Positions 1 to 64,000 of a stretch of DNA of 64,000 bases are shown here, piece after piece. Numbering within the stretch: position 1 is the first letter of the stretch; each line of letters opens with the position of its first letter. This stretch comes from Candidatus Magasanikiibacteriota bacterium. Lineage in GTDB: Bacteria; Patescibacteriota; Patescibacteriia; Magasanikbacterales; UBA922. Under the pieces are notes generated by a model that saw only the letters and a list, made by a program, of their open reading frames with translations, was not told where the DNA came from and made no database searches. The DNA lies in the NCBI GenBank assembly GCA_041674805.1, contig JBAYVA010000002.1, positions 83,234-147,233 of the forward strand, read 5' to 3'. Made by a program: the position numbers and the translations under genes.

Positions 1-2
1 CT

Positions 3-305
3 GAAAGTTCTGAAAAAATAAGAACACGTGTCGAACGTGCTCGTGAAATACAAAACAAAAGATTTGCTGATAGTTCTTATACCACAAACAGTGAAATGAA
101 AAATAAAGATATTAAAAATTTTTGTAAATTAAATGAAGCATCTATTGAATTACTCAGACAAGCAGTCAGCCATATGAATTTATCAGCCCGCAGTTATCAC
201 CGCATTTTAAAATTAGCCAGAACGATTGCTGATTTGGCAGGTGTAGAATATATCGCCACCGAGCATATTGCTGAGGCTTTGCAATATAGAGCGAAGGTAG
301 AGTGA
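3..305 (+). CDS. comM: Mg-chelatase-like AAA+ ATPase (YifB/ComM family), C-terminal fragment; the 5' part lies outside the window
   Basis: Frame 3 is open from the window edge to TGA at 303-305. The tail ...SARSYHRILKLARTIADLAG..HIAEALQYR matches the conserved C-terminal domain of YifB/ComM proteins. Confidence 0.8.
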   Translation, partial: ESSEKIRTRVERAREIQNKRFADSSYTTNSEMKNKDIKNFCKLNEASIELLRQAVSHMNLSARSYHRILKLARTIADLAGVEYIATEHIAEALQYRAKVE

Positions 306-329
306 GAGATTTAACAAAAATTTTTATGT

Positions 330-1604
330 TTAAATTTTTTTAAAAAAATCTATAAAAATATACCAAGAATATTTCACCAAACTCGGTACATTGTGTAATT
401 TCAAAATCAAAGAGGATAGACCCTTTCCTTTTTCTTTACTATCACAAAATTGAAACAAAAAGCCTTCTTTTTCTTTGGCAATTATCTTATACATTTGTCT
501 AAAGGTACGATTTGTTTTCATTCTATCCCAAACAAATCTATAAAAAACTTGTTTTTTATAATAAGTAATTATATTATGATAATTATTCATATTTTTTAAA
601 AAACTAGCAAAAACTTTATCATCACTCTTATCAAAATAATCTACTAATAACTTAGCAGATTCAATACCTGAAATAATAGAACCTTTGATACCATCTGCAG
701 CAAAAGCTCCACAAAAACCAGCTGCATCACCTATCAATAAAATTTGTGATTTATAAATATTTTTAAGAGGTCCTCCAATTGGTATCTTACTACCATAAAC
801 ACCATAAGACGCATCAACAGAATTATCTATATTTATAATATTTTTTTTCAAAAGTACTTGTATAAATTTTTTTAACAATTCTTTGGCATTTTTATTCTCT
901 TTCATTTTTTTGGCAAGACCAATACGAAAAGCTTTTTTATCATCTATTATAGTAGAAGATAGCCAACCACCATAACCAAGTGAAAAATCACCAAACCAAA
1001 AATGATAAATTGTCTCTTCTGGATTTGGCCCTAATAAAATATTACCAAAATAAACTTCTTCTATACCAAATAGAAATTTTTTATTTTTTTCTAAAGAATT
1101 TTGTAAAGCAACCTTCGAGCTACCACCATCAGCTCCTATCAAAAATTTTGTTTTTACATTTATTTTATTACCTTTTTGCAAAAAATTGACTGTCATTTTT
1201 TTATTTTCTTCATCGATTTTACTATTATCTATATAAATAGTTTCTGTCCACAAAGTAACATTTTCTGATAAATTATTAGCCATTTCTTGTATCAATTTTT
1301 TTGTATCTGTTTGATAAATCCAAGGATCTTCCTTACTAGAAAAAAAATGTTCTTCAAAATCAGTAGTAACAACACCTATTGTTGTTATTTTATTAGTAAT
1401 ATAATTATCTATTTCAAAAAAACTATCAAATATTTGTCTAGTATGTTCTGTTATCAAACCTGTAGATTCTACAGTAAAACCAACTGATGGTTTAGCTTCT
1501 ACTATCAAAACTTTTATCTTAGAATCTTTAGGTAAATTACGAACAAAAGATAAACCAGAAAAGCTAGCTCCAACTACGACGATATCAAAATATAAATCAT
1601 TCAT
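330..1604 (-). CDS. FAD-dependent oxidoreductase, geranylgeranyl-reductase family
   Basis: 424-aa ORF. N-terminal dinucleotide-binding motif DIVVVGASFSGLS, later GADGGSS and GDAAGF motifs typical of this flavoprotein family. Confidence 0.7.
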   Translation of the reverse strand: MNDLYFDIVVVGASFSGLSFVRNLPKDSKIKVLIVEAKPSVGFTVESTGLITEHTRQIFDSFFEIDNYITNKITTIGVVTTDFEEHFFSSKEDPWIYQTDTKKLIQEMANNLSENVTLWTETIYIDNSKIDEENKKMTVNFLQKGNKINVKTKFLIGADGGSSKVALQNSLEKNKKFLFGIEEVYFGNILLGPNPEETIYHFWFGDFSLGYGGWLSSTIIDDKKAFRIGLAKKMKENKNAKELLKKFIQVLLKKNIINIDNSVDASYGVYGSKIPIGGPLKNIYKSQILLIGDAAGFCGAFAADGIKGSIISGIESAKLLVDYFDKSDDKVFASFLKNMNNYHNIITYYKKQVFYRFVWDRMKTNRTFRQMYKIIAKEKEGFLFQFCDSKEKGKGLSSLILKLHNVPSLVKYSWYIFIDFFKKI

Positions 1605-1697
1605 AATTTTAATAATTATTTATATAACAACTAAATTACAGCCAACTAAGCATACCACATTACAAAAAAAAGAAAAGCATATTTATACTTTTCTTTG

Positions 1698-1771
1698 TCG
1701 GAGTGAAAGGACTTGAACCTTCGACCCTCTGGTCCCAAACCAGATGCTCTAGCCAACTGAGCTACACTCCG
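1698..1771 (-). tRNA. tRNA-Pro (anticodon UGG)
   Basis: The reverse complement folds as a cloverleaf: CGGAGTG acceptor, GCTC/GAGC D-stem, anticodon loop TTTGGGA, T-loop TTCAAGT. CCA is not encoded. Confidence 0.9.
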
Positions 1772-1781
1772 TTATAAGTTA

Positions 1782-1841
1782 AAAGTTCATAAAGTTATAA
1801 AGTTTTTAAAGTTAAAAGTAACTTTTAACTTTATGAACTTT
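1782..1841. repeat. Long AT-rich hairpin between tRNA-Pro and tRNA-Phe
   Basis: 15-bp perfect inverted arms aaagttcataaagtt (1782-1796) / aactttatgaacttt (1827-1841), with an inner palindrome ttaaaagtaacttttaa. Built from tandem ATAAAGTT-like units. Confidence 0.7.
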
Positions 1842-1861
1842 AAAAACTTTCAACTTCTCTG

Positions 1862-1933
1862 TGCCGAGGGGGAGAATTGAACTCCCGACACGAGGATTTT
1901 CAGTCCACTGCTCTACCACTGAGCTACCTCGGC
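1862..1933 (-). tRNA. tRNA-Phe (anticodon GAA)
   Basis: Reverse complement GCCGAGGTAGCTCAGTGGTAGAGC...CTGAAAA...GGGAGTTCAATTCTCCCCCTCGGCA, a canonical cloverleaf. Confidence 0.9.
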
Positions 1934-1941
1934 TTTAAAAA

Positions 1942-2019
1942 ACAGTTGACACTTGACTGTTAACAATTAACTTTCAAAATTACATCAATGTTAAATGTCA
2001 CAAGTCAAATGTCAACTGT
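1942..2019. repeat. Inverted repeat between tRNA-Phe and tRNA-Ala containing TTGACA boxes
   Basis: acagttgacacttgact (1942-1958) versus the reverse complement of agtcaaatgtcaactgt (2003-2019), 16/17 match. The core acagTTGACAttt also occurs at the tig promoter. Confidence 0.6.
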
Positions 2020-2025
2020 CGATAG

Positions 2026-2098
2026 TGGACCAGACAGGACTCGAACCTGCCACATCCGCCGTGCAAGGGCGGCGCTCTACCAGATGAGCTACTGGCCC
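2026..2098 (-). tRNA. tRNA-Ala (anticodon UGC)
   Basis: The reverse complement has a GGGCCAG acceptor stem with a G3:U70 pair, anticodon loop CTTGCAC and T-loop TTCGAGT. Confidence 0.9.
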
Positions 2099-2194
2099 AT
2101 TATAATACAGACTTTTATACAACATTTTTAGACGAGAAAATTATATCAATAATACGATTAAAAGTCAATACTTTTAAGACACCTTTCCACAATA

Positions 2195-3892
2195 CTACTT
2201 TAAAAAGCTAATTCCTGAGGTAAATCTTAGTTGCATTTCATCTTTTTGACTTTTACGAAGATCAAAAAATGTCTTATTTGTCAAAGGTTTATTTTGAATA
2301 ATATCAGAAATCCACTGTCCTCCCAACAAGTGTGTCATCATCACATAATTGGCTCCAGCTTCATATAAATCATCCAAATAAGTATTATGATAAAGATTAC
2401 CAATAATAATAACTTTTTTATTTATTTTTCTAATGTGTTTGAACAAAATGATTTGATCATCAGGATTAGGTATTGTACAAACTATCATTTCTGCTTTTTC
2501 CAAAGGCAAACTTTCCAAAAATTCTATATCACTAACATCCCCAAAAAATGCCGGAATATGTCTATTTTTCAAAACTTTTACTGCTTCAGGATTATAATCC
2601 ACTACCGCATATTTCATATTTTTTTCAGCAAAACCTTCACACACTTTCCAACCAATACGATGATAACCAAAAACCCAATTAGTAAAAATTTCTTCATTTT
2701 TTTCTATTTGTTTGTGCTTATCATGTCCGAACAAATTGAAGACTGGACGCAAAAATTCAAAAATCTTCTCACTATAAGTAATAAGATAAGAAGATACAAT
2801 AATAGTTGTCAAAGCGACAATAGTAAAAATTTCTAATTCTTTGCCAACCACATGTCCCAAATTTCTTCCAACAATCAAAAGCACAAAACCAAATTCACTG
2901 ACCTGAGCCGCTGTCACACCAGCCAAAAAACTATTTCTTCTTGTGAATTTTTGTGAACGAAAAGCCCAATACAAAACAAAAGGATTACCAATCAAAATAA
3001 ATAAAGATAAAATCAAACCATTTATCCAAATTCCATCCAAATTAGTAAGTGACATTTCACTACCCAAAATAATAAAAAATATCACAATAAAAAAATCACG
3101 CAAAGGTTTGATACGACTAGAAATTTCTGATTGAAAAGGCGAAGAACCAAGAGTAAGACCAGCTACTATAGCACCAATTTCCAAAGAAAAACCCAACCAA
3201 TATAACAAACTAGAAATACCAAAACACCAAGTCAAAGTAAAAATAAAAAGAAATTCACCAGACTTCGCCACACTTTGTAAAATTTTTGGAATAATATATC
3301 TCGCTGTCAGTCCAACAAATCCCAACAAAATAAATATCTTACCAACTAATTCTCCTACTTCTACCCAAATATTATTTCCTTGACCTAATGATGTCACCAT
3401 CATCATAATAAAAATAGCCACAATATCTTGTACTACCATGAGACCAATAGTATATCTACCATAAACACTTTCAGTGTCTTTTTTGTCTGCCAATAATTTT
3501 ACAATAATAATAGTACTAGAGAAAGTCAAAGCCAAAGCCAAATAAATAGCTGACGATGCTGAAAATTTCATGGCAAGAAGTATCAAAAAGCCAAGAGAAG
3601 CTGTAAATATTACTTGGGCCATACCTGTAATGACCGCAACTTTACCAATACTCTTGATATGTTGAATATTGAGACTTAAACCTACCACAAACAAAAGCAA
3701 CACAACACCAAATTCAGCCAAAGCATCAAAAGTATGTCCACCTTCTTGCAACAAATTCAAAAACATCGGACCAGCAATAATGCCAGCAATCAGATAAGAA
3801 ATTAAAAGTGGTTGTTTTAACAAACGCAATACAAAAGCTACAGAAACAGTAATACCAAGCAAAGCAGAAATTTGAAGAAAAATATTATCCAT
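2195..3892 (-). CDS. Cation:proton antiporter (CPA2/Kef-type) with C-terminal RCK/TrkA-N domain
   Basis: 565-aa ORF with about 12 predicted TM helices in a Na+/H+ exchanger-like layout, followed by a soluble Rossmann-like tail (VFGYHRIGWKV..VVDYNPE..FGDVSD). Confidence 0.8.
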   Translation of the reverse strand: MDNIFLQISALLGITVSVAFVLRLLKQPLLISYLIAGIIAGPMFLNLLQEGGHTFDALAEFGVVLLLFVVGLSLNIQHIKSIGKVAVITGMAQVIFTASLGFLILLAMKFSASSAIYLALALTFSSTIIIVKLLADKKDTESVYGRYTIGLMVVQDIVAIFIMMMVTSLGQGNNIWVEVGELVGKIFILLGFVGLTARYIIPKILQSVAKSGEFLFIFTLTWCFGISSLLYWLGFSLEIGAIVAGLTLGSSPFQSEISSRIKPLRDFFIVIFFIILGSEMSLTNLDGIWINGLILSLFILIGNPFVLYWAFRSQKFTRRNSFLAGVTAAQVSEFGFVLLIVGRNLGHVVGKELEIFTIVALTTIIVSSYLITYSEKIFEFLRPVFNLFGHDKHKQIEKNEEIFTNWVFGYHRIGWKVCEGFAEKNMKYAVVDYNPEAVKVLKNRHIPAFFGDVSDIEFLESLPLEKAEMIVCTIPNPDDQIILFKHIRKINKKVIIIGNLYHNTYLDDLYEAGANYVMMTHLLGGQWISDIIQNKPLTNKTFFDLRKSQKDEMQLRFTSGISFLK

Positions 3893-3953
3893 GTTTTTTT
3901 ATTATTTGTTTATAAACATATTATAACAAATTTTTAATTTTTTTTCTACAATT

Positions 3954-6900
3954 TTATTTAGAAATAAATTTTTTAATCAATTTTTTTATTTTTGAAAAAA
4001 TATTTTCTCCATTACTTTTCAAAAAAAGTCCAAACAAAATAGCAGTAAAACCACCAGCTGTAGCTGTTAAATATTTTTCAACAATATCCGCGTTGTCTTG
4101 CTCTTTGGCTTTTTCTTTTTTTGTTACCAAATCTTCACTAACACCTGTTTTAATAATATCATTTTGATCACGTGGCAACAATTGATATTCTGTTTTTGTT
4201 TGATGAAGTAGTCCAGTAATACTTACTAAATTACCTTCTTCAAATATATCTTTTTTTATACCAGCTCCTCTCTTAAAATATACTTTTATTTCCTCAGTTC
4301 CATCGTCTACATACATATAAGAACTTTTTATTTCTGTAATTTCACCACTTACCAAAATAAGACTACCTTCATATTGTTCCCCCACATCTTCTAATTCCAA
4401 GACTCTACCAATTGGTAATTCACTATGTCCCAATTTTTTTATATCATTTTTTTCTTTTAATTTTATTCTAGTTTCACCAGAAGTTTCTGTAATTTCTCCC
4501 ATAACTTCTATTTTGTCTCCCCTTTTTAAATCTGGAAAATCTTTACTAAACATATAAATTTGTACACCAGCATTTTCAGAAACTATATAAAAAATTTGTG
4601 TACCCATTATACCTGGTTCTACTGCTACTGTACCTGTCACACTAATCATATCACCCAAATCTTCATCACGTATTTTTTCTAAACTAGTGTTTATAACTGC
4701 TTTCACTGAATTACTCTTACTTTTTACTATTTTAACGGATTTTACTTCTGTTATTTCTTCTACAAAATTTACCTCACCAGGGCTAATAATTTTATTCCAA
4801 ATCCAGTTACCTTCACTATTACGAACATAAGAGGCTCCTTCTATTACATCATCAAATCTTACTTCCATTATAATAGTTCCATCAGGATACAAAAGACGCA
4901 CAGAATCACTAGTGTTATTCAAAGCCAACTTTGTATCTTGGCGACCAAAGACTTTATATTCTTTAGCTTTTATCAAAGTATTAGCTCCTACAGTATAAGC
5001 TTTTGATCCACCTTCTTCATCATCAATTTTTAAACCCGAAATATCAACATCTTCTTCTGTAGGATTGTGAATTTCAATAAATTCAGTAGTATCTGAACCT
5101 ACTGGATTTGGCAAAATCTCTGAAATGTACAAAACAGATATATCACTTGTTCCAGCATAACCACCCACAAAATCTTGAGACAATTTTACACTTAAAACAA
5201 CATCCTTTTTACTTTCATTACTACCATCACTTACTGTCAAAGATACAGTATAAACTCCTTGTTGCAAAAATTTATGTTCTACACTCGCGCCATCTTCATC
5301 AGTCCCATCAGCAAAATCCCAATGAAATTTTAAATCTTTTCCTTCTGGACTAACAGTATCAGAAGCATCAAATTTCACCCATTCATTTACAGCTACTTCG
5401 GTATCTACATCAAGTGCAATAATTGGTGCTGCACTTTTACCTTCTACTATGTTTTTGCTTCCAGCAGTAATTTTACTACTCCATACCCAAGTAGCATCAT
5501 CTTGCCTCACATAACTAAAAGAATCACTAGCACTACCAGGATAACTTACACTATTTACGATTGCCCCATTTGGAGAAAATAATTTTACTTCATCTCCTCC
5601 TGTATTATTTAGAGCTATTTGTGTCATAGTTCTTTTGAAAACAATGAATTCATTTGCTTTCAATACACCTTGTTTTATTGTATATTTTTTCTTACTAGAA
5701 TCAGATAATTGCCAATCTTTCAAATCAATAGTTTCTGTACCTTTATTCCAAATTTCAATAAACTCATCATCACTATCACTACCTGGAGGATTTGGATAAA
5801 TTTCATTCAAAACTATGTTTGTTTGCAAAGAAAAAATTTCTTGTTTTTCCAAATCTTCAGCTTTTAAAGATAAAACATTTTTTTGTCCCCTAGTAATAGT
5901 ATCTGTAATTATAAAATCATAATAATCATTATCAGCATCTTGTCCATCTGTTTTTCTTATCAACGAATATGGATCACTTGCCACAGCAGCATTATCATAA
6001 GTATTACCATCATCCCAATTGCCATAAGTAACTTTATCTATTTCTTTTTTACTAGGATCTAATAATAACAAAATATCACCAGCATTATTGAGACTTCCTT
6101 TTGGTTCCTCAATTACAAAAAAACCTTTAGGCAAAATAGTCCCTGTCAAAATCGTAATTGTTTCACTACCATCTTCCAAAGACCAATCATTTAAATCAAT
6201 AATTTCTGAAGTGTTGTTATATATTTCTACGAATTCTTTTTCTCCATCACTAGGATCAGAAACCAACTCGTTTATGACCAAATCTCGTGCATTATAATTT
6301 TTTGTTGTTACTTCAGAACTAGAAGACGAACCTCCACCAGAACTAGAAACTGGAATATTTTTAATAATATTGACTTCACCTGGCGTTGGTTCTGTGGTAA
6401 TAGAAAAATCATTTTTATTATTTCCCGTGTTTTGACCATCCACGATTCTCGCCACAGAATAAGGATCACTGTGTGCAGGAGCGTTGTCTGAAATATCTTC
6501 ATCAAAAAAATCTATCCAATCACCAAAACGCACTGTGTCTATCAAATTACCAGAATTATCATACAAAAAAATACCATCACCATCATTGTTCAATTTACTA
6601 GACAAAATATTTACTCGCAAAAAACTTTTTGTTTCCAAAATATTATCCAAAACCAAAATTTTTTTTGTGCTACTACTACTTTTGTCACCTTCGTGCACTT
6701 CCCAATCTTTCAAATCAATAGTAGAGGTAGAATTATTATATATTTCTACCCATTCATTTTCACCAGCCACAGGATCACTTACAAATTCATTAATAACTAT
6801 TTCATAATTAGGAATAGTATTTGTCGTGGTAGTAGTACTTTCAAAATTTTCTACTATACTAAAGTTAAAAATGTCACTTGCAAAATCATTTTTATCATCT

Positions 6901-7697
6901 ATAACTTTTAATTCAAGACTAAAGTTGCCAATATCAGAAAAAATATATGAAAAAAAAGAACTAGTTGATAAAAGTATATTATCAAACAACCAATTATACT
7001 CTACTATTTGGCCATCACTATCACTAGAAGTACTACCATCAAAATCTACAGCTTTTGATTTTTGAAAAATGTTTCCACTTGTAACAATTTTGGCAACAGG
7101 TTTTTGATTTTGAATATCATTATTATCTAAAGACCAATAATTTTTTTGTCCTACCGAATTATTGTCTGGATGTTCTTGCCAATTATCAATATTATTTATT
7201 GGCTGAAATACATCCATTCTTTCCAAAGAATGATTATTTTGGATGGCTTTATAAACAAAATTTTCTATGAAACTATCATCTTTTTTTAAACCTATTTCTT
7301 CTCCACCCTTGTTCAAAGTTGTCCAAGAACTGTCCAAAATTAAAGAAGAAAAATTTGGATATCTCTCAAAAAAATTCAAATCATTTTGAGTAATTACAGC
7401 GTATCCTTTTGGAGCTAAAATAAAAGTTTGAAACAAACTTTTTTCACTAATATTTAAACTATGATTAGTATCTGCTTCCCAAAATTTCCAGCCAGTCAAA
7501 TCCATACTTTCATCACCTTTGTTATAAATTTCTATCCACTGAAAACCACTTTCAGCACAACCAGTAGGACAAATTTCTGTAATCACCACATCATTATCAG
7601 AACCAAAAACAAAATTTTTAAATAAAAAAACACTCAATATAAGTGCTAAAAAAAACAAACTAAATTTTCTTAATTTAATAAAAAAAATTTTAATCAT
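3954..7697 (-). CDS. Giant secreted, membrane-anchored protein: 5 lamin-tail domains, 2 PKD-like domains, OB-fold-like module and C-terminal TM helix
   Basis: 1247 aa with an N-terminal signal/TM. Five repeats fit the pattern (I/V)xxNE(I/L)..P......E(F/W)(I/V)E(I/L)(Y/W/H)N....(I/V)DL..W. PKD-like segments include FHWDFADGTDEDG..YTVSLTVSDGSN. The C-terminal anchor is TAILFGLFL. Confidence 0.8.
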   Translation of the reverse strand: MIKIFFIKLRKFSLFFLALILSVFLFKNFVFGSDNDVVITEICPTGCAESGFQWIEIYNKGDESMDLTGWKFWEADTNHSLNISEKSLFQTFILAPKGYAVITQNDLNFFERYPNFSSLILDSSWTTLNKGGEEIGLKKDDSFIENFVYKAIQNNHSLERMDVFQPINNIDNWQEHPDNNSVGQKNYWSLDNNDIQNQKPVAKIVTSGNIFQKSKAVDFDGSTSSDSDGQIVEYNWLFDNILLSTSSFFSYIFSDIGNFSLELKVIDDKNDFASDIFNFSIVENFESTTTTTNTIPNYEIVINEFVSDPVAGENEWVEIYNNSTSTIDLKDWEVHEGDKSSSSTKKILVLDNILETKSFLRVNILSSKLNNDGDGIFLYDNSGNLIDTVRFGDWIDFFDEDISDNAPAHSDPYSVARIVDGQNTGNNKNDFSITTEPTPGEVNIIKNIPVSSSGGGSSSSSEVTTKNYNARDLVINELVSDPSDGEKEFVEIYNNTSEIIDLNDWSLEDGSETITILTGTILPKGFFVIEEPKGSLNNAGDILLLLDPSKKEIDKVTYGNWDDGNTYDNAAVASDPYSLIRKTDGQDADNDYYDFIITDTITRGQKNVLSLKAEDLEKQEIFSLQTNIVLNEIYPNPPGSDSDDEFIEIWNKGTETIDLKDWQLSDSSKKKYTIKQGVLKANEFIVFKRTMTQIALNNTGGDEVKLFSPNGAIVNSVSYPGSASDSFSYVRQDDATWVWSSKITAGSKNIVEGKSAAPIIALDVDTEVAVNEWVKFDASDTVSPEGKDLKFHWDFADGTDEDGASVEHKFLQQGVYTVSLTVSDGSNESKKDVVLSVKLSQDFVGGYAGTSDISVLYISEILPNPVGSDTTEFIEIHNPTEEDVDISGLKIDDEEGGSKAYTVGANTLIKAKEYKVFGRQDTKLALNNTSDSVRLLYPDGTIIMEVRFDDVIEGASYVRNSEGNWIWNKIISPGEVNFVEEITEVKSVKIVKSKSNSVKAVINTSLEKIRDEDLGDMISVTGTVAVEPGIMGTQIFYIVSENAGVQIYMFSKDFPDLKRGDKIEVMGEITETSGETRIKLKEKNDIKKLGHSELPIGRVLELEDVGEQYEGSLILVSGEITEIKSSYMYVDDGTEEIKVYFKRGAGIKKDIFEEGNLVSITGLLHQTKTEYQLLPRDQNDIIKTGVSEDLVTKKEKAKEQDNADIVEKYLTATAGGFTAILFGLFLKSNGENIFSKIKKLIKKFISK

Positions 7698-7770
7698 ATT
7701 CCCCCCTTAAAAGATTAGATTATAAAAACAAAAATATTATAACATAAAATTTTAAAAAATAAAAAGCCGT

Positions 7771-7800
7771 TTGACAACTTTGTGGACAAAGATCTATACT
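7771..7800 (+). promoter_or_regulatory. Sigma70-type promoter of the MazG-like gene, with a DnaA-box-like 9-mer in the spacer
   Basis: TTGACA (7771-7776), 18-nt spacer, TATACT (7795-7800). The spacer contains tgtggacaa (7781-7789), one mismatch from TGTGGATAA. Confidence 0.55.
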
Positions 7801-7823
7801 TACTAAAATAAAAAGAAAAAAAT

Positions 7824-8126
7824 ATGAAATACAATAAACTTATTCGTGATAAAATCCCAGAAAATTTAAATAAAAAAAACGTAAAATACAAAATTCATAT
7901 TGCCGACGAAAAAGAATATGAAGAAAAATTACGAGAAAAACTCGGTGAAGAAATGCAAGAATTTTTAAAAAATTCCAATGTAGAAGAATTAGCCGATATC
8001 TTGGAGGTAATATACGCTCTTTGCACTTTTTATAAGATAGACAGAAAAGACTTAGAAAAAACAAGAAAAGAAAAATTCGAAAAAAAGGGAGGTTTTAATG
8101 ATAAAATTATTTTAGAAGAAAGTTAA
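7824..8126 (+). CDS. All-alpha NTP pyrophosphohydrolase (MazG / PRA-PH-like house-cleaning enzyme)
   Basis: 100 aa. The N-terminal YNKLIRDKIPE and the acidic helix EExxEF..ELADILEV are typical of this small family. Confidence 0.65.
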   Translation: MKYNKLIRDKIPENLNKKNVKYKIHIADEKEYEEKLREKLGEEMQEFLKNSNVEELADILEVIYALCTFYKIDRKDLEKTRKEKFEKKGGFNDKIILEES

Positions 8127-8131
8127 AAAAA

Positions 8132-8165
8132 TAAAAATACTCTTAGTTTAACAAGAGTATTTTTA
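8132..8165. terminator. Bidirectional rho-independent terminator
   Basis: Stem atactctt / aagagtat flanked by an A-run and a T-run, between convergent genes. Confidence 0.7.
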
Positions 8166-8187
8166 TTTAAATAACTAATAACTATAA

Positions 8188-9591
8188 TTATTTTCTAACG
8201 TAAGAAAGTGGATTAACAAATTTTCCATTTACACGAATTTCAAAGTGAGTGTGAGGTCCAGTAGAACGACCTGTAGATCCCATCAAGGCAATCGTTTGTC
8301 CTTGTGTCACATAGTCACCAACTTCTACAAATAATTTTGAGTTATGCCCATATAAAGATACTACACCATTACCATGATCAATTTTGATATAACAACCATA
8401 TCCACCATTATAACCACATTGTGAAGTAATTACAGTACCAGCTTTGGTTGCATAAATGGCTGTACCAATAGGGCCTGCAACATCCAAGCCAGTGTGTTTC
8501 AACCCATAATATTGGGTAACAATCTTAGCAGCAGTTGGCCACAAATAACCAGAACCAGCAGGAGCTTCTACTGAAGAAGGTAAAGCAACTACATTATTAT
8601 AAGAAGCAGGCCTTGTCGCTACATAAGTTGGTTTTTTAATTTCTTCCACTTTTTTGCCACCAGGAACGATAAGCAGTTCCCCTATCACAATATCAGCACC
8701 ACCCTCTTCCAATTTATTAAATTTTATAATTTCATCAGAATTCGCACCATAAACTTTGGCAATTTTGGAAATAGTATCATTTTTAACTACTTTGTGTGTC
8801 ACACCATCAGTTGGTAAAATAATCAAAGTTTGATTTGGTTTAATAGTAGACCTTGCAGTTAAATTGTTTGCCCATAAAATTGTATTTACACTAATACCAA
8901 AACGACTTGCTATTTCTCCTATTACATCCCCAGACTGTACAACATATTCCAAAATTTCACTTCTATTAGTTTTTACAATTTGTGAACCATTCGAATTTTG
9001 ATTTGCCAACTCTGAACCAGGAATAATTGTTGGTTTAGTTACTGCACTACCACCGACAGTGACACTTACCAAATCTTCTAATTTATTACTTTTATTTAAA
9101 ACTTCTTTGCTATTTTCTACAGAAATACTACCATCTTTCCAATTCAAATTACTTTTATCACTGTTATTTGTGTTTATATTGTTTACAAGTATTTCTTCTT
9201 CATAAAAGTCTTGATCACTAGTGTCGATAATTTTATATAGCAAAGAATTTCTACCAGAAATTTCACCAAATTCTTTGGTATATAATTTAGTATGGGGATA
9301 CATAATAACAAAAAATATTATAAACAAAAAAATCTGAAGAACACCTCTTCTACCAAAAATTTCTATTTTACTTTCTTGTCTAAATAATTTTAATTTATTT
9401 AAATTTTTTTTACTATAAAAAAGGGCTTTAAACAATACAAACCCCAAAGTTCTTTTATAAATATTATTAACAAATAACAAAAATTTCCAAAAAAAAGATA
9501 TCCCGAAAAAAGTAAACCTTTTTAAATATATCAAAGACTTAAGTAAATATAATATAAATTTGTAAAATTTTTGATTCATAGGTATGTCCAA
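8188..9591 (-). CDS. Peptidoglycan hydrolase: two LysM domains plus an M23 metallopeptidase domain
   Basis: LysM-like YVVQSGDVIGEIASRFGISVNTILWANNL and HKVVKNDTISKIAKVYGANSDEIIKFNKL. M23 motifs HTGLDVAG and GPHTHFEI. N-terminal TM segment. Confidence 0.85.
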   Translation of the reverse strand: MDIPMNQKFYKFILYLLKSLIYLKRFTFFGISFFWKFLLFVNNIYKRTLGFVLFKALFYSKKNLNKLKLFRQESKIEIFGRRGVLQIFLFIIFFVIMYPHTKLYTKEFGEISGRNSLLYKIIDTSDQDFYEEEILVNNINTNNSDKSNLNWKDGSISVENSKEVLNKSNKLEDLVSVTVGGSAVTKPTIIPGSELANQNSNGSQIVKTNRSEILEYVVQSGDVIGEIASRFGISVNTILWANNLTARSTIKPNQTLIILPTDGVTHKVVKNDTISKIAKVYGANSDEIIKFNKLEEGGADIVIGELLIVPGGKKVEEIKKPTYVATRPASYNNVVALPSSVEAPAGSGYLWPTAAKIVTQYYGLKHTGLDVAGPIGTAIYATKAGTVITSQCGYNGGYGCYIKIDHGNGVVSLYGHNSKLFVEVGDYVTQGQTIALMGSTGRSTGPHTHFEIRVNGKFVNPLSYVRK

Positions 9592-9701
9592 TTATAACTC
9601 AAAATAGACTTTTTTTCAATTCTAAACAATTTTTTAATCAAAAACAAAAAACTATTGAATTTTATAATAATCTATGCTATTATAATTTCACACAAAATAA
9701 T

Positions 9702-9776
9702 GGTACCGTAGCCAAGCGGTAAGGCAGGGGTCTGCAAAACCTCTATTCGTGAGTTCGATTCTCGCCGGTACCTCCA
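9702..9776 (+). tRNA. tRNA-Cys (anticodon GCA), 3' CCA encoded
   Basis: GGTACCG acceptor, A13:A22-type D-stem, anticodon loop CTGCAAA, T-loop TTCGATT, discriminator U followed by CCA. Confidence 0.9.
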
Positions 9777-9785
9777 TAATTATAC

Positions 9786-9815
9786 AAAAAAACAGCTTAC
9801 CTAAGCTGTTTTTTA
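9786..9815. terminator. Bidirectional rho-independent terminator
   Basis: Stem acagctta / taagctgt flanked by an A-run and a T-run. Confidence 0.7.
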
Positions 9816-9824
9816 TAATTTTTT

Positions 9825-10373
9825 TTATTTGTAAAAAATTTCCATTTTTACTCTTTTTACACCAAAATTTACAGCTTCATTTCTAGTTGGCATCCAAATA
9901 TCACCACGTCCGTAACCATATCTAGCATTCATTCTATCTCTTACTACGAAGATTTTGTCAACATAAAGATCTGGAAAACGTACTTTTGTTCCTAAAGGTA
10001 AAAAGTTAGCAGCAATTGTATTTTGTTCGCCAAACTTTTCATAGTTTTCACACAAATTATACTTATAATCTGCAGGAATACAAGGTGTGCTATCAGTTTG
10101 TCCAACATCACTTGAATAAGCTGTCATCACAGCCATTACAATTTTTCTAGGTTCAGCATCTTCAATATCAGGAAAAGAAGCTACTTCTTCCTCAGTTTCT
10201 TCTGCTTGAGCTACGTTATTTTTGAAAAAATCGCTAATTTTAGCAAAAAAGTCTCCTTTTGCTTCTACAACTTCTGGTTGTAAGGTATTAAACAAAACAG
10301 AGAAGACAACTATCAAAGATAAACTACCCTTAAAAAGGTGTTTATTTAGCTCTTTTTTTAATGTTTTTTTCAT
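9825..10373 (-). CDS. Secreted 3D-domain (MltA/RlpA-like barrel) cell-wall protein
   Basis: 182 aa with a signal peptide. The C-terminal TAYSS..GQTDSTPC...GTKV..P....FVVRDRMN...GDIW pattern fits 3D-domain proteins. Confidence 0.65.
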   Translation of the reverse strand: MKKTLKKELNKHLFKGSLSLIVVFSVLFNTLQPEVVEAKGDFFAKISDFFKNNVAQAEETEEEVASFPDIEDAEPRKIVMAVMTAYSSDVGQTDSTPCIPADYKYNLCENYEKFGEQNTIAANFLPLGTKVRFPDLYVDKIFVVRDRMNARYGYGRGDIWMPTRNEAVNFGVKRVKMEIFYK

Positions 10374-10528
10374 ATTTGTGTTTGTTTTTGGCTTATTTAA
10401 GCCTTTTTTGTCAGTTAAATAAATTATAAATTAATTACGATTGTTTAATTTAACGACGGCTTATTGTACCATAAATTAGCCTTTTTGTCAATATTTTGAT
10501 AGAATAGAAATAACTAATTATTTCTTTT

Positions 10529-13363
10529 ATGCCGATACAAAAAAGGTCTTATGGTTACCTAAATAATCACAAAAAAAACAAAAATAACCCAAACTCCGAA
10601 CTAAAAAAGAAAATCAAAAAAATTATTTTATTAAGTACTTTGTTTTTATCTGTTTTCACGATACTTTTTGTGACAATTTTAACAGCTTGGATTAGTAAAG
10701 ACTTACCAGATCCAAACAAACTAACTGATAGAAAAATTGCCCAAAGTACCAAAATTTATGATAGAACAGGACAACACTTACTCTATGAAATTTTTGCTGA
10801 TGAAAAACGTACCCTTATTGAATTTGAACAACTACCAAAAGATTTGATAAATGGTGTAGTTGCTACTGAAGATACCAAATTTTATGAACACAGTGGTATT
10901 AGACCTTTATCTATCTTTCGTTCTATCATTGCAGGTATTTTTACCAAACAACGCATTGGCAGTGGTGCCTCTACTCTTACTCAACAACTAGTCAAAAATG
11001 CTATTTTAACTAATGAAAGATCTGTCTTACGTAAAATAAAAGAAGCAGTCATGACAATAAGATTGGAACAAAAATATACCAAAGAACAAATATTAAAAAT
11101 TTATTTCAATGAAATACCTTATGGCTCTACCAATTACGGTGTAGAATCAGCTGCCCAAAGTTATTTTGGTAAAAAAACTAGTGAATTAACACTGGCTGAA
11201 TCAGCTACTTTGGCAGGTATTCCCAAAGCCCCTTCCAAATATATAAATGACAATGAAGCTTTGAAACAAAGACGTGATTTCGTTTTACGCAGAATGTACG
11301 AAGAAGGATATATTACCGAAGAACAAAAAAATCAAGCTCAAGCTGAAGAACTAAAAATTAAAAAAACTTTTCATAAGATGGAAGCCCCTCATTTTGTTGA
11401 ATATGTACACGAGCAGTTGGCTGCCAAATATGGAGAAACAACTCTTGATACAGAAGGTCTAAAAGTCATAACTACTCTTGACTGGGACAAACAACAAATT
11501 GCTGAAAAAATAATGGAAGAAGAATCTGAACAAATATTAAAAGATGCTGGCGCCAACAACACATCTTTGGTAGCAATTGATCCCAAAACAGGACAACTGT
11601 TGGCTATGTTAGGTTCTCGTAATTATTATGATGACACTATAAAAGGTCAATTCAATGTAGCAACTTTGGGAACAAGACAGCCAGGTTCTTCTTTTAAACC
11701 TATTATTTATGCTGCCGCTTTTGAAAAAGGCTATACTCCCGATACTATTTTATTTGATACATTAACAAATTTTGCTGTTTCAGGACAACCTTATATTCCC
11801 AAAAATTATGATTTGAAAGAAAGAGGTCCTGTCACTATCAGACAAGCTCTGCAAGGATCTTTAAATATACCAGCTGTTAAAGCAATGTATCTTGTCGGTG
11901 AAAAAAATGCTGAAACATTCTCCAAAAAACTTGGTTACACTACTATTAAAGATGGACAAGCTGGTCTATCATTAGTCTTGGGTGGTGGAGCTGTAAAACT
12001 ATTGGAGCATACTAATACTTTTGCCACCTTTGCTAACAAAGGTTACAAAAATGAAATAGTTACTATTTTGAAAGTAGAAGATGCCAATGGCAAAATATTG
12101 GAAGAATGGAAAAACAAAAAAGGAGAAAAAGTAATAGAAGAAGATACCGCCAATAATATTTCTAATATTTTGAGTGATGACGCTGCTCGTGCTTATATGT
12201 TTGGGGCTGGAGGAATTTTGACTTTACCTGGTAGACCAGTAGCTGCCAAAACAGGTACTACCAACAACTACGTAGATTCTTGGACTATGGGCTATACACC
12301 TTCTTTGGCTACAGGTGTCTGGGCAGGAAACACTAATAATTCACCAATGAAAGCTGGTTATGGTGGTAGTATGGTAGCTGCCAAAATTTGGAACAGTTTT
12401 ATGAAACAGGCTTTACAAAACACTGCTGTAGAAAATTTTCCACCACTACCAAAAAATACAGCTGAAAAACCTGTGCTAAAAGGATCAGAAGGAGGAAAAG
12501 TTACTTTAAAAATAGACAAAGCCACAGGAAAATTAGCTTCTACTTCTACACCTGAATATTTGATTGAAGAAAAAACATATATACAAGCTCATTCCATATT
12601 ACATTATGTAAAAAAAGATGATCCACGCGGTGAAGCTCCAGAAAATCCTAGTGACGATCCACAATATCTTGGTTGGGAAAAAGGCATAGAAGATTGGATA
12701 AATAAAAATAAAGAAGCCAATCCTGAATGGAATTTTAGTTTTGAAGAACCACCAACAGAATATGATGATGCCCATAGTTTGGAATTATTACCAAGTATTG
12801 AAATTGTATATCCTGCAAATGACGGAAAAATAAATACCCGACAATTGGATACAGATATTCGTGTTAGTGCACCAAGAGGTATTGCCAAAGTAACTTATCA
12901 ATTAGATGGCGTTTATGTTGGTGTTGTAAATTTACATCCTTTCAATCTTCACTATTACATGGAAGAACAAGATTCTGGGGAACATACTCTAAAAATAACA
13001 GCTGAAGATGATATAGGAAACCGCATGGAAAAAGAAATAAAATTTATTTTGGAAACTTCCGAAGTAAAAGCTACTGTAACATTTTTAGAAAATTATAATA
13101 TCATTAAAAAAGAAAATTTTCCAAAAACAATTACTTTGAAACCTATCAAATTAAATGAAATAAAAAGTGTATCATTATATTATGAAAATAATGGACAAAA
13201 AAATTTGATAGAAACTATAAACACTTTTGATAATTTAATTAATAATCAAATATTTATTAGTTGGAAAAGTTCCCCACAAATTGGTAAATACAAATTATTA
13301 GCAGAAACAATTGATAATAATAATGAAAAATCAATTTCAACATTAGAAATAGAAATACAATAA
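10529..13363 (+). CDS. Class A penicillin-binding protein (PBP1A: glycosyltransferase + transpeptidase) with a long C-terminal extension
   Basis: GT51 motifs EDTKFYEHSGI and RKIKEA. Transpeptidase motifs SSFKP (SxxK) and KTGTT. N-terminal TM. About 250 extra C-terminal residues. Confidence 0.9.
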   Translation: MPIQKRSYGYLNNHKKNKNNPNSELKKKIKKIILLSTLFLSVFTILFVTILTAWISKDLPDPNKLTDRKIAQSTKIYDRTGQHLLYEIFADEKRTLIEFEQLPKDLINGVVATEDTKFYEHSGIRPLSIFRSIIAGIFTKQRIGSGASTLTQQLVKNAILTNERSVLRKIKEAVMTIRLEQKYTKEQILKIYFNEIPYGSTNYGVESAAQSYFGKKTSELTLAESATLAGIPKAPSKYINDNEALKQRRDFVLRRMYEEGYITEEQKNQAQAEELKIKKTFHKMEAPHFVEYVHEQLAAKYGETTLDTEGLKVITTLDWDKQQIAEKIMEEESEQILKDAGANNTSLVAIDPKTGQLLAMLGSRNYYDDTIKGQFNVATLGTRQPGSSFKPIIYAAAFEKGYTPDTILFDTLTNFAVSGQPYIPKNYDLKERGPVTIRQALQGSLNIPAVKAMYLVGEKNAETFSKKLGYTTIKDGQAGLSLVLGGGAVKLLEHTNTFATFANKGYKNEIVTILKVEDANGKILEEWKNKKGEKVIEEDTANNISNILSDDAARAYMFGAGGILTLPGRPVAAKTGTTNNYVDSWTMGYTPSLATGVWAGNTNNSPMKAGYGGSMVAAKIWNSFMKQALQNTAVENFPPLPKNTAEKPVLKGSEGGKVTLKIDKATGKLASTSTPEYLIEEKTYIQAHSILHYVKKDDPRGEAPENPSDDPQYLGWEKGIEDWINKNKEANPEWNFSFEEPPTEYDDAHSLELLPSIEIVYPANDGKINTRQLDTDIRVSAPRGIAKVTYQLDGVYVGVVNLHPFNLHYYMEEQDSGEHTLKITAEDDIGNRMEKEIKFILETSEVKATVTFLENYNIIKKENFPKTITLKPIKLNEIKSVSLYYENNGQKNLIETINTFDNLINNQIFISWKSSPQIGKYKLLAETIDNNNEKSISTLEIEIQ

Positions 13364-13370
13364 AAAAATA

Positions 13371-13396
13371 AAATCACCTTTTAGGTGATTTTTTTG
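13371..13396 (+). terminator. Rho-independent terminator after PBP1A
   Basis: Stem aaatcacc / ggtgattt followed by a T-run. Confidence 0.7.
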
Positions 13397-13468
13397 TAGA
13401 AAAAATTATTTAGAATTTTAAAAACCAATAAATAATTAATTAAAATGAACAATAATAAAATAGTTTTA

Positions 13469-13909
13469 TTAGAATATAAGTTTGTAAGTAAAACCTTCAT
13501 TCCATTGAGGGTTATTCCATTTCATAAAACCTACTTTTTCACACAGTTTTTGCATAGGATAGTTTTCAAAAGATGTTTCAGTAACAATCCCTATAGCTCC
13601 TCTATTTTTTGAATGTTCAATACATTTATCAATCAAACATTGTCCCATTCCAAATTTTTGAAACATTGAATCAACTAGTATCTCGCGAATAAAAAAGAAA
13701 TTATCTTCCCACCAATCTCTATCAATAGAACAAAAAGCCACAAATTTATCATTTTTTTTAGCCAATAAATATAAACTATCTTTTAGAACAAAATTTTTCT
13801 TGAGTAATTTAATTGTGCTTTTATCAAATATATAATTAAAAGATTTTTTACCCTCTAAAAGTTCAATTTCTTTTTCATTCTTTATTTCAGAAATAATAAT
13901 ATCATCCAT
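13469..13909 (-). CDS. GNAT-family N-acetyltransferase
   Basis: 146 aa. The acetyl-CoA loop-like QKFGMGQCLIDKCIEHSK and overall size fit GNAT. Confidence 0.65.
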   Translation of the reverse strand: MDDIIISEIKNEKEIELLEGKKSFNYIFDKSTIKLLKKNFVLKDSLYLLAKKNDKFVAFCSIDRDWWEDNFFFIREILVDSMFQKFGMGQCLIDKCIEHSKNRGAIGIVTETSFENYPMQKLCEKVGFMKWNNPQWNEGFTYKLIF

Positions 13910-14122
13910 AAAATAAAAATAATTTTATTTAATTTTCAAATATAATATTGAATTTTAGATGATGTAATCTTTTTTATTACTTTGGAAAATAATTTTTTCT
14001 AGTTTTTAGCAAATTGAATTTAATTACAAGATAATTAATCATTTCAAATCTAAAAAAAATATCAACTAAATTATTATAAACAAAACAAAAAACAAATTAA
14101 TAATTTTATTTTATAAATAAAA

Positions 14123-15250
14123 TTATTTTTTAATAGGCATAACGATATACAAGTAATTGTCTTTTTCTTTTGGTCTAAAAATACAAGGAGCATCAGCACT
14201 ATTTACACCAAATTCAATGTTTTCACCTTCCATGTGTGCTAAACCATCCAACACATAGCTGTGGTTTAATAAAATGGAATTTTCTTCACCAATTACTTCA
14301 GCATCAACTTCAGAAGTATGTTCTCCAGCTTGAGTACTGGAAGAAGAAACTCCTACATTTTTTTTGCTTGGACTAAGCTCAAAAGAAACAGCATTGATAC
14401 CACCTGACGTAAACAAACTCGCTGCTTTGATTTTGTTGACCATAACACTTAGCGGAAAAGCAGCTGTTGTTTTAAAATTGTTTGGAATAATTTGTGTATA
14501 ATCTGGATAACGGCCTTCAATCAAACGACTAGTCATTTCAAAATTTCCATAACGAATAGCTATTTGATTATCACTTACCCAAACACGAACAATATCTTCA
14601 CCGCCATGACTTTTGGCAATTGTCAAAAGACGATTTATTTCATAAGCTACGCGTGCTGGTACAATACAGTGCACATTTTGAATTTCACCTTGTTTAATTT
14701 TTATTTTAGCTTCTGCCAAACGATAAGAATCTGTTGCTGCTAATACTAATCCATCATATTTTTCTGAAAAAAATGAAAAATAAATACCTGAAAATTCTGG
14801 TCTTACTTCGTTTTTGGAAACAGCTATAATAACTTTGCCAATAGCTTCTTTCAAATCATCAACTTGAACAACATAAGAATTTTTTTCTTCCACTTCTGGT
14901 AAAATTGGATAATCTTCATCTGTTGATCCTTTGATTTTAGTGCTAGAATTACCTGAAGTTATGATTAATTCATTGCCTTTTTGGTCTATTTCTACTTGTT
15001 CGCTTGTCAATAACTTAACATAATCTGCCAAAGTTTTTGCTGGAACTGTAAAATTTCCAGTAGTTTCTACTTTGGCTCTAATTTGTGTTTTTACTGCAAT
15101 TTCTAAGTTAGTACTGCTAATTTCAATACCTGAATCATTGGCTTTGATAAGTACGTTACTCAAAATTGGTAAGTTTGTATGTTTACTAGCTAAGGAACTC
15201 ACAAGACTCAAGGAATATTCTAAGTTTTCTTTTGTACATGTGAATTTCAT
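14123..15250 (-). CDS. dnaN: DNA polymerase III beta sliding clamp
   Basis: 375 aa. N-terminal MKFTCTKENL..L..V....S.....PILSNVLI, a three-domain length, and position immediately downstream of dnaA. Confidence 0.9.
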   Translation of the reverse strand: MKFTCTKENLEYSLSLVSSLASKHTNLPILSNVLIKANDSGIEISSTNLEIAVKTQIRAKVETTGNFTVPAKTLADYVKLLTSEQVEIDQKGNELIITSGNSSTKIKGSTDEDYPILPEVEEKNSYVVQVDDLKEAIGKVIIAVSKNEVRPEFSGIYFSFFSEKYDGLVLAATDSYRLAEAKIKIKQGEIQNVHCIVPARVAYEINRLLTIAKSHGGEDIVRVWVSDNQIAIRYGNFEMTSRLIEGRYPDYTQIIPNNFKTTAAFPLSVMVNKIKAASLFTSGGINAVSFELSPSKKNVGVSSSSTQAGEHTSEVDAEVIGEENSILLNHSYVLDGLAHMEGENIEFGVNSADAPCIFRPKEKDNYLYIVMPIKK

Positions 15251-15764
15251 ATGTTTGTTGTTTTATTAGTATATATATATTTATATAACTAGTAATATAT
15301 AATAAGGCCTGTGTGTAAAGTGCGAAAGTCGTTTTTTTGTTTTGGTTGACTTATTTTTTTGTGTGGACTTCTGCGCTTAAACTGTGTTTTTAAATGTGGT
15401 ATTTCTGGTGATAACTTTTTTTTAATTTTTTTCCTGTTGATGAACTGTTGATTTGTGGATAGATTATGAACAGTCTTTTTTTAGTTATCAACTTTTTTGT
15501 TATCGAGAATTTTTTTTGTGAATTGTTTGTTATTAACTTTTTTTAAATATTATTTTTAAAGGAATAATTTTTATTAGTTTTTGTTTGTCTTGTCAGAACT
15601 CTTAGTTTGGAGTTGATAGAATGAATCTAATAAAAATATAATTTTTTGTTTGCTAATAAAACTTCTCTGTTTTTTTGTTGAGAAATTTTTCAAAAATTAT
15701 AATGATTTACAATTTTTGAAAAATCCCTCATCTTTTTTTTAAAAAGATTTTTGGGATTATTTTT
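15251..15764. other. dnaA-dnaN intergenic region with DnaA-box-like sites (candidate second oriC module)
   Basis: 514-bp ORF-free AT-rich spacer containing tgtggatag (15454-15462, 1 mismatch), tgtggactt (15362-15370), several TTATC(A/G)A variants, and the 12-mer attatgaacagt shared with the region upstream of dnaA. Confidence 0.5.
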
Positions 15765-17150
15765 TTAAACAGCGTTGGAATATAATCTTTGTTTTATCAT
15801 TTCCAAATCTTGTTTGAGCTTTAAGTCGTTGTCTATACTTTGTAATATTTTACTGTGTGCATGCATAGCTGTAGTATGATCTCTACCACCTAGTTCATCA
15901 CCTATATTTGGATAAGAAAGTTTCAACTCTTCTCTTAGCAAATACATGATAATTTGACGTGGAAAAGCTAATTTTTTTTCACGACTTTTGCCGAGTACAT
16001 CATCGATAGAGATATCAAAATAACCAGCTACGACATTTATTATTTCACGAGGAGTTAAAGAACGTTTCATACTTTGTTCTTCAAAACTAGATAATACTTG
16101 TTTAATAGTTTCTTCAGTTGCTTCAATATTTTTTAGTTCGTGATAAGCAATAATTTTGTTGAGAGCGCCTTCTAATTCACGAATATTATTTTTAACATTT
16201 GTCGCAATAAATTGGATAAGTTTTCCTTCAATTTTGAAATCTTTTTCCTGAGCTTTTCTTTGTAGAATAGCTAAACGAGTTTCTAAGTCAGGAGGAGAAA
16301 TATCAGCAATCATACCCCATTCAAATCTACTGCGTAAGCGATCTTCTAAAGCAGGTATGGCTTTTGGTGGTCTATCACTTGTTAAAACAACTTGTTTACC
16401 TTGTTGGTGTAATTCGTTGAAAGTGTGAAAAAATTCTTCTTGTGTTTGTTCTTTGCCACCAATAAATTGAATATCATCAATCAAAAGTAAATCAACATTT
16501 CTATATCTATCTTTGAATTCTTTGGCTCTACCTTCTTTTACAGAAGAAACAAATTCATTGGTAAATTTTTCAGAACTAACGTATAAAATTTTTGTTTGAG
16601 GATTGGCCTCAAGCATAGTATGGCCAATCGCTTGTATAAGATGAGTTTTTCCCAAACCTACTCCTCCATAAATGAATAAAGGGTTGTAAGAATCTCCAGG
16701 ACGACGAGCTACGGCTTGAGCTGCAGCATGAGCAAGTTCATTACCTTTACCTACGACAAAAGTATCAAAAGTATATTTTGGATTCAAACCAAATTGCTGA
16801 ACCAAAGTATTTTTTCTTTGGTTATTGTATAAAGGGTTTGTAATAGTAGAAATTTGTGGTAACTTCTCTGACATTTTACATTCAGATTCTTTGATATTTT
16901 TTATATTTTCTACTATATAATCTACTTTTTTGATAGGTTTGCCTGTCACTCTTTCTAAGATCTTGATTATTTGAGAGTGATGCTTCTTTTCTAACCAACT
17001 CTTTGTAAAGGAGTTAGGAACACAAATATTCACTAATCCTTCTTCATAATTTGCTATTCCTGTGTTTTTGAACCATGTCGTAAATTGAGCTTTGGATAAA
17101 CTTAGCTCAAATTCGGCCAAAACAGCTTGCCAGATTTCGTGAGTGGTCAT
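15765..17150 (-). CDS. dnaA: Chromosomal replication initiator DnaA
   Basis: 461 aa. Walker A GGVGLGKTHL, LLIDDIQF, sensor and box VII regions, C-terminal DNA-binding helix-turn-helix (..HTTAMHA..). Confidence 0.95.
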   Translation of the reverse strand: MTTHEIWQAVLAEFELSLSKAQFTTWFKNTGIANYEEGLVNICVPNSFTKSWLEKKHHSQIIKILERVTGKPIKKVDYIVENIKNIKESECKMSEKLPQISTITNPLYNNQRKNTLVQQFGLNPKYTFDTFVVGKGNELAHAAAQAVARRPGDSYNPLFIYGGVGLGKTHLIQAIGHTMLEANPQTKILYVSSEKFTNEFVSSVKEGRAKEFKDRYRNVDLLLIDDIQFIGGKEQTQEEFFHTFNELHQQGKQVVLTSDRPPKAIPALEDRLRSRFEWGMIADISPPDLETRLAILQRKAQEKDFKIEGKLIQFIATNVKNNIRELEGALNKIIAYHELKNIEATEETIKQVLSSFEEQSMKRSLTPREIINVVAGYFDISIDDVLGKSREKKLAFPRQIIMYLLREELKLSYPNIGDELGGRDHTTAMHAHSKILQSIDNDLKLKQDLEMIKQRLYSNAV

Positions 17151-17239
17151 AGATAAAGTCTTTATTTTTATGTTTTTTCATTTTATCACAGTTTGCTAAT
17201 TTAAAAAATCCTCTAAATTAAGCTAAAAGTGCATAAAGT

Positions 17240-17268
17240 TGTGGACAACTTGTGGATTCTGTGGATAA
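17240..17268. promoter_or_regulatory. Cluster of three adjacent DnaA boxes upstream of dnaA (oriC / dnaA autoregulation)
   Basis: tgtggacaa (17240-17248), tgtggattc (17251-17259) and a perfect tgtggataa (17260-17268). A further ggtggataa lies at 17492-17500. Confidence 0.75.
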
Positions 17269-17670
17269 TTTGGCTAAAATACTTTATATTTTTTATTAAA
17301 AAATTATGAACAGTTTGGAGATTTTTACTTTTTTTATTTTAGAAAAATAGATTTTTTGTTAATAGCGTTTTTTTGCTAATTTTAGTAAAAAATGAATAAA
17401 AATAGTTGATTGCTTTATTATAATAACACATCCTTCACTCGTAGCAAAAACAAAGGTCAGAAATGTTTTTTTACCAATGTTTTTGTCTAAAGGTGGATAA
17501 TTACTACGAAATAATACAATTTATACCCTATTTTTGATTTTATTAGGATTTGTAGATTCATTAATTTTGATTAATGTGGTCAATTTATTAGATTTTTGTG
17601 TTTTTTGAAGTTGAAAATTTTTTTTATGTAAGTTAGTTTTTCTTATTATTGTCTAAGTTTTTATCAATAC

Positions 17671-17699
17671 TTGACAAAACTTTAAATTTTTTGTATTAT
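17671..17699 (+). promoter_or_regulatory. Promoter of rpmH
   Basis: TTGACA (17671-17676), 17-nt spacer, TATTAT (17694-17699), 35 nt upstream of the rpmH ATG. Confidence 0.65.
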
Positions 17700-17733
17700 T
17701 TAGCTACATTATTTAGTTTTGAACTTATAAGTT

Positions 17734-17913
17734 ATGGCAACAAAAAGAACATATCAGCCAAAAAAACGTAAAAGAGCAAAGACCCATGGTTTTCTAGAAA
17801 GAATGAAAACAAAAGATGGTCGTAAAGTTCTTAAGGCACGTCGTGATAAAGGCAGAAAAAAACTTACAGTAAGTGAAGAAAGAACAGGTAAAAGAACAAG
17901 AAAAACACGTTAA
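17734..17913 (+). CDS. rpmH: 50S ribosomal protein L34 with a basic C-terminal extension
   Basis: Not in the ORF track (59 aa). Translation is [59 protein letters not shown]. The first 44 aa are canonical L34, and the gene sits in the classic rpmH-rnpA position. Confidence 0.9.
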
Positions 17914-17978
17914 TTTGTCTGTTTTTAATCTAATAACCATTACTACCTCGTTTTTACGAGGTTTTTGTGTTATAATAT

Positions 17979-18362
17979 TTGTATATGTTAGCCAAAGAAT
18001 TTAGATTAAGAGGTAAAAAAGAATGGGAAGTTTTGTTTGCAGAAGGTAACTTTGCTTCGGCAAATTTTTTGACGGTCAAATTTTGGAAGATAGAAGTAAA
18101 TAAATTTCCTCGTAGAAAGTTTCAAGTATCAGATCTTAAGATAGGCTTTAGTGTTGGTTTAAAAATAAGTAAAAGTGCTGTAAAACGTAATAGTGTTAAA
18201 AGAAAAATGAGTGAAGTTGTGAGATTGTTATTAAAAGACAATAAAATTAAATCAGGTTATTTGATTGGATTCTTGGCTAAAAATAATATTTTAGATGTTG
18301 ATTACTCACAAATAGAAGCAGATATTATTAATTGTCTGAAAAAATCTAAACTATTAATCTAA
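17979..18362 (+). CDS. rnpA: RNase P protein component
   Basis: 127 aa. RNR-like motif SAVKRNSVKRKMSEVVR, and position directly after rpmH. Confidence 0.8.
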   Translation: MYMLAKEFRLRGKKEWEVLFAEGNFASANFLTVKFWKIEVNKFPRRKFQVSDLKIGFSVGLKISKSAVKRNSVKRKMSEVVRLLLKDNKIKSGYLIGFLAKNNILDVDYSQIEADIINCLKKSKLLI

Positions 18363-18883
18363 AAATTTAGCTTAAAATAGATAAAAAATGAACTTACAAA
18401 GTTCATTTTTTTTGTATTTGTTTGTTTCTTTTGAAAATATTCAAATTTTTTATAAATTTACGAAAAGTTTTGTTTTTTATTTTATTTTTTTATGAGAGAT
18501 AATTAATTTGTATTTGTTAATGTTACTTTTTGTCTTTAATTAGCCAAATATATTTATAGTTTTTTTGTTTTATTTTTTAGTAATTATAATTTTGTTATTT
18601 TTTGCTAAAAATTTGTCATAATTTGTTTTTTAAGAAAAAAATTTTGTAAAAAATTATATTATTTTTTATAGGAACTTAAAAATTTTGTTGTTAATTCAAA
18701 AAAATGGCTAAAATTAGCACAGTTTAAAAAGTAAAAATAATTTTATTTTTACATATTGTTTTAATTTGTTTTTTTTGTTACAGTTAGTTTAAAGTTAGAC
18801 ATATATATTTTGAAAAATATTTTACTAATTTTTAATAAAATATTGTCAAAATTTTACTTTTTATAATTCATAATTTTGGCTTT

Positions 18884-19141
18884 ATGAAGCACAAAATAAC
18901 ATATTTACCACGTATTCCAATTTTGTTTTTGATAAGTCTTTATCAAAAGACATTATCCCCTGATCATGGCTGGTTCAAGAAGTATCATCCTAATGGTTAT
19001 TGTCGTTTTTATCCTACTTGTAGTCAGTATGGTTATGAGGTGATAAAGAAAAAAGGTTTGATCAGAGGTATTCCTCAAACTGCTTGGCGTATTATGCGTT
19101 GCAACCCTTGGTCTAAGGGGGGTGTTGACTTGCCGAAGTAG
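18884..19141 (+). CDS. yidD: Membrane protein insertion efficiency factor YidD
   Basis: 85 aa. YQKTLSP....CRFYPTCSQYGYEVIKKKG...G...RI.RCNPW..GG.D matches the YidD signature. Confidence 0.85.
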   Translation: MKHKITYLPRIPILFLISLYQKTLSPDHGWFKKYHPNGYCRFYPTCSQYGYEVIKKKGLIRGIPQTAWRIMRCNPWSKGGVDLPK

Positions 19142-19183
19142 TTTTGTGTTATAATATAGTTATAATTTTTAATTTAAAATAAT

Positions 19184-19543
19184 ATGAATATGGAATCTGG
19201 AGCTAGAAGGAATAGTGATTTTAAATTTTCTAGAGAAGGTAGAAAAGATGATGAGGATCCTTTGGCTGAAATTTTACCTAAAGAAGATAAAACCACAGAT
19301 GTCTTTTTAGCAGGTATGAGCCCTGAGGAATCATCTTTTTTTAGAAATTCACAAATTAAGCAAGCTCATGAGGATGTCTATAAAGCCGCAGCTGTATCAG
19401 AAACAAACCCTAGTGATTCTTTTAACGAACAAGAAACAGAATGGTTTGCACAAGGTGAAAGGCAAGATTTTCAAGAAAAAGATATACCAAGAAAAGAGAA
19501 TCTTGTAAAAAGATTGTTTAAGAGAATGTTTGGTAGTAAATAA
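19184..19543 (+). CDS. Hypothetical charged protein
   Basis: 119-aa ORF preceded by an extended -10 promoter (tgtgttataat, 19145-19155). No recognisable motif. Confidence 0.4.
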   Translation: MNMESGARRNSDFKFSREGRKDDEDPLAEILPKEDKTTDVFLAGMSPEESSFFRNSQIKQAHEDVYKAAAVSETNPSDSFNEQETEWFAQGERQDFQEKDIPRKENLVKRLFKRMFGSK

Positions 19544-19592
19544 AAATAATTTAGCAGCCTTTATCTGAGGCTGCTTTTGATAAAATATAATT

Positions 19593-19814
19593 ATGCTTCT
19601 AAACATCAAAGTAATACCAAAATCATCTTTAAACAAGGTTATAAGGCTTTCTGAGAATGAATTGAAGGTGAAGTTGACTTCCCCACCTGTTGATGGCGAA
19701 GCAAATAAAAAATTGATAGAAATACTTAGTAAAGAATTTAATGTTGCTAAATCAAAGATTAGAATTGTGAAAGGTGAGACTGGAAAAAATAAGGTAGTTG
19801 ATATTGAATTTTAA
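19593..19814 (+). CDS. DUF167 / YggU-family protein
   Basis: 73 aa. ..V.PKSS.N.V......L.V.L.SPPVDGEANK.LI..LSK...V.KS.I.IV.GETG..K matches the family pattern. Confidence 0.75.
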   Translation: MLLNIKVIPKSSLNKVIRLSENELKVKLTSPPVDGEANKKLIEILSKEFNVAKSKIRIVKGETGKNKVVDIEF

Positions 19815-19871
19815 ATTTAGCAATTTTAAATTTTAAATGGTGTCATTTCAAAATTTTAAAATTTCTAAATT

Positions 19872-19902
19872 AAAAACGTCCTTAGTGATAAGGACGTTTT
19901 TG
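19872..19902. terminator. Bidirectional terminator between the yggU-like gene and tig
   Basis: Stem aacgtcctt / aaggacgtt flanked by A- and T-runs. Confidence 0.75.
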
Positions 19903-19915
19903 TTTATCTAAATTT

Positions 19916-21283
19916 TTAATGATTATGACCTGTATGATCTTCGTGATCTTCTTCTGCCATGGCATGTCCGTGAGAATGTTCTTCATGCTTATGTCTTTCA
20001 CCTTCTACTAATTTATCTGCCAAAAAGTTTACAACTTTTTTATTTAATAGCATGTTGTGAATAGAATCAAGTACTTCTGGTTTTTTCAAATTTTCTAGAT
20101 ACTCAGCAGTTTCTTTGTAGTATTCACGTAGATTTTTTACTTCAGCATCTAATTCATCTTTGGAAATAGTTAGACTGTGTGCTAGAGCTACTTCACGAGA
20201 AAGCAATGAAGCTTTGGCTCTATCAGTTGCTTTGTTTCTAAAATCTTCTTGTAATTCTTTTTCATTTTTTTTGATGTCTTGTAAATATTGTTCAATTGTT
20301 ACACCATGTTTTTCTAAATCATGTTGTAATTCATAAAACATTTTTTTGAGTTCAGCTTCTACTAACACTTCTGGAATTTCTTCAAATTTAGTTTCTTTGA
20401 TCAATGTTTCAAACATTTCTATTTCAGCTATTTCATCAGCTTTGTGTTCAGCTTCGTGAGTCAAATTTTCTTTGATTAGGTCTTTTAATTTGTCTAAACT
20501 TTCTTGTCCTAATACTTTGGCAAAAGCATCGTCTGCTTTTGGTATTTCTCTACCAAAAACTTCTTTTACTTTTACTTTGAATTTGCCAGTTTTACCAGCT
20601 AATTGTGCACTATAATAATTTTTTGGAAAAGGTAAATCAAATTCTTTTTCATCACCTTTTTCTAAACCAATCAAAGCATCATTGAAACCAGGGATATGTT
20701 GATGATCTTCTGATAAATAAACATTGTAATCAATAGCCTGTCCACCTTCTACTGGTACTCCATCCAAAAACAAATTCATATCTATAACGATCTTGTCTTC
20801 TTTTGTTGCTTTGCCTTTTTTGATTACTTCTTTTGCTTGCATTTTTAATAAATTATCAATAGTTTCATTTACTGATTGATCATTTACTTCTTTGACTGTT
20901 CTTTTTATTTTGATTGATTCTAATTTTGGTAATTCAACTTTTGGTAACAAAGCTACTTTGGCAGAATAAACTAAATCATTAGCAGGTGCCATTTTTTGAA
21001 TATTGATATCTGGCATGCCAATAGTATTTAATTTTTCAGCTGTTACAGTTTGATAAAAACTGTCTTGGATAATATCTTCCAAAGCTTCTTGCAAAAGTTT
21101 CATTTCACCTACTTCTTGTTTGACCATTTCAAAAGGAGCTTTGCCTTTGCGGAAACCTCTAATAGCTACACGATTTGAAATAGTAGTAGCTGCTTTTTCT
21201 AAATGTTTTTGATAATCTTTTGGACTAACTGTAATAGTAAGTTCAATTTGTGATTTTTCTAATTTTTCTATTTTGTGTTCCAT
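19916..21283 (-). CDS. tig: Trigger factor with a histidine-rich C-terminal tail
   Basis: 455 aa. Ribosome-binding signature GFRKGKAP and a central FKBP-like region. The final about 28 aa are GERHKHEEHSHGHAMAEEDHEDHTGHNH. Confidence 0.9.
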   Translation of the reverse strand: MEHKIEKLEKSQIELTITVSPKDYQKHLEKAATTISNRVAIRGFRKGKAPFEMVKQEVGEMKLLQEALEDIIQDSFYQTVTAEKLNTIGMPDINIQKMAPANDLVYSAKVALLPKVELPKLESIKIKRTVKEVNDQSVNETIDNLLKMQAKEVIKKGKATKEDKIVIDMNLFLDGVPVEGGQAIDYNVYLSEDHQHIPGFNDALIGLEKGDEKEFDLPFPKNYYSAQLAGKTGKFKVKVKEVFGREIPKADDAFAKVLGQESLDKLKDLIKENLTHEAEHKADEIAEIEMFETLIKETKFEEIPEVLVEAELKKMFYELQHDLEKHGVTIEQYLQDIKKNEKELQEDFRNKATDRAKASLLSREVALAHSLTISKDELDAEVKNLREYYKETAEYLENLKKPEVLDSIHNMLLNKKVVNFLADKLVEGERHKHEEHSHGHAMAEEDHEDHTGHNH

Positions 21284-21298
21284 ACTTTATTTTTTAAA

Positions 21299-21337
21299 AC
21301 GCGGAATTACGCGGACTTTTACGCGGATAGACGCGGA
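21299..21337. repeat. Four direct copies of ACGCGGA (spacing 10, 12, 10 nt) in the tig leader
   Basis: Copies at 21299-21305, 21309-21315, 21321-21327 and 21331-21337. They read TCCGCGT on the tig coding strand, and the nearest copy is 16 nt from the start codon. Confidence 0.85.
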
Positions 21338-21382
21338 AAGTGACCAAAATAATGCGTTTATTTTTGATTAAAAAGTGGCTAT

Positions 21383-21411
21383 AATATAGCTTGTTTTGCT
21401 TGAAATGTCAA
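21383..21411 (-). promoter_or_regulatory. Promoter of tig
   Basis: On the minus strand: TTGACA (21411-21406), 17-nt spacer, TATATT (21388-21383). Confidence 0.65.
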
Positions 21412-21417
21412 CTGTTG

Positions 21418-21460
21418 GCAAGCAGAGTAAGCAAAGTAAGCAGAATAGGCATAATAAGTT
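21418..21460. repeat. 43-bp element (copy A) upstream of the tig promoter; an inverted copy lies at 24970-25012
   Basis: The reverse complement aacttattatgcctattctgcttactttgcttactctgcttgc matches copy B at 39 of 43 positions. It contains three tandem YTGCTTRC-type units. Confidence 0.85.
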
Positions 21461-21461
21461 T

Positions 21462-21490
21462 TTGACGAGGATATTTTTTGGTGTTATTGT
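21462..21490 (+). promoter_or_regulatory. Candidate promoter of the GC-rich mini-gene
   Basis: TTGACG (21462-21467), 17-nt spacer, TATTGT (21485-21490). Confidence 0.45.
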
Positions 21491-21508
21491 TTGTTGCGGA
21501 GGTGAGAA

Positions 21509-21646
21509 ATGAAAGAATTTCTTGAGACCCTCATCGGCATTCTCGCTTCCCTTTTTTGGGGAGCGGTGTTCGCCGTTTTCCTCTTTGATGAGGAAGCGGC
21601 GGCGACCTTCCTGCGAGGGGAGGTCAAATATGTCACGGGGGTTTGA
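21509..21646 (+). CDS. 45-aa single-TM peptide, GC3-rich (candidate foreign mini-gene)
   Basis: Not in the ORF track. GGAGGTG Shine-Dalgarno 5 nt upstream of the ATG. Translation is MKEFLETLIGILASLFWGAVFAVFLFDEEAAATFLRGEVKYVTGV. Codons end mostly in G/C, unlike surrounding genes. Confidence 0.4.
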   Translation: MKEFLETLIGILASLFWGAVFAVFLFDEEAAATFLRGEVKYVTGV

Positions 21647-21696
21647 AAAGGAGGGCGGTCCGGGCGTACGTGCGCGGACCAAACTCATAAATTAAG

Positions 21697-21729
21697 ACCG
21701 TTTTTCTTTATTGAAAGACGGTTTTTTTT
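21697..21729 (+). terminator. Rho-independent terminator after the 45-aa mini-gene
   Basis: Stem accgtttttc / gaaagacggt (one mismatch), loop tttatt, then a T8 run. Confidence 0.6.
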
Positions 21730-21784
21730 GACAGTTCATTTTTTTGTAGTAGTTTTTAAATATCTTCCACGGAAGGAGGTGGTT

Positions 21785-21976
21785 GTGGGTGGTGAGAGCC
21801 CCTTTCATACGCTGATCCAGTGTCCAAACTGTAGGCGTTATACGGACTCAAGAGAGTTCGAAACGCTGACAAAAGATGGGGGAGAGTACAAAAAGTGCCC
21901 ATATTGTGGGTGGTCACATCTTGTGTCTATGCCCTCGGCGTACTTTAAGTATAGGAGGGACGATGGAATTAATTAG
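21785..21976 (+). CDS. 63-aa zinc-ribbon protein (CPNC..x21..CPYC), GC3-rich
   Basis: GTG start 6 nt after AGGAGG (21773-21778). Translation is VGGESPFHTLIQCPNCRRYTDSREFETLTKDGGEYKKCPYCGWSHLVSMPSAYFKYRRDDGIN. The track ORF 21728-21976 has an implausible AT-rich N-terminal extension from TTG. Confidence 0.5.
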   Translation: MGGESPFHTLIQCPNCRRYTDSREFETLTKDGGEYKKCPYCGWSHLVSMPSAYFKYRRDDGIN

Positions 21977-21996
21977 GTAAGGGGTGGGGAAGGTGG

Positions 21997-22034
21997 ATGC
22001 GCGCGACTTCTACGAAAGTGGTTGTCGTGCGCGT
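21997..22034 (+). other. GC-rich 11-bp stem-loop downstream of the zinc-ribbon gene
   Basis: atgcgcgcgac (21997-22007) pairs with gtcgtgcgcgt (22024-22034, including two G:U pairs) around a 16-nt loop. No T-run follows directly. Confidence 0.55.
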
Positions 22035-22065
22035 TCGTTCAAATAAAAAATAAAATTTTAAAATT

Positions 22066-22097
22066 AAAAAAACACTCTCAAATTGAGAGTGTTTTTT
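22066..22097. terminator. Bidirectional terminator shared by the GC-rich island and hppA
   Basis: Stem acactctca / tgagagtgt, loop aat, flanked by A- and T-runs. Confidence 0.75.
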
Positions 22098-22119
22098 ATT
22101 TCAGTTTAAATCAATGCTT

Positions 22120-24108
22120 TTATTTTAACAAACCAATTATGAGCAAAGCCACAATGTTAGCCACTTTGATCATAGGATTGATTGCAGGGCCAGCTGTGTC
22201 CTTGTAAGGGTCACCTACAGTGTCACCAGTGACAGCAGCTTGATGTGCAAAACTTCCTTTACCACCGTGATTGCCTTCTTCAATATATTTTTTTGCATTG
22301 TCCCAAGCACCACCACCAGTAGTCATAGAAATTGCGACGAATAGACCGGTGATAATAGTACCAACAAGCAAACCACCAAGAGCAGCAGCACCCAAGAAAT
22401 AACCAACTAAGATTGGAGCTACAACAGGGATAACTGCTGGTAAAATCATTTGACCAATAGCACCTTTAGTTACTATATCTACTGTTTTGGCATAGTCAGG
22501 TTTGGCTTGACCTTCCATAATACCTTTGATTTCACGGAATTGTCTGCGAACTTCTTCTACTACACTACCAGCTACTTTACCTACTGATTGCATTAGTAAT
22601 GAACCAAATAAGTAAGGAAGCAAACCACCAATAAATAAACCTGTCAAAACTTTTGGATCATCAATTCTAAATACTGTACTGATACCTTCTGCATCAAGTT
22701 TGTGTGTGAAATCTGCAAATAATACTAGAGCAGCTAGAGCAGCTGAAGCGATAGCATAACCTTTGGTAACAGCTTTTGTGGTGTTGCCAACAGCATCTAG
22801 CGGATCTGTAACATTTCTAACATCTTCTCCAAGTTCTGCCATTTCGGCGATACCACCAGCATTGTCAGTGATAGGTCCATAAGCGTCGATTGCTACGACA
22901 ATACCAGTAAGAGAAAGCATAGACATAGCAGCGATAGCTACTCCGTAAAGTCCCATGAAGTGATAAGCTACAAGCATACCGGCGACAATAGCCAATACTG
23001 GCAAAGCAGTTGATTTCATGGATACTGCTAGACCTGTGATGACATTGGTACCATGACCTGTTTCACTAGATTTTGCAATTTGTTTTACAGGAGCATATTT
23101 GGTTGAAGTATAATATTCAGTAATCCAAACCATAGCACCAGTAAGTACGATACCAACTACAGTTGTCCAGAAAACATCAGCAGTAGTCGCATTTAAATCA
23201 GCAGCGTAGTGTCTACTCAAGAAAAAGAAACCAATTATTGAGAAAAGGCCAGACATTATTAGACCTTTGTACAAAGCTCCCATGATGTTGTTCTTTTTGC
23301 CAAGTCTGATGAAGAAACTTCCAAAGATTGAAGCAATAATAGAAATAGCTCCAAGCATAAGAGGAAACATAATACCTGCAGTAGTACCAACAAAAGTAAG
23401 TCCACCAAGTACCATCGCAGCGACAGCTGTTACTGCATAAGTTTCAAACAAGTCAGCAGCCATACCAGCACAGTCACCGACGTTGTCACCGACGTTGTCA
23501 GCAATTACAGCTGGATTACGAGGATCATCTTCTGGAATACCTTTTTCTACTTTTCCAACTAAATCAGCTCCGACGTCAGCAGCTTTGGTAAAAATACCAC
23601 CACCGATACGAGCGAATATTGAGATAAGACTACCACCGAAAGCTAATCCAATAAGAGCATCTAGGTCTTTGGTCAATAAATAAAAACCAGCAACTCCCAA
23701 AAGTCCAAGACCAACTACGAGTAAACCAGTAACAGTACCACCTTTGACAGCTACATCTAAAGCAGCTTTTAAACCTTTTTTGGCAGCTTCAGTAGTACGA
23801 ACATTGGCTTTGACAGATACATTCATACCTACAAAACCAGCAATTCCAGAGAAAAGAGCTCCAACTAGGAAACCTAGTCCAGTCATCCAGCCTAAAGTTA
23901 GTCCAAGAACCAAGAAAACAAGGATAGCTACATAAGAAATAGTCTTATATTGGCGAGCCAAATAAGCTTTGGCACCTTCTTGGATAGCGCGAGCAATATT
24001 TTGCATGCGTTCTGATCCTGTAGGCTGTTTGTTTATCCATTGAATTAAAAAGATACCGTAACCAATCGCCAAAACGGCTGGTCCGATAAGCAGTAGTGTT
24101 GTTAGCAT
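22120..24108 (-). CDS. hppA: Membrane-bound ion-translocating inorganic pyrophosphatase
   Basis: 662 aa, polytopic. Contains GGG(I/L)[35 protein letters not shown] and GDTVGDP motifs. Codon third positions are A/T-biased like host genes. Confidence 0.95.
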
Positions 24109-24149
24109 ACTCTACTTTATAAATTAAAAATAAATGAATTAATAGGTAG

Positions 24150-24178
24150 ATTATAGGGAAAAAGGGTTGAAAAGTCAA
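24150..24178 (-). promoter_or_regulatory. Near-consensus promoter of hppA
   Basis: On the minus strand: TTGACT (24178-24173), 17-nt spacer, TATAAT (24155-24150). Confidence 0.7.
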
Positions 24179-24190
24179 GGGAACTTAGTC

Positions 24191-24223
24191 AAAAGTCTAT
24201 AAAGTTCGTAAAGTTGAAAGTCG
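24191..24223. repeat. Tandem TAAAGTY 8-9-mers immediately upstream of the hppA -35 box
   Basis: aaaagtct ataaagtt cgtaaagtt gaaagtcg. The same ATAAAGTT unit builds the 1782-1841 hairpin and occurs at 17233-17240 next to the DnaA boxes. Confidence 0.6.
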
Positions 24224-24253
24224 TTTAAAAAACAAAAAATAGTCTTTTTAGGA

Positions 24254-24898
24254 CTATTTTTTAATTTGGATAAGTTTGGCTAGTTGTTTTTGGCTTATTT
24301 TCAATAGATCTTCTAGTTTCGTTTCTTTATTTTTCTGTAAATAATTTTTTACCAGGAAATAGCCTATTACTCTACCTATATATGCAGGTTTGCTTTTGGG
24401 ATTATGAAACCATTTGGCAGGGTTGTAATCTTTTAGCTTAAAAAATCTTTTATTTTTGTTTATCAGGTCTTCAACTTCATTTTTGTTTAATTCAAAATTT
24501 TCGGTTAGGGCGAATTTGGTAATTGTTTTTTCAAAGTTTAGGGCCACGCCGTGCAGTAATATTTCTTCTAATAGTGTCTTAGGAAAGCCAAATTTCTGGT
24601 AAATACTGAGTAAATAAAGATCATTAGAAACAGGGCGTCTGACGTATTGTTTGAGATATTTTTTGAATTTTTTGTGTTTGGTGTCAAAAGTAACAGCTAG
24701 TACATTGTCGTTTATTATTCTGGTTTCCACAGCGCTACCAACACGAGTTCCGTCCTCCATAACTAAAATATCAACATTCTTAGTGTCAAGATATTTGGAA
24801 ATTTGTTTCAATACCAAATCAAACTCTTTTTTTAGTCGGGTGTTATAGGGTTTTAGCAGAGGGTTAGCTTGGAGAATGTGGAGGTGGATGTTTTTCAT
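24254..24898 (-). CDS. Hypothetical protein (214 aa)
   Basis: Long ORF with host-like composition and its own terminator hairpin (about 24239-24262). No motif recognised. Confidence 0.5.
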   Translation of the reverse strand: MKNIHLHILQANPLLKPYNTRLKKEFDLVLKQISKYLDTKNVDILVMEDGTRVGSAVETRIINDNVLAVTFDTKHKKFKKYLKQYVRRPVSNDLYLLSIYQKFGFPKTLLEEILLHGVALNFEKTITKFALTENFELNKNEVEDLINKNKRFFKLKDYNPAKWFHNPKSKPAYIGRVIGYFLVKNYLQKNKETKLEDLLKISQKQLAKLIQIKK

Positions 24899-24969
24899 AA
24901 ATATATAGATAAAGTAATTAAAGTATATCTCTTTGTCTTTGTCTAGTCAAAAGCTAATAATTTTAAGGT

Positions 24970-25012
24970 AACTTATTCTGCCTATTTTGCTTACTTTGCT
25001 TATTTTGCTTGC
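24970..25012. repeat. 43-bp element (copy B) upstream of polA
   Basis: aacttattctgcctattttgcttactttgcttattttgcttgc, followed by tatgtTACAAT. Inverted relative to copy A (39/43 identity). Confidence 0.85.
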
Positions 25013-25042
25013 TATGTTACAATATACTGGATAATAAAAATT

Positions 25043-27766
25043 ATGACAGAAACAAAAGAACAAAATTTTAAAAAACTAGTAATAATTGACGGTAACGCCA
25101 TTGTTCACCGTGCTTATCACGCCCTACCACCCATGCGAGTAAAAGATGGTAGTATGGTAAATGTAGTTTATGGTTTTGCGTCTATGTTGCTCAAGATTAT
25201 CAATGATGTGAAGCCAGAATATTTGGCTGTGAGTTTTGATGTGGCAGGTGGTACTTTTCGTGATGAAATTTTTGCTGATTATAAAGCCACACGTGTCAAA
25301 GCGGATCAAGATTTATATGATCAATTTCCTCTTGTTTATGATTTAGTTAATGCTTTCAATATTCCTATTTTTACCAAAGAAGGATTTGAAGCTGATGATG
25401 TTATTGGTACTTTGGCGTTCGATGTTGCAGGGATACGAAATACAAAAAATACAAAATTACGAAATGTAAAATCGTTAATTGTGACAGGAGATAAAGATTT
25501 ATTACAGTTAGTAGATGATAAACATAATATCGAAGTGATGTTGCTTAAAAAAGGCATGTCAGAGTTTGAAAGTTGTAATGAGCAAGGTGTAATAGATAAA
25601 TTTGGTTTTGGTCCAGACATGATAATTTCTTACAAATCTTTGTGTGGCGATGCTTCTGATAATATCCCGGGTGTCAAAGGTATTGGAGATAAAACAGCTA
25701 CAGGTTTGATAATTCAAATAGGTAGTATTGATAAAATTTATGAAGAATTAGAAAATAAGTCTTCTGATATTTATGAAGAATTTAGTTCTTCAGTAATAAA
25801 TAAATTAATTGAACAAAAAGAAAGTGCTTTGATGAGTAAAGACTTGGCTACTATTCGTACTGATGTAGAAGGAATTGATTTTGATTTGGAAAAAGCCAAG
25901 ACACAAGATTTTGATAGAGAAAAAATAGTATCTCTTTTTCAAAAATTTGAATTTTATTCTTTGATAAAAAGATTGCCAGGTTCAGAAAATGTTTTAATAC
26001 AAAAAAACAAAAAAACAAAAAATAAATTACAATTATCAAAAAAAATAATTAGAGTAGATGAAAAAAATGTTGAAGAATTAATAAAAAATATTTTGCAAGA
26101 GAAATATTTTGTAGCCAAAGAAATTATGTTAGATGATAATATTTTTGCTTCTAATAATTTTTCTCTTTTGATTTCTACTTTGAAAGAAAACTATTTTTTT
26201 GAAAATATAAATTCAAAAGTATTCAAAATTTTTGAAAATGAAAAAATATTTTTTGTAGGGCATGATTTGAAAAATCTTATCAAACTTATTCAATTACAAA
26301 AAATTGAAATAAAAAATAAGATTTTTGATACGATGATAGCTTCTTATATTTTGAATTCTAGTACGAGAGCTCATGATATCAAGTCAGTTTGTTTGCGTGA
26401 GCTTGGCAAAGAGATTTTGATTTTGGATGCACAAAAAAGTTTGTTTGGTATAGACCCTAAAAACACTTTGGAAGAAATACAAGCTACTTTGGAAGTATAT
26501 ACTATTTATCGAGAAAAATTGAAAATAGAAAAAAATGAAGATTTGTATTTTGATATAGAAATGCCATTATTGAAAGTACTGGCTGAAATGGAGTTAAATG
26601 GTATTGCGATAGATGTAGATATGTTGAATGATTTGTCACAACAAGTAAATAAGACTTTGGGAAAACTGGAAAAACAAATTTGGGAAGAAGCTGGTGAAGA
26701 ATTTAATGTAGCTTCATCTGTACAGTTGCGTGATATTTTGTTTGATAAAATGGATTTACCTACTCAAGGTATCAAAAAAGGTAAAACTGGTTATTCTACT
26801 GCTGCAGCTGAATTGGAAAAATTGCGAGATTTCCATCCGATTATTTCTTATATAGAGGAATTTCGTGAATTGGAAAAATTGCGTAATACGTATATAGATG
26901 TTTTACCAAATTTACGTAATCAATTGACTAATAGAATTCATACTACTTATAATCAAACAGTAGCTTCCACAGGACGTCTTTCTAGTTCTGATCCAAATCT
27001 GCAAAATATTCCGATTCGTACTGAACTTGGTAAAAAAGTTCGCGAAGTTTTTATAGCTGAAAAAGGTAATGCTTTGATTGCCGCAGATTATTCACAAATC
27101 GAATTGCGTGTGGTGGCTTCACTGGCAAAAGATGAAAGAATGATTGAAATTTTCAAAAATAAACAAGATATTCATACTGCTACAGCGGCTGCTATCAATG
27201 GTGTTGATCTAAAAGATGTAACTAAAGAAATGCGTCGGGCTGCCAAAGAAGTTAATTTTGGAGTTTTGTATGGTATGGGTGCTTTTGGTTTAGCTTCTCG
27301 TACTGGTATTAGTCGTTATGATGCTCAAGAATTTATAGATAAATATTTTGCAAATTTTTCTGGTGTAAAAAAGTATATGGAAAATATTTTGAAACAAGCA
27401 GAAGAAGATGGTTTTGTAGAAACATTGTTTGGGCGTCGTCGTTATATTCCAGAATTACACTCTAATAATTTTCAATTACGTTCTTCAGGTGAAAGAATGG
27501 CAGTAAATATGCCAGTTCAAGGTACTGCAGCAGATATTATGAAACTTGCTATGATTGCAGTTAGTAATAAAATAAATATCAAAAAATATGAAAACAAAGT
27601 AAGATTGTGTTTGCAAGTACACGATGAATTGGTATTAGAAGTTAGTGAAGATTTGAAAGATGAAATTGCTGAATTAGTAAAACACGAAATGGAAAATGTA
27701 ATGAAATTAGAAGTACCTCTTGATGTAGAAGTAAATGTTGGTTATAGTTGGGGACGTCTTAAGTAA
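25043..27766 (+). CDS. polA: DNA polymerase I
   Basis: 907 aa with an N-terminal 5'-nuclease domain. Polymerase motifs are DYSQIELRV, RRAAKEVNFGVLYG and QVHDELVLE. Confidence 0.95.
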   Translation: MTETKEQNFKKLVIIDGNAIVHRAYHALPPMRVKDGSMVNVVYGFASMLLKIINDVKPEYLAVSFDVAGGTFRDEIFADYKATRVKADQDLYDQFPLVYDLVNAFNIPIFTKEGFEADDVIGTLAFDVAGIRNTKNTKLRNVKSLIVTGDKDLLQLVDDKHNIEVMLLKKGMSEFESCNEQGVIDKFGFGPDMIISYKSLCGDASDNIPGVKGIGDKTATGLIIQIGSIDKIYEELENKSSDIYEEFSSSVINKLIEQKESALMSKDLATIRTDVEGIDFDLEKAKTQDFDREKIVSLFQKFEFYSLIKRLPGSENVLIQKNKKTKNKLQLSKKIIRVDEKNVEELIKNILQEKYFVAKEIMLDDNIFASNNFSLLISTLKENYFFENINSKVFKIFENEKIFFVGHDLKNLIKLIQLQKIEIKNKIFDTMIASYILNSSTRAHDIKSVCLRELGKEILILDAQKSLFGIDPKNTLEEIQATLEVYTIYREKLKIEKNEDLYFDIEMPLLKVLAEMELNGIAIDVDMLNDLSQQVNKTLGKLEKQIWEEAGEEFNVASSVQLRDILFDKMDLPTQGIKKGKTGYSTAAAELEKLRDFHPIISYIEEFRELEKLRNTYIDVLPNLRNQLTNRIHTTYNQTVASTGRLSSSDPNLQNIPIRTELGKKVREVFIAEKGNALIAADYSQIELRVVASLAKDERMIEIFKNKQDIHTATAAAINGVDLKDVTKEMRRAAKEVNFGVLYGMGAFGLASRTGISRYDAQEFIDKYFANFSGVKKYMENILKQAEEDGFVETLFGRRRYIPELHSNNFQLRSSGERMAVNMPVQGTAADIMKLAMIAVSNKINIKKYENKVRLCLQVHDELVLEVSEDLKDEIAELVKHEMENVMKLEVPLDVEVNVGYSWGRLK

Positions 27767-27826
27767 GCACCTAATCACTTTATCACTTAAATACTTTTTT
27801 ATTTTTAAAATAACCAACCTACGGTC

Positions 27827-27844
27827 ACATCCGGAACATCCGGA
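27827..27844. repeat. Tandem ACATCCGGA x2 upstream of holA
   Basis: acatccgga (27827-27835) and acatccgga (27836-27844), 23 nt before the holA ATG at 27868. Confidence 0.8.
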
Positions 27845-27867
27845 TTATCTGTATATCAGGATTGTTT

Positions 27868-28830
27868 ATGATTATATTTCTATACGGCAAAGACACTTAC
27901 CGTAGTAAACAACAACTCAAAAAAATGGTTGAGAAGTTCAAAGTTGAACGTGACCCACAGGGCTACAATGTGGTTGATTTGGATTGTGAAAAAGAAGATA
28001 AAAATAATATTTTACAACAAATGCTCACCTCCCCTTTTTTGGCAGAAAAGAAAATGGTGATTTTGAAAAACTTATTGACAACGACAGAACACAAAGATTT
28101 TTTGAAAGAAATAAAAAAAAGAATAGAGGAAAATAATTTTCCAGAAAATAATATTATTGTTTTTTGGGAGAATACTGATATTTTCAAAAATAAAAATTCC
28201 AAAGAATTATCTGAAGTTTTGAAGACAGAAAAATTTGCACAATTTTTTGGAGAATTAAAAGGTTTGGATTTATCAAATTGGATTAAACAAGAAGTTTCTT
28301 TACGTGGTGGAAAAATTGAGGTACCTTCTTTGAATTATTTGTTACAAAACTTTTCTTTGGATATGTGGTCTTTATCAAATTTATTGGATCAATTGTTATC
28401 ATATAATACAGCAATTGATTTAGTGACTACTCAAAAATTTGTAGAAGAAAAAATTGATGATAATATTTTTAATCTCGTAGATGCTATTGTCGCTGGCCAA
28501 AAAAATAAAGCTTTCAAAATGATTCGCAAACAATATGAAAAAGGAGAAGATGCACAGTTTATTTTTGCCATGTTGTTGCGTCAGTTTAGAATTTTGCTTG
28601 AGATGCGTGAAATATATGAGAAACAAGATAGTATTCATAGTAATGATTTAGCAAAGATGCTCGGACTTCATCCTTTTGTAGTTACCAAATCACTCGTTTT
28701 TGTAAAAAGATATACTTTGTCTCATTTGAAAAATATTTATTTAAAATTATTGGAAATGGATACCAAAACAAAAACTGGTCAGGGAGACCAGTCTTTATTG
28801 ATTGATGTTTTGGTGGGAACAACAATGTAA
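27868..28830 (+). CDS. holA: DNA polymerase III delta subunit
   Basis: N-terminal MIIFLYGKDTYRSKQ.., with length and C-terminal helical region typical of HolA. The track start at 27862 is a TTG; the ATG at 27868 is preferred. Confidence 0.75.
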   Translation: MIIFLYGKDTYRSKQQLKKMVEKFKVERDPQGYNVVDLDCEKEDKNNILQQMLTSPFLAEKKMVILKNLLTTTEHKDFLKEIKKRIEENNFPENNIIVFWENTDIFKNKNSKELSEVLKTEKFAQFFGELKGLDLSNWIKQEVSLRGGKIEVPSLNYLLQNFSLDMWSLSNLLDQLLSYNTAIDLVTTQKFVEEKIDDNIFNLVDAIVAGQKNKAFKMIRKQYEKGEDAQFIFAMLLRQFRILLEMREIYEKQDSIHSNDLAKMLGLHPFVVTKSLVFVKRYTLSHLKNIYLKLLEMDTKTKTGQGDQSLLIDVLVGTTM

Positions 28831-28878
28831 TCTTGATTAGAACTACATAAACTAACAAAATAAGGAAAAGGTAATTCC

Positions 28879-29883
28879 TTATTTTTTTTCTACTAATTTT
28901 TCATAACACTCTAGAGCATGTCCTACTATTTCTTTTTCTGATTTATCTTTTAGTACTTCTTGCATAGGACGCATGACCTGTCTTATGTAAGAAAGTTTTT
29001 CTTTTTCTCCTTCTTCAAAATAAGTTTCTGTTTCTTCTGATGAAATTATTCTATCAGCTGAAGATGTATCATCTTTATCTTCTAAAAGATTCTTTGTTCT
29101 GATTAGTTTAGAAATTTCTCCTGCTTTGTCAGCCTCTTCACGCTTGTTTTTGAACAAATCTTTTTCACTTACCATTTCTGGAGCAACTACAGTATAGCCA
29201 ACACTTATAGTTTGTTTGTTTCCATCAGGTCTTTCACTGTTTTGTTCAATATTGGTTACCATTCTGGCTAAAACATTTTTTACATCAGTAACTTTGTCTT
29301 GTGGCATTGTCAAAAACATACCATATTCATCTCCACTGAATCTGATCCCTACGTCTCCTTTGGCTAGTGAAAGAGTAGCTTCCAAATTTTTGGCAACTGT
29401 TTTAAGTAACTCGTCTCCTCTTTCGTGGGTGAATGAATCATTTATTTTTTTAAAATTATCCAAATCAAAAGTCACAAAGACAATAACATTGTTACTACCT
29501 TGTATTTCAGTCATTTTTCTTTTAAATTCCTGTTGGGCACCATATCGGCTAAATAACTCTGGAGTCAAATTTTCTTGACCTTCTTTTATGGTACTTTCTG
29601 TTAGTTTTTTTAATTCAGTTAAAGACGCTGTTAGAGCTTTGTCTTGAAATTCTGGAGAAATTTCTACAGTTTCACCCTTTTTAGATTTTCTTGTTTTTTC
29701 ACCAGCAATCAATCTTTTGTAGTTTTTGGCAAACCAGTTGCGTAATTCTTCTTGATTTTGTTTAGTAAGATCTTTTTCATCAATAGTGTTGAAGTAATTA
29801 TCTAAAGCTTCATTTATACCTTTATTTGTTATAGTTTCGTCACCAAACAATATCTCTCTAGATTGGGGTGTTGTTTCACTCAT
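28879..29883 (-). CDS. GGDEF-fold nucleotide cyclase-like protein with SGDEY in place of GGDEF
   Basis: 334 aa. The core VIVFVTFDLDNFKKINDSFTHERGDELLKTVAKNL....GDVGIRFSGDEYGMFL aligns with the diguanylate cyclase palm domain. No RxxD I-site, no TM segment, no known sensor domain recognised. Confidence 0.6.
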   Translation of the reverse strand: MSETTPQSREILFGDETITNKGINEALDNYFNTIDEKDLTKQNQEELRNWFAKNYKRLIAGEKTRKSKKGETVEISPEFQDKALTASLTELKKLTESTIKEGQENLTPELFSRYGAQQEFKRKMTEIQGSNNVIVFVTFDLDNFKKINDSFTHERGDELLKTVAKNLEATLSLAKGDVGIRFSGDEYGMFLTMPQDKVTDVKNVLARMVTNIEQNSERPDGNKQTISVGYTVVAPEMVSEKDLFKNKREEADKAGEISKLIRTKNLLEDKDDTSSADRIISSEETETYFEEGEKEKLSYIRQVMRPMQEVLKDKSEKEIVGHALECYEKLVEKK

Positions 29884-29948
29884 ATAAGTATCTTTTAAAA
29901 AATAAAAATCCTGACTTATTATAGTCAGGATTTATTTTATATGTTATT

Positions 29949-30287
29949 TTATTTTTTTGCAACTTTTTTTGTGATTTTCTTTTTAGTCGCAGGTTTTTTT
30001 GCTTTAGCTTTTGCTGGAACTACAGTTTTTTGGTCAATTTTCAATTTTGAAGCAAGTCTAGATAAGTAACGAGAAGCTGTATTTGCTTTCAAAACACCTT
30101 TTTTTACAGCTTTGTCTAGTGTTTTTTGAGCTAAGCGAATTTTTTCACTTACTTCTTTTTCACCAGATAAAACGGCTTTGCGAGCTGTTTTCAAAGCATC
30201 TTTGTAAGCTTTTTTGAAAACTTTGTTTTCTACTTCACGTTTTTTTGCTTGACGCAATGCTTTTTTAGCATTTTCTAGTATAGGCAT
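29949..30287 (-). CDS. rpsT: 30S ribosomal protein S20 with a lysine/alanine-rich C-terminal tail
   Basis: 112 aa. N-terminal MPILENAKKALRQAKKREVEN is S20-like. The tail is PAKAKAKKPATKKKITKKVAKK. Confidence 0.85.
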   Translation of the reverse strand: MPILENAKKALRQAKKREVENKVFKKAYKDALKTARKAVLSGEKEVSEKIRLAQKTLDKAVKKGVLKANTASRYLSRLASKLKIDQKTVVPAKAKAKKPATKKKITKKVAKK

Positions 30288-30383
30288 AATTTTTTGTAAA
30301 TTTTTTTAGTTAAAATTATATTGTTTGATACATTTTTAGGGAGAACTTTCCTAAATATTGTTTGTATCATTGAGAGCGTGATT

Positions 30384-30412
30384 AGTATATGTTATTTGTC
30401 TGTTTTTGTCAA
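30384..30412 (-). promoter_or_regulatory. Promoter of rpsT
   Basis: On the minus strand: TTGACA (30412-30407), 17-nt spacer, TATACT (30389-30384). This leaves a leader of about 90 nt containing hairpins. Confidence 0.6.
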
Positions 30413-30438
30413 GAGTTAGCTCAAAAGTAGACTAACTA

Positions 30439-31917
30439 CTAAATAGTTTTACTGATATAATAGTCTACTGGTGCAAAGTCATCTGTTAAAACTGGCATAG
30501 ATTCTTCTATTTTGCCAATCCATAAGTGTGTTAGATATTTTTGAATTTCTTCATCAGTAGACTCTAGTTTTATTTTTTTGTCGGACTTTAGAGCTACTAG
30601 AATTATATTTTGAACTTCTTTGTCATTGTGTGAATTTCTTACAGGAAATAGATAGACTTGAGGAAAAACATTTTGGTAAGTAGCATATTCTGCACGTAGA
30701 AATTTACCTTGTTCGCCGTTTATAGAAGAAATGATATTCAAAATTACAATACCTTCATCATTTAAAATATTATATTTTTTTTGTACAGCTTCTTTGGTGG
30801 TCAATTGGTAAGGAATAGAAAAATGTGAACTAAAAGCATCTCCAAAAATAACATCGTATTTTTTGTTTGTTTTATTTAAATAAACGCGTCCATCTTCATG
30901 ATAAATTTTCAAATTTGGATTTTCTTTTAAATTGAAATATTGTTTGGCAAGTTCTGTGACTTGTGGATCTATTTCAACTACGTCTATTTTAGCTTCTGGA
31001 TATTTTGATAAAAAATCTTTTGGATAAGAGTAACCAGCACCTCCGAGCATTAGTGTTTCTTTGAAATCGGGCTTGAAGTGTCTTGCTAAGTGATAATACT
31101 TAGTATATTCATAAACTAGTTCCTCACTGTTTAAAAACATTGCGGAACTATGTTCATTGTTGATAGAGAGTGTCCGTTTATTTCCAGCTTGATTATCAGA
31201 AATCCAAACGCGGTTGTAAGAGGTATCTGTATCTAAGAAGAGTCTTTTTTGATTGTTGTTATTAGAAGTGAGAGACAAAGTAGACAGATTCAAAAATATA
31301 ATTATAAAAATTGTTAATTTTGTTTTTATTAAATTTTTTGATGAAAGTATAATAGAGATTATGATAAGAGATAAAGACAAAATCATTAATAATTTATTAG
31401 TACCAAAATGTGGAATCAAATAAAATCCTGAAAAAAATGTTCCAAAAATACTACCAGCTGTTGAAATAGCATATAAATTTCCTATGGTGACTCCAGAACT
31501 ATTTAAATTATTAAGTTTTAGTTTGGCTGCATAGGGAGAAACAATACCGAGTAACAGACTTGGAGGTAAAAACAGAATCAAAGAAGCAATTACGGCTGAA
31601 GTTTTGACATCTTTTATATTATTTTGTAAAAAAATTAAGAGAATATCTTTTTGAAAAATAGTTAGACCTATAAAAAGAGCTGCTAATAAAATAATTATGG
31701 ATAAAGTATTTATATTTGGTTTTTTGTCAGCTAGTTTGCCTCCAAGATAATAGCCAAGACTAAGACTTCCTAGTATGATGCCGATGAGACTTGTCCAAAC
31801 AAAAATTGAGGTACCAAAATATGGTCCTAATATTCTAGAGCCAACAAGTTCAAAAATCATAACAATTGCACCACATGCAAAGATAGCAATTTCCAAATTA
31901 TATTTAGTTAGTTTCAT
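30439..31917 (-). CDS. Membrane-anchored spermidine synthase-like aminopropyl/methyltransferase
   Basis: 492 aa. About 7 N-terminal TM helices, then LMLGGAGYSYP...KIDVVEIDPQV...IFGDAF, which resembles the SpeE fold. Confidence 0.7.
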   Translation of the reverse strand: MKLTKYNLEIAIFACGAIVMIFELVGSRILGPYFGTSIFVWTSLIGIILGSLSLGYYLGGKLADKKPNINTLSIIILLAALFIGLTIFQKDILLIFLQNNIKDVKTSAVIASLILFLPPSLLLGIVSPYAAKLKLNNLNSSGVTIGNLYAISTAGSIFGTFFSGFYLIPHFGTNKLLMILSLSLIIISIILSSKNLIKTKLTIFIIIFLNLSTLSLTSNNNNQKRLFLDTDTSYNRVWISDNQAGNKRTLSINNEHSSAMFLNSEELVYEYTKYYHLARHFKPDFKETLMLGGAGYSYPKDFLSKYPEAKIDVVEIDPQVTELAKQYFNLKENPNLKIYHEDGRVYLNKTNKKYDVIFGDAFSSHFSIPYQLTTKEAVQKKYNILNDEGIVILNIISSINGEQGKFLRAEYATYQNVFPQVYLFPVRNSHNDKEVQNIILVALKSDKKIKLESTDEEIQKYLTHLWIGKIEESMPVLTDDFAPVDYYISKTI

Positions 31918-32738
31918 TTTGGTTTAATTAGGTTTTTAATAACTTCAAATAAATCCAAGTATTTTTTAATTTCTCCTGTCCAATCATAGTTATTTTCAGG
32001 ATGGATTTGAAATTCAATATAAGTACAAGTACGAAAAACTAATGCTCGTAAAAGTAGTTGATCAAATTCTTTTATGTTTTTACCTAGATTAATTATTGAT
32101 ACATCTAAATTATCATTTGCTAACGCACTAATTAACATATCAGCAATGGGATAATTGGCTGGTCTAAAATATGGTGTCATATCAAGTATAGTAGGAGGAA
32201 GTGTATCAGAAAATAATATTTGACCAGGTCCCCAATCACCATGAACAAGTTGGTTAGGAAGATTATTTTCTTTTAGTAATTCAAAAATATTTTCAAGTTG
32301 TTTTTTTGCTGGTTCAAAATTTGGTAGTGGCAATTCTCCCCAAGCAATTTTGTCAGCAATAGCGAACACGTCTGTTTTTTTATCAAACCAGTCTGGTTTT
32401 TTGATATCTTTTAATTCATTGTGAAATATTTTACTGAGTTCAATAGCTTTTGTATAGTTATCTTTTTTATGTGCACCTTCCAAAAATTCACTAGCAGTCC
32501 AACCTTCAAAAACAAAACAATCATTATTGACTTTTTTATATTTTGGCACGCGGAATTCACTACTTTGGAGATTATTATTTATTTCTGCTAGCCAAGTTGT
32601 TTCGATTGGATTGTCTGTTGGTTTTAGTACAATATTCCCAACACGAAAGCATGTTCCTTGCCCACCATCAAGTAGTTCTGGTTTACCAGAAGTATTAAAA
32701 GCTTGTAGAATATCTTGGGTAGGAACTTTTTCTGGCAT
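31914..32738 (-). CDS. APH/choline-kinase-like phosphotransferase
   Basis: 274 aa. Catalytic loop LVHGDWGPGQILF (HxDxxxxN-like) and ILDMT. A 4-nt overlap with the downstream gene suggests translational coupling. Confidence 0.55.
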   Translation of the reverse strand: MPEKVPTQDILQAFNTSGKPELLDGGQGTCFRVGNIVLKPTDNPIETTWLAEINNNLQSSEFRVPKYKKVNNDCFVFEGWTASEFLEGAHKKDNYTKAIELSKIFHNELKDIKKPDWFDKKTDVFAIADKIAWGELPLPNFEPAKKQLENIFELLKENNLPNQLVHGDWGPGQILFSDTLPPTILDMTPYFRPANYPIADMLISALANDNLDVSIINLGKNIKEFDQLLLRALVFRTCTYIEFQIHPENNYDWTGEIKKYLDLFEVIKNLIKPK

Positions 32739-32750
32739 ATTTTAAATTTG

Positions 32751-33683
32751 CTATGTTGTCCAATCTTTACTCTTAATCTTTATTTTTTTCCGTTCAGCTA
32801 ATTTTTTAATTAAAGTGAGTTTTGATATTAGTTCATCAAAATTTTTTGATTGTAACACGGACAATATTATGTCTTTTTTATTTACCTCTAATTCATCGGT
32901 GCCGACAAGATAGATTAATTCCATACATAAATCAAAAAGTATCACATTGTATTCATCAAGTTTTTTTAAACTTTCTGGTTCATCTTTTTGTAATTTTTCT
33001 CTTTCGGTCGGGTTTATTCTTATGTGGTCATATCCGCCGATTATTCCATTACTTGATAATCTAGCTAAAAGTTCTTCACGGTAGAGACTGAAACCTTTTG
33101 CAATGTGTTCATTTTTTTCATCGGTAAAAGTATGTCCATCAAGTTGTGCAAACAATCCTATCAAGTGATTTATTTCGTGAGGTATATTTTCTGATAGATA
33201 TGATTGATTAGTAGTATCTTTAATTATTATGAATGATACAGATTCCGAATCTCTTATTTTTGCAGTTTTTGCTTGGGTCCTCCCATTTTCATTTGGAAAT
33301 AAAATTTGGTAGGCAGTATCTGTCATTACGATAGTATAAATACCAGTACTTAATCTTTTTAATTGGTAACCATTTTCAGGGATTCTTTCTATAACATCTT
33401 GTGGAAATGCTTGTTTTAAAAAGTCTAAGGCCACTAGTTTTCCCTCAACAACACGTTTTTCATATTTTTCTTTATACTTTTCTGTACTTTGTAGATAGAT
33501 TCTTAACATTTTTTTTATATCTTCAGGAAATTCATCTACACTTTTTTCTTCAAAATTTGATCCACCAGACAATTGGTTTATAAAAGATATGTAGGCTTCT
33601 CCTACTTTTCTAGACAACCTTAAATATTCGTCCTCTTTAGAATAATCTCTATGTTCTGAATTAAATTTTATTTGTTCAGACAT
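32751..33683 (-). CDS. Hypothetical protein with an HExxH motif (possible metallopeptidase)
   Basis: 310 aa. HEINH at about residue 170. No other motif recognised. Confidence 0.45.
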   Translation of the reverse strand: MSEQIKFNSEHRDYSKEDEYLRLSRKVGEAYISFINQLSGGSNFEEKSVDEFPEDIKKMLRIYLQSTEKYKEKYEKRVVEGKLVALDFLKQAFPQDVIERIPENGYQLKRLSTGIYTIVMTDTAYQILFPNENGRTQAKTAKIRDSESVSFIIIKDTTNQSYLSENIPHEINHLIGLFAQLDGHTFTDEKNEHIAKGFSLYREELLARLSSNGIIGGYDHIRINPTEREKLQKDEPESLKKLDEYNVILFDLCMELIYLVGTDELEVNKKDIILSVLQSKNFDELISKLTLIKKLAERKKIKIKSKDWTT

Positions 33684-33690
33684 ATTTATT

Positions 33691-34812
33691 TTACTCTATT
33701 TCCATTTTCGGCTTATCCAACAACTCTGGTTCAACACTTTTTTCTCCGCCAGTAATACGAACGACGTCTTTGTCTATTTTGCCAAGCTCTTTGTAAGCGG
33801 TGTTGTAATGATTGACTGTAGTAGTCATGCTAATACCAAGTTTTTTCATGAAGTCTTCATAAGCATTGAGATGTTTGCTAAGTTGCTCAACATTCTTGCG
33901 AATTTCTTTGGCGCCATCTTCTATCTTCATCGCGCGTAAACCTTGCAAAACAGTTTGCAAATAGGCTGCAAAAGTTGTTGGTGAAACGATGACAACTTTT
34001 TTTTCATTGAAAGCATAATCAATAAGATTTCTGGTATTTACTTTAACAGCTCCGACTTCGTTGACTAGCAAATCATAATAAATAGCTTCGGAAGGGATGA
34101 ACATGAAAGCGAATTCAAGCGTCCCCTCTTTTGTTTTGATATATTTACTTGTTTCATCAATTCTTTTTTTCAAATCATTTTTGAAATCTACTTCCAATTT
34201 TTTACGAACGTCTTCATTTTCTTCGTGCAAAAGTCTTTGATAATTATCTAGAGAAAATTTGGCGTCCACAGGGATAGTACCTTCTTTGGTGATGATAAGG
34301 GCGTCCACAATATCACCATCATCGAATTTGTGTTGAAATTCAAAAGAGCCAGGTGGCAACATGTTTTCCATGACAAGTTGCAAACCAGCTTCACCTAAGT
34401 TGCCACGTTGTTTTTGGTGCTTCAAAACTTTTTCCAAATTTGAAAGTTGTTCAGAAAAGCCAATAACTTGTTGATTGGTTTTGTCTAAACTTGTTAGTTT
34501 CTCTGTGATGTCGGCAATCATCTTATTGCTTTGGGTAGATATGCCTTGAATAATTTTGGCATTTTGTCCAAATTGATCTTGAATAGTTCTATTTATATTG
34601 AATTGAGTGTCATTCATGGACTTGTGTGTCTCAGACATTTTTTGATCTAGAGTTTTGTTTAGGTCTTGCATTTGTTGTTGCAAAAGCATAAACATGTTTT
34701 GTTCGCCTTCTTTTGGTTTTTTCAAATCTTGTACTTTTTGATAAAGAAAAAAAATGCCGGCAAGAGTGGCTAAGAGTAATAAAGTTAATATAATAAGAAT
34801 TGCGGTTTGCAT
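33691..34812 (-). CDS. rmuC: DNA recombination protein RmuC
   Basis: N-terminal TM, long coiled coil, and a C-terminal nuclease-like region (..PVDAKF..Y...., FMFIPSE..Y). The start is moved to the internal ATG at 34812 (MQTAILII..) because the first 17 track codons look spurious. Confidence 0.8.
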   Translation of the reverse strand: MQTAILIILTLLLLATLAGIFFLYQKVQDLKKPKEGEQNMFMLLQQQMQDLNKTLDQKMSETHKSMNDTQFNINRTIQDQFGQNAKIIQGISTQSNKMIADITEKLTSLDKTNQQVIGFSEQLSNLEKVLKHQKQRGNLGEAGLQLVMENMLPPGSFEFQHKFDDGDIVDALIITKEGTIPVDAKFSLDNYQRLLHEENEDVRKKLEVDFKNDLKKRIDETSKYIKTKEGTLEFAFMFIPSEAIYYDLLVNEVGAVKVNTRNLIDYAFNEKKVVIVSPTTFAAYLQTVLQGLRAMKIEDGAKEIRKNVEQLSKHLNAYEDFMKKLGISMTTTVNHYNTAYKELGKIDKDVVRITGGEKSVEPELLDKPKMEIE

Positions 34813-35006
34813 AAATAAAGTATTATTGAGGTATATTATTTGCGAAGTAAATAGACAACACACAATAGTAAACAGATTTTGTTATATTCTATTTACTCTG
34901 GTCTTTTTACTATTTACAGCAGTTGTTTACTTGCTTTTACTAAAAAAAAAGGTTACAATGGCTAACGCAATTATACCAAAGATACCAATAATAACAGATA
35001 ACATAT

Positions 35007-35243
35007 TTAAAATAGTTTAACTATTGCTAAAGTAGCAATTAATGCCCAAAAAACGTTTAATACTGTTGTTGGATAATCTTTTTTTGTACTAGAGTAGTAA
35101 ACTAAAGCTAAGGCACCAGTAACATTCATCGATTGGTATAAAAAAGAATTAGAATTGGTAATTTCAAAACTGGTCAAAGCAAAAGCTACAAGGATTATAA
35201 TGGCACCGTACCATCCAATTAGGTTGTGTAAAAGTCTGTGCAT
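35007..35243 (-). CDS. Small 3-TM membrane protein
   Basis: 78-aa ORF with three hydrophobic segments. Family not identified with confidence. Confidence 0.45.
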   Translation of the reverse strand: MHRLLHNLIGWYGAIIILVAFALTSFEITNSNSFLYQSMNVTGALALVYYSSTKKDYPTTVLNVFWALIATLAIVKLF

Positions 35244-35335
35244 AAGTTGATTTATTCACAGCTATTATAACATTTTTGTTTTTAATTGTATAGAATACTC
35301 TACTATTTTATAAAAAATATACACAGATTCTCATT

Positions 35336-35349
35336 TAGTTCAGTGGATA
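35336..35349 (+). pseudogene. Orphan fragment identical to positions 8-21 of the adjacent tRNA-Arg
   Basis: tagttcagtggata is a 14/14 match to the tRNA-Arg D-arm, 20 nt upstream of the intact gene. Confidence 0.6.
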
Positions 35350-35368
35350 CCTGCCCGCCCTTACTTAT

Positions 35369-35440
35369 GCCCCTGTAGTTCAGTGGATAGAACAAGACAC
35401 TCCTAACGTCTAGACACATGTTCGATTCATGTCAGGGGCA
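35369..35440 (+). tRNA. tRNA-Arg (anticodon CCU)
   Basis: GCCCCTG/CAGGGGC acceptor, GTTC/GAAC D-stem, anticodon loop CTCCTAA, T-loop TTCGATT. Confidence 0.85.
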
Positions 35441-35455
35441 CAGGCAATGGCAGAC

Positions 35456-35483
35456 GAGAAACAATACACTGCTAACGTTTAGG
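35456..35483 (+). pseudogene. Degenerate tRNA fragment (anticodon-arm region) downstream of tRNA-Arg
   Basis: acaatacactgctaacgtttag matches acaagacactcctaacgtctag of tRNA-Arg at 19 of 22 positions. No T-arm follows. Confidence 0.5.
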
Positions 35484-35514
35484 TATATATTGTGTTTATA
35501 TAGTTTATAATATG

Positions 35515-35546
35515 TATATTTGTATACATTTGTGTATACAAATATA
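35515..35546. repeat. Perfect 14+4+14 palindrome (candidate recombinase core site)
   Basis: tatatttgtataca tttg tgtatacaaatata. Related TGTATA(TA)CAA copies lie at 35934-35947 and 35953-35967, next to the recombinase gene 3' end. Confidence 0.6.
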
Positions 35547-36043
35547 AACAATTGTAACTATTTTTTTTAGTAAAACATAATGTTTGCAATAATATTGTAA
35601 ATGAAATTCTTCCACAGATGGCTGTGGATTATTTTTTTAATTTGGATTTCTCCTTTAGTTTTCATTTTTATCTTTCTTATAAAATAGATTAAGCTTTTTA
35701 TGTAAGCAAAGTGAATAAGTTTAAATTTTTTTTATTAGTCTGAATTAGCGATCCAACTGTTGCCTCTTTTCCGATTTCAGTGTAACTTCAGAGTAGCTTA
35801 TTATAAAATATAAAAAAATAGAAATTTGATCTATAAATTCATTAGGACTATCTATAATTTGTATAAAGATGCGAAAAAAATAAAACGAACTATTAGATGA
35901 ATCTTTTAAGAATTTTGAAAGTTTATATATAATATGTATATACAAATTATGGATGTATACAATATACTATACAAACGCAAACAAAAAACGCCAGTAAAAG
36001 GCGTTTTTTGTTATGTTTCACGTGTAACATTATATATTTTGTT

Positions 36044-36889
36044 TCATGTTTCACATGAAACTTGATCCAAATGGCTGAAAATATTGAGTGTTTGTACAGG
36101 CTTACTTGTTTTGTATTTTTTGGTAGTACGAATATTTTTATGGCCAAGTATTTTTTGAAGTTGTTTTTCATCGATTCCCCTTTCAAGCATTTCTTTACTA
36201 AAGCTGTGTCGTAAAGATTGAAAAGTTATTTTTTTAGTTATTTTGGCACGTTTTAGGGCTTCTGTGAAAGCTTTTTCAACAGATCTGATACTTAGTTGTT
36301 TATTTTGTGGGTTTATAAAAACAAAATCATTCATTTTTTTGAAAGCGACAAATCTTTTCAATTCATTTTTTATTGTCTGAGGTAATATAGTTTCTCTATT
36401 TTCTTTAGTTGATTTGTTGTTTAGGGTAATAATGTTGTTTTCAAATTGTAAATTTTTGACTTTTATATCTATAATCTCACTTATTTTTAATCCTGAACCA
36501 TAAGATAATAAAAAAATGAGACAATGTTTTTGATTTTTGGTATTTTCTATTATTTTCTCAAATTGTTTTTTGTTCAAAGTATTTATCTTGTTTGTATTTG
36601 TTTTAAAAAAAATTATAGACACTGTTTGTTTTTTGAAATTTTTGTAATAAAATGACAAAATGTTTAAAATTAAATTTTTTGTTTGATTTGATTTTTTTTG
36701 TTGAGTTTTCAAAAATAGTTTTATTGATGTATTTTCGTCAGATATTTTTTTTTTATTTAAAAAAAATAAATATTTTTCTAAATAAAAAAGGTAGGATTTA
36801 ATAGTTGTTGGCTTATAGTTTTTTTGTAGTAAATCAGTTTTTATTTTTGATAAAATATTTTTTTCTGAAATTTTTTTTTGTTTTTTCAT
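36044..36889 (-). CDS. Tyrosine recombinase / integrase (XerC/D-like)
   Basis: 281 aa with an N-terminal SAM-like domain. Catalytic residues lie in ..GLKISEI.., LRHSFSKEML, ILGHKNIRTTKKY (R..HxxR..H..Y). Confidence 0.8.
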   Translation of the reverse strand: MKKQKKISEKNILSKIKTDLLQKNYKPTTIKSYLFYLEKYLFFLNKKKISDENTSIKLFLKTQQKKSNQTKNLILNILSFYYKNFKKQTVSIIFFKTNTNKINTLNKKQFEKIIENTKNQKHCLIFLLSYGSGLKISEIIDIKVKNLQFENNIITLNNKSTKENRETILPQTIKNELKRFVAFKKMNDFVFINPQNKQLSIRSVEKAFTEALKRAKITKKITFQSLRHSFSKEMLERGIDEKQLQKILGHKNIRTTKKYKTSKPVQTLNIFSHLDQVSCET

Positions 36890-37034
36890 ATAAATTTATT
36901 ATAACATAAGTTCGTATAATATACAATATATAGTTATTAACAATAACTATATTGCTATTTCTATAAGATATGGTACGAAAAGCTTTTGTGGTGTATAATA
37001 TTAGTACTTATGAAAAATTATATACAAAAGCGTT

Positions 37035-37862
37035 ATGCAAAAACAATTGAAATCTTTTGATGGTACTCAAATAAATTATGATATTGTAAGAGTGAAGAAT
37101 TCAGAAAAGTTTTTAATTTTTTTACACGGCGTCGGTAGTGATCTTACCTCTTGGCACAAAGAAACAGTACCTTTCCATAAAAAAGGCTATTCAACTTTGG
37201 TGTTAGACATGAGGGGGCATGGTAAGTCTGATAGACCAGAGACACCACAAGATTATGATTTGAACAATTTTGCCAAAGACGTTTTTCTTATTATTAAACA
37301 TGAGAATATTGAAAAATTTGTTTTTGTAGGGCATTGTTTTGGGGCAATGGTATCTATGATGTTCCATAAAATGTATCCCAAATTGGCAAAATCTTATATT
37401 TTAGTTGATTCTACTTACAAAGCACCAAGATCACTCAGGCTTATTTTTCATAAAAATTTGTTTTTTGTAAAATTACTTAATTATTTTTTGATTAGAAGTG
37501 TTGATAATAAGAAAATTTTTGGTCACAATAATTTTGATAAATACGTGGGAACAGGGGACTGGAACATACAAAGAATTTTTGCTGATATTACTCATACCAG
37601 TTTCAAATCTTGGATTTTTACTTATCAAAATGTCGCAAAGTTTGATGCTATAGACATAATGAAAAAAATAAAACAAAGAGTATTGATTGTAGAGGGTGGC
37701 AGAGATAGTGTAATAAGTGTTTTGCAGGCCAAAAAAATGCATAGTTTAATCCAAAATTCTGAATTGTCAATTGTACCTGAGGCTAATCATATTATTATTC
37801 TCAATAATCCAAAAGAACTTGAAGTGGAAATTTATAAATTTTTGAAATCATTGAATTTTTAG
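37035..37862 (+). CDS. Alpha/beta-fold hydrolase with a Cys in the nucleophile elbow
   Basis: 275 aa. HGVGSD oxyanion region, elbow GHCFG (G-x-C-x-G instead of G-x-S-x-G), C-terminal ..EANHII. Confidence 0.75.
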   Translation: MQKQLKSFDGTQINYDIVRVKNSEKFLIFLHGVGSDLTSWHKETVPFHKKGYSTLVLDMRGHGKSDRPETPQDYDLNNFAKDVFLIIKHENIEKFVFVGHCFGAMVSMMFHKMYPKLAKSYILVDSTYKAPRSLRLIFHKNLFFVKLLNYFLIRSVDNKKIFGHNNFDKYVGTGDWNIQRIFADITHTSFKSWIFTYQNVAKFDAIDIMKKIKQRVLIVEGGRDSVISVLQAKKMHSLIQNSELSIVPEANHIIILNNPKELEVEIYKFLKSLNF

Positions 37863-37888
37863 ATTTATAATATTATATAAAATAGTTT

Positions 37889-38455
37889 ATGAACAAAAAA
37901 ATAAAATCCTTACTTATTGGTGGTAATTTGTGGTATTTAGGTGAGGGCATGTTTGGTCCTTTGTTAGCTGTTTTTACTGAAAAAATTGGTGGTGATGTTC
38001 TTGATATAAGTTATGCTTGGTCGATTTATCTTTTAGTTATGGGTTTGCTAACAATGTTTGTTGGTAAGTTTTCTGATAAATCTGATAAAGCAAAAATAAT
38101 GGTATTTGGTTATGCTTTGAATGCTTTTTTTACCTTTGCTTATTTGTTTGTAGATTCATCTTTGAAACTTTTCGTTGTGCAGGCTGGTTTGGGTATATCA
38201 GCTTCTTTGGCTGCTCCAACTTGGTATTCATTGTATGCTAAGTATGAAGATAAAAATAAAGATGGTATGGAATGGGGTTTGGCAAGTGGTAGTTCGAATA
38301 TTATTACAGGTATTGCAATTTTAATTGGAGGTATTATTTTGAAATTTTATTCTTTTAATATTTTATTTTGTGTAATGGGTACTTTGCAGGTTGTGGCTAC
38401 TATTTATCAATTCCAAATTTTGAAAAAAAAGAAATTATTATTTTTTAAAAGATAG
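37889..38455 (+). CDS. Half-size (6-TM) MFS-like membrane protein
   Basis: 188 aa with about six hydrophobic helices. Resembles one half of an MFS transporter. Confidence 0.45.
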   Translation: MNKKIKSLLIGGNLWYLGEGMFGPLLAVFTEKIGGDVLDISYAWSIYLLVMGLLTMFVGKFSDKSDKAKIMVFGYALNAFFTFAYLFVDSSLKLFVVQAGLGISASLAAPTWYSLYAKYEDKNKDGMEWGLASGSSNIITGIAILIGGIILKFYSFNILFCVMGTLQVVATIYQFQILKKKKLLFFKR

Positions 38456-38458
38456 TTT

Positions 38459-38815
38459 ATGTTTAAGAAATTGACTCCTGAAGAAGAACAAATAATTTTG
38501 AACAAAGGCACTGAGGCTCCTTTTTCGGGTGAATATTATTTGAATAATGATAAAGGTGTTTATACTTGTAAACGTTGTGGTACTAAACTTTATAAATCAG
38601 AGGACAAATTTGATTCTGGTTGTGGTTGGCCGAGTTTTGATGATGAAATTGAAGGTAGTATAAAAAGATTGGTGGATAGTGATGGTTTGCGTACAGAAAT
38701 TCAATGTGCTAATTGCGGGGCACATCTTGGTCATGTTTTTGCTGGTGAAGGTATGACTCCAAAAAATATTAGGCATTGTGTAAATTCTTTGTCTTTGTTA
38801 TTTGAAAAGGACTAG
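38459..38815 (+). CDS. msrB: Peptide-methionine (R)-S-oxide reductase
   Basis: 118 aa. CxxC..CxxC zinc site (CKRCGTKLY, CANCGAHLGHVF) and catalytic RHCVNS. Confidence 0.95.
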   Translation: MFKKLTPEEEQIILNKGTEAPFSGEYYLNNDKGVYTCKRCGTKLYKSEDKFDSGCGWPSFDDEIEGSIKRLVDSDGLRTEIQCANCGAHLGHVFAGEGMTPKNIRHCVNSLSLLFEKD

Positions 38816-38842
38816 TAATCTAGATGGTCATTTTATTATTTC

Positions 38843-38943
38843 AATTTTATCTCTTCGTTATTGTAAAATAAGATAGATATAAGGAGATAAAATGGAGATG
38901 ATTAAATTATCTCTATCTTATATCTGTTTTATCTCAATTTTTT
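38843..38943. repeat. Cluster of GAGATAAAA / TTTTATCTC motif copies in the msrB-msrA spacer
   Basis: Includes gagataaaatggagat (38884-38899) and ttttatctcaatt (38927-38939), with further TATCTC copies in both orientations. Confidence 0.7.
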
Positions 38944-38978
38944 GCTCGAGTCTTTAGTAAATAAAACACAAATTATAT

Positions 38979-39476
38979 ATGAACATTCTAAAAAAAATGA
39001 ACAAGGCATATTTCGCTGGTGGTTGTTTTTGGGGAGTGCAATATTATTTTGATAAGCTCCCGGGCGTTGTCAAAACAACAGTTGGTTATATGGGTGGAGA
39101 AAAACAAGAACCAACTTACCAAGAAGTTTGTGCTCATACGACTGGTCATTTGGAAGCTTTGGAAGTTGTATTTGATTCTGACAAAATAGATTTTGAAAAA
39201 GTATGTAAATATTTTTTTGAAATTCATGATCCAACTCAAAAAAATGGACAAGGACCTGATATTGGAGAACAATATTTGTCAGCTGTATTTTGTGTAGATG
39301 ATGAACAAAGAAATATTACAAAAAAATTGATTCTTATTTTGAAAGAAAAGGGGCTTGATATTTTTACTAAAATTTTACCAGCTGGAGAATTTTGGGAAGC
39401 AGAAAATTATCACCAAAAGTATTATGAAAAAAATGGACATGAACCTTATTGTCATTTTTATACTAAGCGTTTTTAG
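38979..39476 (+). CDS. msrA: Peptide-methionine (S)-S-oxide reductase
   Basis: 165 aa. Active-site GGCFWG, followed by GYMGG...PTY..VC...TGH.E. Confidence 0.95.
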   Translation: MNILKKMNKAYFAGGCFWGVQYYFDKLPGVVKTTVGYMGGEKQEPTYQEVCAHTTGHLEALEVVFDSDKIDFEKVCKYFFEIHDPTQKNGQGPDIGEQYLSAVFCVDDEQRNITKKLILILKEKGLDIFTKILPAGEFWEAENYHQKYYEKNGHEPYCHFYTKRF

Positions 39477-39539
39477 AGGATTGATTCAAATATTCGGATA
39501 ATTCAAATAACAGATATAATAAATTATTAATTTTAACTT

Positions 39540-40022
39540 ATGAAAATAGATTTCAAAAAACTAACAATATCTATTGTTGGTACACAACTTGCAGGTGTCT
39601 TAGGTTCGGTTTTTAATTTTGTTTCTATACCTACTTGGTATACAACTTTGAATAAACCAAGTTTCAATCCACCAAATTGGGTATTTGGACCTGTTTGGAC
39701 AATTTTGTTTTTGATGATGGGAGTTGCTGTTTATTTGGTCTGGACCAAAAAGACAATTTTTCATCAAAAAAAGAAAAAAGAAGCTTTGCAAATTTATTTA
39801 TTGCAACTTTTGTTAAATGTTTTGTGGAGTGCTTTGTTTTTTGGAATTTTGAATCCAGGTTTGGCTTTTGCTGAAATAATTGTTTTGTGGTTAGCTATTG
39901 TAATAACTATTTTCAAATTTAATAAATTTTCTACATTGGCTGCATGGTTGTTGGTACCTTATTTATTGTGGGTGAGTTTTGCTAGTATTCTGAATTTTTC
40001 GATTTGGATTTTGAATTTTTGA
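39540..40022 (+). CDS. tspO: TspO/MBR tryptophan-rich sensory protein
   Basis: 160 aa, five TM helices. WY..L.KPSFNPPNWVFGPVWTILF signature. Confidence 0.85.
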   Translation: MKIDFKKLTISIVGTQLAGVLGSVFNFVSIPTWYTTLNKPSFNPPNWVFGPVWTILFLMMGVAVYLVWTKKTIFHQKKKKEALQIYLLQLLLNVLWSALFFGILNPGLAFAEIIVLWLAIVITIFKFNKFSTLAAWLLVPYLLWVSFASILNFSIWILNF

Positions 40023-40079
40023 TTTTTGACAAAATCATATTTTGTTGATAATATGTTTTTACTTTATTTGAAGTAAAAA

Positions 40080-40153
40080 GGGCCTTTAGCTCAGCTGGCT
40101 AGAGCGCTTCCATGGCATGGAAGAGGTCATGGGTTCAAGTCCCATAAGGTCCA
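40080..40153 (+). tRNA. tRNA-Ala (anticodon GGC)
   Basis: GGGCCTT acceptor with G3:U70, GCTC/GAGC D-stem, anticodon loop ATGGCAT, T-loop TTCAAGT. Confidence 0.9.
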
Positions 40154-40170
40154 CAATTAAATAAAGCAAA

Positions 40171-40244
40171 GGGCCGTTTCCCGATTCATCGGGAGGCTAG
40201 AGTGCCCGGACGGGAGGTCGCTGGTTCGAATCCAGTAAGGTCCA
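40171..40244 (+). ncRNA. tRNA-Ala-like RNA lacking a canonical anticodon arm
   Basis: 74 nt. Acceptor GGGCCGT / AAGGTCC with G3:U70 (one G:A mismatch at 6:67) and discriminator A. The T-arm GCTGG-TTCGAAT-CCAGT is perfect. The interior CCCGATTCATCGGGAGGCTAGAGTGCCCGGACGGG gives no 5-bp stem with a 7-nt U33 loop. A terminator hairpin follows (about 40250-40280). Confidence 0.5.
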
Positions 40245-40327
40245 CAAAAAAACTTTCTATTTTATAGAGAGTTTTTTGTTTTTTGATTACATGTTATACT
40301 ATAAAAATAATATAATAATTGAAATAT

Positions 40328-41185
40328 ATGCGACCACAAAATTTTAAAACAAAAATATTTCTTGATAGTGGTAATCCAGTTGAAACCAGAGAAGCAATTA
40401 AACTTCTTGGTTTTCTTGATGGACAAACTACCAATCCAAGTCTTATTGCCAAAAATCCAGAATTGCAAGCCAAAATTTTTGCAGGAGAAAAATTAACTTC
40501 TGAAGAAGTAAATGCTTTTTATAAAAGTGTAATAGAAGAAATTCGTGCTTTGATTCCAGAAGGTTCTATTTCTATAGAAGTCTATGCAGACAAAGAAACC
40601 AGTTTAGAAAAAATTTTGATACAAGCAAGAGAAATGAATAGTTGGATAAAAAATGCTCATATTAAGTTGCCTATTACAAAAACAGGTTTGGAAGCTGAAA
40701 AAATTTTAGTTGAAGAAAATATCAAAGTGAATATGACTCTTTGTTTTTCACAAGAGCAAGCAGCGGCTGTATATAATATGAGTAATGGCGCAAAAAAAGG
40801 GGATGTATTTGTTTCTCCTTTTATTGGTAGACTTGATGATAAGGGACAAAATGGTATGAGTTTGATTGCTAATATCCAAAAAATGTACGAAAAAGGGGAT
40901 GGACATGTTGAATTGTTGGCGGCTAGTGTCAGAACTTATGAACATTTTATGGCGTGTTTGGCTTTGAAAGTAGATATTATTACAGCTCCTTTAAAAATTT
41001 TGGAAGAATGGTGGAAAAGAGATTTGGAGTTACCTCAAACAGATTTTGTGTATAACAAAAAAGATTTAGTAAATTTGGATTTTGAGAATGTAGATTTATC
41101 AAAAGCTGAATATAATATTCAACATGAATTGACAAATATTGGTTTGGAAAAATTTGTAAGTGATTGGAAGACATTGATTACATAG
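40328..41185 (+). CDS. tal: Transaldolase-family protein
   Basis: FLDSGNP...DGQTTNPSL and the Schiff-base lysine context HIKLPITKTGLEA. The ATG at 40328 is preferred over the track TTG at 40319. Confidence 0.8.
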   Translation: MRPQNFKTKIFLDSGNPVETREAIKLLGFLDGQTTNPSLIAKNPELQAKIFAGEKLTSEEVNAFYKSVIEEIRALIPEGSISIEVYADKETSLEKILIQAREMNSWIKNAHIKLPITKTGLEAEKILVEENIKVNMTLCFSQEQAAAVYNMSNGAKKGDVFVSPFIGRLDDKGQNGMSLIANIQKMYEKGDGHVELLAASVRTYEHFMACLALKVDIITAPLKILEEWWKRDLELPQTDFVYNKKDLVNLDFENVDLSKAEYNIQHELTNIGLEKFVSDWKTLIT

Positions 41186-41206
41186 ATTCAAAAAATATTA
41201 AACTAA

Positions 41207-41237
41207 TAAAAAAACAGGTTTTGAAACCTGTTTTTTG
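41207..41237 (+). terminator. Rho-independent terminator after tal
   Basis: Stem aacaggtt / aacctgtt followed by a T-run. Confidence 0.7.
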
Positions 41238-41288
41238 TTTAAAACATTGACAAAAAAATCCTTTTCATATATAATCTTAACCATCAAT

Positions 41289-41361
41289 GCGGATGTCGTA
41301 TAATGGCTTATTATCTCGGCCTTCCAAGCCGATGACGCCGGTTCGATTCCGGTCATCCGCT
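41289..41361 (+). tRNA. tRNA-Gly (anticodon UCC)
   Basis: GCGGATG/CATCCGC acceptor, anticodon loop CTTCCAA, T-loop TTCGATT. Confidence 0.9.
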
Positions 41362-41449
41362 CTAAAGGCTTTGACCTTAAAATTTACACAGTGTGGTTAG
41401 TTAAAACGTTTAGTAGGAAGAATAAATATATCGTAGTATTCAAACATAT

Positions 41450-41523
41450 CGCGGGATAGAGCAGTCAGGCAGCTCGTCGGGCTCATAACCCGAAGGTCGT
41501 CGGTTCAAATCCGACTCCCGCAA
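41450..41523 (+). tRNA. Initiator tRNA-fMet (anticodon CAU)
   Basis: C1-A72 mismatch (CGCGGGA...TCCCGCA A). The anticodon stem carries three G:C pairs (TCGGGCTCATAACCCGA), nearly identical to E. coli tRNA-fMet through that arm. Confidence 0.9.
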
Positions 41524-41574
41524 CAAAGGTATTTACATTTTTTGTAAATATGTTAAAATGAATTTCGCAAAAAT

Positions 41575-41647
41575 GCGGTAGTAGTTCAGTTGGTAGAACG
41601 CTTCCTTGCCAAGGAAGAGGTCGCCGGTTCGAATCCGGTCTGCCGCT
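41575..41647 (+). tRNA. tRNA-Gly (anticodon GCC)
   Basis: GCGGTAG/CTGCCGC acceptor, anticodon loop TTGCCAA, T-loop TTCGAAT. Confidence 0.9.
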
Positions 41648-41654
41648 CTTATAG

Positions 41655-41679
41655 ACACCAATTATATTGGTGTTTTTTT
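41655..41679 (+). terminator. Terminator after the tRNA cluster
   Basis: Stem acaccaat / attggtgt followed by a T7 run. Confidence 0.7.
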
Positions 41680-41748
41680 ATCTTTAAAATGTTCAAAATA
41701 AAAATATACACAGGTTTTGGGGATAACAATAGACTTTTTTTGTTTTTT

Positions 41749-41758
41749 TGTGTATAAT
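41749..41758 (+). promoter_or_regulatory. Extended -10 promoter (TGTGTATAAT) of the dTTP operon leader
   Basis: TGTGTATAAT at 41749-41758. The same TGTG(N)TATAAT pattern precedes rnpA (17966-17976), the 19184 ORF and the 37035 ORF. The DnaA-box-like tggggataa at 41718-41726 lies just upstream. Confidence 0.55.
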
Positions 41759-41859
41759 AGTTTTATTGTTGAGTTGAATACAATTTAACAATATTGAAGT
41801 AGCAATACTTCAAACAAGGGTTATAATTTATTTTAGCCCTCACTGTATGGCCACAGAAA

Positions 41860-41888
41860 CTCCTCTTTTTTCGGGGGGTTTTTGTTTT
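41860..41888 (+). terminator. Terminator-like hairpin inside the leader of the dTTP operon (possible attenuator)
   Basis: ctcctc (41860-41865) pairs with gggggg (41873-41878) through C:G and U:G pairs around a 7-nt loop, followed by tttttgtttt. It lies 68 nt before the dCMP deaminase ATG. Confidence 0.4.
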
Positions 41889-41955
41889 GCTCAAGTTCAC
41901 TTGCGATAGTCTTTTAATTCTGTTAAAATTCAATTATATATTTTAACTTTTTATT

Positions 41956-42438
41956 ATGCCTATTGAATCACGTAAAGATTTTATTTCTTGGGATGAGTGT
42001 TTTATGCGCATTGCTCACGTTATTGCTTTGCGTTCTAAGGATCCTTCTACGCAGGTGGGTGCTGTAATTGCTGATAGGGATAATGTGGTTATTGGTCTTG
42101 GTTATAATGGTTTTCCAAGGGGTATTGAAAGTGATAAATTACCTTGGGATAGAGAAGGTGAAAAATTATCTGATACCAAGTATGCCTATGTTTGTCATGC
42201 TGAAGAAAATGCAATATATAATTCAAGTAAACAGCCAAAAGATTGTAAAATTTATTGCTCTCTTTTCCCTTGTAATGAATGTGCTAAGACAATTGTCCAA
42301 AATGGAATTACAGAAATAGTTTATGAGAGTGACAAATATCATGATGATGATATTTTTGTAGCCTCACGTCGTATCTTGGATGCGGCTGGTGTAGTTTGTC
42401 GACAATTTATTTCAGAAGAAACAAAAAATAAAGAATAA
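41956..42438 (+). CDS. dCMP deaminase (ComEB/Dcd-type cytidine/deoxycytidylate deaminase)
   Basis: 160 aa. Zinc motifs HAEENAI and PCNECAK, with length and N-terminal W.EYFM-like region typical of dCMP deaminases. Confidence 0.85.
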   Translation: MPIESRKDFISWDECFMRIAHVIALRSKDPSTQVGAVIADRDNVVIGLGYNGFPRGIESDKLPWDREGEKLSDTKYAYVCHAEENAIYNSSKQPKDCKIYCSLFPCNECAKTIVQNGITEIVYESDKYHDDDIFVASRRILDAAGVVCRQFISEETKNKE

Positions 42439-42443
42439 AAAAT

Positions 42444-43007
42444 ATGTCAAATAAAATAATTTTAGGTTTTGTTGGTGATTTGGCTTCTGGTAAGGGAACC
42501 TTGGCTAAATATTTACAAGAAAAGTATAATTGTAATACTTACAGATTTTCTAATATGCTTCGTGATGTTTTAGATAGAATCTATGTAGAAAAAAATCGTG
42601 AAAATATGCAACTCGTTTCAAAAGTATTGCGCGAAAATTTTGGGCAAGATGTGATGAGCAATGTCATTGCCAAAGATGTGGTTGGTGACAAAAATGAACT
42701 TGTTGTGGTAGATGGTATTAGACGTCCAACTGACATCACTTATTTACAAAATTTAGAAGGTTTTCATCTAATATATATTACAGCTGACGTCAAAACTCGT
42801 TGGCAAAGAATGGTGAATCGTCAAGAAAATCCTGATGAAAAAGACAAAACGTTTGAACAATTTTTACTTGATGAACAAGCAGAAGCAGATATGCTGATAA
42901 AAGAGCTTGGTAGTAAAGCTGAAAAAACAATAAATAATGATGGTACAATCGAAGAACTTTATAACAAAATAGAAAATATTTTAGAAAGTTATGGACATAA
43001 AAATTAA
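42444..43007 (+). CDS. P-loop nucleoside-monophosphate kinase family protein (adenylate / UMP-CMP kinase-like), substrate unknown
   Basis: 187 aa. P-loop GDLASGKGT and VVDGIRRP (resembles the DGFPR of NMP kinases). Overlaps dut by 17 nt. Confidence 0.55.
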   Translation: MSNKIILGFVGDLASGKGTLAKYLQEKYNCNTYRFSNMLRDVLDRIYVEKNRENMQLVSKVLRENFGQDVMSNVIAKDVVGDKNELVVVDGIRRPTDITYLQNLEGFHLIYITADVKTRWQRMVNRQENPDEKDKTFEQFLLDEQAEADMLIKELGSKAEKTINNDGTIEELYNKIENILESYGHKN

Positions 43008-43425
43008 ACGCATAGACAAAAGTTTACCTTTACCAGAATACAAAACACAAGGCTCTATTGCTTTTGATATGTATTCTCGCGAAGAAATGAAAATTGCGCC
43101 AAAATCTTTGGCACTTTTACCAAGTAATTTCATTATCAAAACTCCAGAAAGTCACGGACTTATTTTGTCAGCTAGATCTAGTCTTGCTAAGAAAAAAGGT
43201 TTGATGCTCGCCAATGGTGTTGGTACAATTGATAGGGATTATTGTGGTGAAAATGATGAAATATTATTGTCAGTTTATAATTTTACAGATGCAGAAGTAA
43301 TTGTAGAAAAAGGTGAGCGTATCGCCCAAGGTATGTTTATGCGTATTGATAGTGGTAATTTTGTAGAAGTAGAAAAAATGGAAGAAAATGATAGGGGGGG
43401 GTTTGGGAGTACAGGTTCGTTTTAA
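42991..43425 (+). CDS. dut: dUTP diphosphatase
   Basis: 144 aa. AFDMYS, GVGTIDRDYCGE and C-terminal RGGFGSTG motifs. Confidence 0.85.
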   Translation: MDIKIKRIDKSLPLPEYKTQGSIAFDMYSREEMKIAPKSLALLPSNFIIKTPESHGLILSARSSLAKKKGLMLANGVGTIDRDYCGENDEILLSVYNFTDAEVIVEKGERIAQGMFMRIDSGNFVEVEKMEENDRGGFGSTGSF

Positions 43426-43443
43426 TGCAGATTAGTATTGATA

Positions 43444-43464
43444 TTTACGCGGATAGACGCGGAA
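43444..43464. repeat. 21-nt copy of the ACGCGGA-repeat element (two units) in the dut-thyA spacer
   Basis: tttacgcggatagacgcggaa is identical to 21318-21338. It ends 16 nt before the thyA ATG, in the opposite orientation relative to the downstream gene compared with the tig copy. Confidence 0.85.
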
Positions 43465-43479
43465 TTAATTTTATAAAAT

Positions 43480-44352
43480 ATGAAAGCATACTTGGATATT
43501 GTTAAAAAAATATTAGATAGTGGAATAGAAAAAACAGATAGAACAGGTACTGGTACTATTTCTATACCTGGCATCATGTTTGAACATGAAATGAGCAAAG
43601 GTTTTCCATTACTTACCACAAAAAAAATGCCTTTCAAAATTTTGGCTGTGGAGTTGGAATTTTTTATCAAAGGTCTTACTGACAAACAATGGTTGATTGA
43701 TAGAAACTGTCATATTTGGGATGAATGGGCAAATCCTGAAAAAGCTCCTTATGGACATGACGAAGCTAGCAAAAAAAGAATGGCAGAAGAAAGAGATTTG
43801 GGGCCAGTTTATGGTTTCCAATGGCGTCATTTTGGTGCACCTTATTATAATTATGATAGTGATTATACAGAACAAGGTTTTGATCAGCTGAAATATGTAG
43901 TTGATAATTTGAAAAATAAACCAGACGATAGAAGAATGGTTGTAAGCGCCTGGAATCCTGCAATGGCTTCTAAAATGGCTCTCCCTCCATGTCACTATGC
44001 TTTTCAAGTTACGGTTACTGATGGTAAATTAAATCTTATGTGGAACCAAAGATCTGTGGACACTATGCTAGGGCTTCCTTTTAATATCGCTAGTTATGCT
44101 TTGTTATTACATCTTTTGGCAAAAGAATCCAATTTGGGTGAGGGTAAGCTCGTTGGTTTCCTTGGTGACACTCATATTTACAAAAATCATATAGAAGGTG
44201 CAGAAGAACAACTTAGTCGTGATTCAAATAAATATCAATTACCAAAATTGGAAACAGAAAATTTCACTTCTATTTTTGACTGGAAAGCTGAAGATACCAA
44301 AGTCGTTGGTTACGAAAGTTTTGATAGAATAAAATTTGATATTGCTGTTTAA
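43480..44352 (+). CDS. thyA: Thymidylate synthase (ThyA type)
   Basis: 290 aa. DRTGTGT, FQWRHFG, catalytic LPPCHYAFQ, and DTHIY. Confidence 0.95.
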   Translation: MKAYLDIVKKILDSGIEKTDRTGTGTISIPGIMFEHEMSKGFPLLTTKKMPFKILAVELEFFIKGLTDKQWLIDRNCHIWDEWANPEKAPYGHDEASKKRMAEERDLGPVYGFQWRHFGAPYYNYDSDYTEQGFDQLKYVVDNLKNKPDDRRMVVSAWNPAMASKMALPPCHYAFQVTVTDGKLNLMWNQRSVDTMLGLPFNIASYALLLHLLAKESNLGEGKLVGFLGDTHIYKNHIEGAEEQLSRDSNKYQLPKLETENFTSIFDWKAEDTKVVGYESFDRIKFDIAV

Positions 44353-44363
44353 TTTAAAAATAT

Positions 44364-44834
44364 ATGCTTTCACTTATCGCCGCTATTTCAGAAAATAATT
44401 GCATTGGAAAAAACAATGCTTTGCCTTGGAATATCAAAGAAGACATGAAACATTTCAAAGAAATTACTAGTGGAAATATTGTTCTTATGGGACGTAATAC
44501 TTGGGAATCAATTCCCGAAAGATTTCGTCCACTGCCAAATAGAAAAAATATTGTGATTACTCGCGATGAAAATTATTTGTTGCCAGAAAATGTAGAAAAA
44601 TATTTTAGTATTGAAGAAGCTCTTGAAAAATACAAAAATGAAAATGTTTTTATCATTGGTGGAGCAAGTATTTATAAACAAACAATTGATATTGCTGATA
44701 AACTATATATTACCGAAGTTCACAAGACATTTGATGGAGATGTTTTTTTCCCAGAAATAAATAAAAATATTTGGAAAGAAGTTGGGCGTGAAGATTTTGG
44801 TGAATTTAGTTTTGTTGAGTACTCTCATAAATAA
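44364..44834 (+). CDS. folA: Dihydrofolate reductase
   Basis: 156 aa. IAAISENNCIGKNNALPW, LMGRNTWESIP, IIGGASIY. Confidence 0.9.
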   Translation: MLSLIAAISENNCIGKNNALPWNIKEDMKHFKEITSGNIVLMGRNTWESIPERFRPLPNRKNIVITRDENYLLPENVEKYFSIEEALEKYKNENVFIIGGASIYKQTIDIADKLYITEVHKTFDGDVFFPEINKNIWKEVGREDFGEFSFVEYSHK

Positions 44835-44870
44835 ATTGAGATAAAATAGAGATACAATTGAGATAATTTT
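44834..44870. repeat. GAGATAAAA motif copies in the folA-tmk spacer
   Basis: aattgagataaaa (44834-46) is the exact reverse complement of 38927-38939. gagataaaatagagat (44838-53) matches the 16-mer at 38884-99 at 15 of 16 positions. A second attgagataa follows. Confidence 0.7.
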
Positions 44871-44887
44871 TTTAAATAAAATAATTT

Positions 44888-45475
44888 ATGAAAAATGGAT
44901 TATTCATAGTTTTACACGGAATAAATAATTTGGGCAAAACTACTCAAGCCAAAATGTTGGTTGAAAAATTGCAAGCAGAAGGACATAAAGCAGAATATAT
45001 GAAATATCCTGTTTATGATTTGGAACCATCTGGTGTAATTTTGAATAATTATTTACGTGAGGGAAACAAATTTAGTCTGACTCCTCGTGAAATTCAAACA
45101 ATTTACGCTCTCAATCGTACACAATATGAATCAACTTTGAAAGAAAAGTTAGAAAGTGGTATAAATATTATTGCCGAAGATTACACTGGCACGGGAATTT
45201 GTTGGGGGATTGGTGCTGGAGTGGATGAAGAATATTTGAAATTAATAAATTCACATTTATTAAAAGAAGATTTAGATTTTCTTTTTGATGGTAAACGTTT
45301 TACAGAAAGTACAGAAAAAAATCATAAGCATGAAACAGATGAAGAACTTTTGGAAAAAGTGAGACAAACACATTTGAGAATAGGTGAAGAATTTGGTTGG
45401 AAAAAAATAAATGCTAATTTAACAATTCTAGAAATTCATGCTATACTATGGGAAGAAATAAAAAAATTAATTTAA
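44888..45475 (+). CDS. tmk: Thymidylate kinase-like P-loop kinase
   Basis: 195 aa. IVLHGINNLGKTTQ P-loop, DY..TG lid-like region, and position at the end of the dTMP pathway operon. Confidence 0.7.
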   Translation: MKNGLFIVLHGINNLGKTTQAKMLVEKLQAEGHKAEYMKYPVYDLEPSGVILNNYLREGNKFSLTPREIQTIYALNRTQYESTLKEKLESGINIIAEDYTGTGICWGIGAGVDEEYLKLINSHLLKEDLDFLFDGKRFTESTEKNHKHETDEELLEKVRQTHLRIGEEFGWKKINANLTILEIHAILWEEIKKLI

Positions 45476-45484
45476 AATAATTTT

Positions 45485-46264
45485 ATGTTGCCTTCCATTA
45501 GTAAATTTTTTGTGAAATCTAGCAAAATTTATTTGTCTGTTTTTACAAAAATGTGGCCATATTTTATAATTTTGGCTGTTTTTTCATTTGTTATTTTATT
45601 GAAAGATATATCAAATGTTGTTTTAGTTGATTTAATAAAAAATGTATATTTGAGAACTTCATTGATAGGTCTCGCTGCTTTTATTTTTTCTTTGTTAAGT
45701 TTTTCTTTGTCTATTTCTATAGTACGTTTTTTTTCAGCTTTTGTTACAAACAGTATTTTGCCAAAATTTTTTTCTAATTTAAAAGAATCTTTTTTTATAG
45801 CTTGGAAACATGTGGGGTTAGTTTTGATTTTTATGATACCTACAATTTTGATTTATTCTATTTTCATAGCTAGTTTAGCAGGAGTATTGTCTTTTGGGCA
45901 GATGATTATCTCTAATTTTGTTTTGTTGTTTTTATTACTCTTAGTTGTTTTGTGGTTTGTAGTATTAGGACAAGCTGTTGCTTTGGAAAATGCTGGAAGT
46001 TTTGCTTCAATAAAAAATTCTATTTTTTTGGTAAAAGGTAGAGTGTTTGAATCTTTTTTATTGACTGCTCTTCCTTTACTTTTGGTAAGTATTGTTTTCA
46101 ATTTAATATTTGATAGTATATTAACTATATTTTTATCTACAGATAGTTGGTTTTATTCATTATTGCTTCTTTTTGCTGTTATTTGTATTTTTTCTTTTAG
46201 TTTATTATTGACTACTTTGTTATATTTTGAACTAAAAAATAATAAAAATATTGAAAATGTTTAG
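45485..46264 (+). CDS. Polytopic membrane protein, function unknown
   Basis: 259 aa with about 6-7 hydrophobic helices. No motif recognised. Confidence 0.5.
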   Translation: MLPSISKFFVKSSKIYLSVFTKMWPYFIILAVFSFVILLKDISNVVLVDLIKNVYLRTSLIGLAAFIFSLLSFSLSISIVRFFSAFVTNSILPKFFSNLKESFFIAWKHVGLVLIFMIPTILIYSIFIASLAGVLSFGQMIISNFVLLFLLLLVVLWFVVLGQAVALENAGSFASIKNSIFLVKGRVFESFLLTALPLLLVSIVFNLIFDSILTIFLSTDSWFYSLLLLFAVICIFSFSLLLTTLLYFELKNNKNIENV

Positions 46265-46415
46265 ATTTATTTTTTATTTTCAAGAGACCTCCAAAATTTG
46301 GGGGTCTTTTCTTTTGTCTTTTCTCGTGTTACAATCAAGTTATGGATGTCTAACTTTGACTTTTTTTAGAGTCATCCTATAGACGTGCTATTAAGTTATT
46401 TTAAAAAAGATCCCT

Positions 46416-46433
46416 CTCCTTCGACTCCTTCGT
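46416..46433. repeat. Tandem CTCCTTCGN x2 upstream of gatB
   Basis: ctccttcga (46416-24) and ctccttcgt (46425-33), followed by the GC-rich cgctcaggatcgggatgac. It lies 28 nt before the gatB ATG. Confidence 0.75.
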
Positions 46434-46460
46434 CGCTCAGGATCGGGATGACAAAAACAT

Positions 46461-48002
46461 ATGAAACAATACGTCCCAATTATTGGCATGGAAGTGCATG
46501 TTGAATTAAAAACAAAGTCAAAAATGTTTTGTTCTTGCTCAAACAATCCTAATATTGATACACCAAATAAAAACATTTGTGAAATTTGTCTTGCTCATCC
46601 AGGAACTTTGCCAGTTCCAAACAAAAAAGCGATAGAATGGACTGTTTTAGTTGGAAAAGCGCTAAATTGTCATATTTTGGAATTTTCCAAGTTTGATCGT
46701 AAGCATTATTTTTATCCAGATTTACCAAAGGGTTACCAGATTTCTCAGTATGAAGAGCCTATTGCTGAACATGGATTTGTTGATTTGGATTTTATAGGAG
46801 AAAATCCTATTCGTGATACTGCTAAGATTGGTATTACTCGTGCTCATCTTGAAGAAGATACTGCTAGACTAAATCATGGTGAAGATGGAAGTACTCTTGT
46901 CGATTTCAATCGTTCTGGGGTGCCTTTAGTTGAAATTGTGACTGATCCAGATTTCAAGTCAGCTCTTGAAGCTAAGACTTATTGTCAAGAATTACGCAAC
47001 ATTGTGCGTTATTTGGGGGTGAGTGACGCTGATATGGAAAAAGGTCAAATGCGTTGTGAAGCCAATATTTCTGTCCAAGAAGTTGGTAGTTTTGAAATAG
47101 TTGACGGTGTGGTAAAACCTTTGAACGGTACAAAATTAAATAACAAAGTAGAGTTGAAAAACCTGAATTCTTTCAAAGCTGTTGAGCGTGGTATTGATTT
47201 TGAAATCAAAAGGCAAACAGCCATGATAGAAAAAGGTGAAACTTGGGTACAGCAGACTCGTGGTTGGGATGACAGCAAACAAGAAACTGTGATGCAACGT
47301 ACCAAAGAAAATGCAGCAGATTATCGTTATTTTCCAGATCCAGATATTCCACCTTTTCATCCTCTCAAAATTGCCGGAAATATTTCTTTGCCAGAGTTAC
47401 CAGCTCAAAAGAGATTGCGTTTTCGTGAAGAATATTTTCTTTCTTTTTCTGATGCTAAGATTTTAACAGACAGCAAAGAACTATCTTATTTTACTGAAGC
47501 TGTGATGAGTGACCTTGTTGAGTGGTTGGATTCTATGCCAGAATCAGAGAACAAAGCCGAAAATGTTCCACAAAAAATTAGTCGTTTAGCTGGCAGTTGG
47601 ATTACTACCAAACTTTTGGGAATTCTCAAAGAAAAAAATATGGATATCACTGATGTCAAATTTTCTCCTGAGAATTTTGCTGAACTTATTGCCCTTATTT
47701 ATAATAACAAAGTAAACGCTACCAATGCTTACAAAATTTTGCTTATTATGGTTGGTCTTGGTGTAGACAAAGATCCAACACATATTTTGGAAGAAAAAGG
47801 TTGGGGACAGGTTTCTGACAGTGGTCAAATTGAAAGTCTTGTTGATGATGTGATTGCTAATTATCCAGACCAAGTTGCTCAAGTCAAAGCCGGCAAAGAA
47901 ACTGTTATCAAATTTTTGATTGGTATGGTGATGAAAGCAAGTGAAGGAAGTGCTGATGTGAAAGTGGTGGAGGAAATTTTGAAAAACAAATTGTCATCAT
48001 AA
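46461..48002 (+). CDS. gatB: Asp/Glu-tRNA amidotransferase subunit B
   Basis: 513 aa. IGMEVHVEL.T.SKMFC.C, ITRAHLEEDTA and a C-terminal YqeY-like domain. Confidence 0.95.
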   Translation: MKQYVPIIGMEVHVELKTKSKMFCSCSNNPNIDTPNKNICEICLAHPGTLPVPNKKAIEWTVLVGKALNCHILEFSKFDRKHYFYPDLPKGYQISQYEEPIAEHGFVDLDFIGENPIRDTAKIGITRAHLEEDTARLNHGEDGSTLVDFNRSGVPLVEIVTDPDFKSALEAKTYCQELRNIVRYLGVSDADMEKGQMRCEANISVQEVGSFEIVDGVVKPLNGTKLNNKVELKNLNSFKAVERGIDFEIKRQTAMIEKGETWVQQTRGWDDSKQETVMQRTKENAADYRYFPDPDIPPFHPLKIAGNISLPELPAQKRLRFREEYFLSFSDAKILTDSKELSYFTEAVMSDLVEWLDSMPESENKAENVPQKISRLAGSWITTKLLGILKEKNMDITDVKFSPENFAELIALIYNNKVNATNAYKILLIMVGLGVDKDPTHILEEKGWGQVSDSGQIESLVDDVIANYPDQVAQVKAGKETVIKFLIGMVMKASEGSADVKVVEEILKNKLSS

Positions 48003-48014
48003 TTTTTTGATTTT

Positions 48015-48046
48015 AAAAAAAGCTATCAATATTTGATAGCTTTTTT
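48015..48046. terminator. Bidirectional terminator between gatB and the PRT-deaminase gene
   Basis: Stem agctatcaa / ttgatagct flanked by A- and T-runs. Confidence 0.75.
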
Positions 48047-48065
48047 ATTTTATTATTATCAATTT

Positions 48066-49232
48066 TTAGGCAAAAGAAAGTCCTGGTTCCAACATCATTT
48101 CTTCATTTTCTATTTTTGTTTTTTGAAAAATATTTTGGTTGGCATAAAATTTTTCATTGGTTGCCATTAGTCTAATGTTTTTACCATTTTCTACTAAATA
48201 CTGAATACCGTTACCACAAATTTTGTTGTCAGCTACATCTTTTTGACCAATGATAACCCATTTTAGTTGTGGCATATCAGATATAAGATGTGAGCATGGT
48301 GTATATTTGCCATTACGATAGGTGCATGGTTCCATTGTACAATAAAGCATGTATTCGTGTTCTTCCCAATCAGGAGTATTATTTTTTAGCATAGACAAAG
48401 CATCTTGTTCAGCATGAACATGTCCACGTCTGTATCCCCAAGCAGAAATTTCGAAAGTTTCAGAATCTACCAATGTGGCTCCTACGCCATAGCCGTGTCT
48501 AGATTTATTTGAAACATCTTCAGCTAATCGTTCAGTGATAGTATAAAATCTACGGTTTACGTCAGCCCAAAAAACATCTTTGAAACGACTAGACATACTA
48601 CAAATTACTTTATTATTTTCTATATAAGTATCAAAAAGGTAGGAATAATCATATTTTTCAAAAATATCATTTTTTTGTCTATAATTACTTTTATCATTTA
48701 CACAATAAATGCCTGTAATTTTTGTATCTGAGCTTATTGACTCAACTGCTTTTACCATATTTACAATAGTTCCTCCAGTTGAAGCCATACAGTCTACAAT
48801 AGCAATTTTTTTATTTTTTAGAGCTTTACTCATATACATTGTACGTTCGTAATAGCCTGTTTGTTGTGAAAAATCAACACATTCTATATCATAATGAAAT
48901 GTTTTGGCAATAATCAAAGGAAGTCGTAATTGTGCAGCGATCAAAGTAGCAATGCCTATACCATCAGATTCTATAGACAGTATAACTTCGGTATCTTTTG
49001 GTATCATTTCTGCTAAATATTTTGCCAAAGTGTTATAAATTCCTTGATTAGCTAGAGTAAAACCTTTGAAAGGATATATAAAATATTGATAATTAGAAAC
49101 AGTACCACCTTTACTATCAGTTGTACGTATTTGTGCTTCACGAAATAAATTCATAGCATCACCTACATCTTTTTTTATGGCTATTATTTCTTGATATGTT
49201 TGTTGAAGTTCTTTTTCAAGAAGATTTAACAT
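48066..49232 (-). CDS. Fusion protein: APRT-like phosphoribosyltransferase domain + RibD/CDA-type zinc deaminase domain
   Basis: 388 aa. The N-terminal half has VILSIESDGIGIATLIAAQLRLPLIIAK and a PRPP loop KKIAIVDCMASTGGTIV. The C-terminal half has HVHAEQDAL and YCTMEPCTYRNGKYTPCSHLI (compare RibD YVTLEPCsHhGrTpPC). Confidence 0.6.
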   Translation of the reverse strand: MLNLLEKELQQTYQEIIAIKKDVGDAMNLFREAQIRTTDSKGGTVSNYQYFIYPFKGFTLANQGIYNTLAKYLAEMIPKDTEVILSIESDGIGIATLIAAQLRLPLIIAKTFHYDIECVDFSQQTGYYERTMYMSKALKNKKIAIVDCMASTGGTIVNMVKAVESISSDTKITGIYCVNDKSNYRQKNDIFEKYDYSYLFDTYIENNKVICSMSSRFKDVFWADVNRRFYTITERLAEDVSNKSRHGYGVGATLVDSETFEISAWGYRRGHVHAEQDALSMLKNNTPDWEEHEYMLYCTMEPCTYRNGKYTPCSHLISDMPQLKWVIIGQKDVADNKICGNGIQYLVENGKNIRLMATNEKFYANQNIFQKTKIENEEMMLEPGLSFA

Positions 49233-49438
49233 ATTATATAAAATTAGTCACACCAAAGTGGTATGTAGTAAATAAAAAATCATCCGTATTAGGATGATTT
49301 TATTGTATATATAAAGAAATGAACACTAGCGGATAGCTGGATTTGACTGTTTCTAAATTGTTGTATTGAAGTTATATTCATACCTTACTAATAATAGCAT
49401 GTTTTGAAATAAACAACAATCATAAATTGTGTATATTT

Positions 49439-50089
49439 TTATTCTATATTTATTTTATCTCCCAAAAACTTTGGTTGAATATCAAATAATAAATCAAGCA
49501 TCATTTTGAGTCGTGCGAAGCTTTCCCTGATTTGTATTTTTGTATTAGCATAAGATTTTACATTACGAGCATTGTATCCTATAGCGTCTATACCTTTTTT
49601 GTTGGCAATATATATGGCACGTTCATTGTGGAATTTTTGTGAGATGATAGTAATATTCTCTTGTCCAAATATTTCTTTGCTTCGGACGACTGAGTCTAGA
49701 GTTCGAAAGCCAGCATAATCGAGGAAGATGCTCGAAGTCGGCACGCCAGCTTCTATCAAATCATTTTGAATAGTTGTTGGTTCATTGTATTTCTTTGTGC
49801 TGTTGTCTCCACTTACTAAAATAAAATCAATTTTGTTAGCTTCAAAAAGTTTTTTGGCAGCTGTAATTCTATAAGCATAATAAGCATTTATTCTGCCATC
49901 TTTCAAATATTTACTTGTGCCGAGTAATAATCCGACTTTGTTGTGAGGAATATTTTCTATTGAATCATAAATTTTTTCGTCAGTGTTTTTTTCTATTATT
50001 TTGTTGGTGATAATAATAGATGAAGAAAGAAAAATAAAACTCAAGAAAAAAATTAGTAAAAGTTTTAAGAATATTTTTTTCATAATCAA
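49439..50089 (-). CDS. sanA: SanA/YdcF (DUF218) family envelope protein
   Basis: 216 aa. N-terminal TM, then GLLLGTSKY...INAYY..R...A..L....K...ILVSGDN....YNEP, typical of SanA. Confidence 0.8.
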   Translation of the reverse strand: MIMKKIFLKLLLIFFLSFIFLSSSIIITNKIIEKNTDEKIYDSIENIPHNKVGLLLGTSKYLKDGRINAYYAYRITAAKKLFEANKIDFILVSGDNSTKKYNEPTTIQNDLIEAGVPTSSIFLDYAGFRTLDSVVRSKEIFGQENITIISQKFHNERAIYIANKKGIDAIGYNARNVKSYANTKIQIRESFARLKMMLDLLFDIQPKFLGDKINIE

Positions 50090-50643
50090 AACTTCTCCGT
50101 AATATGCAAATGTTTTCTAATTTTATTTTTCCAAGTTTCAAAACTTTCTACCAAAGTTATCAATCCCAACATCACCATGATGAATACTACTGGCTGAGTA
50201 GAATATTGAGGCAGATTAAAAATGCTAAAATTTTGTAAAAATAATTTTAATAATTGCCAGATAATCATTGAGACTAGAGTTGCTAACAAAAATTTAATTA
50301 CGAAAAAATCAAAGTTGAGAAAATTCTGTATGAACTTGCCATCCATTTTTTTTAACCAATTAATATATTTTTGGGAGACAGGATGTTTTTTTGTGTATAG
50401 TAAAAATAATTTGATTATGAAAATAATGATTCCAGAAATAAGAATAGTCAACATAATATCGAAGACTACATGCCACCAAGTAGGGTATTCTTTTCTGATA
50501 GTATTAACCAAAGGTGTGTCCATTAGTTTTAAGCCCGCTGGCAAGGTGAGGGTGGCATAGAGGAAGACAATAGCCGTGACTCTCTGTATCCAGAGCAATA
50601 TTTTGCTGTGTGTTTTTTGGTTTGGATAGTATGTTTTGTTCAT
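50086..50643 (-). CDS. Membrane protein, function unknown
   Basis: 185 aa with 4-5 hydrophobic helices. A 4-nt overlap with sanA suggests co-translation. Confidence 0.45.
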   Translation of the reverse strand: MNKTYYPNQKTHSKILLWIQRVTAIVFLYATLTLPAGLKLMDTPLVNTIRKEYPTWWHVVFDIMLTILISGIIIFIIKLFLLYTKKHPVSQKYINWLKKMDGKFIQNFLNFDFFVIKFLLATLVSMIIWQLLKLFLQNFSIFNLPQYSTQPVVFIMVMLGLITLVESFETWKNKIRKHLHITEKF

Positions 50644-50700
50644 AGTTTATAGACTTTACAAAGGTTCAATGTTATGTTATTTTAACATATGCGGAAGATA

Positions 50701-50729
50701 TTGACAAAAGTAGCAAAATGTGCTACACT
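50701..50729 (+). promoter_or_regulatory. Promoter of the first giant surface-protein gene
   Basis: TTGACA (50701-06), 17-nt spacer, TACACT (50724-29), giving a leader of about 130 nt. A paralogous TTGACA lies at 53923-28 upstream of the second gene. Confidence 0.55.
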
Positions 50730-50866
50730 ACTCCGTTTATTACACATATATAAAAAGGCTTTATTTAGCCGATTAATTCATAATTTACAAATGGTTGTGA
50801 TTTCCATAAACCATTATAATGTGTAGTCATTTTAATTTATACATATTAAGTCTAATATATTCGTCT

Positions 50867-53788
50867 ATGAAAAAGAACTTTTTCGCTAAACTAGGCCATT
50901 TTTTCCTGGTTTCAGCTGTTTTATTCAATGGTTTTGGTGTAGCCTTTGTGAAGGCTGATGTTGTAGAAGTTTTGGGTATGTCTCCAAATACAGCAACTTT
51001 GTCTGAGGGTGACATTAACCCTATTTCTTTAGTAACAATTTCTAATTCATCTACTAGTACTATAAATCTAACATTTACTATGTCAGGTGAAGCTGTTAGA
51101 AGTATAGATGGTAGTGGTGATTATGAATTGTTTGTTGGGGAAGGTTCTCCATTTGTAGTTGTTGATACAAACTTAATAAGTGTGCCTGCAAATGATTCTG
51201 TCATCTTTCCTATAAATATTATAAATGACACAGTATCAGAAAATGCAGAATCTTTTGGTTTGACATTTGAAACAGCTAGTTATGATGATGAAAATAGAAC
51301 ACCTGTAGAAGGTTTTAGTTCTCGTGGTGCTATAAATTTTACTATCAATGATAATGATATTACACCTCCTACTTTTGATACTATTGTCCCTAGTCCATTT
51401 TCAAGAAATGAAAGTGATAATTTTGGTGGTATTGCTACTTTTATAAATAATGCTAGTACAACTTTAGATTTTCATTTTGAAATTAGTGGAACAGCTTCTA
51501 CATCTGATTATATAATTGAAACAACTAGTCGTAGTATAAATGAAAATGGAGATGTTATGGCGGTGCCTAATAGTGTGGATTTAGAAAATGGTATAATTAG
51601 TGGGGTTACAGGAAATGAAAAAAGAAGATTTAATTTTAAACCAGTAGAGGACACAGAAGTAGAAATTGATGAAACAGTTATTATTACATTGAAATATGCT
51701 ACTGATATTGAACAAAGAGTTTATGATTTTGCAGATATTTCTTACACTACTATTATTAAAGATAATGATACTGCATCCACTACTACCACAGCTAACGTCA
51801 CATTTTCTTTTTCAACTTCTACTATTAATGAAAATTCTGGTAATGTAAATGTTGCTAATGTTATTAATAATGAAAATCAAGATGTATCTGTGAAATTTAC
51901 ATTTTCTGGCACAGCAGTATATGGCACAGACTATACTTTGAGATCAGGAACTGGTACTTCTATTTTTGGTAATGGTACAGAAGCAGTACTTTTGATAGGT
52001 ATTAATAGTAGTAGTAGTTTTCCTTTGACTCTGAATACAGTTGATAGTGATAAAACTGTTGAAATTACTCTTACACAAGTAAATTTTGCGGATAATTCAA
52101 CAACAACATCTTTCACTGCAGGAAATGTTACAACACATACACTTACTATCAAAAATGTTCCTACATCAGGTGAAAATAATATTCCAACAATAAAAACACC
52201 GATAGCCACACAATATATAGATCTTTATGTTACTTCTACATTAACTATTAATAATGAAATATTAAAGAATTTATTTTTTGATTTAGATACTAATGATAGA
52301 GTTGGTATTAGTTTGACTAATAATACAGATGCTACTGTTGTAACAACAACATCAGACATAGAATTTTCTAGTTTAGTATTAACAGGTTTAAAAGTTGGAA
52401 CAAGTACTATTGAACTTACTGGTGATGATCATCGTGGTGGTATTGTTACCTCAACTTTCGATGTAATCGTTACTGATTCTACTCCTGTTGAGGGAAATAA
52501 TGCTCCAACATCAACTGTAATAGATGATAAAACATTGGAGGTTGGTCAGACTTTTGATATTATTCCTAGTGTTATTTTTGAAGATGTAGAAGATAGTGAT
52601 GATAAGTTAACTTATGGTGTAGAAATTAGTGCTGGTTCTGTTGTTTCTGTAACAACAACAAATTTTACAAATTCTTGGGCATATACTTTTACTGCTGAAA
52701 GTGTAGGTACTTCTACAATTACTCTTAGTGCAACTGATTTGGGTGGTCTTAGTACAAGTACATCATTTAAGGTAACTGTCACAGAAGATGTAACACCTAT
52801 ATTAATAAAAGAAATAGTTAATCAAACTTTAAAAGTAGGTGAAAGTGTAGTTTTGAACTTAAATGATTATTTTTCAGATCCAAACGAAGATGTCTTGTCT
52901 TTTTTAACAAGTATTAACGTTCCAAATTTAATTACTACAACACTTAATACTGAAACAAATAAATTAACAATTACTGGTGTAGCTATAGGTACAACTCTTA
53001 TGAGTGTTACTGCCTCTGATAGTCAACATAGTGTTTATGATATATTTAATGTCACAGTAAAAGAAAATAATGAAGGTAATACTGATAACAATACCGGTTC
53101 AAGTAACGGCGGTGGTAGTTTATTACCAAACACAGCTCCTCAAGCTTCTATGGTTGTTGGTCAAGAAGTAACTATCGAAGTAAACAAAGAAATTACTTTT
53201 GATGCTAGTAGTAGTGTAGATAAAGAAGGAAACATTAGATTTTATTTCTGGAACTTTGGTGACGGAAGTGATGAAGTATATTACACTGTCCCAACAGTCA
53301 AATATACTTATACTAAAATAGGTAATTACACTTTGAATATCAAAGTAAAAGATGCTTACGGTGCTGAGAGTAGTGCGCAAGTAAAGGTAAAAGTTGTAGC
53401 TGGCAAAGCTTCTACAAATACGGGAACTCCAAATACTAATACTGAAAGTGGAACTAAAACTGAAACTGAAACTACAACTTCTACTTCAACAACTGATACC
53501 CCAACTCCTGTAGAAGAAACTGGAAGTACTGGTAGTACAAATAATAATACTAACAATAACACTTCTGCTAATAATACTGAAGAAGAAGCAATAACAACTG
53601 AGGAAGAAAATACTTCTATAGAAGAAGAGACTACTTCTGAAAATACTGAAGAAGAAATTACTGAAGAAGTACCTGCTGAAACAACAGAAGAATTACCAAC
53701 TTGGATCAAGATCATCTTTGGCAGTGGTGCTCTAGCTGCTATTGCTGGCGCTGGACTTGCTATCAATAGAGTGAGAAAAAATGTGTAA
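50867..53788 (+). CDS. Giant surface protein A: signal peptide, Calx-beta-like repeats, cadherin/Ig-like repeats, PKD domain, T/N/E-rich linker, C-terminal TM anchor
   Basis: The start is set at MKKNFFAKLGHFF.. by homology to the paralog. Calx-beta-like blocks include FTMSGEAV..GDYEL.. and FTFSGTAVYGTDYTL. PKD segment is FYFWNFGDGSDEVYYTVPTVKYTYTKIGNYTL. Anchor is WIKIIFGSGALAAIAGAGLAINRVRKN. Confidence 0.8.
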   Translation: MKKNFFAKLGHFFLVSAVLFNGFGVAFVKADVVEVLGMSPNTATLSEGDINPISLVTISNSSTSTINLTFTMSGEAVRSIDGSGDYELFVGEGSPFVVVDTNLISVPANDSVIFPINIINDTVSENAESFGLTFETASYDDENRTPVEGFSSRGAINFTINDNDITPPTFDTIVPSPFSRNESDNFGGIATFINNASTTLDFHFEISGTASTSDYIIETTSRSINENGDVMAVPNSVDLENGIISGVTGNEKRRFNFKPVEDTEVEIDETVIITLKYATDIEQRVYDFADISYTTIIKDNDTASTTTTANVTFSFSTSTINENSGNVNVANVINNENQDVSVKFTFSGTAVYGTDYTLRSGTGTSIFGNGTEAVLLIGINSSSSFPLTLNTVDSDKTVEITLTQVNFADNSTTTSFTAGNVTTHTLTIKNVPTSGENNIPTIKTPIATQYIDLYVTSTLTINNEILKNLFFDLDTNDRVGISLTNNTDATVVTTTSDIEFSSLVLTGLKVGTSTIELTGDDHRGGIVTSTFDVIVTDSTPVEGNNAPTSTVIDDKTLEVGQTFDIIPSVIFEDVEDSDDKLTYGVEISAGSVVSVTTTNFTNSWAYTFTAESVGTSTITLSATDLGGLSTSTSFKVTVTEDVTPILIKEIVNQTLKVGESVVLNLNDYFSDPNEDVLSFLTSINVPNLITTTLNTETNKLTITGVAIGTTLMSVTASDSQHSVYDIFNVTVKENNEGNTDNNTGSSNGGGSLLPNTAPQASMVVGQEVTIEVNKEITFDASSSVDKEGNIRFYFWNFGDGSDEVYYTVPTVKYTYTKIGNYTLNIKVKDAYGAESSAQVKVKVVAGKASTNTGTPNTNTESGTKTETETTTSTSTTDTPTPVEETGSTGSTNNNTNNNTSANNTEEEAITTEEENTSIEEETTSENTEEEITEEVPAETTEELPTWIKIIFGSGALAAIAGAGLAINRVRKNV

Positions 53789-53812
53789 GATTGTTTGATA
53801 ATATAAAAAATA

Positions 53813-53850
53813 AAGAAGCTATTCATATATATTGAGTAGCTTCTTTTTTT
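53813..53850 (+). terminator. Terminator after surface protein A
   Basis: Stem aagaagcta / tagcttctt followed by a T-run. Confidence 0.65.
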
Positions 53851-54158
53851 ATGAAGTTTTGATTGTTCACACATAGACTTTACAAGATATAAAGATTATG
53901 TTAATTTAATATATGTAGGATGTTGACAAAAATAGTATGGTATGTTGTTAATTTCTCTCATATTTAGATACATTCAAAGGCTTTATTTGGCCAATTAGTA
54001 ATTCAAAATGGTCGTGACCATTCACATAAACCATTGTAATATATAGTCAGTTTACTCATACTTAAAAAGTATGATAAATTTATCTATTAATTCATACTAA
54101 TTGAGTATGATATATTTAACTTATTAATTCAAAATTACCAAGTTTAATATATTTACTT

Positions 54159-57100
54159 ATGAAAAATAATTTTTTTGCTAAACTGGGAAACTTTTTTCTG
54201 GTTTCGGCTGTATTGTTCAATGGTTTTGGGGTAGGTTTGGTAAGTGCAGAATATGCAGAAGTTGTCTCTCCCACATTCTCTTTACTTGTTGATAATGTAA
54301 AAGAAGGAAATTTAGGAGAAACAACTACTTATAATGTTGGTGTAAAATATAATGGTCCAGTTTTGGTCTCTGATTATACTGTGGAAGTAATATTTTATAG
54401 TGTTTTAAATGATACTTTTGCTGAATATGGTGTTGATTATGAGGTACCTAATTCTGTGCCTAATTTGGAAGATTCTTCGTATTTTCTTACTTTTACGCCA
54501 GCAACACAAAATGATGAATTGTTTGTTCCTGTAACTGTTATGGGTAACGATACTATTAATAGTTTTAATGTTTTATTCAAATACATTATTTTTACTATAA
54601 AAGGTATTAATATCGACCAACCTGACCAGCTGTTTGGTTTGAGTATTGAAGATGATGATGTTCCTACTATTATTGAACCAATATTTACTCCCGCTACTTC
54701 TGTTGTCTATGAAGGTGTTGCTACAGGAGCTAATGTTACTAAGTTGGTAAACAATAATAATACTGATTTAATTTATACTATTGAACTTACTGGTGATGCT
54801 TTACTCGAACAAGAATTTGGATTGTCTGTTATTGATGAACAAAATATCTCTACACCAATCATGAGTAATTTTTTCAATCTTTCTGTACCAAGAAATTCTA
54901 GTTCTACTTTTTCTGTTCGTACAAATGGTATTTATGATAATTCGTCTTTTGATAATGTTGCAAAACAGACAATTTGGACTGTAACAAATGCGTTTGATGA
55001 GAGTATCTTTATTGATTATGATTTATCTTTAAGTAATATCAACTTTACTTTGGATATAAAAGATGAGGAAAATGATGTAGGTTTTATAAATCCAGCTTCA
55101 TCTGTTGCAGAAGGAATTTCATTGAATGACTCTAATTCATCACTTGTATACAACAATGGTACTGACAATGATGTGTCTTTGACATTTGAACTTTCGGGTA
55201 CGGCATCTTCTTTAACGGATTATACTGTAAGAACAAATGAATTGAGTTCAGGTTCTACTTGGGTAGTACCAAAAAATTCTATTAAATCTTTTCCTGTAGA
55301 TATCTTGAATGTAACTGGTGAAAAAAATTTAGTGTTTACAATTACAAAAATAGATTTATTAAATGACAATGGTACCATTAAAAATGGAAATATTACACCT
55401 ATTTTACCGAATGCACAGACACACACTTTGACAATTCTGGATAATGTTGTACCGCCTGTAAATCATGCACCTGTTGCAATTATGCAACCAATACTTTTGG
55501 GTAATGTTAATGTTGGTTCAAACTCAACCCCTGTTTCATTTTCAACCACTTTTTCAGATCCTGATTCAGATGTACTTACATATAGTGTAGAACTTTCAAA
55601 TCCTGTAATTGCAACATCTCAAATAACAGCAGGTGAGTTGGTACTTACAGGAACAAGTGTCGGTACAACAACAGTAACAATGATGGCTACAGATCCTGAT
55701 GGCTTGAGTGCTAGTACCACGTTTAGTTTGACTGTCGTAGAAAATAATAATGGTGGTGGAAATAATTCTCCAACAGTAAATATTCCAATAGCCACACAAT
55801 ATATTGATCTCTATACTACTTCCACATTAACTATTAATAATGCAATATTGCAGAATTTATTTTCTGATGCTGATGTTAATGACATAGTTGGTATTAGTTT
55901 GACTAATAATACAGATGCTACTGTTGTGACAACAACACCAGGCATAGAATTTTCTAGTTTAATGTTGACAGGTTTGAAAGTCGGTGCAAGTGTTATTGAA
56001 CTTACGGGAGATGATACACATGGTGGTATTGTTACCTCTACTTTTGCGGTAATCGTTAGTGACTCTACTCCTATAGAAGGAAATAATGCTCCTACATTAT
56101 CAACTACAACAGTATTTGTAGATAACGAAATTTCTTTGCAAGAAACATTTGGATCAAATCTTCATCTTTATTTCGAAGATGTTGATGCGGGTGATACATT
56201 AACTTTTTCAGCTACTACAACTGATGCTTCTATAGTGACAAGTGGAATTGACGCATTGGGTCAAATAACACTGACACCACATAATTATGGTACAGTTCAA
56301 GTAATTGTTACTGCCACAGATAATCAAGGTGCTAGTGTCTCTGATGCATTTTCTTTGAAAGTAAATACTCCACCAGAATTAACAGTAAATACTTTAGGAA
56401 ATAAACAAATTGATTTGAAAGTATCATCTAGTTTGTTAATAGATAGTAATACAATTCGTGGTGTTTTTACAGATAGAGATGGAGAAATACTTACTATTTC
56501 TGTAAGTGATAATAGTGATAATACTGTTGTAACAACTACTCTTGGAGAAGATGATTCTCTCACTTTACTTGGTTTAAAAGTGGGAACAAGTACGATTGAA
56601 ATCACTGCTGACGATGGTTATGAAATTACCTCTACTACATTTCTTGTTACGGTTGTAAATTCTACATCTGAAGAAACAGGGAATAATGGTGGCAACTCTG
56701 GCAGTTCAAGTGGATCTAGTGGCGGTGGTGGTTCTGCTCTTCTTTCTAATACAGCTCCTCAAGCTGCTATAACTAATGGTCAAGAAGTAACTGTGGAAGT
56801 AAACAAAGAAATTACTTTTGATGCTAGTCAAAGTACTGACAAAGAAAATAATATTAGATTTTACTTCTGGAACTTTGGTGATGATAGTGATGAAGTATAT
56901 TACACGGTACCAACAGTCAAACATACTTATACTAAAATAAGTAATTACACTTTGATAAGCAAAGTACGTGATGCTTACGGTGCTGAGAGTATTGCTGAAG
57001 TAAAAGTAAAAGTTGTAGCTGCTAAAGGTTCTACAAATACGGGAACTACAAATAATACTTCAAATACTAATACAGAAAGTGAAACTAAAAATGAAACTAC

Positions 57101-57431
57101 AATTCCAAAAACTGATACAACTACATCTGTAAAAGAAACTGGAAGTACTGGTACTACTACAAATACTAATAACAATAATTCTTCTAACAATACTGAAGAA
57201 GAAACAGTTATTGAAGAAGAAATTATAGAAGAAAGTACAATTGAGGAAGAAGATACTTCTTCTGAAGAAGAGTTTATTTTTGAAAATATCAAAGAAGAAA
57301 GTATTAAAGAAACACCAGTTGGAGAAGTAGAAGAACTACCAACTTGGATAAAAATCATCTTTGGTAGTGGTGCTTTAGCTGCTGTAGCTGGCGCTGGTCT
57401 TGCTATTAATAAAGTGAGAAAGAATATATAA
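54159..57431 (+). CDS. Giant surface protein B (paralog of A)
   Basis: 1090 aa. It shares a near-identical signal peptide, an internal block (PIATQYIDLY.TSTLTINN.IL.NLF.D.D.ND.VGISLTNNTDATVVTTT..IEFSSL.LTGLKVG.S.IELTGDD..GGIVTSTF.VIV.DSTP.EGNNAPT), the PKD domain and the C-terminal anchor with protein A. Confidence 0.8.
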   Translation: MKNNFFAKLGNFFLVSAVLFNGFGVGLVSAEYAEVVSPTFSLLVDNVKEGNLGETTTYNVGVKYNGPVLVSDYTVEVIFYSVLNDTFAEYGVDYEVPNSVPNLEDSSYFLTFTPATQNDELFVPVTVMGNDTINSFNVLFKYIIFTIKGINIDQPDQLFGLSIEDDDVPTIIEPIFTPATSVVYEGVATGANVTKLVNNNNTDLIYTIELTGDALLEQEFGLSVIDEQNISTPIMSNFFNLSVPRNSSSTFSVRTNGIYDNSSFDNVAKQTIWTVTNAFDESIFIDYDLSLSNINFTLDIKDEENDVGFINPASSVAEGISLNDSNSSLVYNNGTDNDVSLTFELSGTASSLTDYTVRTNELSSGSTWVVPKNSIKSFPVDILNVTGEKNLVFTITKIDLLNDNGTIKNGNITPILPNAQTHTLTILDNVVPPVNHAPVAIMQPILLGNVNVGSNSTPVSFSTTFSDPDSDVLTYSVELSNPVIATSQITAGELVLTGTSVGTTTVTMMATDPDGLSASTTFSLTVVENNNGGGNNSPTVNIPIATQYIDLYTTSTLTINNAILQNLFSDADVNDIVGISLTNNTDATVVTTTPGIEFSSLMLTGLKVGASVIELTGDDTHGGIVTSTFAVIVSDSTPIEGNNAPTLSTTTVFVDNEISLQETFGSNLHLYFEDVDAGDTLTFSATTTDASIVTSGIDALGQITLTPHNYGTVQVIVTATDNQGASVSDAFSLKVNTPPELTVNTLGNKQIDLKVSSSLLIDSNTIRGVFTDRDGEILTISVSDNSDNTVVTTTLGEDDSLTLLGLKVGTSTIEITADDGYEITSTTFLVTVVNSTSEETGNNGGNSGSSSGSSGGGGSALLSNTAPQAAITNGQEVTVEVNKEITFDASQSTDKENNIRFYFWNFGDDSDEVYYTVPTVKHTYTKISNYTLISKVRDAYGAESIAEVKVKVVAAKGSTNTGTTNNTSNTNTESETKNETTIPKTDTTTSVKETGSTGTTTNTNNNNSSNNTEEETVIEEEIIEESTIEEEDTSSEEEFIFENIKEESIKETPVGEVEELPTWIKIIFGSGALAAVAGAGLAINKVRKNI

Positions 57432-57449
57432 TTTCTTAATTGTGAAATT

Positions 57450-57483
57450 AAAAAACACTGTCCGTGATAGGACAGTGTTTTTG
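57450..57483. terminator. Bidirectional terminator between surface protein B and miaA
   Basis: Stem acactgtcc / ggacagtgt flanked by A- and T-runs. Confidence 0.75.
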
Positions 57484-57494
57484 TTTTCTTAATT

Positions 57495-58445
57495 TTAATC
57501 TTTTAAAAATTTTGCTATCAATTTTTCTGCTTCATCTCTATTTTCTAGCCAGTTGATTCTTTGGTCACGCTTGAACCAAGTCATTTGTTTTTTGGCAAAA
57601 TGTTTGGTCTCTCTTTTCAGTTTTTTGATAGCATCTTCCAGGCTTTCTTTTCCTTCTAAATGATCACGAAATTGACGATAACCAATACCACTCATACTTG
57701 GTAAGTCCCAGCTGTATTTTTGTTTTTGTAGTTTTTTTATTTCTTCCAAAATTCCTTCTTGTATCATTTTGTCAACGCGATCCTCTATTCTTTGGTGAAT
57801 AATTTCTTTTTCTGCTTTGAGGCCAATTTGTAAAATATCAAAAAGTTGTTCGCCCATTTTTTGTTGAGTAGAAAATGGTTCACCGCTGAGGATACTGACT
57901 TCTAGAGCTCGGATAATTCTTCTTTTGTTGTTGATATCAATTATTTCGGCAGAAATAGGATCTACTTGTTTTAACCATTCGACTAGATCTTCAATACTTT
58001 TTTCTTCGAAACTTCTTCTTAGTTTTTTGTTGGGAGCAATTCTTGGCATCTTATAATTATCAACTAGTGATTGTATATACATACCAGTACCACCGACCAC
58101 AAAAGGAATTTTATTTTTCATGTGGATCATCTTGGCATACTTGATGGCTTGGTCGTGAAATTCGGCGGCAGTGAAATATTTGCCAGGATCAAGGAAATCT
58201 ACCAAATAATGTGGAACATCATCAACATAATAATTTTTTTTGAAACCCTCGCGTTTCCATTGACCGAGAGGTTTGGCTGTGCCTATGTCCATTTTTTTAT
58301 AAAGTTGTCTTGAATCTGCTGAAATTATTTCTCCTCCAAATTTTTTGGCCAAATGCAAACTCCAATCAGTTTTGCCACTGGCGGTAGGTCCCAAGATGAC
58401 AATTAGTTTGGGAAGTTGTGTGTTTTCTGTATGTTTGTTGGACAC
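57495..58445 (-). CDS. miaA: tRNA dimethylallyltransferase
   Basis: 316 aa. P-loop ILGPTASGKT, SADSRQLYK.MDIGTAKP. Confidence 0.9.
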   Translation of the reverse strand: MSNKHTENTQLPKLIVILGPTASGKTDWSLHLAKKFGGEIISADSRQLYKKMDIGTAKPLGQWKREGFKKNYYVDDVPHYLVDFLDPGKYFTAAEFHDQAIKYAKMIHMKNKIPFVVGGTGMYIQSLVDNYKMPRIAPNKKLRRSFEEKSIEDLVEWLKQVDPISAEIIDINNKRRIIRALEVSILSGEPFSTQQKMGEQLFDILQIGLKAEKEIIHQRIEDRVDKMIQEGILEEIKKLQKQKYSWDLPSMSGIGYRQFRDHLEGKESLEDAIKKLKRETKHFAKKQMTWFKRDQRINWLENRDEAEKLIAKFLKD

Positions 58446-58473
58446 AAGATTGTAAGTTATTTATATATTGTTA

Positions 58474-59814
58474 TTATAGCATTTTCCCCCATAAAATCCA
58501 GTGTCCTGCTTCGGTGATGATTACTTTTACTATTTTACCAATCAAAGATTTGTCTCCTGGAAAATTGATGCGTTTCATTTCGCGAGAGTTGCCACCGCAC
58601 ATTCCGTTTTTGAAAGTGTCCACCAAGACAGATACTTCTTTGTTTAAGTATAATTGATTTTTGCGTAAAACGATATCTTCCATCAAATGTTGTAATTTAA
58701 ACCAACGTTTTTTCTTTTCATCTTGAGTAATATTGTCTGTGAAAGCTTTGTCAGCTGTCGTGCCAGAACGAGTAGAATATTTGGCAGTATAAGATATATC
58801 AAAATCACATTCTTGATAAAGTGAAATAGTTTCAGCAAAATCTTCGTCTGTCTCATCACAAAAACCAACAATAATATCTGTACCAATTGCAATGTCTGGT
58901 TTTTTTTCTCTGATTTTCTTTATTTTTTCTAAATACAATTCACGAGTGTGCTTGCGATTCATTTTTTTCAAAATCTTGCTACTGCCAGATTGCACTGGTA
59001 AATGTATAAAATTCAATTGTTTTGGCAGTGTCAAAGCATCAATTACTTCATCGTCCATGTGAATCGGATGTGGTGCTGTCCAGTGAATACGTTCTAGCCC
59101 CTCAATTTGATTTAGTTCCCATAGCAATTTGGCAAAATCATTTTGTGTATAAGGATTATTTGAACTGAATTTGTCGTCTTCTTTGGCAAGCCAATGATTG
59201 ACTATTTGTCCCAAGAGTGTGATTTCTAGACAGCCATAGTTTACTAGAGATTTTACTTCATCAAGAATATCTTTGAGTGGTCTGTTTACTTCCATACCTC
59301 GAGCATAAGGTACGACACAATAGGTACAGAACTGGTTACAACCTGTCTGAATGGTCACAAAAGCCTGGAATTTACTTTTGACGTGTGGTTTGACACTTAG
59401 ATAATCAAGTTCTAAATCTATTGGTCTAAGCTCTGGATTGAGTTCTGAGAGCCACTTTGGCATCATAATCACATCTTTAGTCGGGAAAAATAGATCTACG
59501 CCTTTCAATCTTTTGCGTAATGTGCCATCTTTGTCACGTCCTGGCATACAGCCTGTCACTGCGACGATTAAGTTTGGTTTAGTTTCTTTTAACTTTGCAA
59601 ATTCATGAGAAAAACTATAGATACGATCTTCAGCCGATTCGCGAATAGAGCAACTGTTCATGAGTATCACGTCAGCTTCTTCTGGCTTATCTGTTGATAT
59701 CATATTCATGGACTCAAAAATAGATTCAATACGCTCTGAATCATTTTTGTTCATTTGGCAACCGAATGTTATAATATGATAGTGGAATTTTTTGTTTTCT
59801 TGATGGTCTTTCAT
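58474..59814 (-). CDS. miaB: tRNA-i6A37 methylthiotransferase (radical SAM)
   Basis: 446 aa. N-terminal TFGCQMNKNDSE, radical-SAM CNQFCTYCVVP, C-terminal TRAM-like region. Confidence 0.9.
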   Translation of the reverse strand: MKDHQENKKFHYHIITFGCQMNKNDSERIESIFESMNMISTDKPEEADVILMNSCSIRESAEDRIYSFSHEFAKLKETKPNLIVAVTGCMPGRDKDGTLRKRLKGVDLFFPTKDVIMMPKWLSELNPELRPIDLELDYLSVKPHVKSKFQAFVTIQTGCNQFCTYCVVPYARGMEVNRPLKDILDEVKSLVNYGCLEITLLGQIVNHWLAKEDDKFSSNNPYTQNDFAKLLWELNQIEGLERIHWTAPHPIHMDDEVIDALTLPKQLNFIHLPVQSGSSKILKKMNRKHTRELYLEKIKKIREKKPDIAIGTDIIVGFCDETDEDFAETISLYQECDFDISYTAKYSTRSGTTADKAFTDNITQDEKKKRWFKLQHLMEDIVLRKNQLYLNKEVSVLVDTFKNGMCGGNSREMKRINFPGDKSLIGKIVKVIITEAGHWILWGKML

Positions 59815-59843
59815 AAAATTTTAACATTTATAACTTACAATAA

Positions 59844-59870
59844 GGAATGGGGAACGGGGAATGAGGAATG
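59844..59870. repeat. Four tandem GGAAYGR heptamers upstream of miaB
   Basis: ggaatgg ggaacgg ggaatga ggaatg, 30 nt from the miaB start codon (minus strand). Confidence 0.75.
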
Positions 59871-59967
59871 TTTATTAAAAAAATGATTAGTATAAATTCT
59901 TGTTAAGATTAGTGTTACAATTATAATGATTTTTTCAAAAAATGCAAGAGTTAGCAAAAAATTGACA

Positions 59968-59996
59968 TTGACAAAACGCGTTTTTTGTGCTATAAT
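59968..59996 (+). promoter_or_regulatory. Perfect-consensus sigma70 promoter driving three orphan genes
   Basis: TTGACA (59968-73), 17-nt spacer ending in TGC (extended -10), TATAAT (59991-96). It lies 34 nt upstream of the ATG at 60030. Confidence 0.7.
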
Positions 59997-60029
59997 AAGT
60001 ACATAAATTAATATTTTTAATATAAAAAT

Positions 60030-60329
60030 ATGGAATCAGAAAGAAAAATACCTTTAGGTCATTCTGAATATAACATGCCTGCTGTTGGAATTTCTATGGG
60101 TAACTCAAGTAAAAAACCTGAATTTGTTAATACTAAAGTTGCAAGATCTTACGCTGAAAAAGTTCCTTCTCGTGATATACAAAAATCTCCATTAGAATCA
60201 TTAGAAACACAAACTATAAAACAAAAATCAGAAACACAAACTACAAAACAAAGAATTGAGGATCTTCGTAGTAGAATTTTGAAAACAAGAAGAGATTCAA
60301 ATACTCCCTCATCACTTTCAAAAGATTAA
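60030..60329 (+). CDS. Hypothetical protein (99 aa, low complexity)
   Basis: ORF directly downstream of the consensus promoter. Internal repeat SLETQTIKQKSETQTTKQ. No motif recognised. Confidence 0.4.
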   Translation: MESERKIPLGHSEYNMPAVGISMGNSSKKPEFVNTKVARSYAEKVPSRDIQKSPLESLETQTIKQKSETQTTKQRIEDLRSRILKTRRDSNTPSSLSKD

Positions 60330-60365
60330 AAACAATATTTATCATCTTTATTTAATTCAAAATAT

Positions 60366-61412
60366 ATGAATTCAAGATCTCCAGAAGAGCGACATCCTCA
60401 AAAGGGTATAGAGGATTTTACAGGTTCTGGTTCTAATGTGAAAAAAGAATCTAACGTTGTGTCTGTTACTGAACAATTAGCTCAAAAGAAACGTGAAAAA
60501 TTTCTTGCAGGTTTTGCAGTTGGAAACAAGAGACAGATAAAAGATATGATAGCAAATAGAAAATCTGCTCCGGATAATGGTGGGTTGTCTGTTACTGAAC
60601 AATTAGCTCAAAAGAAAGGTGAAATTATTGAATCTAAAAAAGAATCAGAATTAAAATCAGATATTGATACTACAAAACCTATGAGAGATCGTAGTTTTTT
60701 GGCTGAAGCTAGATCAGCTGAAAGAAGAAGAGAAGAATATGTGGCTACAGGCAAAAGAAAACAACAAGAACAAGAAGAGGAAAAACTTGATTTAGAAGTT
60801 GCTTATAAAAATTTGGCTTCTGCTGTTGTTAAAGATGCTACAAAATTAGAGGAATATTTGGATAATGATGTTTTGAATAGACAATATTTTGCTAAAGATG
60901 GAGATATTCGTAGTGATAAAATTGCAGAAGTAAGATCTGGTTTTGTGGATAATGGAAAAGTTTCTGGAGATAAAATAGTTGTAAGAAATATAGATGAAGA
61001 AGCATTTTTGAGAGATTATAAAGAAACTGGAGTAATAAAACATTTTGAAGAAGAAAAAACACACACACCAGAAGAAACTGGAGTAATAAAACATTTTGAA
61101 GAAGAAAAAATAAAAACACCAGAAGAATTAAAAAGTGAATGTATCGTTATTATCAAAGAATTAAAAACTAATTATGGTGTAAATGTAAATGAAGATGGTA
61201 CTATTCCTGCTGGTTTCTTAGGAATGAATAGAAAAAAAGTTTTGAAGCTTGAAGAAACAGTTCCTATTTTTTCTGCAACAACTAAAGAGCTCGTTGATTT
61301 GAATACACAAATATATGCTGCATCTCACAATACTAATAATGTGCGTGTAAGTAGTAATGTTAAAAGAAATAATACTCCAAGAACAGGAGGCAATGTCTTG
61401 ACAGGTAATTAA
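60366..61412 (+). CDS. Hypothetical charged protein with internal duplications (348 aa)
   Basis: Repeats are SVTEQLAQKK(R/G)E twice and ETGVIKHFEEEK..TPEE twice. No TM segment or signal peptide. Confidence 0.45.
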   Translation: MNSRSPEERHPQKGIEDFTGSGSNVKKESNVVSVTEQLAQKKREKFLAGFAVGNKRQIKDMIANRKSAPDNGGLSVTEQLAQKKGEIIESKKESELKSDIDTTKPMRDRSFLAEARSAERRREEYVATGKRKQQEQEEEKLDLEVAYKNLASAVVKDATKLEEYLDNDVLNRQYFAKDGDIRSDKIAEVRSGFVDNGKVSGDKIVVRNIDEEAFLRDYKETGVIKHFEEEKTHTPEETGVIKHFEEEKIKTPEELKSECIVIIKELKTNYGVNVNEDGTIPAGFLGMNRKKVLKLEETVPIFSATTKELVDLNTQIYAASHNTNNVRVSSNVKRNNTPRTGGNVLTGN

Positions 61413-61423
61413 TAATATTTTTT

Positions 61424-61630
61424 ATGGAAGATAACACACAAAAAACAAATCCAATTCCTGATTATACAAACATGACAGAACAAGAAAGAATGGACGCCGC
61501 TATGAAACAAGCTGGTATGGCTCCAGGTGATATTGGTAAGATGGTTGCCAAAAATATGGCTACCAATATGGCCAAGAGTACTGCTAAGAATTGGATTAGA
61601 ACTTTGCTTCATAGTATTTTTAAGTTTTAA
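61424..61630 (+). CDS. Hypothetical small protein (68 aa)
   Basis: ORF 12 nt after the previous stop, with an amphipathic Met/Ala/Lys-rich C-terminal half. Confidence 0.35.
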   Translation: MEDNTQKTNPIPDYTNMTEQERMDAAMKQAGMAPGDIGKMVAKNMATNMAKSTAKNWIRTLLHSIFKF

Positions 61631-61691
61631 ACATTTTTTTGTTGAAAGTGCTCCTTAGTTTTTAAGGAGTATTTTTTTGACATTGCAATAA

Positions 61692-61721
61692 CACAAATAC
61701 TCACGAATATTCACAAATATT
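61692..61721. repeat. Three tandem CACRAATAYT decamers
   Basis: cacaaatact cacgaatatt cacaaatatt, immediately downstream of a TTGACA at 61677-61682. Confidence 0.7.
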
Positions 61722-61740
61722 TTTTTTGGTTAGTTCTATT

Positions 61741-61756
61741 ATCTCCATTTTATCTC
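61741..61756 (-). repeat. GAGATAAAATGGAGAT 16-mer (minus-strand copy)
   Basis: atctccattttatctc is the exact reverse complement of 38884-38899. It lies 108 nt upstream of the pseudouridine synthase gene. Confidence 0.75.
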
Positions 61757-61863
61757 TATTTATTATTAGATTTTATTAAAATATAAAAATATTCCGCCCA
61801 AGGCTGATCAGTCTTCGCTGAAAAAGTATTAAAACACTCTCGTTAAGTAAGTATTTCAAAATT

Positions 61864-62622
61864 ATGCTCGTTCGTCTCCAAAAACACATCGCAGATTTAG
61901 GAATTTGTTCTCGTCGTAAGGCTGAAGAACTTATTTTGGCTAAAAAAGTAAAAGTAAATGGAAAATTAATTACAGAAATGGGTGTAAAAGTGGATCCAGA
62001 AAAAGATAAAGTTGAAATCATAACAGACAAAAAAACAAAAACATTTGTAAAAAGAACTTTTGATAGTCCTGTTAATAATAATGGCAAAGTTTATATTATT
62101 TTGAACAAACCTGTTGGTTACATTACAAGTGCTTCTAGTGAACAAGGTGAATCAGTGTTGGATCTTTTGACTTCACAAAACTGTGTAATGAAAGGTGGAG
62201 AAGTGAAGGCTAGAGTTTATCCTGTTGGTCGTTTAGACAAAGATTCTGAAGGATTAGTACTTTTGACTAACGATGGTGATTTGACGAATGAACTTACTCA
62301 TCCTCGTTATGAACACGAAAAAGAATATGAAATTACTATTGATGGTTTTCTTACCAAAGATGCTGTGAAGATATTGACCAAGGGTATGCAAATAGGTGAT
62401 GATTATGTAAATGGTATACAGCTTGTGAAAGAATTCAAAAAAGGACGTACTTCTATTATTACAGCAATTTTAACAGAAGGTAAAAACAGACAAATTAGAA
62501 AGATGTTTGGTAGTATTGGTTACCGTGTAATGACCTTACGTCGTAGCCGTATAAATAAATTGAAATTGGGTGTATTGCCTGTGGGAAAGTGGAAATATAT
62601 AACTAAAGATAAAATTGTTTAA
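61864..62622 (+). CDS. Pseudouridine synthase, RsuA/RluB family, with N-terminal S4 domain
   Basis: 252 aa. S4-like RLQKHIADLGICSRRKAEELI and catalytic GRLDKDSEGLVLLTNDG. Confidence 0.85.
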   Translation: MLVRLQKHIADLGICSRRKAEELILAKKVKVNGKLITEMGVKVDPEKDKVEIITDKKTKTFVKRTFDSPVNNNGKVYIILNKPVGYITSASSEQGESVLDLLTSQNCVMKGGEVKARVYPVGRLDKDSEGLVLLTNDGDLTNELTHPRYEHEKEYEITIDGFLTKDAVKILTKGMQIGDDYVNGIQLVKEFKKGRTSIITAILTEGKNRQIRKMFGSIGYRVMTLRRSRINKLKLGVLPVGKWKYITKDKIV

Positions 62623-62694
62623 ATCATTTTTACTGGAGTATTTTAGATTTTGGTTTAGTATGATATACTAAAAGTATAATATTAATTTTTTTAT

Positions 62695-63756
62695 ATGATA
62701 AAAGGTACAGCAAATTTTAGTAAAATGAGATCAATATTTTTTTTCGGTCTTATTGGTATTTTGACTTTAGGAGTATTATATCTTTTTGCTCCATTTTTTT
62801 ATCCTATATTTTGGGCAGCCGTGCTCGCAGTAATTTTTTATCCACTTTATAAATGGTTTTTAAAATTATTTAAAAAAGAAGGAATAAGTGCTGGTGTTTC
62901 GGCAAGTATTGTTTTTTTGATGTTGATTTCGGTAGTTAGTATTTTATCTTTTTTATTGGTTAACCAATCAATATCTCTATATAATGATGTCTCAAGTAGT
63001 GGTGTGTTCCAAAATTCAACTAATAATTTTTCTTCTTGGCTAGAAAAAACTCCTTTGTCACCATATTTTACAGAACTAAAAAATAATTGGACTTCATATA
63101 TTAATGATTTCACTAAGAATCTTAGTGTTTGGATTGTTAATTTTGTAAAGGATGGTACTACTGTTTCTATAATATTTGTATTCAAAATTTTTATAATGTT
63201 TTATACTTTATATTATTTTTTTAAAGATGGTAAAAGATTATTGATTTGGTTAGAAAAAATATCACCTTTGGGGAATAAATATGAAGTAAGTCTTTATGAT
63301 AGATTCACTTCTACGGTGAGGGCTACTTTAAAAAGTACTTTATTTGTCGGTACTATACAAGGTACTTTGGGTGGTTTTATATTTTGGTTGACAGGTATAA
63401 AAGGAGCTTTTGTTTGGGGTGTAATCATGGTTATTATTGCTATTATACCTGCTGTGGGACCTTCTCTTGTCCTTGGAATTGCTGCTATTATAATGCTTGT
63501 GGTTGGAAATATTTGGCAAGCTATAGTTTTGGCTATTGCTACTGTAGTTATTAGTTTTGTTGATAATCTTATTCGTCCTGCTTTTATTGGCAAAGATATT
63601 CAAATGCATCCTTTATTAGTTTTCTTTAGTATTTTGGGTGGTTTGGCTTTGTTTGGGGCTTCTGGTTTTGTTATAGGTCCTGTGATTGCAGCTCTTTATC
63701 TTTCTGTTATTGCTATTTATGAAAGTTATTATAAGAAAGAGTTGAAAGATAATTAG
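62695..63756 (+). CDS. AI-2E (PerM/YhhT) family transporter
   Basis: 353 aa with about 8 TM helices. The pattern ..FKDGKRL.., ..VDNLIRP...G... is typical of the family. Confidence 0.8.
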   Translation: MIKGTANFSKMRSIFFFGLIGILTLGVLYLFAPFFYPIFWAAVLAVIFYPLYKWFLKLFKKEGISAGVSASIVFLMLISVVSILSFLLVNQSISLYNDVSSSGVFQNSTNNFSSWLEKTPLSPYFTELKNNWTSYINDFTKNLSVWIVNFVKDGTTVSIIFVFKIFIMFYTLYYFFKDGKRLLIWLEKISPLGNKYEVSLYDRFTSTVRATLKSTLFVGTIQGTLGGFIFWLTGIKGAFVWGVIMVIIAIIPAVGPSLVLGIAAIIMLVVGNIWQAIVLAIATVVISFVDNLIRPAFIGKDIQMHPLLVFFSILGGLALFGASGFVIGPVIAALYLSVIAIYESYYKKELKDN

Positions 63757-63922
63757 TAAAGTAAAAAATAATAATATAAATAAAACGTTTTATTAAATAA
63801 TAGAACGTTTTTAATTACAAATTTCTAATGTCAAAACTTTTTGTAATTAATAATTTGAAATTGATTTGATATTTGGATTTTTTAATTTGAAGTTTGTTTC
63901 TTAGTAAGAAAATTTATATATT

Positions 63923-63950
63923 AAAAAATAGACTTAGTAGTCTATTTTTT
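63923..63950. terminator. Bidirectional terminator
   Basis: Stem atagact / agtctat flanked by A- and T-runs. Confidence 0.65.
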
Positions 63951-63951
63951 G

Positions 63952-64000
63952 TACCGCGGGCGGGACTTGAACCCGCACGACATTGCTGCCAAGGGATTTT
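63952..64000 (-). tRNA. Type II (long variable arm) tRNA, probably tRNA-Leu; 3' portion only, truncated by the window edge
   Basis: Reverse complement ..AAAATCCCTTGGCAGCAATGTCGT GCGGG TTCAAGT CCCGC CCGCGGT A. It shows a T-arm, acceptor 3' strand, discriminator A and a variable-arm hairpin. The anticodon is not fully inside the window. Confidence 0.55.

What the first reader, a model, noticed from the sequence alone, without database searches (positions are those of the whole stretch)
21299..21338. Array of four phased ACGCGGA repeats inside the tig 5' leader
A GC-rich heptamer is repeated four times with 10-12-nt (helical) spacing. The array lies between the predicted tig promoter (-10 at 21383-88) and the start codon, with the nearest copy 16 nt from the ATG. 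The only other non-arrayed occurrence I saw in the window is a single copy inside a CDS at about 32546. Phased direct repeats are typical of response-regulator or iteron-type protein binding. On the mRNA the array would read UCCGCGU x4, right next to a start codon that lacks a Shine-Dalgarno.
Basis: seen in the sequence. Interest (0 to 1): 0.5.

Follow-up and report, generated by a model that had tools for sequence, protein, structure and literature searches.

The report
Mobile repeat arm in tig leader
The four phased ACGCGGA repeats in front of the trigger-factor gene are real, but they are an inserted 39-base module from a widespread family of small selfish repeat elements, not an ancestral control site for that gene.

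Summary
ACGCGGA occurs 8 times in the window against 0.57 expected. Four copies at 21299-21337 (spacing 10/12/10) lie between a near-consensus tig promoter and the tig ATG.

Both are insertions. The tig block is present in relatives with 77-80% identical Tig. It is absent from relatives at 60-65% that keep the promoter and a short leader. The dut block is absent from a relative with 90% identical Dut.

The same word, phased at 10 bp, forms arrays in at least 120 genomes of many phyla, mostly intergenic. About 28% of the loci also carry an inverted array, giving a long hairpin. In several genomes, convergent arrays bracket a small PD-(D/E)XK_3 ("GxxExxY") gene. Arrays also lie in frame inside lepA, recG, gatC and rsmI.

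My best reading is that each window array is a solo arm of this hairpin-cassette family, which resembles rRNA intervening sequences and MITEs. The heptamers are better conserved than the spacers, so some factor probably still recognises them. A tig-specific response-regulator or iteron site is not supported.

The parts
21299..21337 (+). 39-nt module ACGCGGA-ATT-ACGCGGA-CTTTT-ACGCGGA-TAG-ACGCGGA. It lies in the predicted tig 5' leader, where the mRNA reads UCCGCGU x4. It is a solo arm with no inverted partner within 1.5 kb.
   Evidence: shown to be an insertion by alignment A1
43425..43463 (+). Second copy of the module in the same 10/12/10 register, with a decayed first half: ATGCAGA-TTA-GTATTGA-TATTT-ACGCGGA-TAG-ACGCGGA. 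It starts on the last base of the dut stop codon and ends 16 nt before the thyA ATG.
   Evidence: (L015 has ACGCTGA-CTT-GCGCTGA-CTTTT-ACGCGGA-TAG-ACGCGGA at the same place); absent in L143, L141, L144 and L145
19916..21283 (-). tig (trigger factor), the gene whose leader carries the insertion
   Evidence: Pfam Trigger_N, FKBP_C, Trigger_C; identical protein deposited as Candidatus Magasanikbacteria trigger factor
21383..21411 (-). Predicted sigma-70-type tig promoter, TTGACA-17-TATATT. It is conserved in all relatives, with or without the array.
21338..21376 (-). The rest of the predicted leader upstream of the array. It includes about 24 nt (TAAACGCATTATTTTGGTCACTT) that the relatives lack, of unknown origin.
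   Evidence: alignment A1; inference for the start site
42991..43425 (+). dut (dUTPase), whose 3' end abuts the second module
43480..44352 (+). thyA, downstream of the second module. In L015 the gene after the module is a different one.

Best explanation
Each window array is one arm (a 39-nt block of four words, [7-3-7]-5-[7-3-7]) of a family of small hairpin-flanked, probably mobile cassettes. The arms of these cassettes are arrays of a GC-rich heptamer (ACGCGGA, usually followed by T) phased about one DNA helical turn apart.

Shown:
- The block is an insertion into an originally short tig leader in the ancestor of one Magasanikbacteria subclade.
- The block was inserted a second time directly after dut, in a narrower lineage.
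- In other Patescibacteria and other phyla, the same words in convergent orientation bracket a PD-(D/E)XK_3 (GxxExxY) gene.
- The same words also form cargo-less hairpins, some of them in frame inside conserved genes.
- The window copies lack the opposite arm and any cargo gene.
- The heptamer positions stay conserved after insertion.

Inferred:
- The words are binding sites on double-stranded DNA for a multimeric protein of the element family. Candidates are the GxxExxY nuclease or the Avd-like four-helix-bundle IVS protein that is found with it.
- That protein, or gene conversion among copies, keeps the words intact.
- Any effect on tig is a by-product or a later co-option. Examples would be a roadblock between the start site and the ATG, or an altered 5' UTR.
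For: Enrichment: 8 copies against 0.57 expected.

Same module at two unrelated loci with a shared 19-mer and the same 10/12/10 register.

Insertion at tig: the block is present in the window, L122, L123 and L127 (Tig 77-80% identical). It is absent in L147, L148 and L149 (60-65%), which keep TTGAC(A/T)-17-TATA(T/A)T and a 25-35-nt leader.

Insertion at dut: the block is present only in the window and L015. It is absent in L143 (Dut 90%), L141/L142 (77%), L144 (67%) and L145/L146 (65%). L144 and L145/L146 carry other palindromes in that spacer.

In 65 of the 120 loci there are 3 or more phased copies, and spacing is 10 bp in 172 of 204 gaps. In 34 of 120 an inverted array lies downstream, against 1 upstream. 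92 of 120 are intergenic by a crude ORF call. Flanking genes are convergent in 27 loci and divergent in 5.

Cargo: convergent arrays bracket PD-(D/E)XK_3 ORFs in L095 (arms also 10/12/10) and in L053, where the whole element is in frame inside lepA. L004 has five direct copies, the ORF and then a hairpin.

Independent samples not chosen through the array: L166 (Patescibacteria) has ACGCGGA arrays, then the ORF, then TCYGCGT arrays. Four of six plasmid-borne GxxExxY genes have word-repeat flanks, including a (CGCGGAT-NN)x3 hairpin in Gemmatirosa.

Cargo-less in-frame copies occur in lepA, gatC, recG and rsmI.

Constraint on the words: 76% identity against 52% for spacers, 57% for the rest of the leader and 25% upstream of -35.
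Against: No inverted arm and no GxxExxY or IVP gene was found in about 104 kb of the source contig, so an active element in this genome is not shown. No target-site duplication or transposition mechanism was identified. The heptamer conservation over the divergence seen here (Tig 77-80%) is more than a dead relic would show and fits a host function just as well. All four window copies are perfect while the relatives' copies are degenerate, and this is unexplained. Binding of any protein to the words is inferred only.
Confidence: 0.6

Rival explanations
1. Host operator. The array is a binding site for a host DNA-binding regulator, a tandem-repeat binder of the OmpR/PhoB, TorR or CtsR type acting as a dimer of dimers. 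Sitting between the start site and the ATG, it represses or tunes tig, and possibly the dTMP operon too.
For: Direct repeats are phased at 10/12/10 bp, about one helical turn. Heptamers are more conserved than spacers. The heptad-N3-heptad architecture equals that of CtsR operators (own knowledge), and tig encodes a chaperone. The array was kept in four diverged relatives.
Against: The array is absent from relatives with the same promoter. The second site is absent even at 90% Dut identity, and in L015 it is followed by a different gene. There are only two arrays in about 104 kb, and they sit in opposite orientation relative to the adjacent genes. The same words lie inside ORFs and as arms of cassettes in many phyla. 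The position is downstream of the predicted start site rather than at or upstream of -35. No regulator gene is adjacent.
Confidence: 0.2
2. RNA-level element. UCCGCGU x4 acts in the tig mRNA leader, for example as a protein-binding or processing platform next to a start codon without a Shine-Dalgarno. Alternatively it pairs with the complementary ACGCGGA dimer in the dut-thyA transcript (19 nt perfectly complementary) to give an RNase III substrate, as IVS stems do.
For: The tig transcript would carry the reverse complement of the 19-mer present in the dut-thyA transcript (inference). Full elements form very stable hairpins of -30 to -100 kcal/mol. 23S rRNA IVS stems built from terminal inverted repeats with heptamer repeats are cut by RNase III (PMC4990558). 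There is a slight excess of G.U over U.G pairs in the hairpins (69 against 38).
Against: The leader alone has no significant structure (z = -0.54). Orientation relative to transcription differs between sites. The strand asymmetry is weak (24 against 12 hairpins). A 10-bp phase fits B-DNA better than A-form RNA. Relatives that have the tig array were not shown to have the dut partner.
Confidence: 0.12
3. Chance or local slippage. A GC-rich word was amplified by replication slippage and has no wider meaning.
For: Short tandem arrays can arise by slippage. All four heptamers are identical.
Against: The spacers differ (ATT, CTTTT, TAG). The same module sits 22 kb away and in other genomes with the same register. 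None of 100 shuffles reached the observed count. The array is conserved in relatives.
Confidence: 0.02

Closest known systems
23S rRNA intervening sequences (IVS) with an S23p / 23S_rRNA_IVP ORF (Coxiella, Leptospira, Salmonella; PMC4990558; also reported in CPR rRNA genes, PMC11270868)
   Same: A small selfish insertion bounded by terminal inverted repeats that form a long stem. Tandem heptamer words (GACAGAT x3-4 in Coxiella) lie in the arm next to a small ORF. ORF-less short versions exist. 23S_rRNA_IVP genes lie next to the GxxExxY cassettes seen here (L158, L095).
   Different: The window copies are not in rRNA. They are single arms without a stem or an ORF. The word is ACGCGGA, phased at 10 bp rather than contiguous 7-mers. 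The cargo seen with this word is PD-(D/E)XK_3, not S23p. RNase III processing was not tested.
Rickettsia palindromic elements and other prokaryotic MITEs (PMC10969869)
   Same: Short, non-autonomous palindromic repeats scattered in intergenic regions and inserted in frame into unrelated housekeeping genes. Presence or absence varies between close relatives.
   Different: RPEs are restricted to one genus and are about 150 bp with their own conserved peptide. Here the arms are modular arrays of one heptamer shared across phyla. No transposase is known, and no target-site duplication was seen.
REP/BIME and REPIN elements with RAYT transposases (own knowledge)
   Same: Intergenic palindromes concentrated between convergent genes (27 convergent against 5 divergent here). 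Many copies per genome. A dedicated nuclease family is proposed to recognise them.
   Different: REP sequences are species-specific, begin with a GTAG-type tetranucleotide and are not built from phased words. The associated protein is a Y1 (HUH) transposase, not PD-(D/E)XK_3.
Tandem direct-repeat operators: CtsR heptad-N3-heptad, TorR decamer boxes, OmpR/PhoB boxes (own knowledge)
   Same: The geometry matches: 7-nt words with 3-nt spacers, a 10-bp period and four boxes. This is what the array would work like if a protein binds it.
   Different: The sequence differs. There is no conserved position relative to a promoter across orthologues. The array behaves as an insertion polymorphism. No cognate regulator was identified.

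Membership tests
Hairpin-flanked GxxExxY (PD-(D/E)XK_3) / IVS-like cassette arms | Arm made of the word ACGCGGA(T), or a transition variant, repeated in phase at 9-10 bp | tested here: met
   Window 21299-21337 and 43447-43463. The same word and phase occur in L095, L166, L053, L004, L155 and at least 120 scan loci.
Hairpin-flanked GxxExxY (PD-(D/E)XK_3) / IVS-like cassette arms | Patescibacterial arm layout [7-3-7]-5-[7-3-7] (10/12/10) | tested here: met
   Both window sites, L015, the L095 arm next to the PD-(D/E)XK_3 ORF, and L120 (10/12/9)
Hairpin-flanked GxxExxY (PD-(D/E)XK_3) / IVS-like cassette arms | Opposite arm in inverted orientation (stem-forming) | tested here: not met
   No inverted-type array within 1.5 kb of either site. 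The window copies are therefore filed as solo arms, not as complete elements.
Hairpin-flanked GxxExxY (PD-(D/E)XK_3) / IVS-like cassette arms | Cargo ORF (PD-(D/E)XK_3 or 23S_rRNA_IVP) between the arms, or elsewhere in the genome | tested here: not met
   phmmer with both cargo types found nothing in the window, L137 or L139, about 104 kb in total. The rest of the genome could not be searched.
Hairpin-flanked GxxExxY (PD-(D/E)XK_3) / IVS-like cassette arms | Insertion polymorphism between related genomes | tested here: met
   tig leader; dut spacer
Response-regulator type direct-repeat operator (OmpR/PhoB/TorR-like) | Direct repeats about one helical turn apart | tested here: met
   10/12/10 spacing
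Response-regulator type direct-repeat operator (OmpR/PhoB/TorR-like) | Fixed position at or upstream of the -35 region of the regulated promoter | tested here: not met
   The array lies downstream of the predicted -10 box, at about +40 to +78. At dut-thyA it abuts the dut stop codon.
Response-regulator type direct-repeat operator (OmpR/PhoB/TorR-like) | Site conserved upstream of orthologous target genes | tested here: not met
   Absent in L147-L149 (tig) and in L141-L146 (dut-thyA), although the promoter and operon are conserved
Response-regulator type direct-repeat operator (OmpR/PhoB/TorR-like) | Cognate regulator that binds the site | not testable with these tools
   No regulator gene lies next to either site. 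Binding needs an experiment.
Iterons / origin repeats | 17-22-bp repeats next to an initiator gene and an AT-rich unwinding element | tested here: not met
   The words are 7 nt. dnaA lies about 4-5 kb away, with yidD, rnpA and rpmH in between. The array is inside a transcribed leader.
CtsR operator | Tandem heptad A/GGTCAAA-NAN-A/GGTCAAA | tested here: not met
   The geometry matches but the word is ACGCGGA. The CtsR consensus is from own knowledge.
Any Rfam RNA family | Covariance-model match at the gathering threshold | tested here: not met
   The window at the gathering threshold gave only tRNAs. 21200-22200 at E<=5 gave only chance-level hits. Eighteen hairpin loci gave nothing at the arrays.

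The most novel reading that the evidence does not exclude
The 10-bp-phased ACGCGGAT arrays are the recognition arms of a previously undescribed, cross-phylum class of tiny mobile cassettes. Their cargo is a GxxExxY PD-(D/E)XK nuclease, and they occur alongside Avd-like IVS proteins. The cassette protein binds one word per helical turn. The elements spread into intergenic spacers, mRNA leaders and, in frame, into essential genes. 23S rRNA intervening sequences would then be just their best-known landing site. Solo arms such as the one in the tig leader stay bound and have been co-opted to modulate the host gene.
Probability: 0.25. Interest if true: 0.7.

Novelty: new variant of a known kind. 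Interest (0 to 1): 0.45.

Why it matters
For this locus it removes a tempting but wrong annotation. The array is not an ancestral tig regulatory site, so it should not seed a regulon search.

More broadly, the same heptamer array ties three things together: dispersed hairpins in many phyla, in-frame insertions in housekeeping genes of CPR bacteria, and the uncharacterised GxxExxY and IVS-protein gene families. If the link holds, it gives a concrete, testable handle (protein, DNA word and phase) on how intervening-sequence-like elements move and what these very common proteins of unknown function do. It would also flag a class of insertions that inflate or split gene calls in metagenome-assembled genomes.

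Tried and rejected
- Rfam gave nothing on the window, on the 1-kb intergenic region at E<=5, or on 18 hairpin loci.
- The literature search for the exact dimer strings returned 0 papers. Searches for GxxExxY, PDDEXK_3 and IVS-protein terms found no description of the arrays.
- A recurrent neighbouring protein, such as a transposase or regulator, next to the 120 arrays: all-against-all BLAST found only generic families.
- Phage origin: only 5 hits in IMG/VR.
- More arrays in the same genome: none in the 20 kb added to the window ends.
- Leader RNA structure: not significant.
- RNA-stem strand asymmetry in the hairpins: weak and not used.
- An inverted partner, or the 40% GC block at 21420-22060 as cargo: rejected. 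The tig promoter lies between the block and the array, and L123 has the array without the block.
- Considered from memory and rejected on sequence: NrdR boxes, DnaA boxes, CIRCE/HAIR, MraZ repeats and CsrA GGA sites.
- The AAGCARA 9-nt array next to the tig -35 box is a separate promoter-upstream element, not a degenerate copy of the module.

Full report
**1. The observation**

The + strand reads AAAACGCGGAATTACGCGGACTTTTACGCGGATAGACGCGGAAAG. Exact ACGCGGA copies start at 21299, 21309, 21321 and 21331. The window (about 30% GC) contains 8 exact copies against 0.57 expected, and none of 100 shuffles reached 8.

tig is the ORF 19916-21283 on the - strand (Trigger_N, FKBP_C, Trigger_C). An 11-of-12 sigma-70 match, TTGACA-17-TATATT, lies at 21411->21383 on the - strand. 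The array therefore sits in a predicted leader of about 93 nt and ends 15 nt before the ATG. No Shine-Dalgarno is visible there.

Single copies lie inside ORFs at 4087 (- strand) and 32548. A second phased pair lies at 43447/43457.

**2. The unit is a 39-nt module present twice**

The tig array is ACGCGGA-ATT-ACGCGGA-CTTTT-ACGCGGA-TAG-ACGCGGA, that is [7-3-7]-5-[7-3-7].

The second site lies in the spacer of a dCMP deaminase / kinase / dut / thyA / folA / tmk operon. It shares the 19-mer TACGCGGATAGACGCGGAA. Read in the same register, it is ATGCAGA-TTA-GTATTGA-TATTT-ACGCGGA-TAG-ACGCGGA (43425-43463), starting on the last base of the dut stop codon.

A closely related genome (L015, Candidatus Magasanikbacteria) has ACGCTGA-CTT-GCGCTGA-CTTTT-ACGCGGA-TAG-ACGCGGA at the same place, followed by a different gene.

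The word reads ACGCGGA on the + strand at both window sites, so it is antisense to tig but sense to dut-thyA. About 104 kb of the source contig (window plus L137 and L139) holds only these two arrays. Neither has an inverted partner within 1.5 kb.

**3. Both sites are insertions**

The identical Tig protein is deposited as a Candidatus Magasanikbacteria MAG.

*tig leader.*
- Relatives with 77-80% identical Tig (L122, L123, L127) keep the promoter.
- They also keep four phased copies at the same place, but the copies are degenerate (TCTGCGT, TCTGCAG, TCCGCAC, TCAGCGT).
- Relatives at 60-65% (L147, L148, L149) keep the promoter but have a leader of only 25-35 nt, with no array.
- The alignment shows a clean indel (A1).

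*dut spacer.*
- A relative with 90% identical Dut (L143) has a 25-nt dut-thyA spacer without the module.
- Relatives at 77%, 67% and 65% also lack it.
- L144 (67%) and L145/L146 (65%) carry unrelated palindromes in that spacer.

So the module entered the tig leader in the ancestor of one subclade, and entered the dut spacer later.

**4. The words remain constrained**

Among the four array-bearing leaders, identity differs by region:

| Region | Pairwise identity |
|---|---|
| Heptamer columns | 76% |
| Spacers | 52% |
| Rest of the leader | 57% |
| Upstream of -35 | 25% |

On the tig strand, T1, C2, G4 and C5 are each kept in 15 of 16 copies, and position 3 is C or T. The core is therefore GCRGAT on the + strand.

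This speaks for continued recognition or homogenisation rather than free decay. The leader RNA itself is not structured (z = -0.54).

**5. The same word builds arrays in many phyla**

I scanned one genome per species for the dimer in AT-rich flanks. The scan reached its 120-locus limit, against my rough estimate of about 20 by chance. Hits fell in Patescibacteria, Cyanobacteria, Chloroflexota, Acidobacteriota, Verrucomicrobiota, Planctomycetota, Bacteroidota, Poribacteria and others.

- 65 of 120 loci have at least three phased copies.
- 172 of 204 gaps are exactly 10 bp.
- 34 of 120 have an inverted array just downstream, against 1 upstream. This gives hairpins of -30 to -100 kcal/mol.
- 92 of 120 are intergenic by a crude ORF call. 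Flanking genes are convergent in 27 loci and divergent in 5.
- No neighbouring protein family recurs.
- Rfam has no family for the hairpins.
- Viral contigs hold only 5 hits.

**6. Link to a cassette**

- In L095 (Wolfebacteria), a 10/12/10 array and an inverted array bracket a PD-(D/E)XK_3 (PF13366, "GxxExxY") ORF.
- In L053 (Saccharibacteria), the same arrangement sits in frame inside the GTPase domain of lepA. A second, cargo-less hairpin sits further down the same gene.
- In L004 (Thermoflexales), five direct copies precede such an ORF and a hairpin follows it.
- Cargo-less arrays lie in frame in gatC, recG and rsmI.

Samples chosen through the protein, not the array, agree:
- L166 (Patescibacteria) has ACGCGGA arrays, then the ORF, then TCYGCGT arrays.
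- Four of six plasmid-borne GxxExxY genes have word-repeat flanks, including (CGCGGAT-NN)x3 in Gemmatirosa and CRCRGAGGA x3 in Bacteroides.
- L156 uses the word GACACGAAAC, and a neighbouring 23S_rRNA_IVP gene (L158) is followed by AAGTTTCKNN repeats.

The arm architecture is general, and the word varies by lineage.

**7. Comparison with what is known**

- 23S rRNA intervening sequences are selfish insertions. Their terminal inverted repeats form an RNase III-cut stem. In Coxiella the stem contains tandem heptamers next to an S23p ORF (PMC4990558).
- CPR rRNA genes hold 23S_rRNA_IVP ORFs and short unexplained insertions (PMC11270868).
- PF05635 resembles the nucleic-acid-associated DGR protein Avd (PMC10053308).
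- PD-(D/E)XK_3 has no known function and shows multiple transfers (PMC3424549).
- In-frame palindromic insertions are known from Rickettsia (PMC10969869).

I found no paper describing the ACGCGGAT arrays.

**8. Verdict**

The array is real and non-random. It is best explained as a solo arm of this cassette family, inserted into the tig leader (confidence 0.6). Protein binding to the phased words is the likeliest mechanism, but it is inferred.

The rivals are a host operator for tig (0.2) and an RNA-level role, including pairing with the complementary dut-thyA site (0.12). Neither is excluded. The weakest points are the lack of any cassette in the sequence held from this genome, and the capped cross-phylum scan with no control pattern.

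Noticed in passing
window 21420-21458 (+) and 24975-25010 (-): A second, different phased repeat: AAGCARA-NN with a 9-nt period, in 3-4 copies, followed by AATAGGCAKAATAAGTT. At both places it sits directly upstream of a -35 box: TTGACG for the small ORF at 21509, and TTGACT for the 214-aa DUF2268-like gene at 24254-24898. The pattern has 0.00 matches expected by chance. It looks like a shared promoter-upstream (activator or UP-type) element, and it also abuts the tig -35 box on the other side.
   Followed up: partly
window 21420-22060: A 40% GC block in a 30% GC genome, between the hppA terminator (22067-22097) and the tig promoter. It holds a 45-aa hydrophobic ORF (21509-21646, +) with a strong GGAGGTG Shine-Dalgarno, its own promoter-like site (21462-21490) and a terminator-like hairpin near 21690-21735. 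It also holds an 82-aa ORF with CxxC...CxxC (21728-21976). There are no Pfam hits. The block is absent from L123, but a similar Shine-Dalgarno and start is seen in L127.
   Followed up: partly
L095 931-1866 and 2693-3794; L156/L158 around 1-1900: In CPR genomes, the IVP and GxxExxY cassettes sit at the 5' ends of pilin or secreted-protein genes. In L095 an IVP-like domain is fused in frame just before a pilin G|FTVIEL cleavage motif. In L156 the T-rich arm is translated as the hydrophobic core of an apparent signal peptide.
   Followed up: no
L053 180-2510: A Saccharibacteria lepA carries two in-frame insertions of the element: one with a complete PD-(D/E)XK_3 domain inside the GTPase domain, and one cargo-less hairpin further downstream.
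   Followed up: partly
L137 19256-20519 (source contig, beyond window position 1): Two adjacent stand-alone proteins of 191 and 204 aa hit only the RNA polymerase alpha C-terminal domain (PF03118). They lie next to a TrmB-family regulator.
   Followed up: no
window about 13000-19200: The dnaA, dnaN, rpmH, rnpA and yidD cluster lies here (from the L001 gene table). Cumulative GC skew reaches its minimum at about 14-15 kb. The replication origin region is therefore only a few kb from tig.
   Followed up: no
L144 10436-10519; L145 10436-10543: The dut-thyA spacer carries different, unrelated palindromic insertions in different Magasanikbacteria-like lineages: a G/C-rich hairpin in L144 and a long A/T-rich palindrome in L145. 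This spacer appears to be a hot spot for small insertions.
   Followed up: no
L064 6990-7130; L007 1000-1130: Some genomes have tandem super-arrays of three-word modules: five modules of CCGCGGATT-ACGCGGATTA-ACGCGGATT in a Lentimicrobiaceae MAG, and CACGGAT/CGCGGAT modules ending in AGAGC in Xanthomonadales.
   Followed up: no

Follow-up and report, generated by a model that had tools for sequence, protein, structure and literature searches.

Probable self-contained small-protein cassettes in a GC-rich island between tig and hppA of Candidatus Magasanikbacteria

Introduction

Integron cassettes are promoterless, are read from a common promoter (Pc) with intI adjacent, and carry attC sites with R''/R' cores (RYYYAAC...GTTRRRY). 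Dual-function small RNAs include SgrS/SgrT, RNAIII/hld, and SR1/SR1P, and small single-pass membrane proteins such as AcrZ, KdpF, MgtS, and CydX modulate larger ones. Type I toxin-antitoxin (TA) loci, among them hok/sok, fst, ldr, ibs/sib, and zor/orz, encode hydrophobic peptides of fewer than 70 amino acids in intergenic regions (Fozo et al. 2010, PMC2887945). Phage morons of the HK97/HK022 type are single-gene, independent transcription units with their own promoter and terminator (Cumby et al. 2012, PMC3594210).

Here, we describe a GC-rich island in the spacer between tig (trigger factor) and hppA (H+-PPase) in a 64-kb stretch of DNA (the window) from the Candidatus Magasanikbacteria (CPR). 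The island probably comprises two independent monocistronic small-protein genes, units 1 and 2, which belong to a clade-specific array of self-contained cassettes sited between tig and hppA. The best reading is that these small-protein cassettes are moron-like, express themselves, and occupy a recombination hotspot close to oriC. Similar to morons, each cassette is a single small gene bounded by a promoter and a terminator of its own, and these signals are conserved among relatives. The GC content differs from that of the neighboring genes, and the cassettes are present or absent among otherwise collinear genomes. In contrast to morons, they do not lie in a phage or prophage but are flanked by tig, hppA, and the dnaA region, and phage collections gave no DNA or protein matches. 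In addition, they share conserved 5' and 3' modules and form a tandem array, and unit 1 is kept throughout a bacterial clade.

The other systems agree with the locus in part. As in integron or CALIN arrays, short, variable, and mostly orphan ORFs stand in tandem, each followed by an imperfect palindrome, and vary between strains. However, a promoter and a terminator, both conserved, accompany every cassette, and inspection of seven aligned 3' modules revealed no attC inverted cores (the stems read GGTC.../...GACC, followed by AAAC); an integron origin was rejected on these two grounds. An adjacent integrase is likewise not known. Like dual-function RNAs, unit 1 combines a structured transcript of ~230 nt with an ORF of ~45 codons and shows selection on both fold and frame, although it has no homology to them and no known targets or target-pairing region, and its structured domain is the coding region itself. 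ORF1 also resembles AcrZ, KdpF, MgtS, and CydX in size and in its hydrophobic helix, and adjoins a membrane pump gene, hppA. Unlike what this likeness would suggest, unit 1 is convergent with hppA rather than cotranscribed, is missing in L014 and L026 although both retain hppA, and is fast evolving and acidic.

Results

A GC-rich island with two small uncalled ORFs

The window has an average GC content of 30.7% (150-nt windows: mean, 0.307; standard deviation, 0.062), and its GC maximum lies at positions 21464 to 22048, with peaks of 0.607 (21464 to 21746) and 0.513 (21759 to 22048). Elsewhere, a value of 0.48 is exceeded in only two stretches, one within hppA and one at a tRNA locus. The two small genes have 48 to 53% GC. 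The GC-rich blocks pointed out by the first-pass annotation of this DNA are borne out. The spacer is located ~4 kb from dnaA, with rpmH, rnpA, and yidD nearby. No gene is called at the island in the 186.8-kb ENA contig, which is identical to the window; the two unannotated ORFs proposed earlier are nevertheless present, at 45 and 63 codons, respectively (Table 1).

Both ORFs are preceded by strong Shine-Dalgarno (SD) sequences. The motif GGAGGTG occurs six times in the 64 kb, and only the copies listed in Table 1 stand before an ORF. The SD matches of ORF1 (8 nt) and ORF2 (9 nt) compare with none of at least 6 nt among 41 host ORFs of 150 amino acids or more, as had been claimed for the neighboring genes. 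The GC3 values equal 0.62 and 0.52, respectively, versus 0.16 for tig and 0.24 for hppA. This upholds the description of third positions as rich in G and C, but the GC content by codon position (0.61/0.36/0.62 for ORF1 and a flat 0.44/0.48/0.52 for ORF2) reveals no GC3-specific periodicity in either ORF. The argument for coding that had been built on codon periodicity therefore falls away; ORF1 does display the G1/T2 codon signature. Together, the high GC, the high GC3, and the strong SDs in an SD-less genome look foreign, and ORF1 and ORF2 are most likely protein-coding mini-genes overlooked by annotation.

A search against Rfam 15 produced no match at the gathering score in the window or in L001 to L003, in line with the expectation that no known structured RNA is present, and permissive filters yielded only terminator-driven chance matches far under threshold. 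When the island was queried against phage and plasmid DNA with blastn, nothing was found beyond one 43-nt AT-rich chance match, and tblastn of both peptides against phage collections gave no significant match.

Table 1. Features of the tig-hppA island (positions in the window)
Feature	Position	Strand	Description
Unit 1	21462-21729	+	At the tig-hppA site in six Candidatus Magasanikbacteria versions
Unit 1 promoter	21462..21490	+	-35 TTGACG, 21462-21467; 17-nt spacer with TG; -10 TATTGT, 21485-21490; promoter scan
Unit 1 Shine-Dalgarno	21498..21504	+	GGAGGTG, 4 nt upstream of ATG
ORF1	21509..21646	+	45-aa hydrophobic acidic peptide MKEFLETLIGILASLFWGAVFAVFLFDEEAAATFLRGEVKYVTGV; coding region is also a multi-helix RNA domain
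Unit 1 3' module	21650..21695	+	GGAGGG; lower stem GAG 21651-21653/CTC 21684-21686; 3+3 internal loop; upper stem GGTCCG/CGGACC, 21657-21680; then CATAAATTAA
Unit 1 intrinsic terminator	21694..21729	+	13-bp stem, then T8 (fold prediction); T-run overlaps unit 2 -35
Unit 2	21728-22097	+	Insertion relative to L012
Unit 2 promoter-like element	21728..21755	+	TTGACA, 21728-21733; 16 nt; TAGTTT, 21750-21755
Unit 2 Shine-Dalgarno	21775..21781	+	AAGGAGGTG, 21773-21781; 3 nt upstream of GTG start
ORF2	21785..21976	+	GTG start; 63-aa C4 zinc-ribbon-like orphan; CPNC-x21-CPYC
Unit 2 3' element	21980..22036	+	G-rich run GGGGTGGGGAAGGTGG; 13-bp GC-rich hairpin with inner GAAA stem-loop, 21995-22036 (fold prediction)
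Bidirectional intrinsic terminator	22067..22097	.	Serves unit 2 (+) and hppA (-)

Unit 1 probably encodes a fast-evolving hydrophobic peptide

The promoter proposed earlier for ORF1 was recovered in the promoter scan and is conserved in relatives: the motif TTTGACGANNANNNTTTT stands at a constant distance from the ATG in all six unit 1 versions. The GGAGGTG is invariant as well, with an SD-to-ATG spacer that varies in sequence and length (3 to 6 nt). The positions of the ATG and the stop codon are kept, and the ORF spans 43 to 45 codons. The comparison covers five or six distinct unit 1 alleles.

The ORF1 peptide is evolving fast, with a pN/pS of 0.52 to 0.78 in the coding frame. Substitutions are close to equally distributed over the three codon positions (e.g., 14/9/15), and the antisense frame that shares the wobble position has a similar pN/pS. 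Owing to the low A content of the sequence, two antisense frames are open too. For the coding frame, the probability of being open by chance is 0.04 to 0.20 per allele and ~1e-5 jointly over five lineages. By the substitution pattern, the coding signal of ORF1 is modest. A recombination mosaic accounts equally well for divergence above that of hppA, which gives no ground for claiming positive selection on ORF1.

The maximum Kyte-Doolittle score of ORF1 over 19 residues equals 2.46, and the hydrophobic segment is kept in five of the six alleles (maximum, ≥1.96). AlphaFold2 predicts a helix-turn-helix (pLDDT, 88) consisting of helix 2-25, a turn, and helix 28-43. The unit 1 peptides are net acidic (-3 to -6), nearly without flanking positive charges. 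The ORF1 product is most likely inserted in the membrane. Profile searches, started from three and then six sequences, recovered only L002- and L006-type peptides, suggesting that the family is either confined to the clade or seldom called as genes. No Pfam or NCBIfam toxin family was matched. A type IV pilin-like N terminus was also considered, as AIIGI(F/L)A recalls pilins, and was rejected because the Glu-to-Gly spacing is wrong and Pfam N_methyl is not matched.

The unit 1 mRNA carries a conserved fold

Besides its probable coding role, the unit 1 transcript appears to be constrained as an RNA. Its folding z-score equals -7.4 in the window and -7.3 and -6.5 in two other GC-rich alleles. 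The ORF1 coding sequence alone gives a z-score of -5.5, and of -4.15 against synonymous codon shuffles; the native sequence outfolds such shuffles in four of six alleles. In L003, the structure signal fades (z-score of -2.25, with a nonsignificant synonymous test). Across the alignment, 87.8% of cells pair, and double-changed pairs number 16, versus 7.2 ± 1.9 in shuffles and 2 to 7 in slid controls. At the DNA level, ORF1 is most conserved in the segments ATCATCGGCATT and AATGTCACGGGGGTTTGA, which make up the opposite strands of the closing helices; synonymous changes in them are few or absent when the window, L012, and L006 are compared. The inner hairpins of the window differ from those of L012 and L006, with CCUUCCU and GAGGA switching pairing partners. 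For all three transcripts, the predicted minimum free energy (MFE) and centroid folds leave GGAGGUG unpaired and place the AUG within or beside a small hairpin loop. These comparisons indicate that the unit 1 mRNA carries a conserved secondary structure under selection, which accounts at least in part for its GC richness. Setting coding against structural RNA, as was done at first, is thus a false dichotomy for unit 1.

Downstream of the stop codon, a 3' module with a stem, an internal loop, and a second stem is kept in all unit 1 versions and in unit 2 of L002 and L006. Compensatory changes are found in L003 (GGTTCAAGT/ACTTGAACC) and in unit 2 of L006 (GGTCTTTGC/GCAGAGACC). Among all loci compared, the module was seen only in tig-hppA cassettes, barring a few isolated matches; those in L017, in L019, and at window position 6125 were judged to be due to chance. 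A 16-mer of the module had 15 matches in viral contigs, all lacking the hairpin context and therefore also ascribed to chance. The hairpin noted before at the upper stem is real but is not the terminator; termination is assigned to the separate stem and T-run downstream, which recurs identically in L006, followed by TTGACA.

A GC hairpin behind an ORF that diverges far faster than its flanks called a diversity-generating retroelement to mind. In such elements, a template repeat near the variable region differs from it at adenines, and a reverse transcriptase is present. The idea was rejected, as the 64-kb window holds no second copy of 21440 to 22110 beyond AT-rich noise that could be a template repeat, nor are the changes restricted to certain sites.

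Unit 2 probably encodes an orphan zinc-ribbon-like protein

The promoter-like element of unit 2 was missed by the consensus scan because its -10 box is weak. Nonetheless, unit 2 of L002 and that of L006 also open with the conserved TTGACA-16/17-TAGTTT. The zinc-ribbon motif described for ORF2 is correct: cysteines at residues 13, 16, 38, and 41 form two CxxC knuckles. In a single-sequence AlphaFold2 model (pLDDT, 71; core, 75 to 85), five beta strands are predicted, and each CxxC pair sits in a loop between two strands.

At the curated Pfam thresholds, no named zinc-ribbon family was reached. The best sub-threshold matches were DUF7575 (19.6 bits; cutoff, 28.5) and Zn_ribbon_3 (18.9 bits; cutoff, 27). 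The top fold matches in the PDB are zinc ribbons at nonsignificant E values (ZifS, 8yoz, E value of 0.12), and weak matches to phage small zinc-ribbon PHROGs, one of them Lar-like, were observed. A word-indexed search of 5.8 billion clusters returned no homologue. A full HMMER search of 1.84 billion representatives returned six large repeat proteins, which aligned without the cysteines and are spurious. ORF2 was found in this genome alone among the genomes and metagenomes searched. With no comparator at hand, its coding status is founded on its SD, a probability of 0.021 (2%) that the frame is open by chance, the cysteine pattern, and the single-sequence model.

The 3' element of unit 2 matches the unit 1 3' module in position and makeup, with no sequence homologue available. 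The second hairpin reported in the first-pass annotation was located here and is followed by the bidirectional terminator.

Cassette content varies among close relatives

Relatives were located via tig, and hppA-tig synteny is retained. In the more distant L026 and L014, the spacer is empty (167 to 208 nt), which answers the earlier question of whether the junction is unoccupied elsewhere. Unit 1 alone lies between tig and hppA in L003 and L012. In L002, it is accompanied by a different unit 2, and L006 has at least four cassettes, so that cassettes number from 0 to at least 4 per genome. L019, also among the more distant genomes, carries a Mu Gam-like gene at the junction. The ORFs that follow unit 1 in L002 and L006 are unrelated to ORF2, and TM-peptide cassettes stand in tandem in both. 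In L012, the same bidirectional terminator stands immediately behind the unit 1 3' module, marking positions 21696 to 22066 of the window as an insertion relative to this genome.

Between the window and L012, nucleotide identity is 94% for hppA, 80% for tig, 93 to 94% for the unit 1 promoter and 3' module (93% for the promoter), and 74% for ORF1. L002 and L006 share 95% identity in tig, yet their unit 1 alleles are very different, and unit 1 alleles appear to be swapped by recombination. The second units of L006 and L002 are homologous at the DNA level but frame-shifted over the 3' half, which means that protein constraint is absent from at least some cassette tails. The shared build, consisting of a promoter, GGAGGTG, a small ORF, a 3' stem/internal-loop/stem element, and a terminator, recurs in independent assemblies (NCBI, JGI, ENA, and Logan). 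From these comparisons, the cassette array is seen to be fast changing and to occur only in close Candidatus Magasanikbacteria relatives.

Discussion

In the proposed scheme, every cassette is self-sufficient, bringing a sigma-70-type promoter, a near-perfect SD, a small GC-rich ORF, a conserved 3' RNA element, and an intrinsic terminator. Unit 1 would yield a very stably folded mRNA of ~230 nt with an exposed SD, from which the fast-evolving, 45-aa hydrophobic acidic helix-turn-helix peptide would be made. Unit 2 would yield the 63-aa orphan zinc-ribbon protein, a strain-specific ORF behind a promoter that serves different ORFs in other strains. Cassettes would be gained, lost, duplicated, and swapped via recombination at the conserved flanks. 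The architecture of the cassettes, their conservation and variation among relatives, the RNA structure signal, and the lack of homologues are direct observations, whereas transcription, translation, and membrane insertion are inferred. The strong SD may offset a 5' region that is structured and rich in GC, since the host otherwise initiates without SDs. The putative cellular role would be accessory and nonessential, possibly membrane active or of mobile-element origin.

A type I TA-like locus, in which unit 1 and the paralogous TM-peptide cassettes would encode membrane-damaging peptides controlled by mRNA folding and an RNA antitoxin, shares much with what is observed, although we consider it unlikely. 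The acidic tail after the TM segment recalls Fst. Unit 1 is an intergenic gene missed by annotation, its peptide of fewer than 70 amino acids has a hydrophobic helix and a polar tail, and its mRNA is highly structured with covariation, like hok-type mRNAs; the TM-peptide cassettes are repeated in tandem within one spacer, with a strain-variable copy number. Small size, hydrophobicity, an intergenic site, and tandem copies are also the features by which Fozo et al. 2010 (PMC2887945) searched for such loci. However, no sigma-70-like promoter on the opposite strand is conserved in any of the six unit 1 versions, the only minus-strand promoter in 21200 to 22200 is that of tig, and no antisense RNA was detected, although an antitoxin RNA could be encoded in trans. 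In the MFE folds of three alleles, the SD is predicted to be single stranded with the AUG in a small hairpin loop, so the ribosome-binding site does not seem sequestered, and the near-consensus promoter suggests constitutive translation rather than silencing. The net acidic charge, the lack of a match to toxin families, and the soluble zinc ribbon in unit 2 of the window, which is not toxin-like, also differ from type I TA loci.

The folding data would also fit a unit 1 that is primarily a structured regulatory RNA of ~230 nt, with an incidental or secondary ORF (dual function, SgrS/SgrT-like) and an RNA-level role for the GGAGG at both ends. High GC within an AT-rich genome is a classic signature of structural RNA, and the folding z-scores are extreme, the covariation exceeds both controls, and the fold beats synonymous shuffles. 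The scarcity of synonymous change in the closing-helix strands and a pN/pS only mildly below 1 agree with this, and since the host uses no SDs, the GGAGG need not be a ribosome-binding site. What makes this explanation improbable, to about the same degree, is the behavior of the frame: the ATG is kept 3 to 6 nt past GGAGGTG though the spacer varies, the stop always falls just upstream of the 3' module, and the frame stays open in L002 and L003, alleles with more AT for which the chance of this is 0.04 to 0.07. Even L007 retains the hydrophobic profile, despite a DNA sequence saturated with changes. In addition, the inner hairpins are not shared by the window with L012 and L006, the signal fades in L003, and Rfam gives no match. 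The first-pass annotation proposed a recently acquired two-gene module, in which a toxin-like TM peptide and a zinc-ribbon protein act together. The units are indeed adjacent on the same strand, both have a foreign-looking composition and strong SDs, and ORF2 weakly resembles small phage zinc-ribbon families, including the Lar-like PHROG. The comparative data nonetheless largely refute this proposal, leaving it very improbable: the two units do not share a promoter or a terminator but have one of each apiece, L012 and L003 carry unit 1 but no unit 2, unrelated ORFs follow unit 1 in L002 and L006, and ORF2 was found in no other genome or metagenome searched. Of horizontal acquisition, the foreign-looking signals stand, but unit 1 is common to the whole clade at this locus and therefore is no recent arrival. 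Although the composition shifts abruptly within ~600 nt, as would be the case if GC-rich foreign reads had been misjoined into an AT-rich CPR contig, such a chimera or contamination is hardly credible given that AT-rich promoters and terminators alternate with the GC-rich stretches, that several projects independently assembled this architecture at the locus, and that the window is identical to the ENA contig.

The moron-like cassette reading can be extended, tentatively, to a dedicated oriC-proximal slot array that this clade might keep for swappable, self-expressing cassettes built from a conserved promoter/SD 5' module and the conserved stem/internal-loop/stem 3' RNA module, in which small ORFs would be captured, duplicated, frame-shifted, and replaced. 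Functionally, such an array would correspond to integron cassettes or morons, but its logic of recombination and expression would be a different one, not described so far, and unit 1 would be its founding gene, under dual constraint as RNA and peptide.

The genomes of CPR bacteria are tiny, with many strain-specific, unexplained genes. Small proteins are systematically missed, and none was called at this island. For screens of noncoding RNA, the locus is a caution that a GC island in an AT-rich genome is not always a noncoding RNA. The cassette format provides a simple signature by which further genes of this type could be found in CPR metagenomes: a folded, GC-rich mRNA between a promoter and a terminator of its own, a conserved 3' RNA element, and a strong SD where the genome otherwise lacks them. 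The cassettes also form a test case for translation initiation where genomes are otherwise without Shine-Dalgarno sites, and the array could reveal how ultra-small symbionts acquire, express, and turn over new small genes.

Composition and expression signals of the tig-hppA island

The GC content of the window is 30.7% (150-nt windows: mean, 0.307; sd, 0.062), and the tig-hppA island (21464-22048) rises above it in two blocks, reaching 0.607 and 0.513, in agreement with the first-pass annotation. Elsewhere in the 64 kb, only one hppA segment and one tRNA locus exceed 0.48. ENA contig k141_2249070 (186.8 kb), to which the window is identical, carries no gene call in its hppA-tig interval; dnaA, rpmH, rnpA, and yidD lie 2.7 to 5 kb past tig. 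In addition, a GC-rich tRNA-like sequence directly 3' of tRNA-Ala, with the same 3' end, scores 18.2 bits against the Rfam tRNA model (gathering score, 29) with no ARAGORN call, and could be a degenerate or unusual tRNA.

Each block holds one small ORF: ORF1, a hydrophobic peptide gene, in unit 1, and ORF2, a zinc-ribbon-like protein gene, in unit 2. Of six GGAGGTG copies in the window, only the two in the island lie at Shine-Dalgarno (SD) distance before an ORF. The SD match spans 8 nt for ORF1 and 9 nt for ORF2, whereas among 41 host ORFs (at least 150 aa; within 21 nt of the start) none reaches 6 nt and one reaches 5 nt. The earlier statement that most neighbors lack such signals thus understates the contrast: the host genome is essentially devoid of SD use. 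The regions upstream of these 41 genes are nearly pure A/T.

GC3 is high in ORF1 (0.62) and ORF2 (0.52) compared to tig (0.16) and hppA (0.24), as first described; however, GC is not phased by codon position (positions 1/2/3: 0.61/0.36/0.62 in ORF1 and 0.44/0.48/0.52 in ORF2). A G1/T2 codon signature is present in ORF1. The unit 1 promoter, both hairpins, and the CPNC-x21-CPYC motif are real, as are two terminators, although that of unit 1 is not the 21657-21680 hairpin. Rfam gave no family at gathering score, which speaks against a known structured RNA, and permissive settings yielded terminator-driven noise only. Phage and plasmid collections contained no match to the island.

Features of the window and of relatives' tig-hppA loci (L numbers); ORF1 and ORF2 are from the ORF listing
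Feature	Position (strand)	Size	Content
ORF1	21509-21646	45 aa	
ORF2	21785-21976	63 aa	GTG start
Unit 1 hairpin	21657-21680		
Unit 1 terminator	21694-21729		
tig leader array	21299-21337		ACGCGGA x4, 10-12 nt spacing
9-nt tandem repeat	21418-21457 (+)		TAAGCA(G/A)A(G/A) x4-5
Inverted second copy of repeat	24971-25013 (-)		
9-nt repeat, L003	3149-3194		
DnaA-like boxes	17240-17500		
tRNA-Ala	40080-40154		
tRNA-like sequence	40171-40244 (+)		
Mu Gam-like gene, L019	3160-3732 (-)		
~60% GC ORF, L002	2807-3601 (+)		
~60% GC ORF, L006	1379-2314 (+)		
Motif-dense spacer, L020	3480-4000		
Motif-dense spacer, L023	3505-4000		
GC-rich insert, L012	~3557-3596		
GC-rich insert, L007	~353-392		
GC-rich insert, L002	~2665-2700		
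Spacer, L026		167 nt	only tig promoter and terminator
Spacer, L014		208 nt	only tig promoter and terminator
Spacer, L003/L013		463 nt	unit 1
Spacer, L012		541 nt	unit 1
Spacer, window		836 nt	units 1 and 2
Spacer, L002, L008, L009, L011		1862 nt	60% GC gene, unit 1, a different unit 2
Spacer, L006		>2568 nt	60% GC gene and at least 4 cassettes
Spacer, L019		1036 nt	GC-rich Mu Gam-like gene (PF07352, 6.9e-31), own promoter and SD

The spacer is a recurrent insertion site

With trigger factor as the query, 3 genome loci and 22 metagenome loci were retrieved, the closest from Candidatus Magasanikbacteria (tig identity, 77-79%). The order hppA, spacer, tig is widely kept, and spacer content varies among loci, which shows that insertions have occurred repeatedly at this junction. 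As to whether it is empty elsewhere, a check proposed at the outset, it is so in the more distant relatives L026 and L014.

Read in window orientation, the loci repeat one plan: promoter, GGAGGTG, small ORF, 3' module, and intrinsic terminator. The 3' module, directly past the stop, comprises GGAGG(G), a 3-bp lower stem, a 3+3 internal loop whose 3' strand reads AAA, a GC-rich upper stem, and (C)ATAAATTAA. The upper stem covaries, reading GGTCCG/CGGACC in the window, L012, and L006, GGTTCAAGT/ACTTGAACC in L003, GGTCTTTGC-UUCG-GCAGAGACC in L006 unit 2, and GGGTCT/AGACCC in L002 unit 2, with GAG:CUC giving way to GGG:CCC in the lower stem. Across all compared loci and the window, the few isolated matches to a pattern of this module outside tig-hppA cassettes were judged to be chance.

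Turnover is rapid. Window and L012 share 94% nucleotide identity in hppA and 80% in tig, 0.8 kb away (window 19916-24108), and L012 tig is nearer to those of L002 and L006; a recombination breakpoint therefore lies within the island. The contrast between the two genes suggests that the hppA side was recently recombined or transferred. Within the island, the same pair is 93% identical in the unit 1 promoter, 74% in ORF1, and 94% in the 3' module. L002 and L006 have 95% identical tig genes and very different unit 1 alleles (pS, 0.72). Their unit 2 cassettes are homologous from promoter through terminator, and indels with lengths not divisible by three put the C-terminal tails into different reading frames. 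Cassettes are thus duplicated, swapped, and reshaped quickly, and protein constraint does not act on every part of every ORF.

Other elements occur at these loci. Long GC-rich inverted repeats border the Mu Gam-like gene of L019, a more distant relative. L002 and L006, as well as L008-L011 and L010, carry a ~60% GC ORF (264-311 aa) between the tig promoter and unit 1, in genomes of 33-42% GC. It has its own promoter and terminator, the tig -35 region is duplicated there (GTCAATGNNCACGAATCTTAAC), and visual inspection of its sequence suggests a GT-A glycosyltransferase; Pfam, NCBIfam, and PHROG gave no match. A ~40-nt GC-rich insert (…CCTCCTTC…CGTAGAGCTACGGCGG…) in the tig leader or spacer of only some relatives and a CCTGCCTGCCGGCAGGCAGG palindrome in L007 look like small mobile or repeat elements. 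The ACGCGGA array, kept with variation in L002, L003, L006, and L012, reads as UCCGCGU x4 in the 5' leader of tig (- strand), just upstream of the start, and looks like candidate binding sites for a trigger factor regulator. The 9-nt repeat separates the divergent promoters of tig and unit 1, recurs inverted upstream of a 214-aa gene past hppA, and is also found in L003 and L007; the same site holds other short repeats in L001 (TATGACATTTCTA x2), L002 (CACGAAT x2), L006 (CACGAG x3), and L012 (an inverted repeat). The hppA-tig spacers of L020 and L023 are AT-rich with a high density of TTATCCACA-like (DnaA-box-like) motifs, and so might serve as a replication origin. In the window, unlike in these loci, perfect or near-perfect DnaA-like boxes cluster next to dnaA.

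Unit 1 is constrained as RNA and probably as peptide

Unit 1 exists in six distinct versions (window, L012, L006, L007, the L002 group, and the L003 group). All six keep TTTGACGA...TATTGT at -47 from the ATG, followed by GGAGGTG, with the ATG 3-6 nt further on across differing spacers (AGAA, CGT, TGCC, AAAC, TGGAAT, and GGCC), and an ORF of 43-45 codons that stops just ahead of the 3' module. The other peptides are 33-53% identical to ORF1; a hydrophobic stretch (KD19 of at least 1.96) is present in 5/6 alleles, and all but one are net acidic. AlphaFold2 models ORF1 as helix 2-25, a turn, and helix 28-43 (pLDDT, 88).

The ORF frame has a pN/pS of 0.52-0.78 and no stops, against 1-7 stops per pair in the other two sense frames. 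The probability of an open frame by chance is 0.04-0.20 per allele, or ~1e-5 jointly if five lineages are treated as independent. These values carry caveats: the three codon positions have almost equal shares of substitutions, the wobble-sharing antisense frame has a similar pN/pS, and the scarcity of A leaves two antisense frames open as well. Translation of ORF1 is considered likely.

The unit 1 transcript is also strongly folded (z of -7.4 in the window, -7.3 in L012, -6.5 in L006, -3.5 in L002, and -2.25 in L003), as is the window ORF1 coding sequence alone (-5.5). In predicted folds of the three GC-rich alleles, a multi-helix domain is closed by pairing between codons 6-11 and the final ORF codons; the SD remains single-stranded, with the AUG within or adjacent to a small hairpin loop. 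Across the five-sequence alignment, 87.8% of cells pair. Double-sided changes occur in 16 of 41 pairs, versus 7.2 +/- 1.9 in column shuffles (0/500 reach the observed value) and 2-7 with slid partners, a count favored by the derivation of the structure from the same alignment. In an independent test that permutes synonymous codons, holding protein and codon usage constant, the native sequence folds better in 4/6 alleles (window z, -4.15 [0/300]; L012, -3.2; L002, -2.6; L006, -2.1). The inner hairpins of the window are unlike those of L012 and L006, with CCUUCCU and GAGGA taking different partners, so stability, more than one exact fold, seems to be conserved.

Unit 2 and ORF2

Compared to L012, the window has an insertion, consisting of the unit 1 terminator and unit 2, between CTCATAAATTAA and the hppA terminator AAAAAACACTCTC. 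This terminator of unit 1 and a TTGACA-16/17-TAGTTT promoter are common to the window, L006, and L002; the sequence past the promoter is unrelated. A word-indexed search found no ORF2 homologues, and the six matches from full HMMER against 1.84 billion representatives were all repeat proteins without the cysteines. Zinc-ribbon matches in Pfam, NCBIfam, and PHROGs were all subthreshold. The single-sequence AlphaFold2 model (pLDDT, 71; core, 75-85) has five strands, and its best PDB matches are zinc ribbons with nonsignificant E values. The open-frame chance is 0.021. The coding sequence has only mild structure (z, -2.45; no significant result in the synonymous test), and the z of -6.4 for whole unit 2 is due to its 3' hairpin and terminator. 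ORF2 is reasonably likely to be a real gene.

Relation to known systems and proposed role

The first-pass annotation proposed foreign protein-coding mini-genes forming a two-gene module. Both ORFs are indeed probable small protein genes with foreign-style signals. In unit 1, selection also acts on the RNA structure, and this directly explains part of the GC and GC3 excess; as the excess persists (GC3, roughly 0.4-0.6) in a clade-wide gene, it cannot simply be unameliorated foreign DNA. Phage morons are closest in logic, having their own promoter and terminator, odd GC, and presence or absence among relatives (PMC3594210), but the island lacks phage context. By gene type and by the criteria that Fozo et al. 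used in their search (PMC2887945), the nearest counterparts are type I toxins; in contrast to these, unit 1 has no antisense promoter (none was found at the locus), an SD exposed in predicted folds, and an acidic peptide. Like dual-function small RNAs, unit 1 is constrained in both RNA fold and peptide. Integron cassettes, for which the 3' modules were checked, and DGR targets, for which the window was searched for a second copy of the island, were rejected, as their defining features fail.

From the directly observed architecture, signal conservation, RNA structure signal, presence/absence pattern, and allele mosaicism, we infer that each unit would be independently transcribed and translated via its strong SD, which may permit initiation on a GC-rich folded message in a host with A/U-rich, SD-less starts. 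The 3' module and overall folding would stabilize the mRNA, and the unit 1 peptide would be inserted in the membrane. Rather than one two-gene module, the island comprises two cassettes, independent of each other, that belong to a clade-specific array undergoing rapid rearrangement, and any role would be accessory, since the locus is dispensable in relatives.

Follow-up and report, generated by a model that had tools for sequence, protein, structure and literature searches.

Downstream of a normal tRNA-Ala(GGC) gene in a genome of the Magasanikbacteria (Patescibacteria) lies a 74-nt tRNA-Ala-like element that lacks an anticodon arm. Is this element a dedicated carrier of alanine that takes no part in decoding, or a by-product left behind when tRNA genes recombine? 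Analysis of the surrounding 64-kb stretch of DNA (hereafter the window) and of related loci makes the by-product the more likely of the two. We regard the element, with about even confidence, as a tandem duplicate of the tRNA-Ala(GGC) gene that arose by recombination and has been disarmed.

Architecture of the tRNA-Ala locus

The element (40171–40244, plus strand) starts 17 nt past the tRNA-Ala(GGC) gene (40080–40154, plus strand, with the 3' end falling at 40153 or 40154) and is followed by the operon terminator, an arrangement foreseen in the original prediction and borne out by the sequence and by ARAGORN. A promoter scan placed a sigma-70-type promoter of the tRNA-Ala operon (TTGACA and TAATAT spaced by 17 nt, with a TG) at 40026–40054 on the same strand, and this promoter block is likewise conserved upstream of tRNA-Ala(GGC) in the related loci L003, L028, L014, and L006. 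The canonical tRNA (ARAGORN; Rfam tRNA, 64.3 bits) represents scaffold variant A, with the acceptor strands GGGCCTT and AAGGTCC and the T-arm ATGGG TTCAAGT CCCAT, and this variant is the sole tRNA-Ala(GGC) copy in the outgroups L004, L005, L028, and L041. The AT-rich spacer between tRNA and element (40154–40170, plus strand, 17 nt) varies among relatives, where it measures 16–26 nt and is 50–82% identical in short global alignments. The expected hairpin and T-run 3' of the element were also found. They belong to an intrinsic terminator (40245–40284, plus strand), within which 40247–40277 folds at −12.3 kcal/mol; a consensus terminator scan made no call here because the stem is AT-rich. In element-free genomes, the homologous terminator comes straight after the canonical tRNA-Ala. 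Two more assemblies, obtained from different samples (L001 and L002), contain the identical element sequence, and an assembly artefact can thus be dismissed. Because the copy sits between the tRNA-Ala promoter and the terminator and has kept the minihelix and elbow elements of a tRNA, it is probably transcribed and processed. The predicted transcript would be excised by RNase P and 3' processing, yielding a non-decoding tRNA-like RNA of 74 nt.

ARAGORN, Rfam, and three homologues together describe the element as a disarmed tRNA-Ala copy on a second scaffold, variant B, whose parts all lie on the plus strand. The acceptor 5' strand GGGCCGT (40171–40177) has G3 paired with U70 and G6 opposite A67, as seen with cmscan and by pair counting. 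A palindrome search identified the long palindrome CCCGATTCATCGGG (40180–40193) where a tRNA would have positions 10–17, the first half of its D-arm. The following stretch AGGCTAGAGTG (40194–40204) is the kept 3' half of D-loop and D-stem, from G18 and G19 to G26; it matches GGCTAGAGCG of the neighboring tRNA-Ala(GGC) at 9 of 10 bases, and its GG(C/T)TAGA motif is kept in all four homologous elements. The short palindrome CCCGGACGGG (40205–40214) then takes the place of the 17-nt anticodon arm. The variable loop AGGTC (40215–40219) is that of the neighboring tRNA and is followed by the T-arm GCTGG TTCGAAT CCAGT (40220–40236) and by the acceptor 3' strand AAGGTCC with discriminator A73 (40237–40244); CCA is not encoded. 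Still present are U8, the variable loop, the minihelix formed by acceptor and T-arm, and that half of the D-loop which contains G18-G19; the anticodon arm has been overwritten in full and the D-arm in its 5' half. The replacing modules are the long (CCCGA-N4-TCGGG) and short (CCCG-NN-CGGG) forms of one lineage-specific GC-rich palindrome.

The G3:U70 pair, the discriminator A, and the 5-bp T-stem with its TTCGAAT loop can all be read from the sequence as predicted. The acceptor stem, however, is not intact: pair counting and cmscan agree on the G6/A67 mismatch in GGGCCGT/AAGGTCC, leaving six of seven pairs next to a perfect T-arm. A further claim held that the T-stem GCTGG/CCAGT was a compensated derivative of the neighboring one and therefore spoke for selection. 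In fact it is the canonical tRNA-Ala(GGC) T-stem of L003, L006, L014, and L042; the entire T-arm equals that of the canonical gene in L003 and L006, and only the stem is in common with L014 and L042. With the T-arm explained as a canonical allele that recombination has brought in, this argument for selection falls away.

That the element does not decode is clear. ARAGORN detected no cloverleaf on the plus strand at default settings or in the ps70 and ps50 modes, its output remaining empty even at thresholds of 50–70%, and the Rfam tRNA model (RF00005, Infernal) scored 18.2 bits, below the gathering score of 29, and aligned to acceptor and T-arm only. The anticodon arm is absent from the element and from all three homologues. 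The total length of 74 nt and the canonical acceptor, T-arm, and variable loop would suit a true decoding tRNA that has unusual arms or carries small insertions that can be removed, but a 7-nt loop with U33 exists in no register, removal of both palindromes leaves 49 nt and no anticodon, ARAGORN is silent with or without its intron mode, and the Rfam score is sub-threshold. This reading is effectively refuted, and we give it next to no credence. A hidden anticodon was sought in all loop registers by hand and with lowered ARAGORN thresholds and intron mode, and none was found. ARAGORN's tmRNA mode was empty as well, and the Rfam match to permuted tmRNA (9.8 bits) is at chance level; the element occupies 74 nt between spacer and terminator, compared to approximately 300–400 nt and a tag reading frame in tmRNA. 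Other Rfam families gave chance matches below threshold only. The nested CCCG/CGGG helices proposed for the interior, which arise because it contains two copies of one palindrome, are feasible at −19.9 kcal/mol, but a two-hairpin fold (−22.5 kcal/mol) and the minimum free energy (MFE) structure (−33.2 kcal/mol) are more stable. By homology and by loss of the decoding structure, the element qualifies as a tRNA remnant: it agrees with tRNA-Ala(GGC) alleles in the acceptor, in half of the D-loop, in the variable loop, and in the T-arm, and the anticodon arm is absent.

Distribution, module exchange, and conservation

Full-length elements were found in at least four loci: the window and, at the same position, L003 (5828–5902), L014 (5832–5906), and L042 (1491–1564, minus strand). 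Fragments of the 5' part occur upstream of the tRNA in two lineages (L006-type contigs and L014). The element is absent from L004, L005, L028, and L041, with TspO–tRNA-Ala synteny intact wherever the contig includes the TspO side, and L028 lacks it despite clustering tightly with L003 and L014 (identity at 4-fold degenerate sites 0.76–0.77). Across the loci compared, the distribution is thus patchy and discordant with the gene phylogeny. A metagenome scan with the 5' pattern returned 11 loci, two of them real (L014 and L009, the latter identical to L006) and nine of them chance matches in high-GC contigs. A viral origin was considered and rejected, as three element-specific patterns had no real match in viral contigs. 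The 17-mer palindrome alone matched viral contigs 14 times, approximately the estimated chance number, and the one low-GC match (L049) lies inside a phage structural ORF.

The two scaffolds are distributed reciprocally. The window combines a canonical tRNA of variant A with a copy on scaffold B, whereas L003, L014, and L042 combine a canonical tRNA of variant B with a copy on scaffold A. On the alignments, then, T-arm and acceptor modules have been swapped between lineages, tRNA against disarmed copy. The canonical tRNA-Ala genes of L014 and L042 are identical at 72 of 73 positions, although their 4-fold sites are only 0.43 identical, which indicates horizontal exchange of the locus.

Selection rather than decay had been claimed for the element, and this claim, having lost its T-stem argument, is in part supported by the interior. 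The interior is 84–93% identical in all genome pairs, compared to just 43–72% at 4-fold sites, and is as conserved as the real tRNA-Ala (84–99%). An ordinary pseudogene that decays neutrally after tandem duplication would account for the lost cloverleaf, the acceptor-stem mismatches, and the patchy presence. Neutral decay at the synonymous or intergenic rate is not what the element displays, however: its interior identity of 0.84–0.93 stands against 0.43–0.72 at 4-fold sites, and its arms were swapped for defined palindromes common to other tRNA copies instead of being eroded by point mutations. Nearby tRNA relics that truly decay, in L031 and at 41430–41449 of the window, have become AT-rich. 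Neutral decay is therefore disfavored on these comparisons, and we consider it very improbable.

All four elements keep G3:U70, A73, G2:C71, the T-arm, the T-loop, and G18-G19 at a length of 74–75 nt, and the window and all three homologues thus carry the G3:U70, A73, and G2:C71 determinants of a minihelix-type substrate of alanyl-tRNA synthetase (AlaRS). These invariant features, the conservation of interior and length over near-saturated divergence, and the position within a tRNA-Ala transcription unit would be in line with a selected non-decoding alanine acceptor that is charged by AlaRS via G3:U70 and used by a translation-independent, Ala-tRNA-dependent enzyme. Several observations argue against such an acceptor. 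An uncompensated acceptor mismatch is present in three of the four elements (G6/A67 in the window, U1/C72 in L003, and A6/A67 in a third), one of them at 1:72; only the acceptor stem of L042 is perfect. Close relatives such as L028 manage without the element. The palindrome stems are invariant instead of covarying, and they are also found in tRNA-Met and tRNA-Gly copies too truncated to form a minihelix. The tRNA-like fold lies 5–13 kcal/mol above the MFE. Finally, no member of the Fem/MurM (FemAB), MprF, or L/F-transferase families was detected among the 33 of 47 window ORFs scanned with Pfam, which represent 64 kb of the genome, or among the genes listed for L001. The proposed reading as a chargeable alanine carrier thus appears to gain little from the analysis, and a selected acceptor of this kind seems unlikely to us. 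A check for covariation could draw on four full-length sequences, with pairs counted on a manual alignment because MAFFT misaligned the 5' ends; the palindrome stems are sequence-invariant among these four elements and give no covariation signal in either direction.

The palindrome in other tRNA gene copies and a GIY-YIG nuclease

Partial copies of tRNA-Gly(GCC) and tRNA-Met genes in the sister genomes examined have had the same arms overwritten, and by the same palindrome. Tandem units in L003 and L006 consist of tRNA-Met positions 1–10 joined to TCCCGATCAATCGGGA, and in L028 the long-palindrome module stands free in intergenic DNA. In L003, L014, and L042, copies resembling tRNA-Gly(GCC) have CCCGTCCGGG, the reverse complement of CCCGGACGGG, instead of an anticodon arm. 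In L003 and L014, such pieces lie on either side of a unit composed of the real tRNA-Gly gene and an ORF for a GIY-YIG nuclease, and the upstream duplication junction is located immediately 3' of GGTTCGAATCC; in L042, the downstream piece is present and the contig begins inside the tRNA. Behind the GIY-YIG ORF of L043 come the long palindrome of L003, in exact reverse complement, and a tRNA 3' part. Most of the overwritten copies are truncated and unable to form a minihelix. A census of 145 kb of low-GC loci, themselves picked around tRNA genes, recorded 21 palindromes, 18 of them inside tRNA-derived copies. The window contains two CCCG..CGGG palindromes, both within the element, and in these sequences the palindrome lacks the many dispersed copies of a mobile repeat of the REP, RPE, or GC-cluster type. 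Ends of IS200/IS605 elements were considered as its source, given a Y1 transposase gene (Y1_Tnp) near the locus in L019 and L021–L023; this origin is not supported, because the end hairpins of these elements are unlike CCCG..CGGG.

The nuclease gene encodes 88 amino acids and occurs as an insertion only in L003, L014, and L042, at tRNA-Gly(GCC). The tRNA-Gly(GCC) cassette is absent from the window, L004, L005, L006, and L031; its presence at this conserved locus is thus polymorphic, and its flanks are duplicated. The protein comprises the GIY-YIG domain alone (PF01541, 50–53 bits) and has no DNA-binding domain; its best PDB relatives, UPF0213 and SLX1, point to a minimal domain of the Slx1/UPF0213 type. 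It had no PHROG or NCBIfam match to homing endonucleases, the distant homologue in L043 (57% identity) had weak ones only, and the protein does not belong to a homing endonuclease family with a DNA-binding domain. No GIY-YIG gene was detected in the 64-kb window by tblastn or by Pfam on the scanned ORFs, and none lies beside any of the tRNA-Ala-like copies; nuclease and element do not form an adjacent, SegB-like cassette.

These findings raise the possibility that the interior is a recognition or structural module serving a mobile element or operon, either as a protein-binding palindrome in DNA or as a structured RNA trailer. It could offer a site to the GIY-YIG protein or to some other protein, or could act in processing or stability, with the tRNA scaffold as a mere carrier. 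Across four contexts (Ala, Met, intergenic, and L043), the stem CCCGA/TCGGG is constant while the loops vary, and the short palindrome 3' of the GIY-YIG ORF is invariant in three genomes while the adjoining D-arm remnant decays. Moreover, Slx1-type GIY-YIG enzymes are structure-specific nucleases (PMC1564403). On the other hand, the window has no GIY-YIG gene, and its 64 kb contain just the two palindrome copies of the element. In L014, too, two C-to-T changes break the double-stranded DNA palindrome but preserve wobble pairing in RNA or single-stranded DNA. We consider a module of this kind doubtful. A bolder proposal, which we rate as rather improbable, is that one clade of Magasanikbacteria has the D- and anticodon arms of its duplicated Ala, Gly, and Met tRNA genes systematically replaced by the CCCG..CGGG palindrome, creating constrained anticodon-less mimics. 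These would serve a mobile, minimal GIY-YIG nuclease of the Slx1 type as partner or recognition site, in RNA or DNA form, or, for the full-length Ala copy, would yield an alanine-charged non-decoding RNA. If the nuclease-partner version were true, it would represent a previously undescribed tRNA-gene-targeting element.

Origin of the element and comparison with known systems

For a recombination-generated, disarmed copy, the favored reading, we envisage that tRNA genes would give rise to such copies through gene conversion and break-induced duplication of segments, a route for which the phage enzyme SegB offers a precedent. The palindrome may then be kept because its sequence is specifically recognized, because it corrects itself, or because the element spreads, and not for a role in carrying alanine. 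Supporting points are the homologues at the same place, the module swap, the shared palindromes, the acceptor mismatches in three of four elements, and the SegB precedent. Weighing against a disarmed copy are an interior as conserved as a real tRNA at 43–72% identity in synonymous sites; the retention of G3:U70, A73, T-loop, G18-G19, and length in all four elements, with a perfect acceptor in L042; and the AT-richness of other relics, which the element does not share. The GIY-YIG gene is also absent from the window, and the 88-aa protein is neither SegB nor of the I-TevI type.

If the element is a disarmed copy, it is an instructive case and not a new class of RNA: duplication, module swapping, and palindrome insertion would reshape the tRNA loci of ultra-small bacteria, and even an intact G3:U70 minihelix adjoining a tRNA gene would not be evidence for a dedicated carrier. 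Unusual features are the clean replacement of the same arms by the same palindrome in three tRNA families and the conservation of the product over near-saturated divergence. Should this conservation reflect recognition by the minimal GIY-YIG nuclease, it would suggest a function and a target for the large, uncharacterized bacterial UPF0213/Slx1-like family. Should the RNA be charged, it would to our knowledge be the first chromosomal anticodon-less alanine acceptor besides tmRNA; a literature search for anticodon-less tRNA-like RNAs in Patescibacteria gave nothing relevant.

SegB of phages T4 and T6 is a free-standing GIY-YIG homing endonuclease encoded in tRNA clusters, whose cuts at a T-loop motif in tRNA genes lead to co-conversion and, in a manner dependent on recombination, to tandem amplification of tRNA segments (PMC2330249, PMC13096335). 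The genomes studied here resemble this system in having a GIY-YIG gene amid tRNA genes and, in L003 and L014, a duplication junction right 3' of GGTTCGAATCC. They differ in that the 88-aa protein is a minimal Slx1/UPF0213-type domain without a DNA-binding domain, is encoded on a bacterial chromosome, and resides at the tRNA-Gly locus of sister genomes, away from the element. We know of no palindrome replacement linked to SegB.

Mobile GC-rich palindromes in AT-rich genomes include yeast mitochondrial GC clusters, Rickettsia palindromic elements, and REP elements. Similarities to these are the short GC-rich hairpins in a genome of approximately 30% GC, their flips in orientation, and their location in structural RNA genes and intergenic DNA. 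In contrast, the copy number here is very low (two in the window, both in the element), nearly all copies lie in tRNA-derived sequence among loci chosen around tRNA genes, and arms are replaced instead of receiving a simple insertion.

Minihelix and microhelix substrates of AlaRS and the tRNA-like domain of tmRNA consist of an acceptor/T-arm helix with G3:U70 and A73 and have no anticodon. The element shares these features, and its alanylation would be possible in principle; however, its acceptor helix is broken at 6:67, and unlike tmRNA it comprises only 74 nt and lacks both a tag ORF and an mRNA-like domain. Non-proteinogenic tRNAs that serve cell-wall synthesis, such as the tRNA-Gly isoacceptors of Staphylococcus and the tRNA-Ala used by Weissella FemX, are full cloverleaves with anticodons. 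Like them, the element is an extra tRNA-type gene beside a normal isoacceptor, and a non-translational carrier is conceivable, but it has neither anticodon nor cloverleaf, and no Fem-type gene was present among the scanned window ORFs. The element shares with tRNA pseudogenes and partial duplicates its derivation from an adjacent tRNA gene, its inability to decode, its patchy occurrence among close relatives, and its truncated siblings beside real tRNA genes. It departs from them in that two arms were cleanly replaced by one palindrome at preserved length, and in an interior that is conserved like a functional tRNA over near-saturated divergence.

An element with palindromes in place of tRNA arms

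The 74-nt element (40171-40244, plus strand) lies in a window of about 30% GC, whose close relatives carry the annotation Candidatus Magasanikbacteria / Patescibacteria. It reads GGGCCGT TT CCCGATTCATCGGG A GGCTAGAGTG CCCGGACGGG AGGTC GCTGG TTCGAAT CCAGT AAGGTCC A and, since the same sequence recurs in L001 and L002, which are independent assemblies, is not an assembly artefact. As the original prediction held, it is located 17 nt 3' of a normal tRNA-Ala(GGC) (40080-40153/4; ARAGORN and Rfam) and shares with it a terminator, an AT-rich hairpin (-12.3 kcal/mol) with a T-run; a promoter (TTGACA-17-TAATAT, 40026-40054) precedes the pair. The lack of an anticodon arm and cloverleaf was also borne out. 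On the element strand ARAGORN called neither a tRNA nor a tmRNA, including at 50-70% thresholds and in intron mode. The Rfam tRNA model, whose gathering score is 29, gave 18.2 bits; its alignment was confined to the acceptor and T-arm and flagged a non-pair in the acceptor stem. With such results a genuine decoding tRNA is extremely improbable. The acceptor stem had been taken to be intact, but contains a G6/A67 mismatch.

Compared with the neighbouring tRNA, the element has kept positions 1-9, the AGGTC variable loop, the T-arm and the 3' strand, as well as GGCTAGAG(T)G, which corresponds to D-loop G18-G19 through G26. Positions 10-17 are replaced by CCCGATTCATCGGGA, and CCCGGACGGG stands in place of the 17-nt anticodon arm; the two are the long (CCCGA-N4-TCGGG) and short (CCCG-NN-CGGG) forms of one palindrome. 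The nested CCCG/CGGG fold suggested for the interior can form (-19.9 kcal/mol) but is not preferred, as two hairpins reach -22.5 and the minimum free energy structure -33.2 kcal/mol. Because the element sits in the tRNA-Ala operon and retains the acceptor/T minihelix, U8, G18G19 and the variable loop, it is predicted to be transcribed and then released through RNase P cleavage and 3' processing as a product that would be incapable of decoding.

Elsewhere in the window, dnaN, dnaA and rnpA (13469-18362) and a turn of the cumulative GC skew near 12-16 kb suggest that the replication origin is probably included. A GC-rich island between the trigger factor and H+-pyrophosphatase genes (21558-22010; genome 30% GC) had no Rfam match, permissive filters included. 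A tRNA 3' part with T-arm GCGGG TTCAAGT CCCGC and acceptor CCGCGGT A (63950-64000, minus), whose gene is cut by the window end, was called by no finder.

Exchange and constraint at the tRNA-Ala locus

In related genomes the syntenic locus was anchored by the TspO gene upstream and the transaldolase gene downstream. A full-length element lies between tRNA-Ala(GGC) and the terminator in L003 (5828-5902), L014 (5832-5906) and L042 (1491-1564, minus), a 5' fragment (positions 1-30) occurs on the upstream side of the tRNA in L006-type contigs and L014, and the tRNA stands alone in L004, L005, L028 and L041. L028 has no copy of the element, yet it falls in one tight cluster with L003 and L014, within which the 4-fold sites of transaldolase are 0.72-0.77 identical. 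The canonical tRNA-Ala(GGC) has two scaffold variants: A (GGGCCTT .. ATGGG TTCAAGT CCCAT AAGGTCC), the only one in outgroups, and B (GGGCCGT .. GCTGG-loop-CCAGT ACGGTCC), with the T-loop TTCGAAT (L003, L006), TTCAAGT (L014) or TTCAAAT (L042). L003, L014 and L042 use B for the functional tRNA, and their disarmed copy has scaffold A and the ancestral terminator; the window shows the reverse, with a functional A tRNA and a disarmed B copy. Tandem copies thus swap modules by recombination, and the T-stem changes originally read as compensatory are the canonical B allele of relatives. The canonical tRNAs of L014 (5735-5808) and L042 (1580-1653) are identical at 72 of 73 positions at a 4-fold-site identity of only 0.43, while those of the close pair L003/L014 differ at 8 of 74; sequence comparison therefore indicates horizontal exchange of the locus, or gene conversion.

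Between genomes the element interior is 0.84-0.93 identical, the real tRNA 0.84-0.99, the spacer 0.50-0.82 (short global alignments) and transaldolase 4-fold sites 0.43-0.72. None of the 10 long-palindrome stem columns varies; in the short palindrome two stem columns do, each through a C-to-T change that retains G-U pairing, and the loops are variable. Nearby, further tRNA relics have eroded into AT-rich sequence. Taken together, the identity above 4-fold sites, the invariant stems and the decay of other relics imply that the element is not decaying neutrally. Selection rather than decay, as first proposed, is thus partly supported, by the interior but no longer by the T-stem, and a plain neutral pseudogene is very unlikely at the interior identity observed. 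The four sequences give no covariation signal either way.

The same comparison bears on a dedicated Ala carrier. Alanylation of the predicted RNA is possible in principle, but three of the four copies have acceptor mismatches, each different and uncompensated (G6/A67, U1/C72, A6/A67), and only L042 has a perfect stem, which would argue against an acceptor-centred function. A Pfam scan covered 33 of the 47 window ORFs of at least 110 aa; together with the listed L001 genes these include dnaA, dnaN, rnpA, class A PBP, M23 peptidase, PolA, GatB and MiaA, and none matched Fem/MurM, MprF, L/F-transferase, GIY-YIG or Y1 transposase. The transferase absence is weak evidence, as it covers 64 kb only. 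Overall, such a carrier appears unlikely.

IS200/IS605-type Y1 transposase genes (PF01797) adjoin the TspO-tRNA-Ala locus in L019 (600-1160) and, upstream of TspO, in L021-L023; the L019 insertion lies directly 3' of the promoter of tRNA-Ala, which itself is missing. IS200/IS605 ends are not supported as the palindrome source, their hairpins being unlike CCCG..CGGG. In L031 and L036-L040, about 400 nt upstream of transaldolase, and similarly in L029/L030, sizeable GC-rich inserts containing long inverted repeats (for example CCGCCACCTGCC..GGCAGTGGCGG around GGGGTT/AACCCC arms) fill the intergenic space that holds tRNA-Ala in other genomes; they may correspond to a structured RNA not yet recognised, or to a mobile element that is non-autonomous. 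At an orthologous intergenic site downstream of the tRNA-Ala terminator, a free-standing hairpin followed by CAAACAGCT(T/C)CCCCCTCAAAC is intact in L028 (834-847, TCCCGATTTATCGGGA), variant in L014 (6020-6036) and decayed in L042 (minus, ~130 nt downstream of the Ala-like element).

The palindrome in other tRNA copies

Tandem units 5' of the real tRNA-Met in L003 (7540-7640, minus) and L006 (2000-2160) consist of positions 1-10 plus TCCCGA-N4-TCGGGA, one L006 unit running on into tRNA-Met positions 25-32. They decay with distance, and the window retains only an AT-rich relic (41430-41449, ATATCGTAGTATTCAAACAT). At tRNA-Gly(GCC) an 88-aa minimal GIY-YIG (UPF0213/Slx1-like) ORF directly follows the tRNA in L003 (6930-7420, minus), L014 (7760-8260, minus) and L042 (1-345), its TAG stop forming tRNA positions 8-10. 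The nest in L003 and L014 comprises, in order, Gly-like 1-62 with CCCGT(C/A)CGGG for the anticodon arm, a duplicated leader, the real tRNA-Gly, the ORF, Gly-like 8-76 with CCCGTCCGGG for the anticodon arm, and a terminator; the L042 contig, which begins within the tRNA, has the 3' end of the tRNA, then the ORF and the second Gly-like piece, which is thus present downstream of the ORF at each of the three loci. Reverse-complementing CCCGTCCGGG gives the CCCGGACGGG of the Ala copy, and the tRNA-Gly(GCC) and tRNA-Ala(GGC) anticodon arms are near reverse complements at the DNA level. No such cassette was found at the tRNA-Gly(GCC) locus of the window, L004, L005, L006 or L031. A tRNA-Gly(GCC) pseudo-copy in L031 (2787-2860), otherwise decayed to AT-rich sequence, carries a 30-nt double hairpin (TCAGCCAAAGGCTGA CCAGCCTCTGGCTGG) between U17 and G18; differing hairpins thus reach the same D-loop position.

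The unrelated contig L043 encodes a GIY-YIG homologue with 57% identity; downstream of it come TCCCGATGAAATCGGGA, AGGTC, a T-arm and the 3' strand of an acceptor stem. This 17-mer is the exact reverse complement of the L003 long palindrome, but as it is also readable as a Phe-type anticodon arm, the link between palindrome and GIY-YIG gene here is suggestive. Flanking the ORF (1-1825 and 1950-2310) are three fragments of integrase genes and, twice, the 3' part of a tRNA (TGCGG TTCGAAC CCGCA TAGCTCC A; the second copy degenerate). ARAGORN found no complete tRNA in this 4.2-kb locus, whose layout resembles an integration hot spot carrying tRNA repeats of the att type.

A census of CCCG-N2-9-CGGG returned 21 palindromes in 145 kb of low-GC loci, 18 of them within tRNA-derived copies; both in the window fall within the element, and about 0.1 per 64 kb would be expected by chance, as estimated from base composition. 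The invariance of the stem across Ala, Met, intergenic and L043 sites speaks less for a generic RNA helix than for sequence-specific recognition, self-correction of the palindrome or spread of the element. That the element serves as a recognition or structural module is a tentative reading of low probability.

Origin and the SegB precedent

Tandem and nested partial tRNA gene duplications, palindromes at homologous arm positions, module swaps and a patchy, phylogeny-incongruent presence were all observed. The tRNA cluster is inverted relative to the transaldolase gene in the three genomes with the GIY-YIG cassette, as seen in L003 and L014 and deduced from the tRNA-Gly 3' end in L042. Break-induced recombination among tRNA genes, with SegB as precedent, is the inferred source of these features, and with moderate confidence we regard the element as a disarmed tRNA copy generated by recombination. 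It is real, unusual and tRNA-derived, and fits best among tRNA gene remnants, as a novel form with palindromes for arms and some constraint. It is doubtful that the element belongs to a palindrome-marked family of anticodon-less tRNA mimics associated with a minimal, mobile GIY-YIG nuclease, or that it yields an Ala-RNA that is charged.

SegB is a phage GIY-YIG enzyme that recognises the tRNA T-loop and causes homing of the tRNA region as well as recombination-dependent segmental amplification of tRNA and segB (PMC2330249, PMC13096335); the motif it recognises, RAWTSGAAC, corresponds to GTTCGAATC on the opposite strand. Unlike SegB-type enzymes, the 88-aa protein consists of a minimal Slx1/UPF0213-type domain (PMC1564403), and its gene lies away from the Ala copy, no GIY-YIG gene being present within the 64-kb window or adjoining any Ala copy among the loci examined. 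A point of likeness to SegB amplification is the L003/L014 duplication junction, which falls directly after GGTTCGAATCC.
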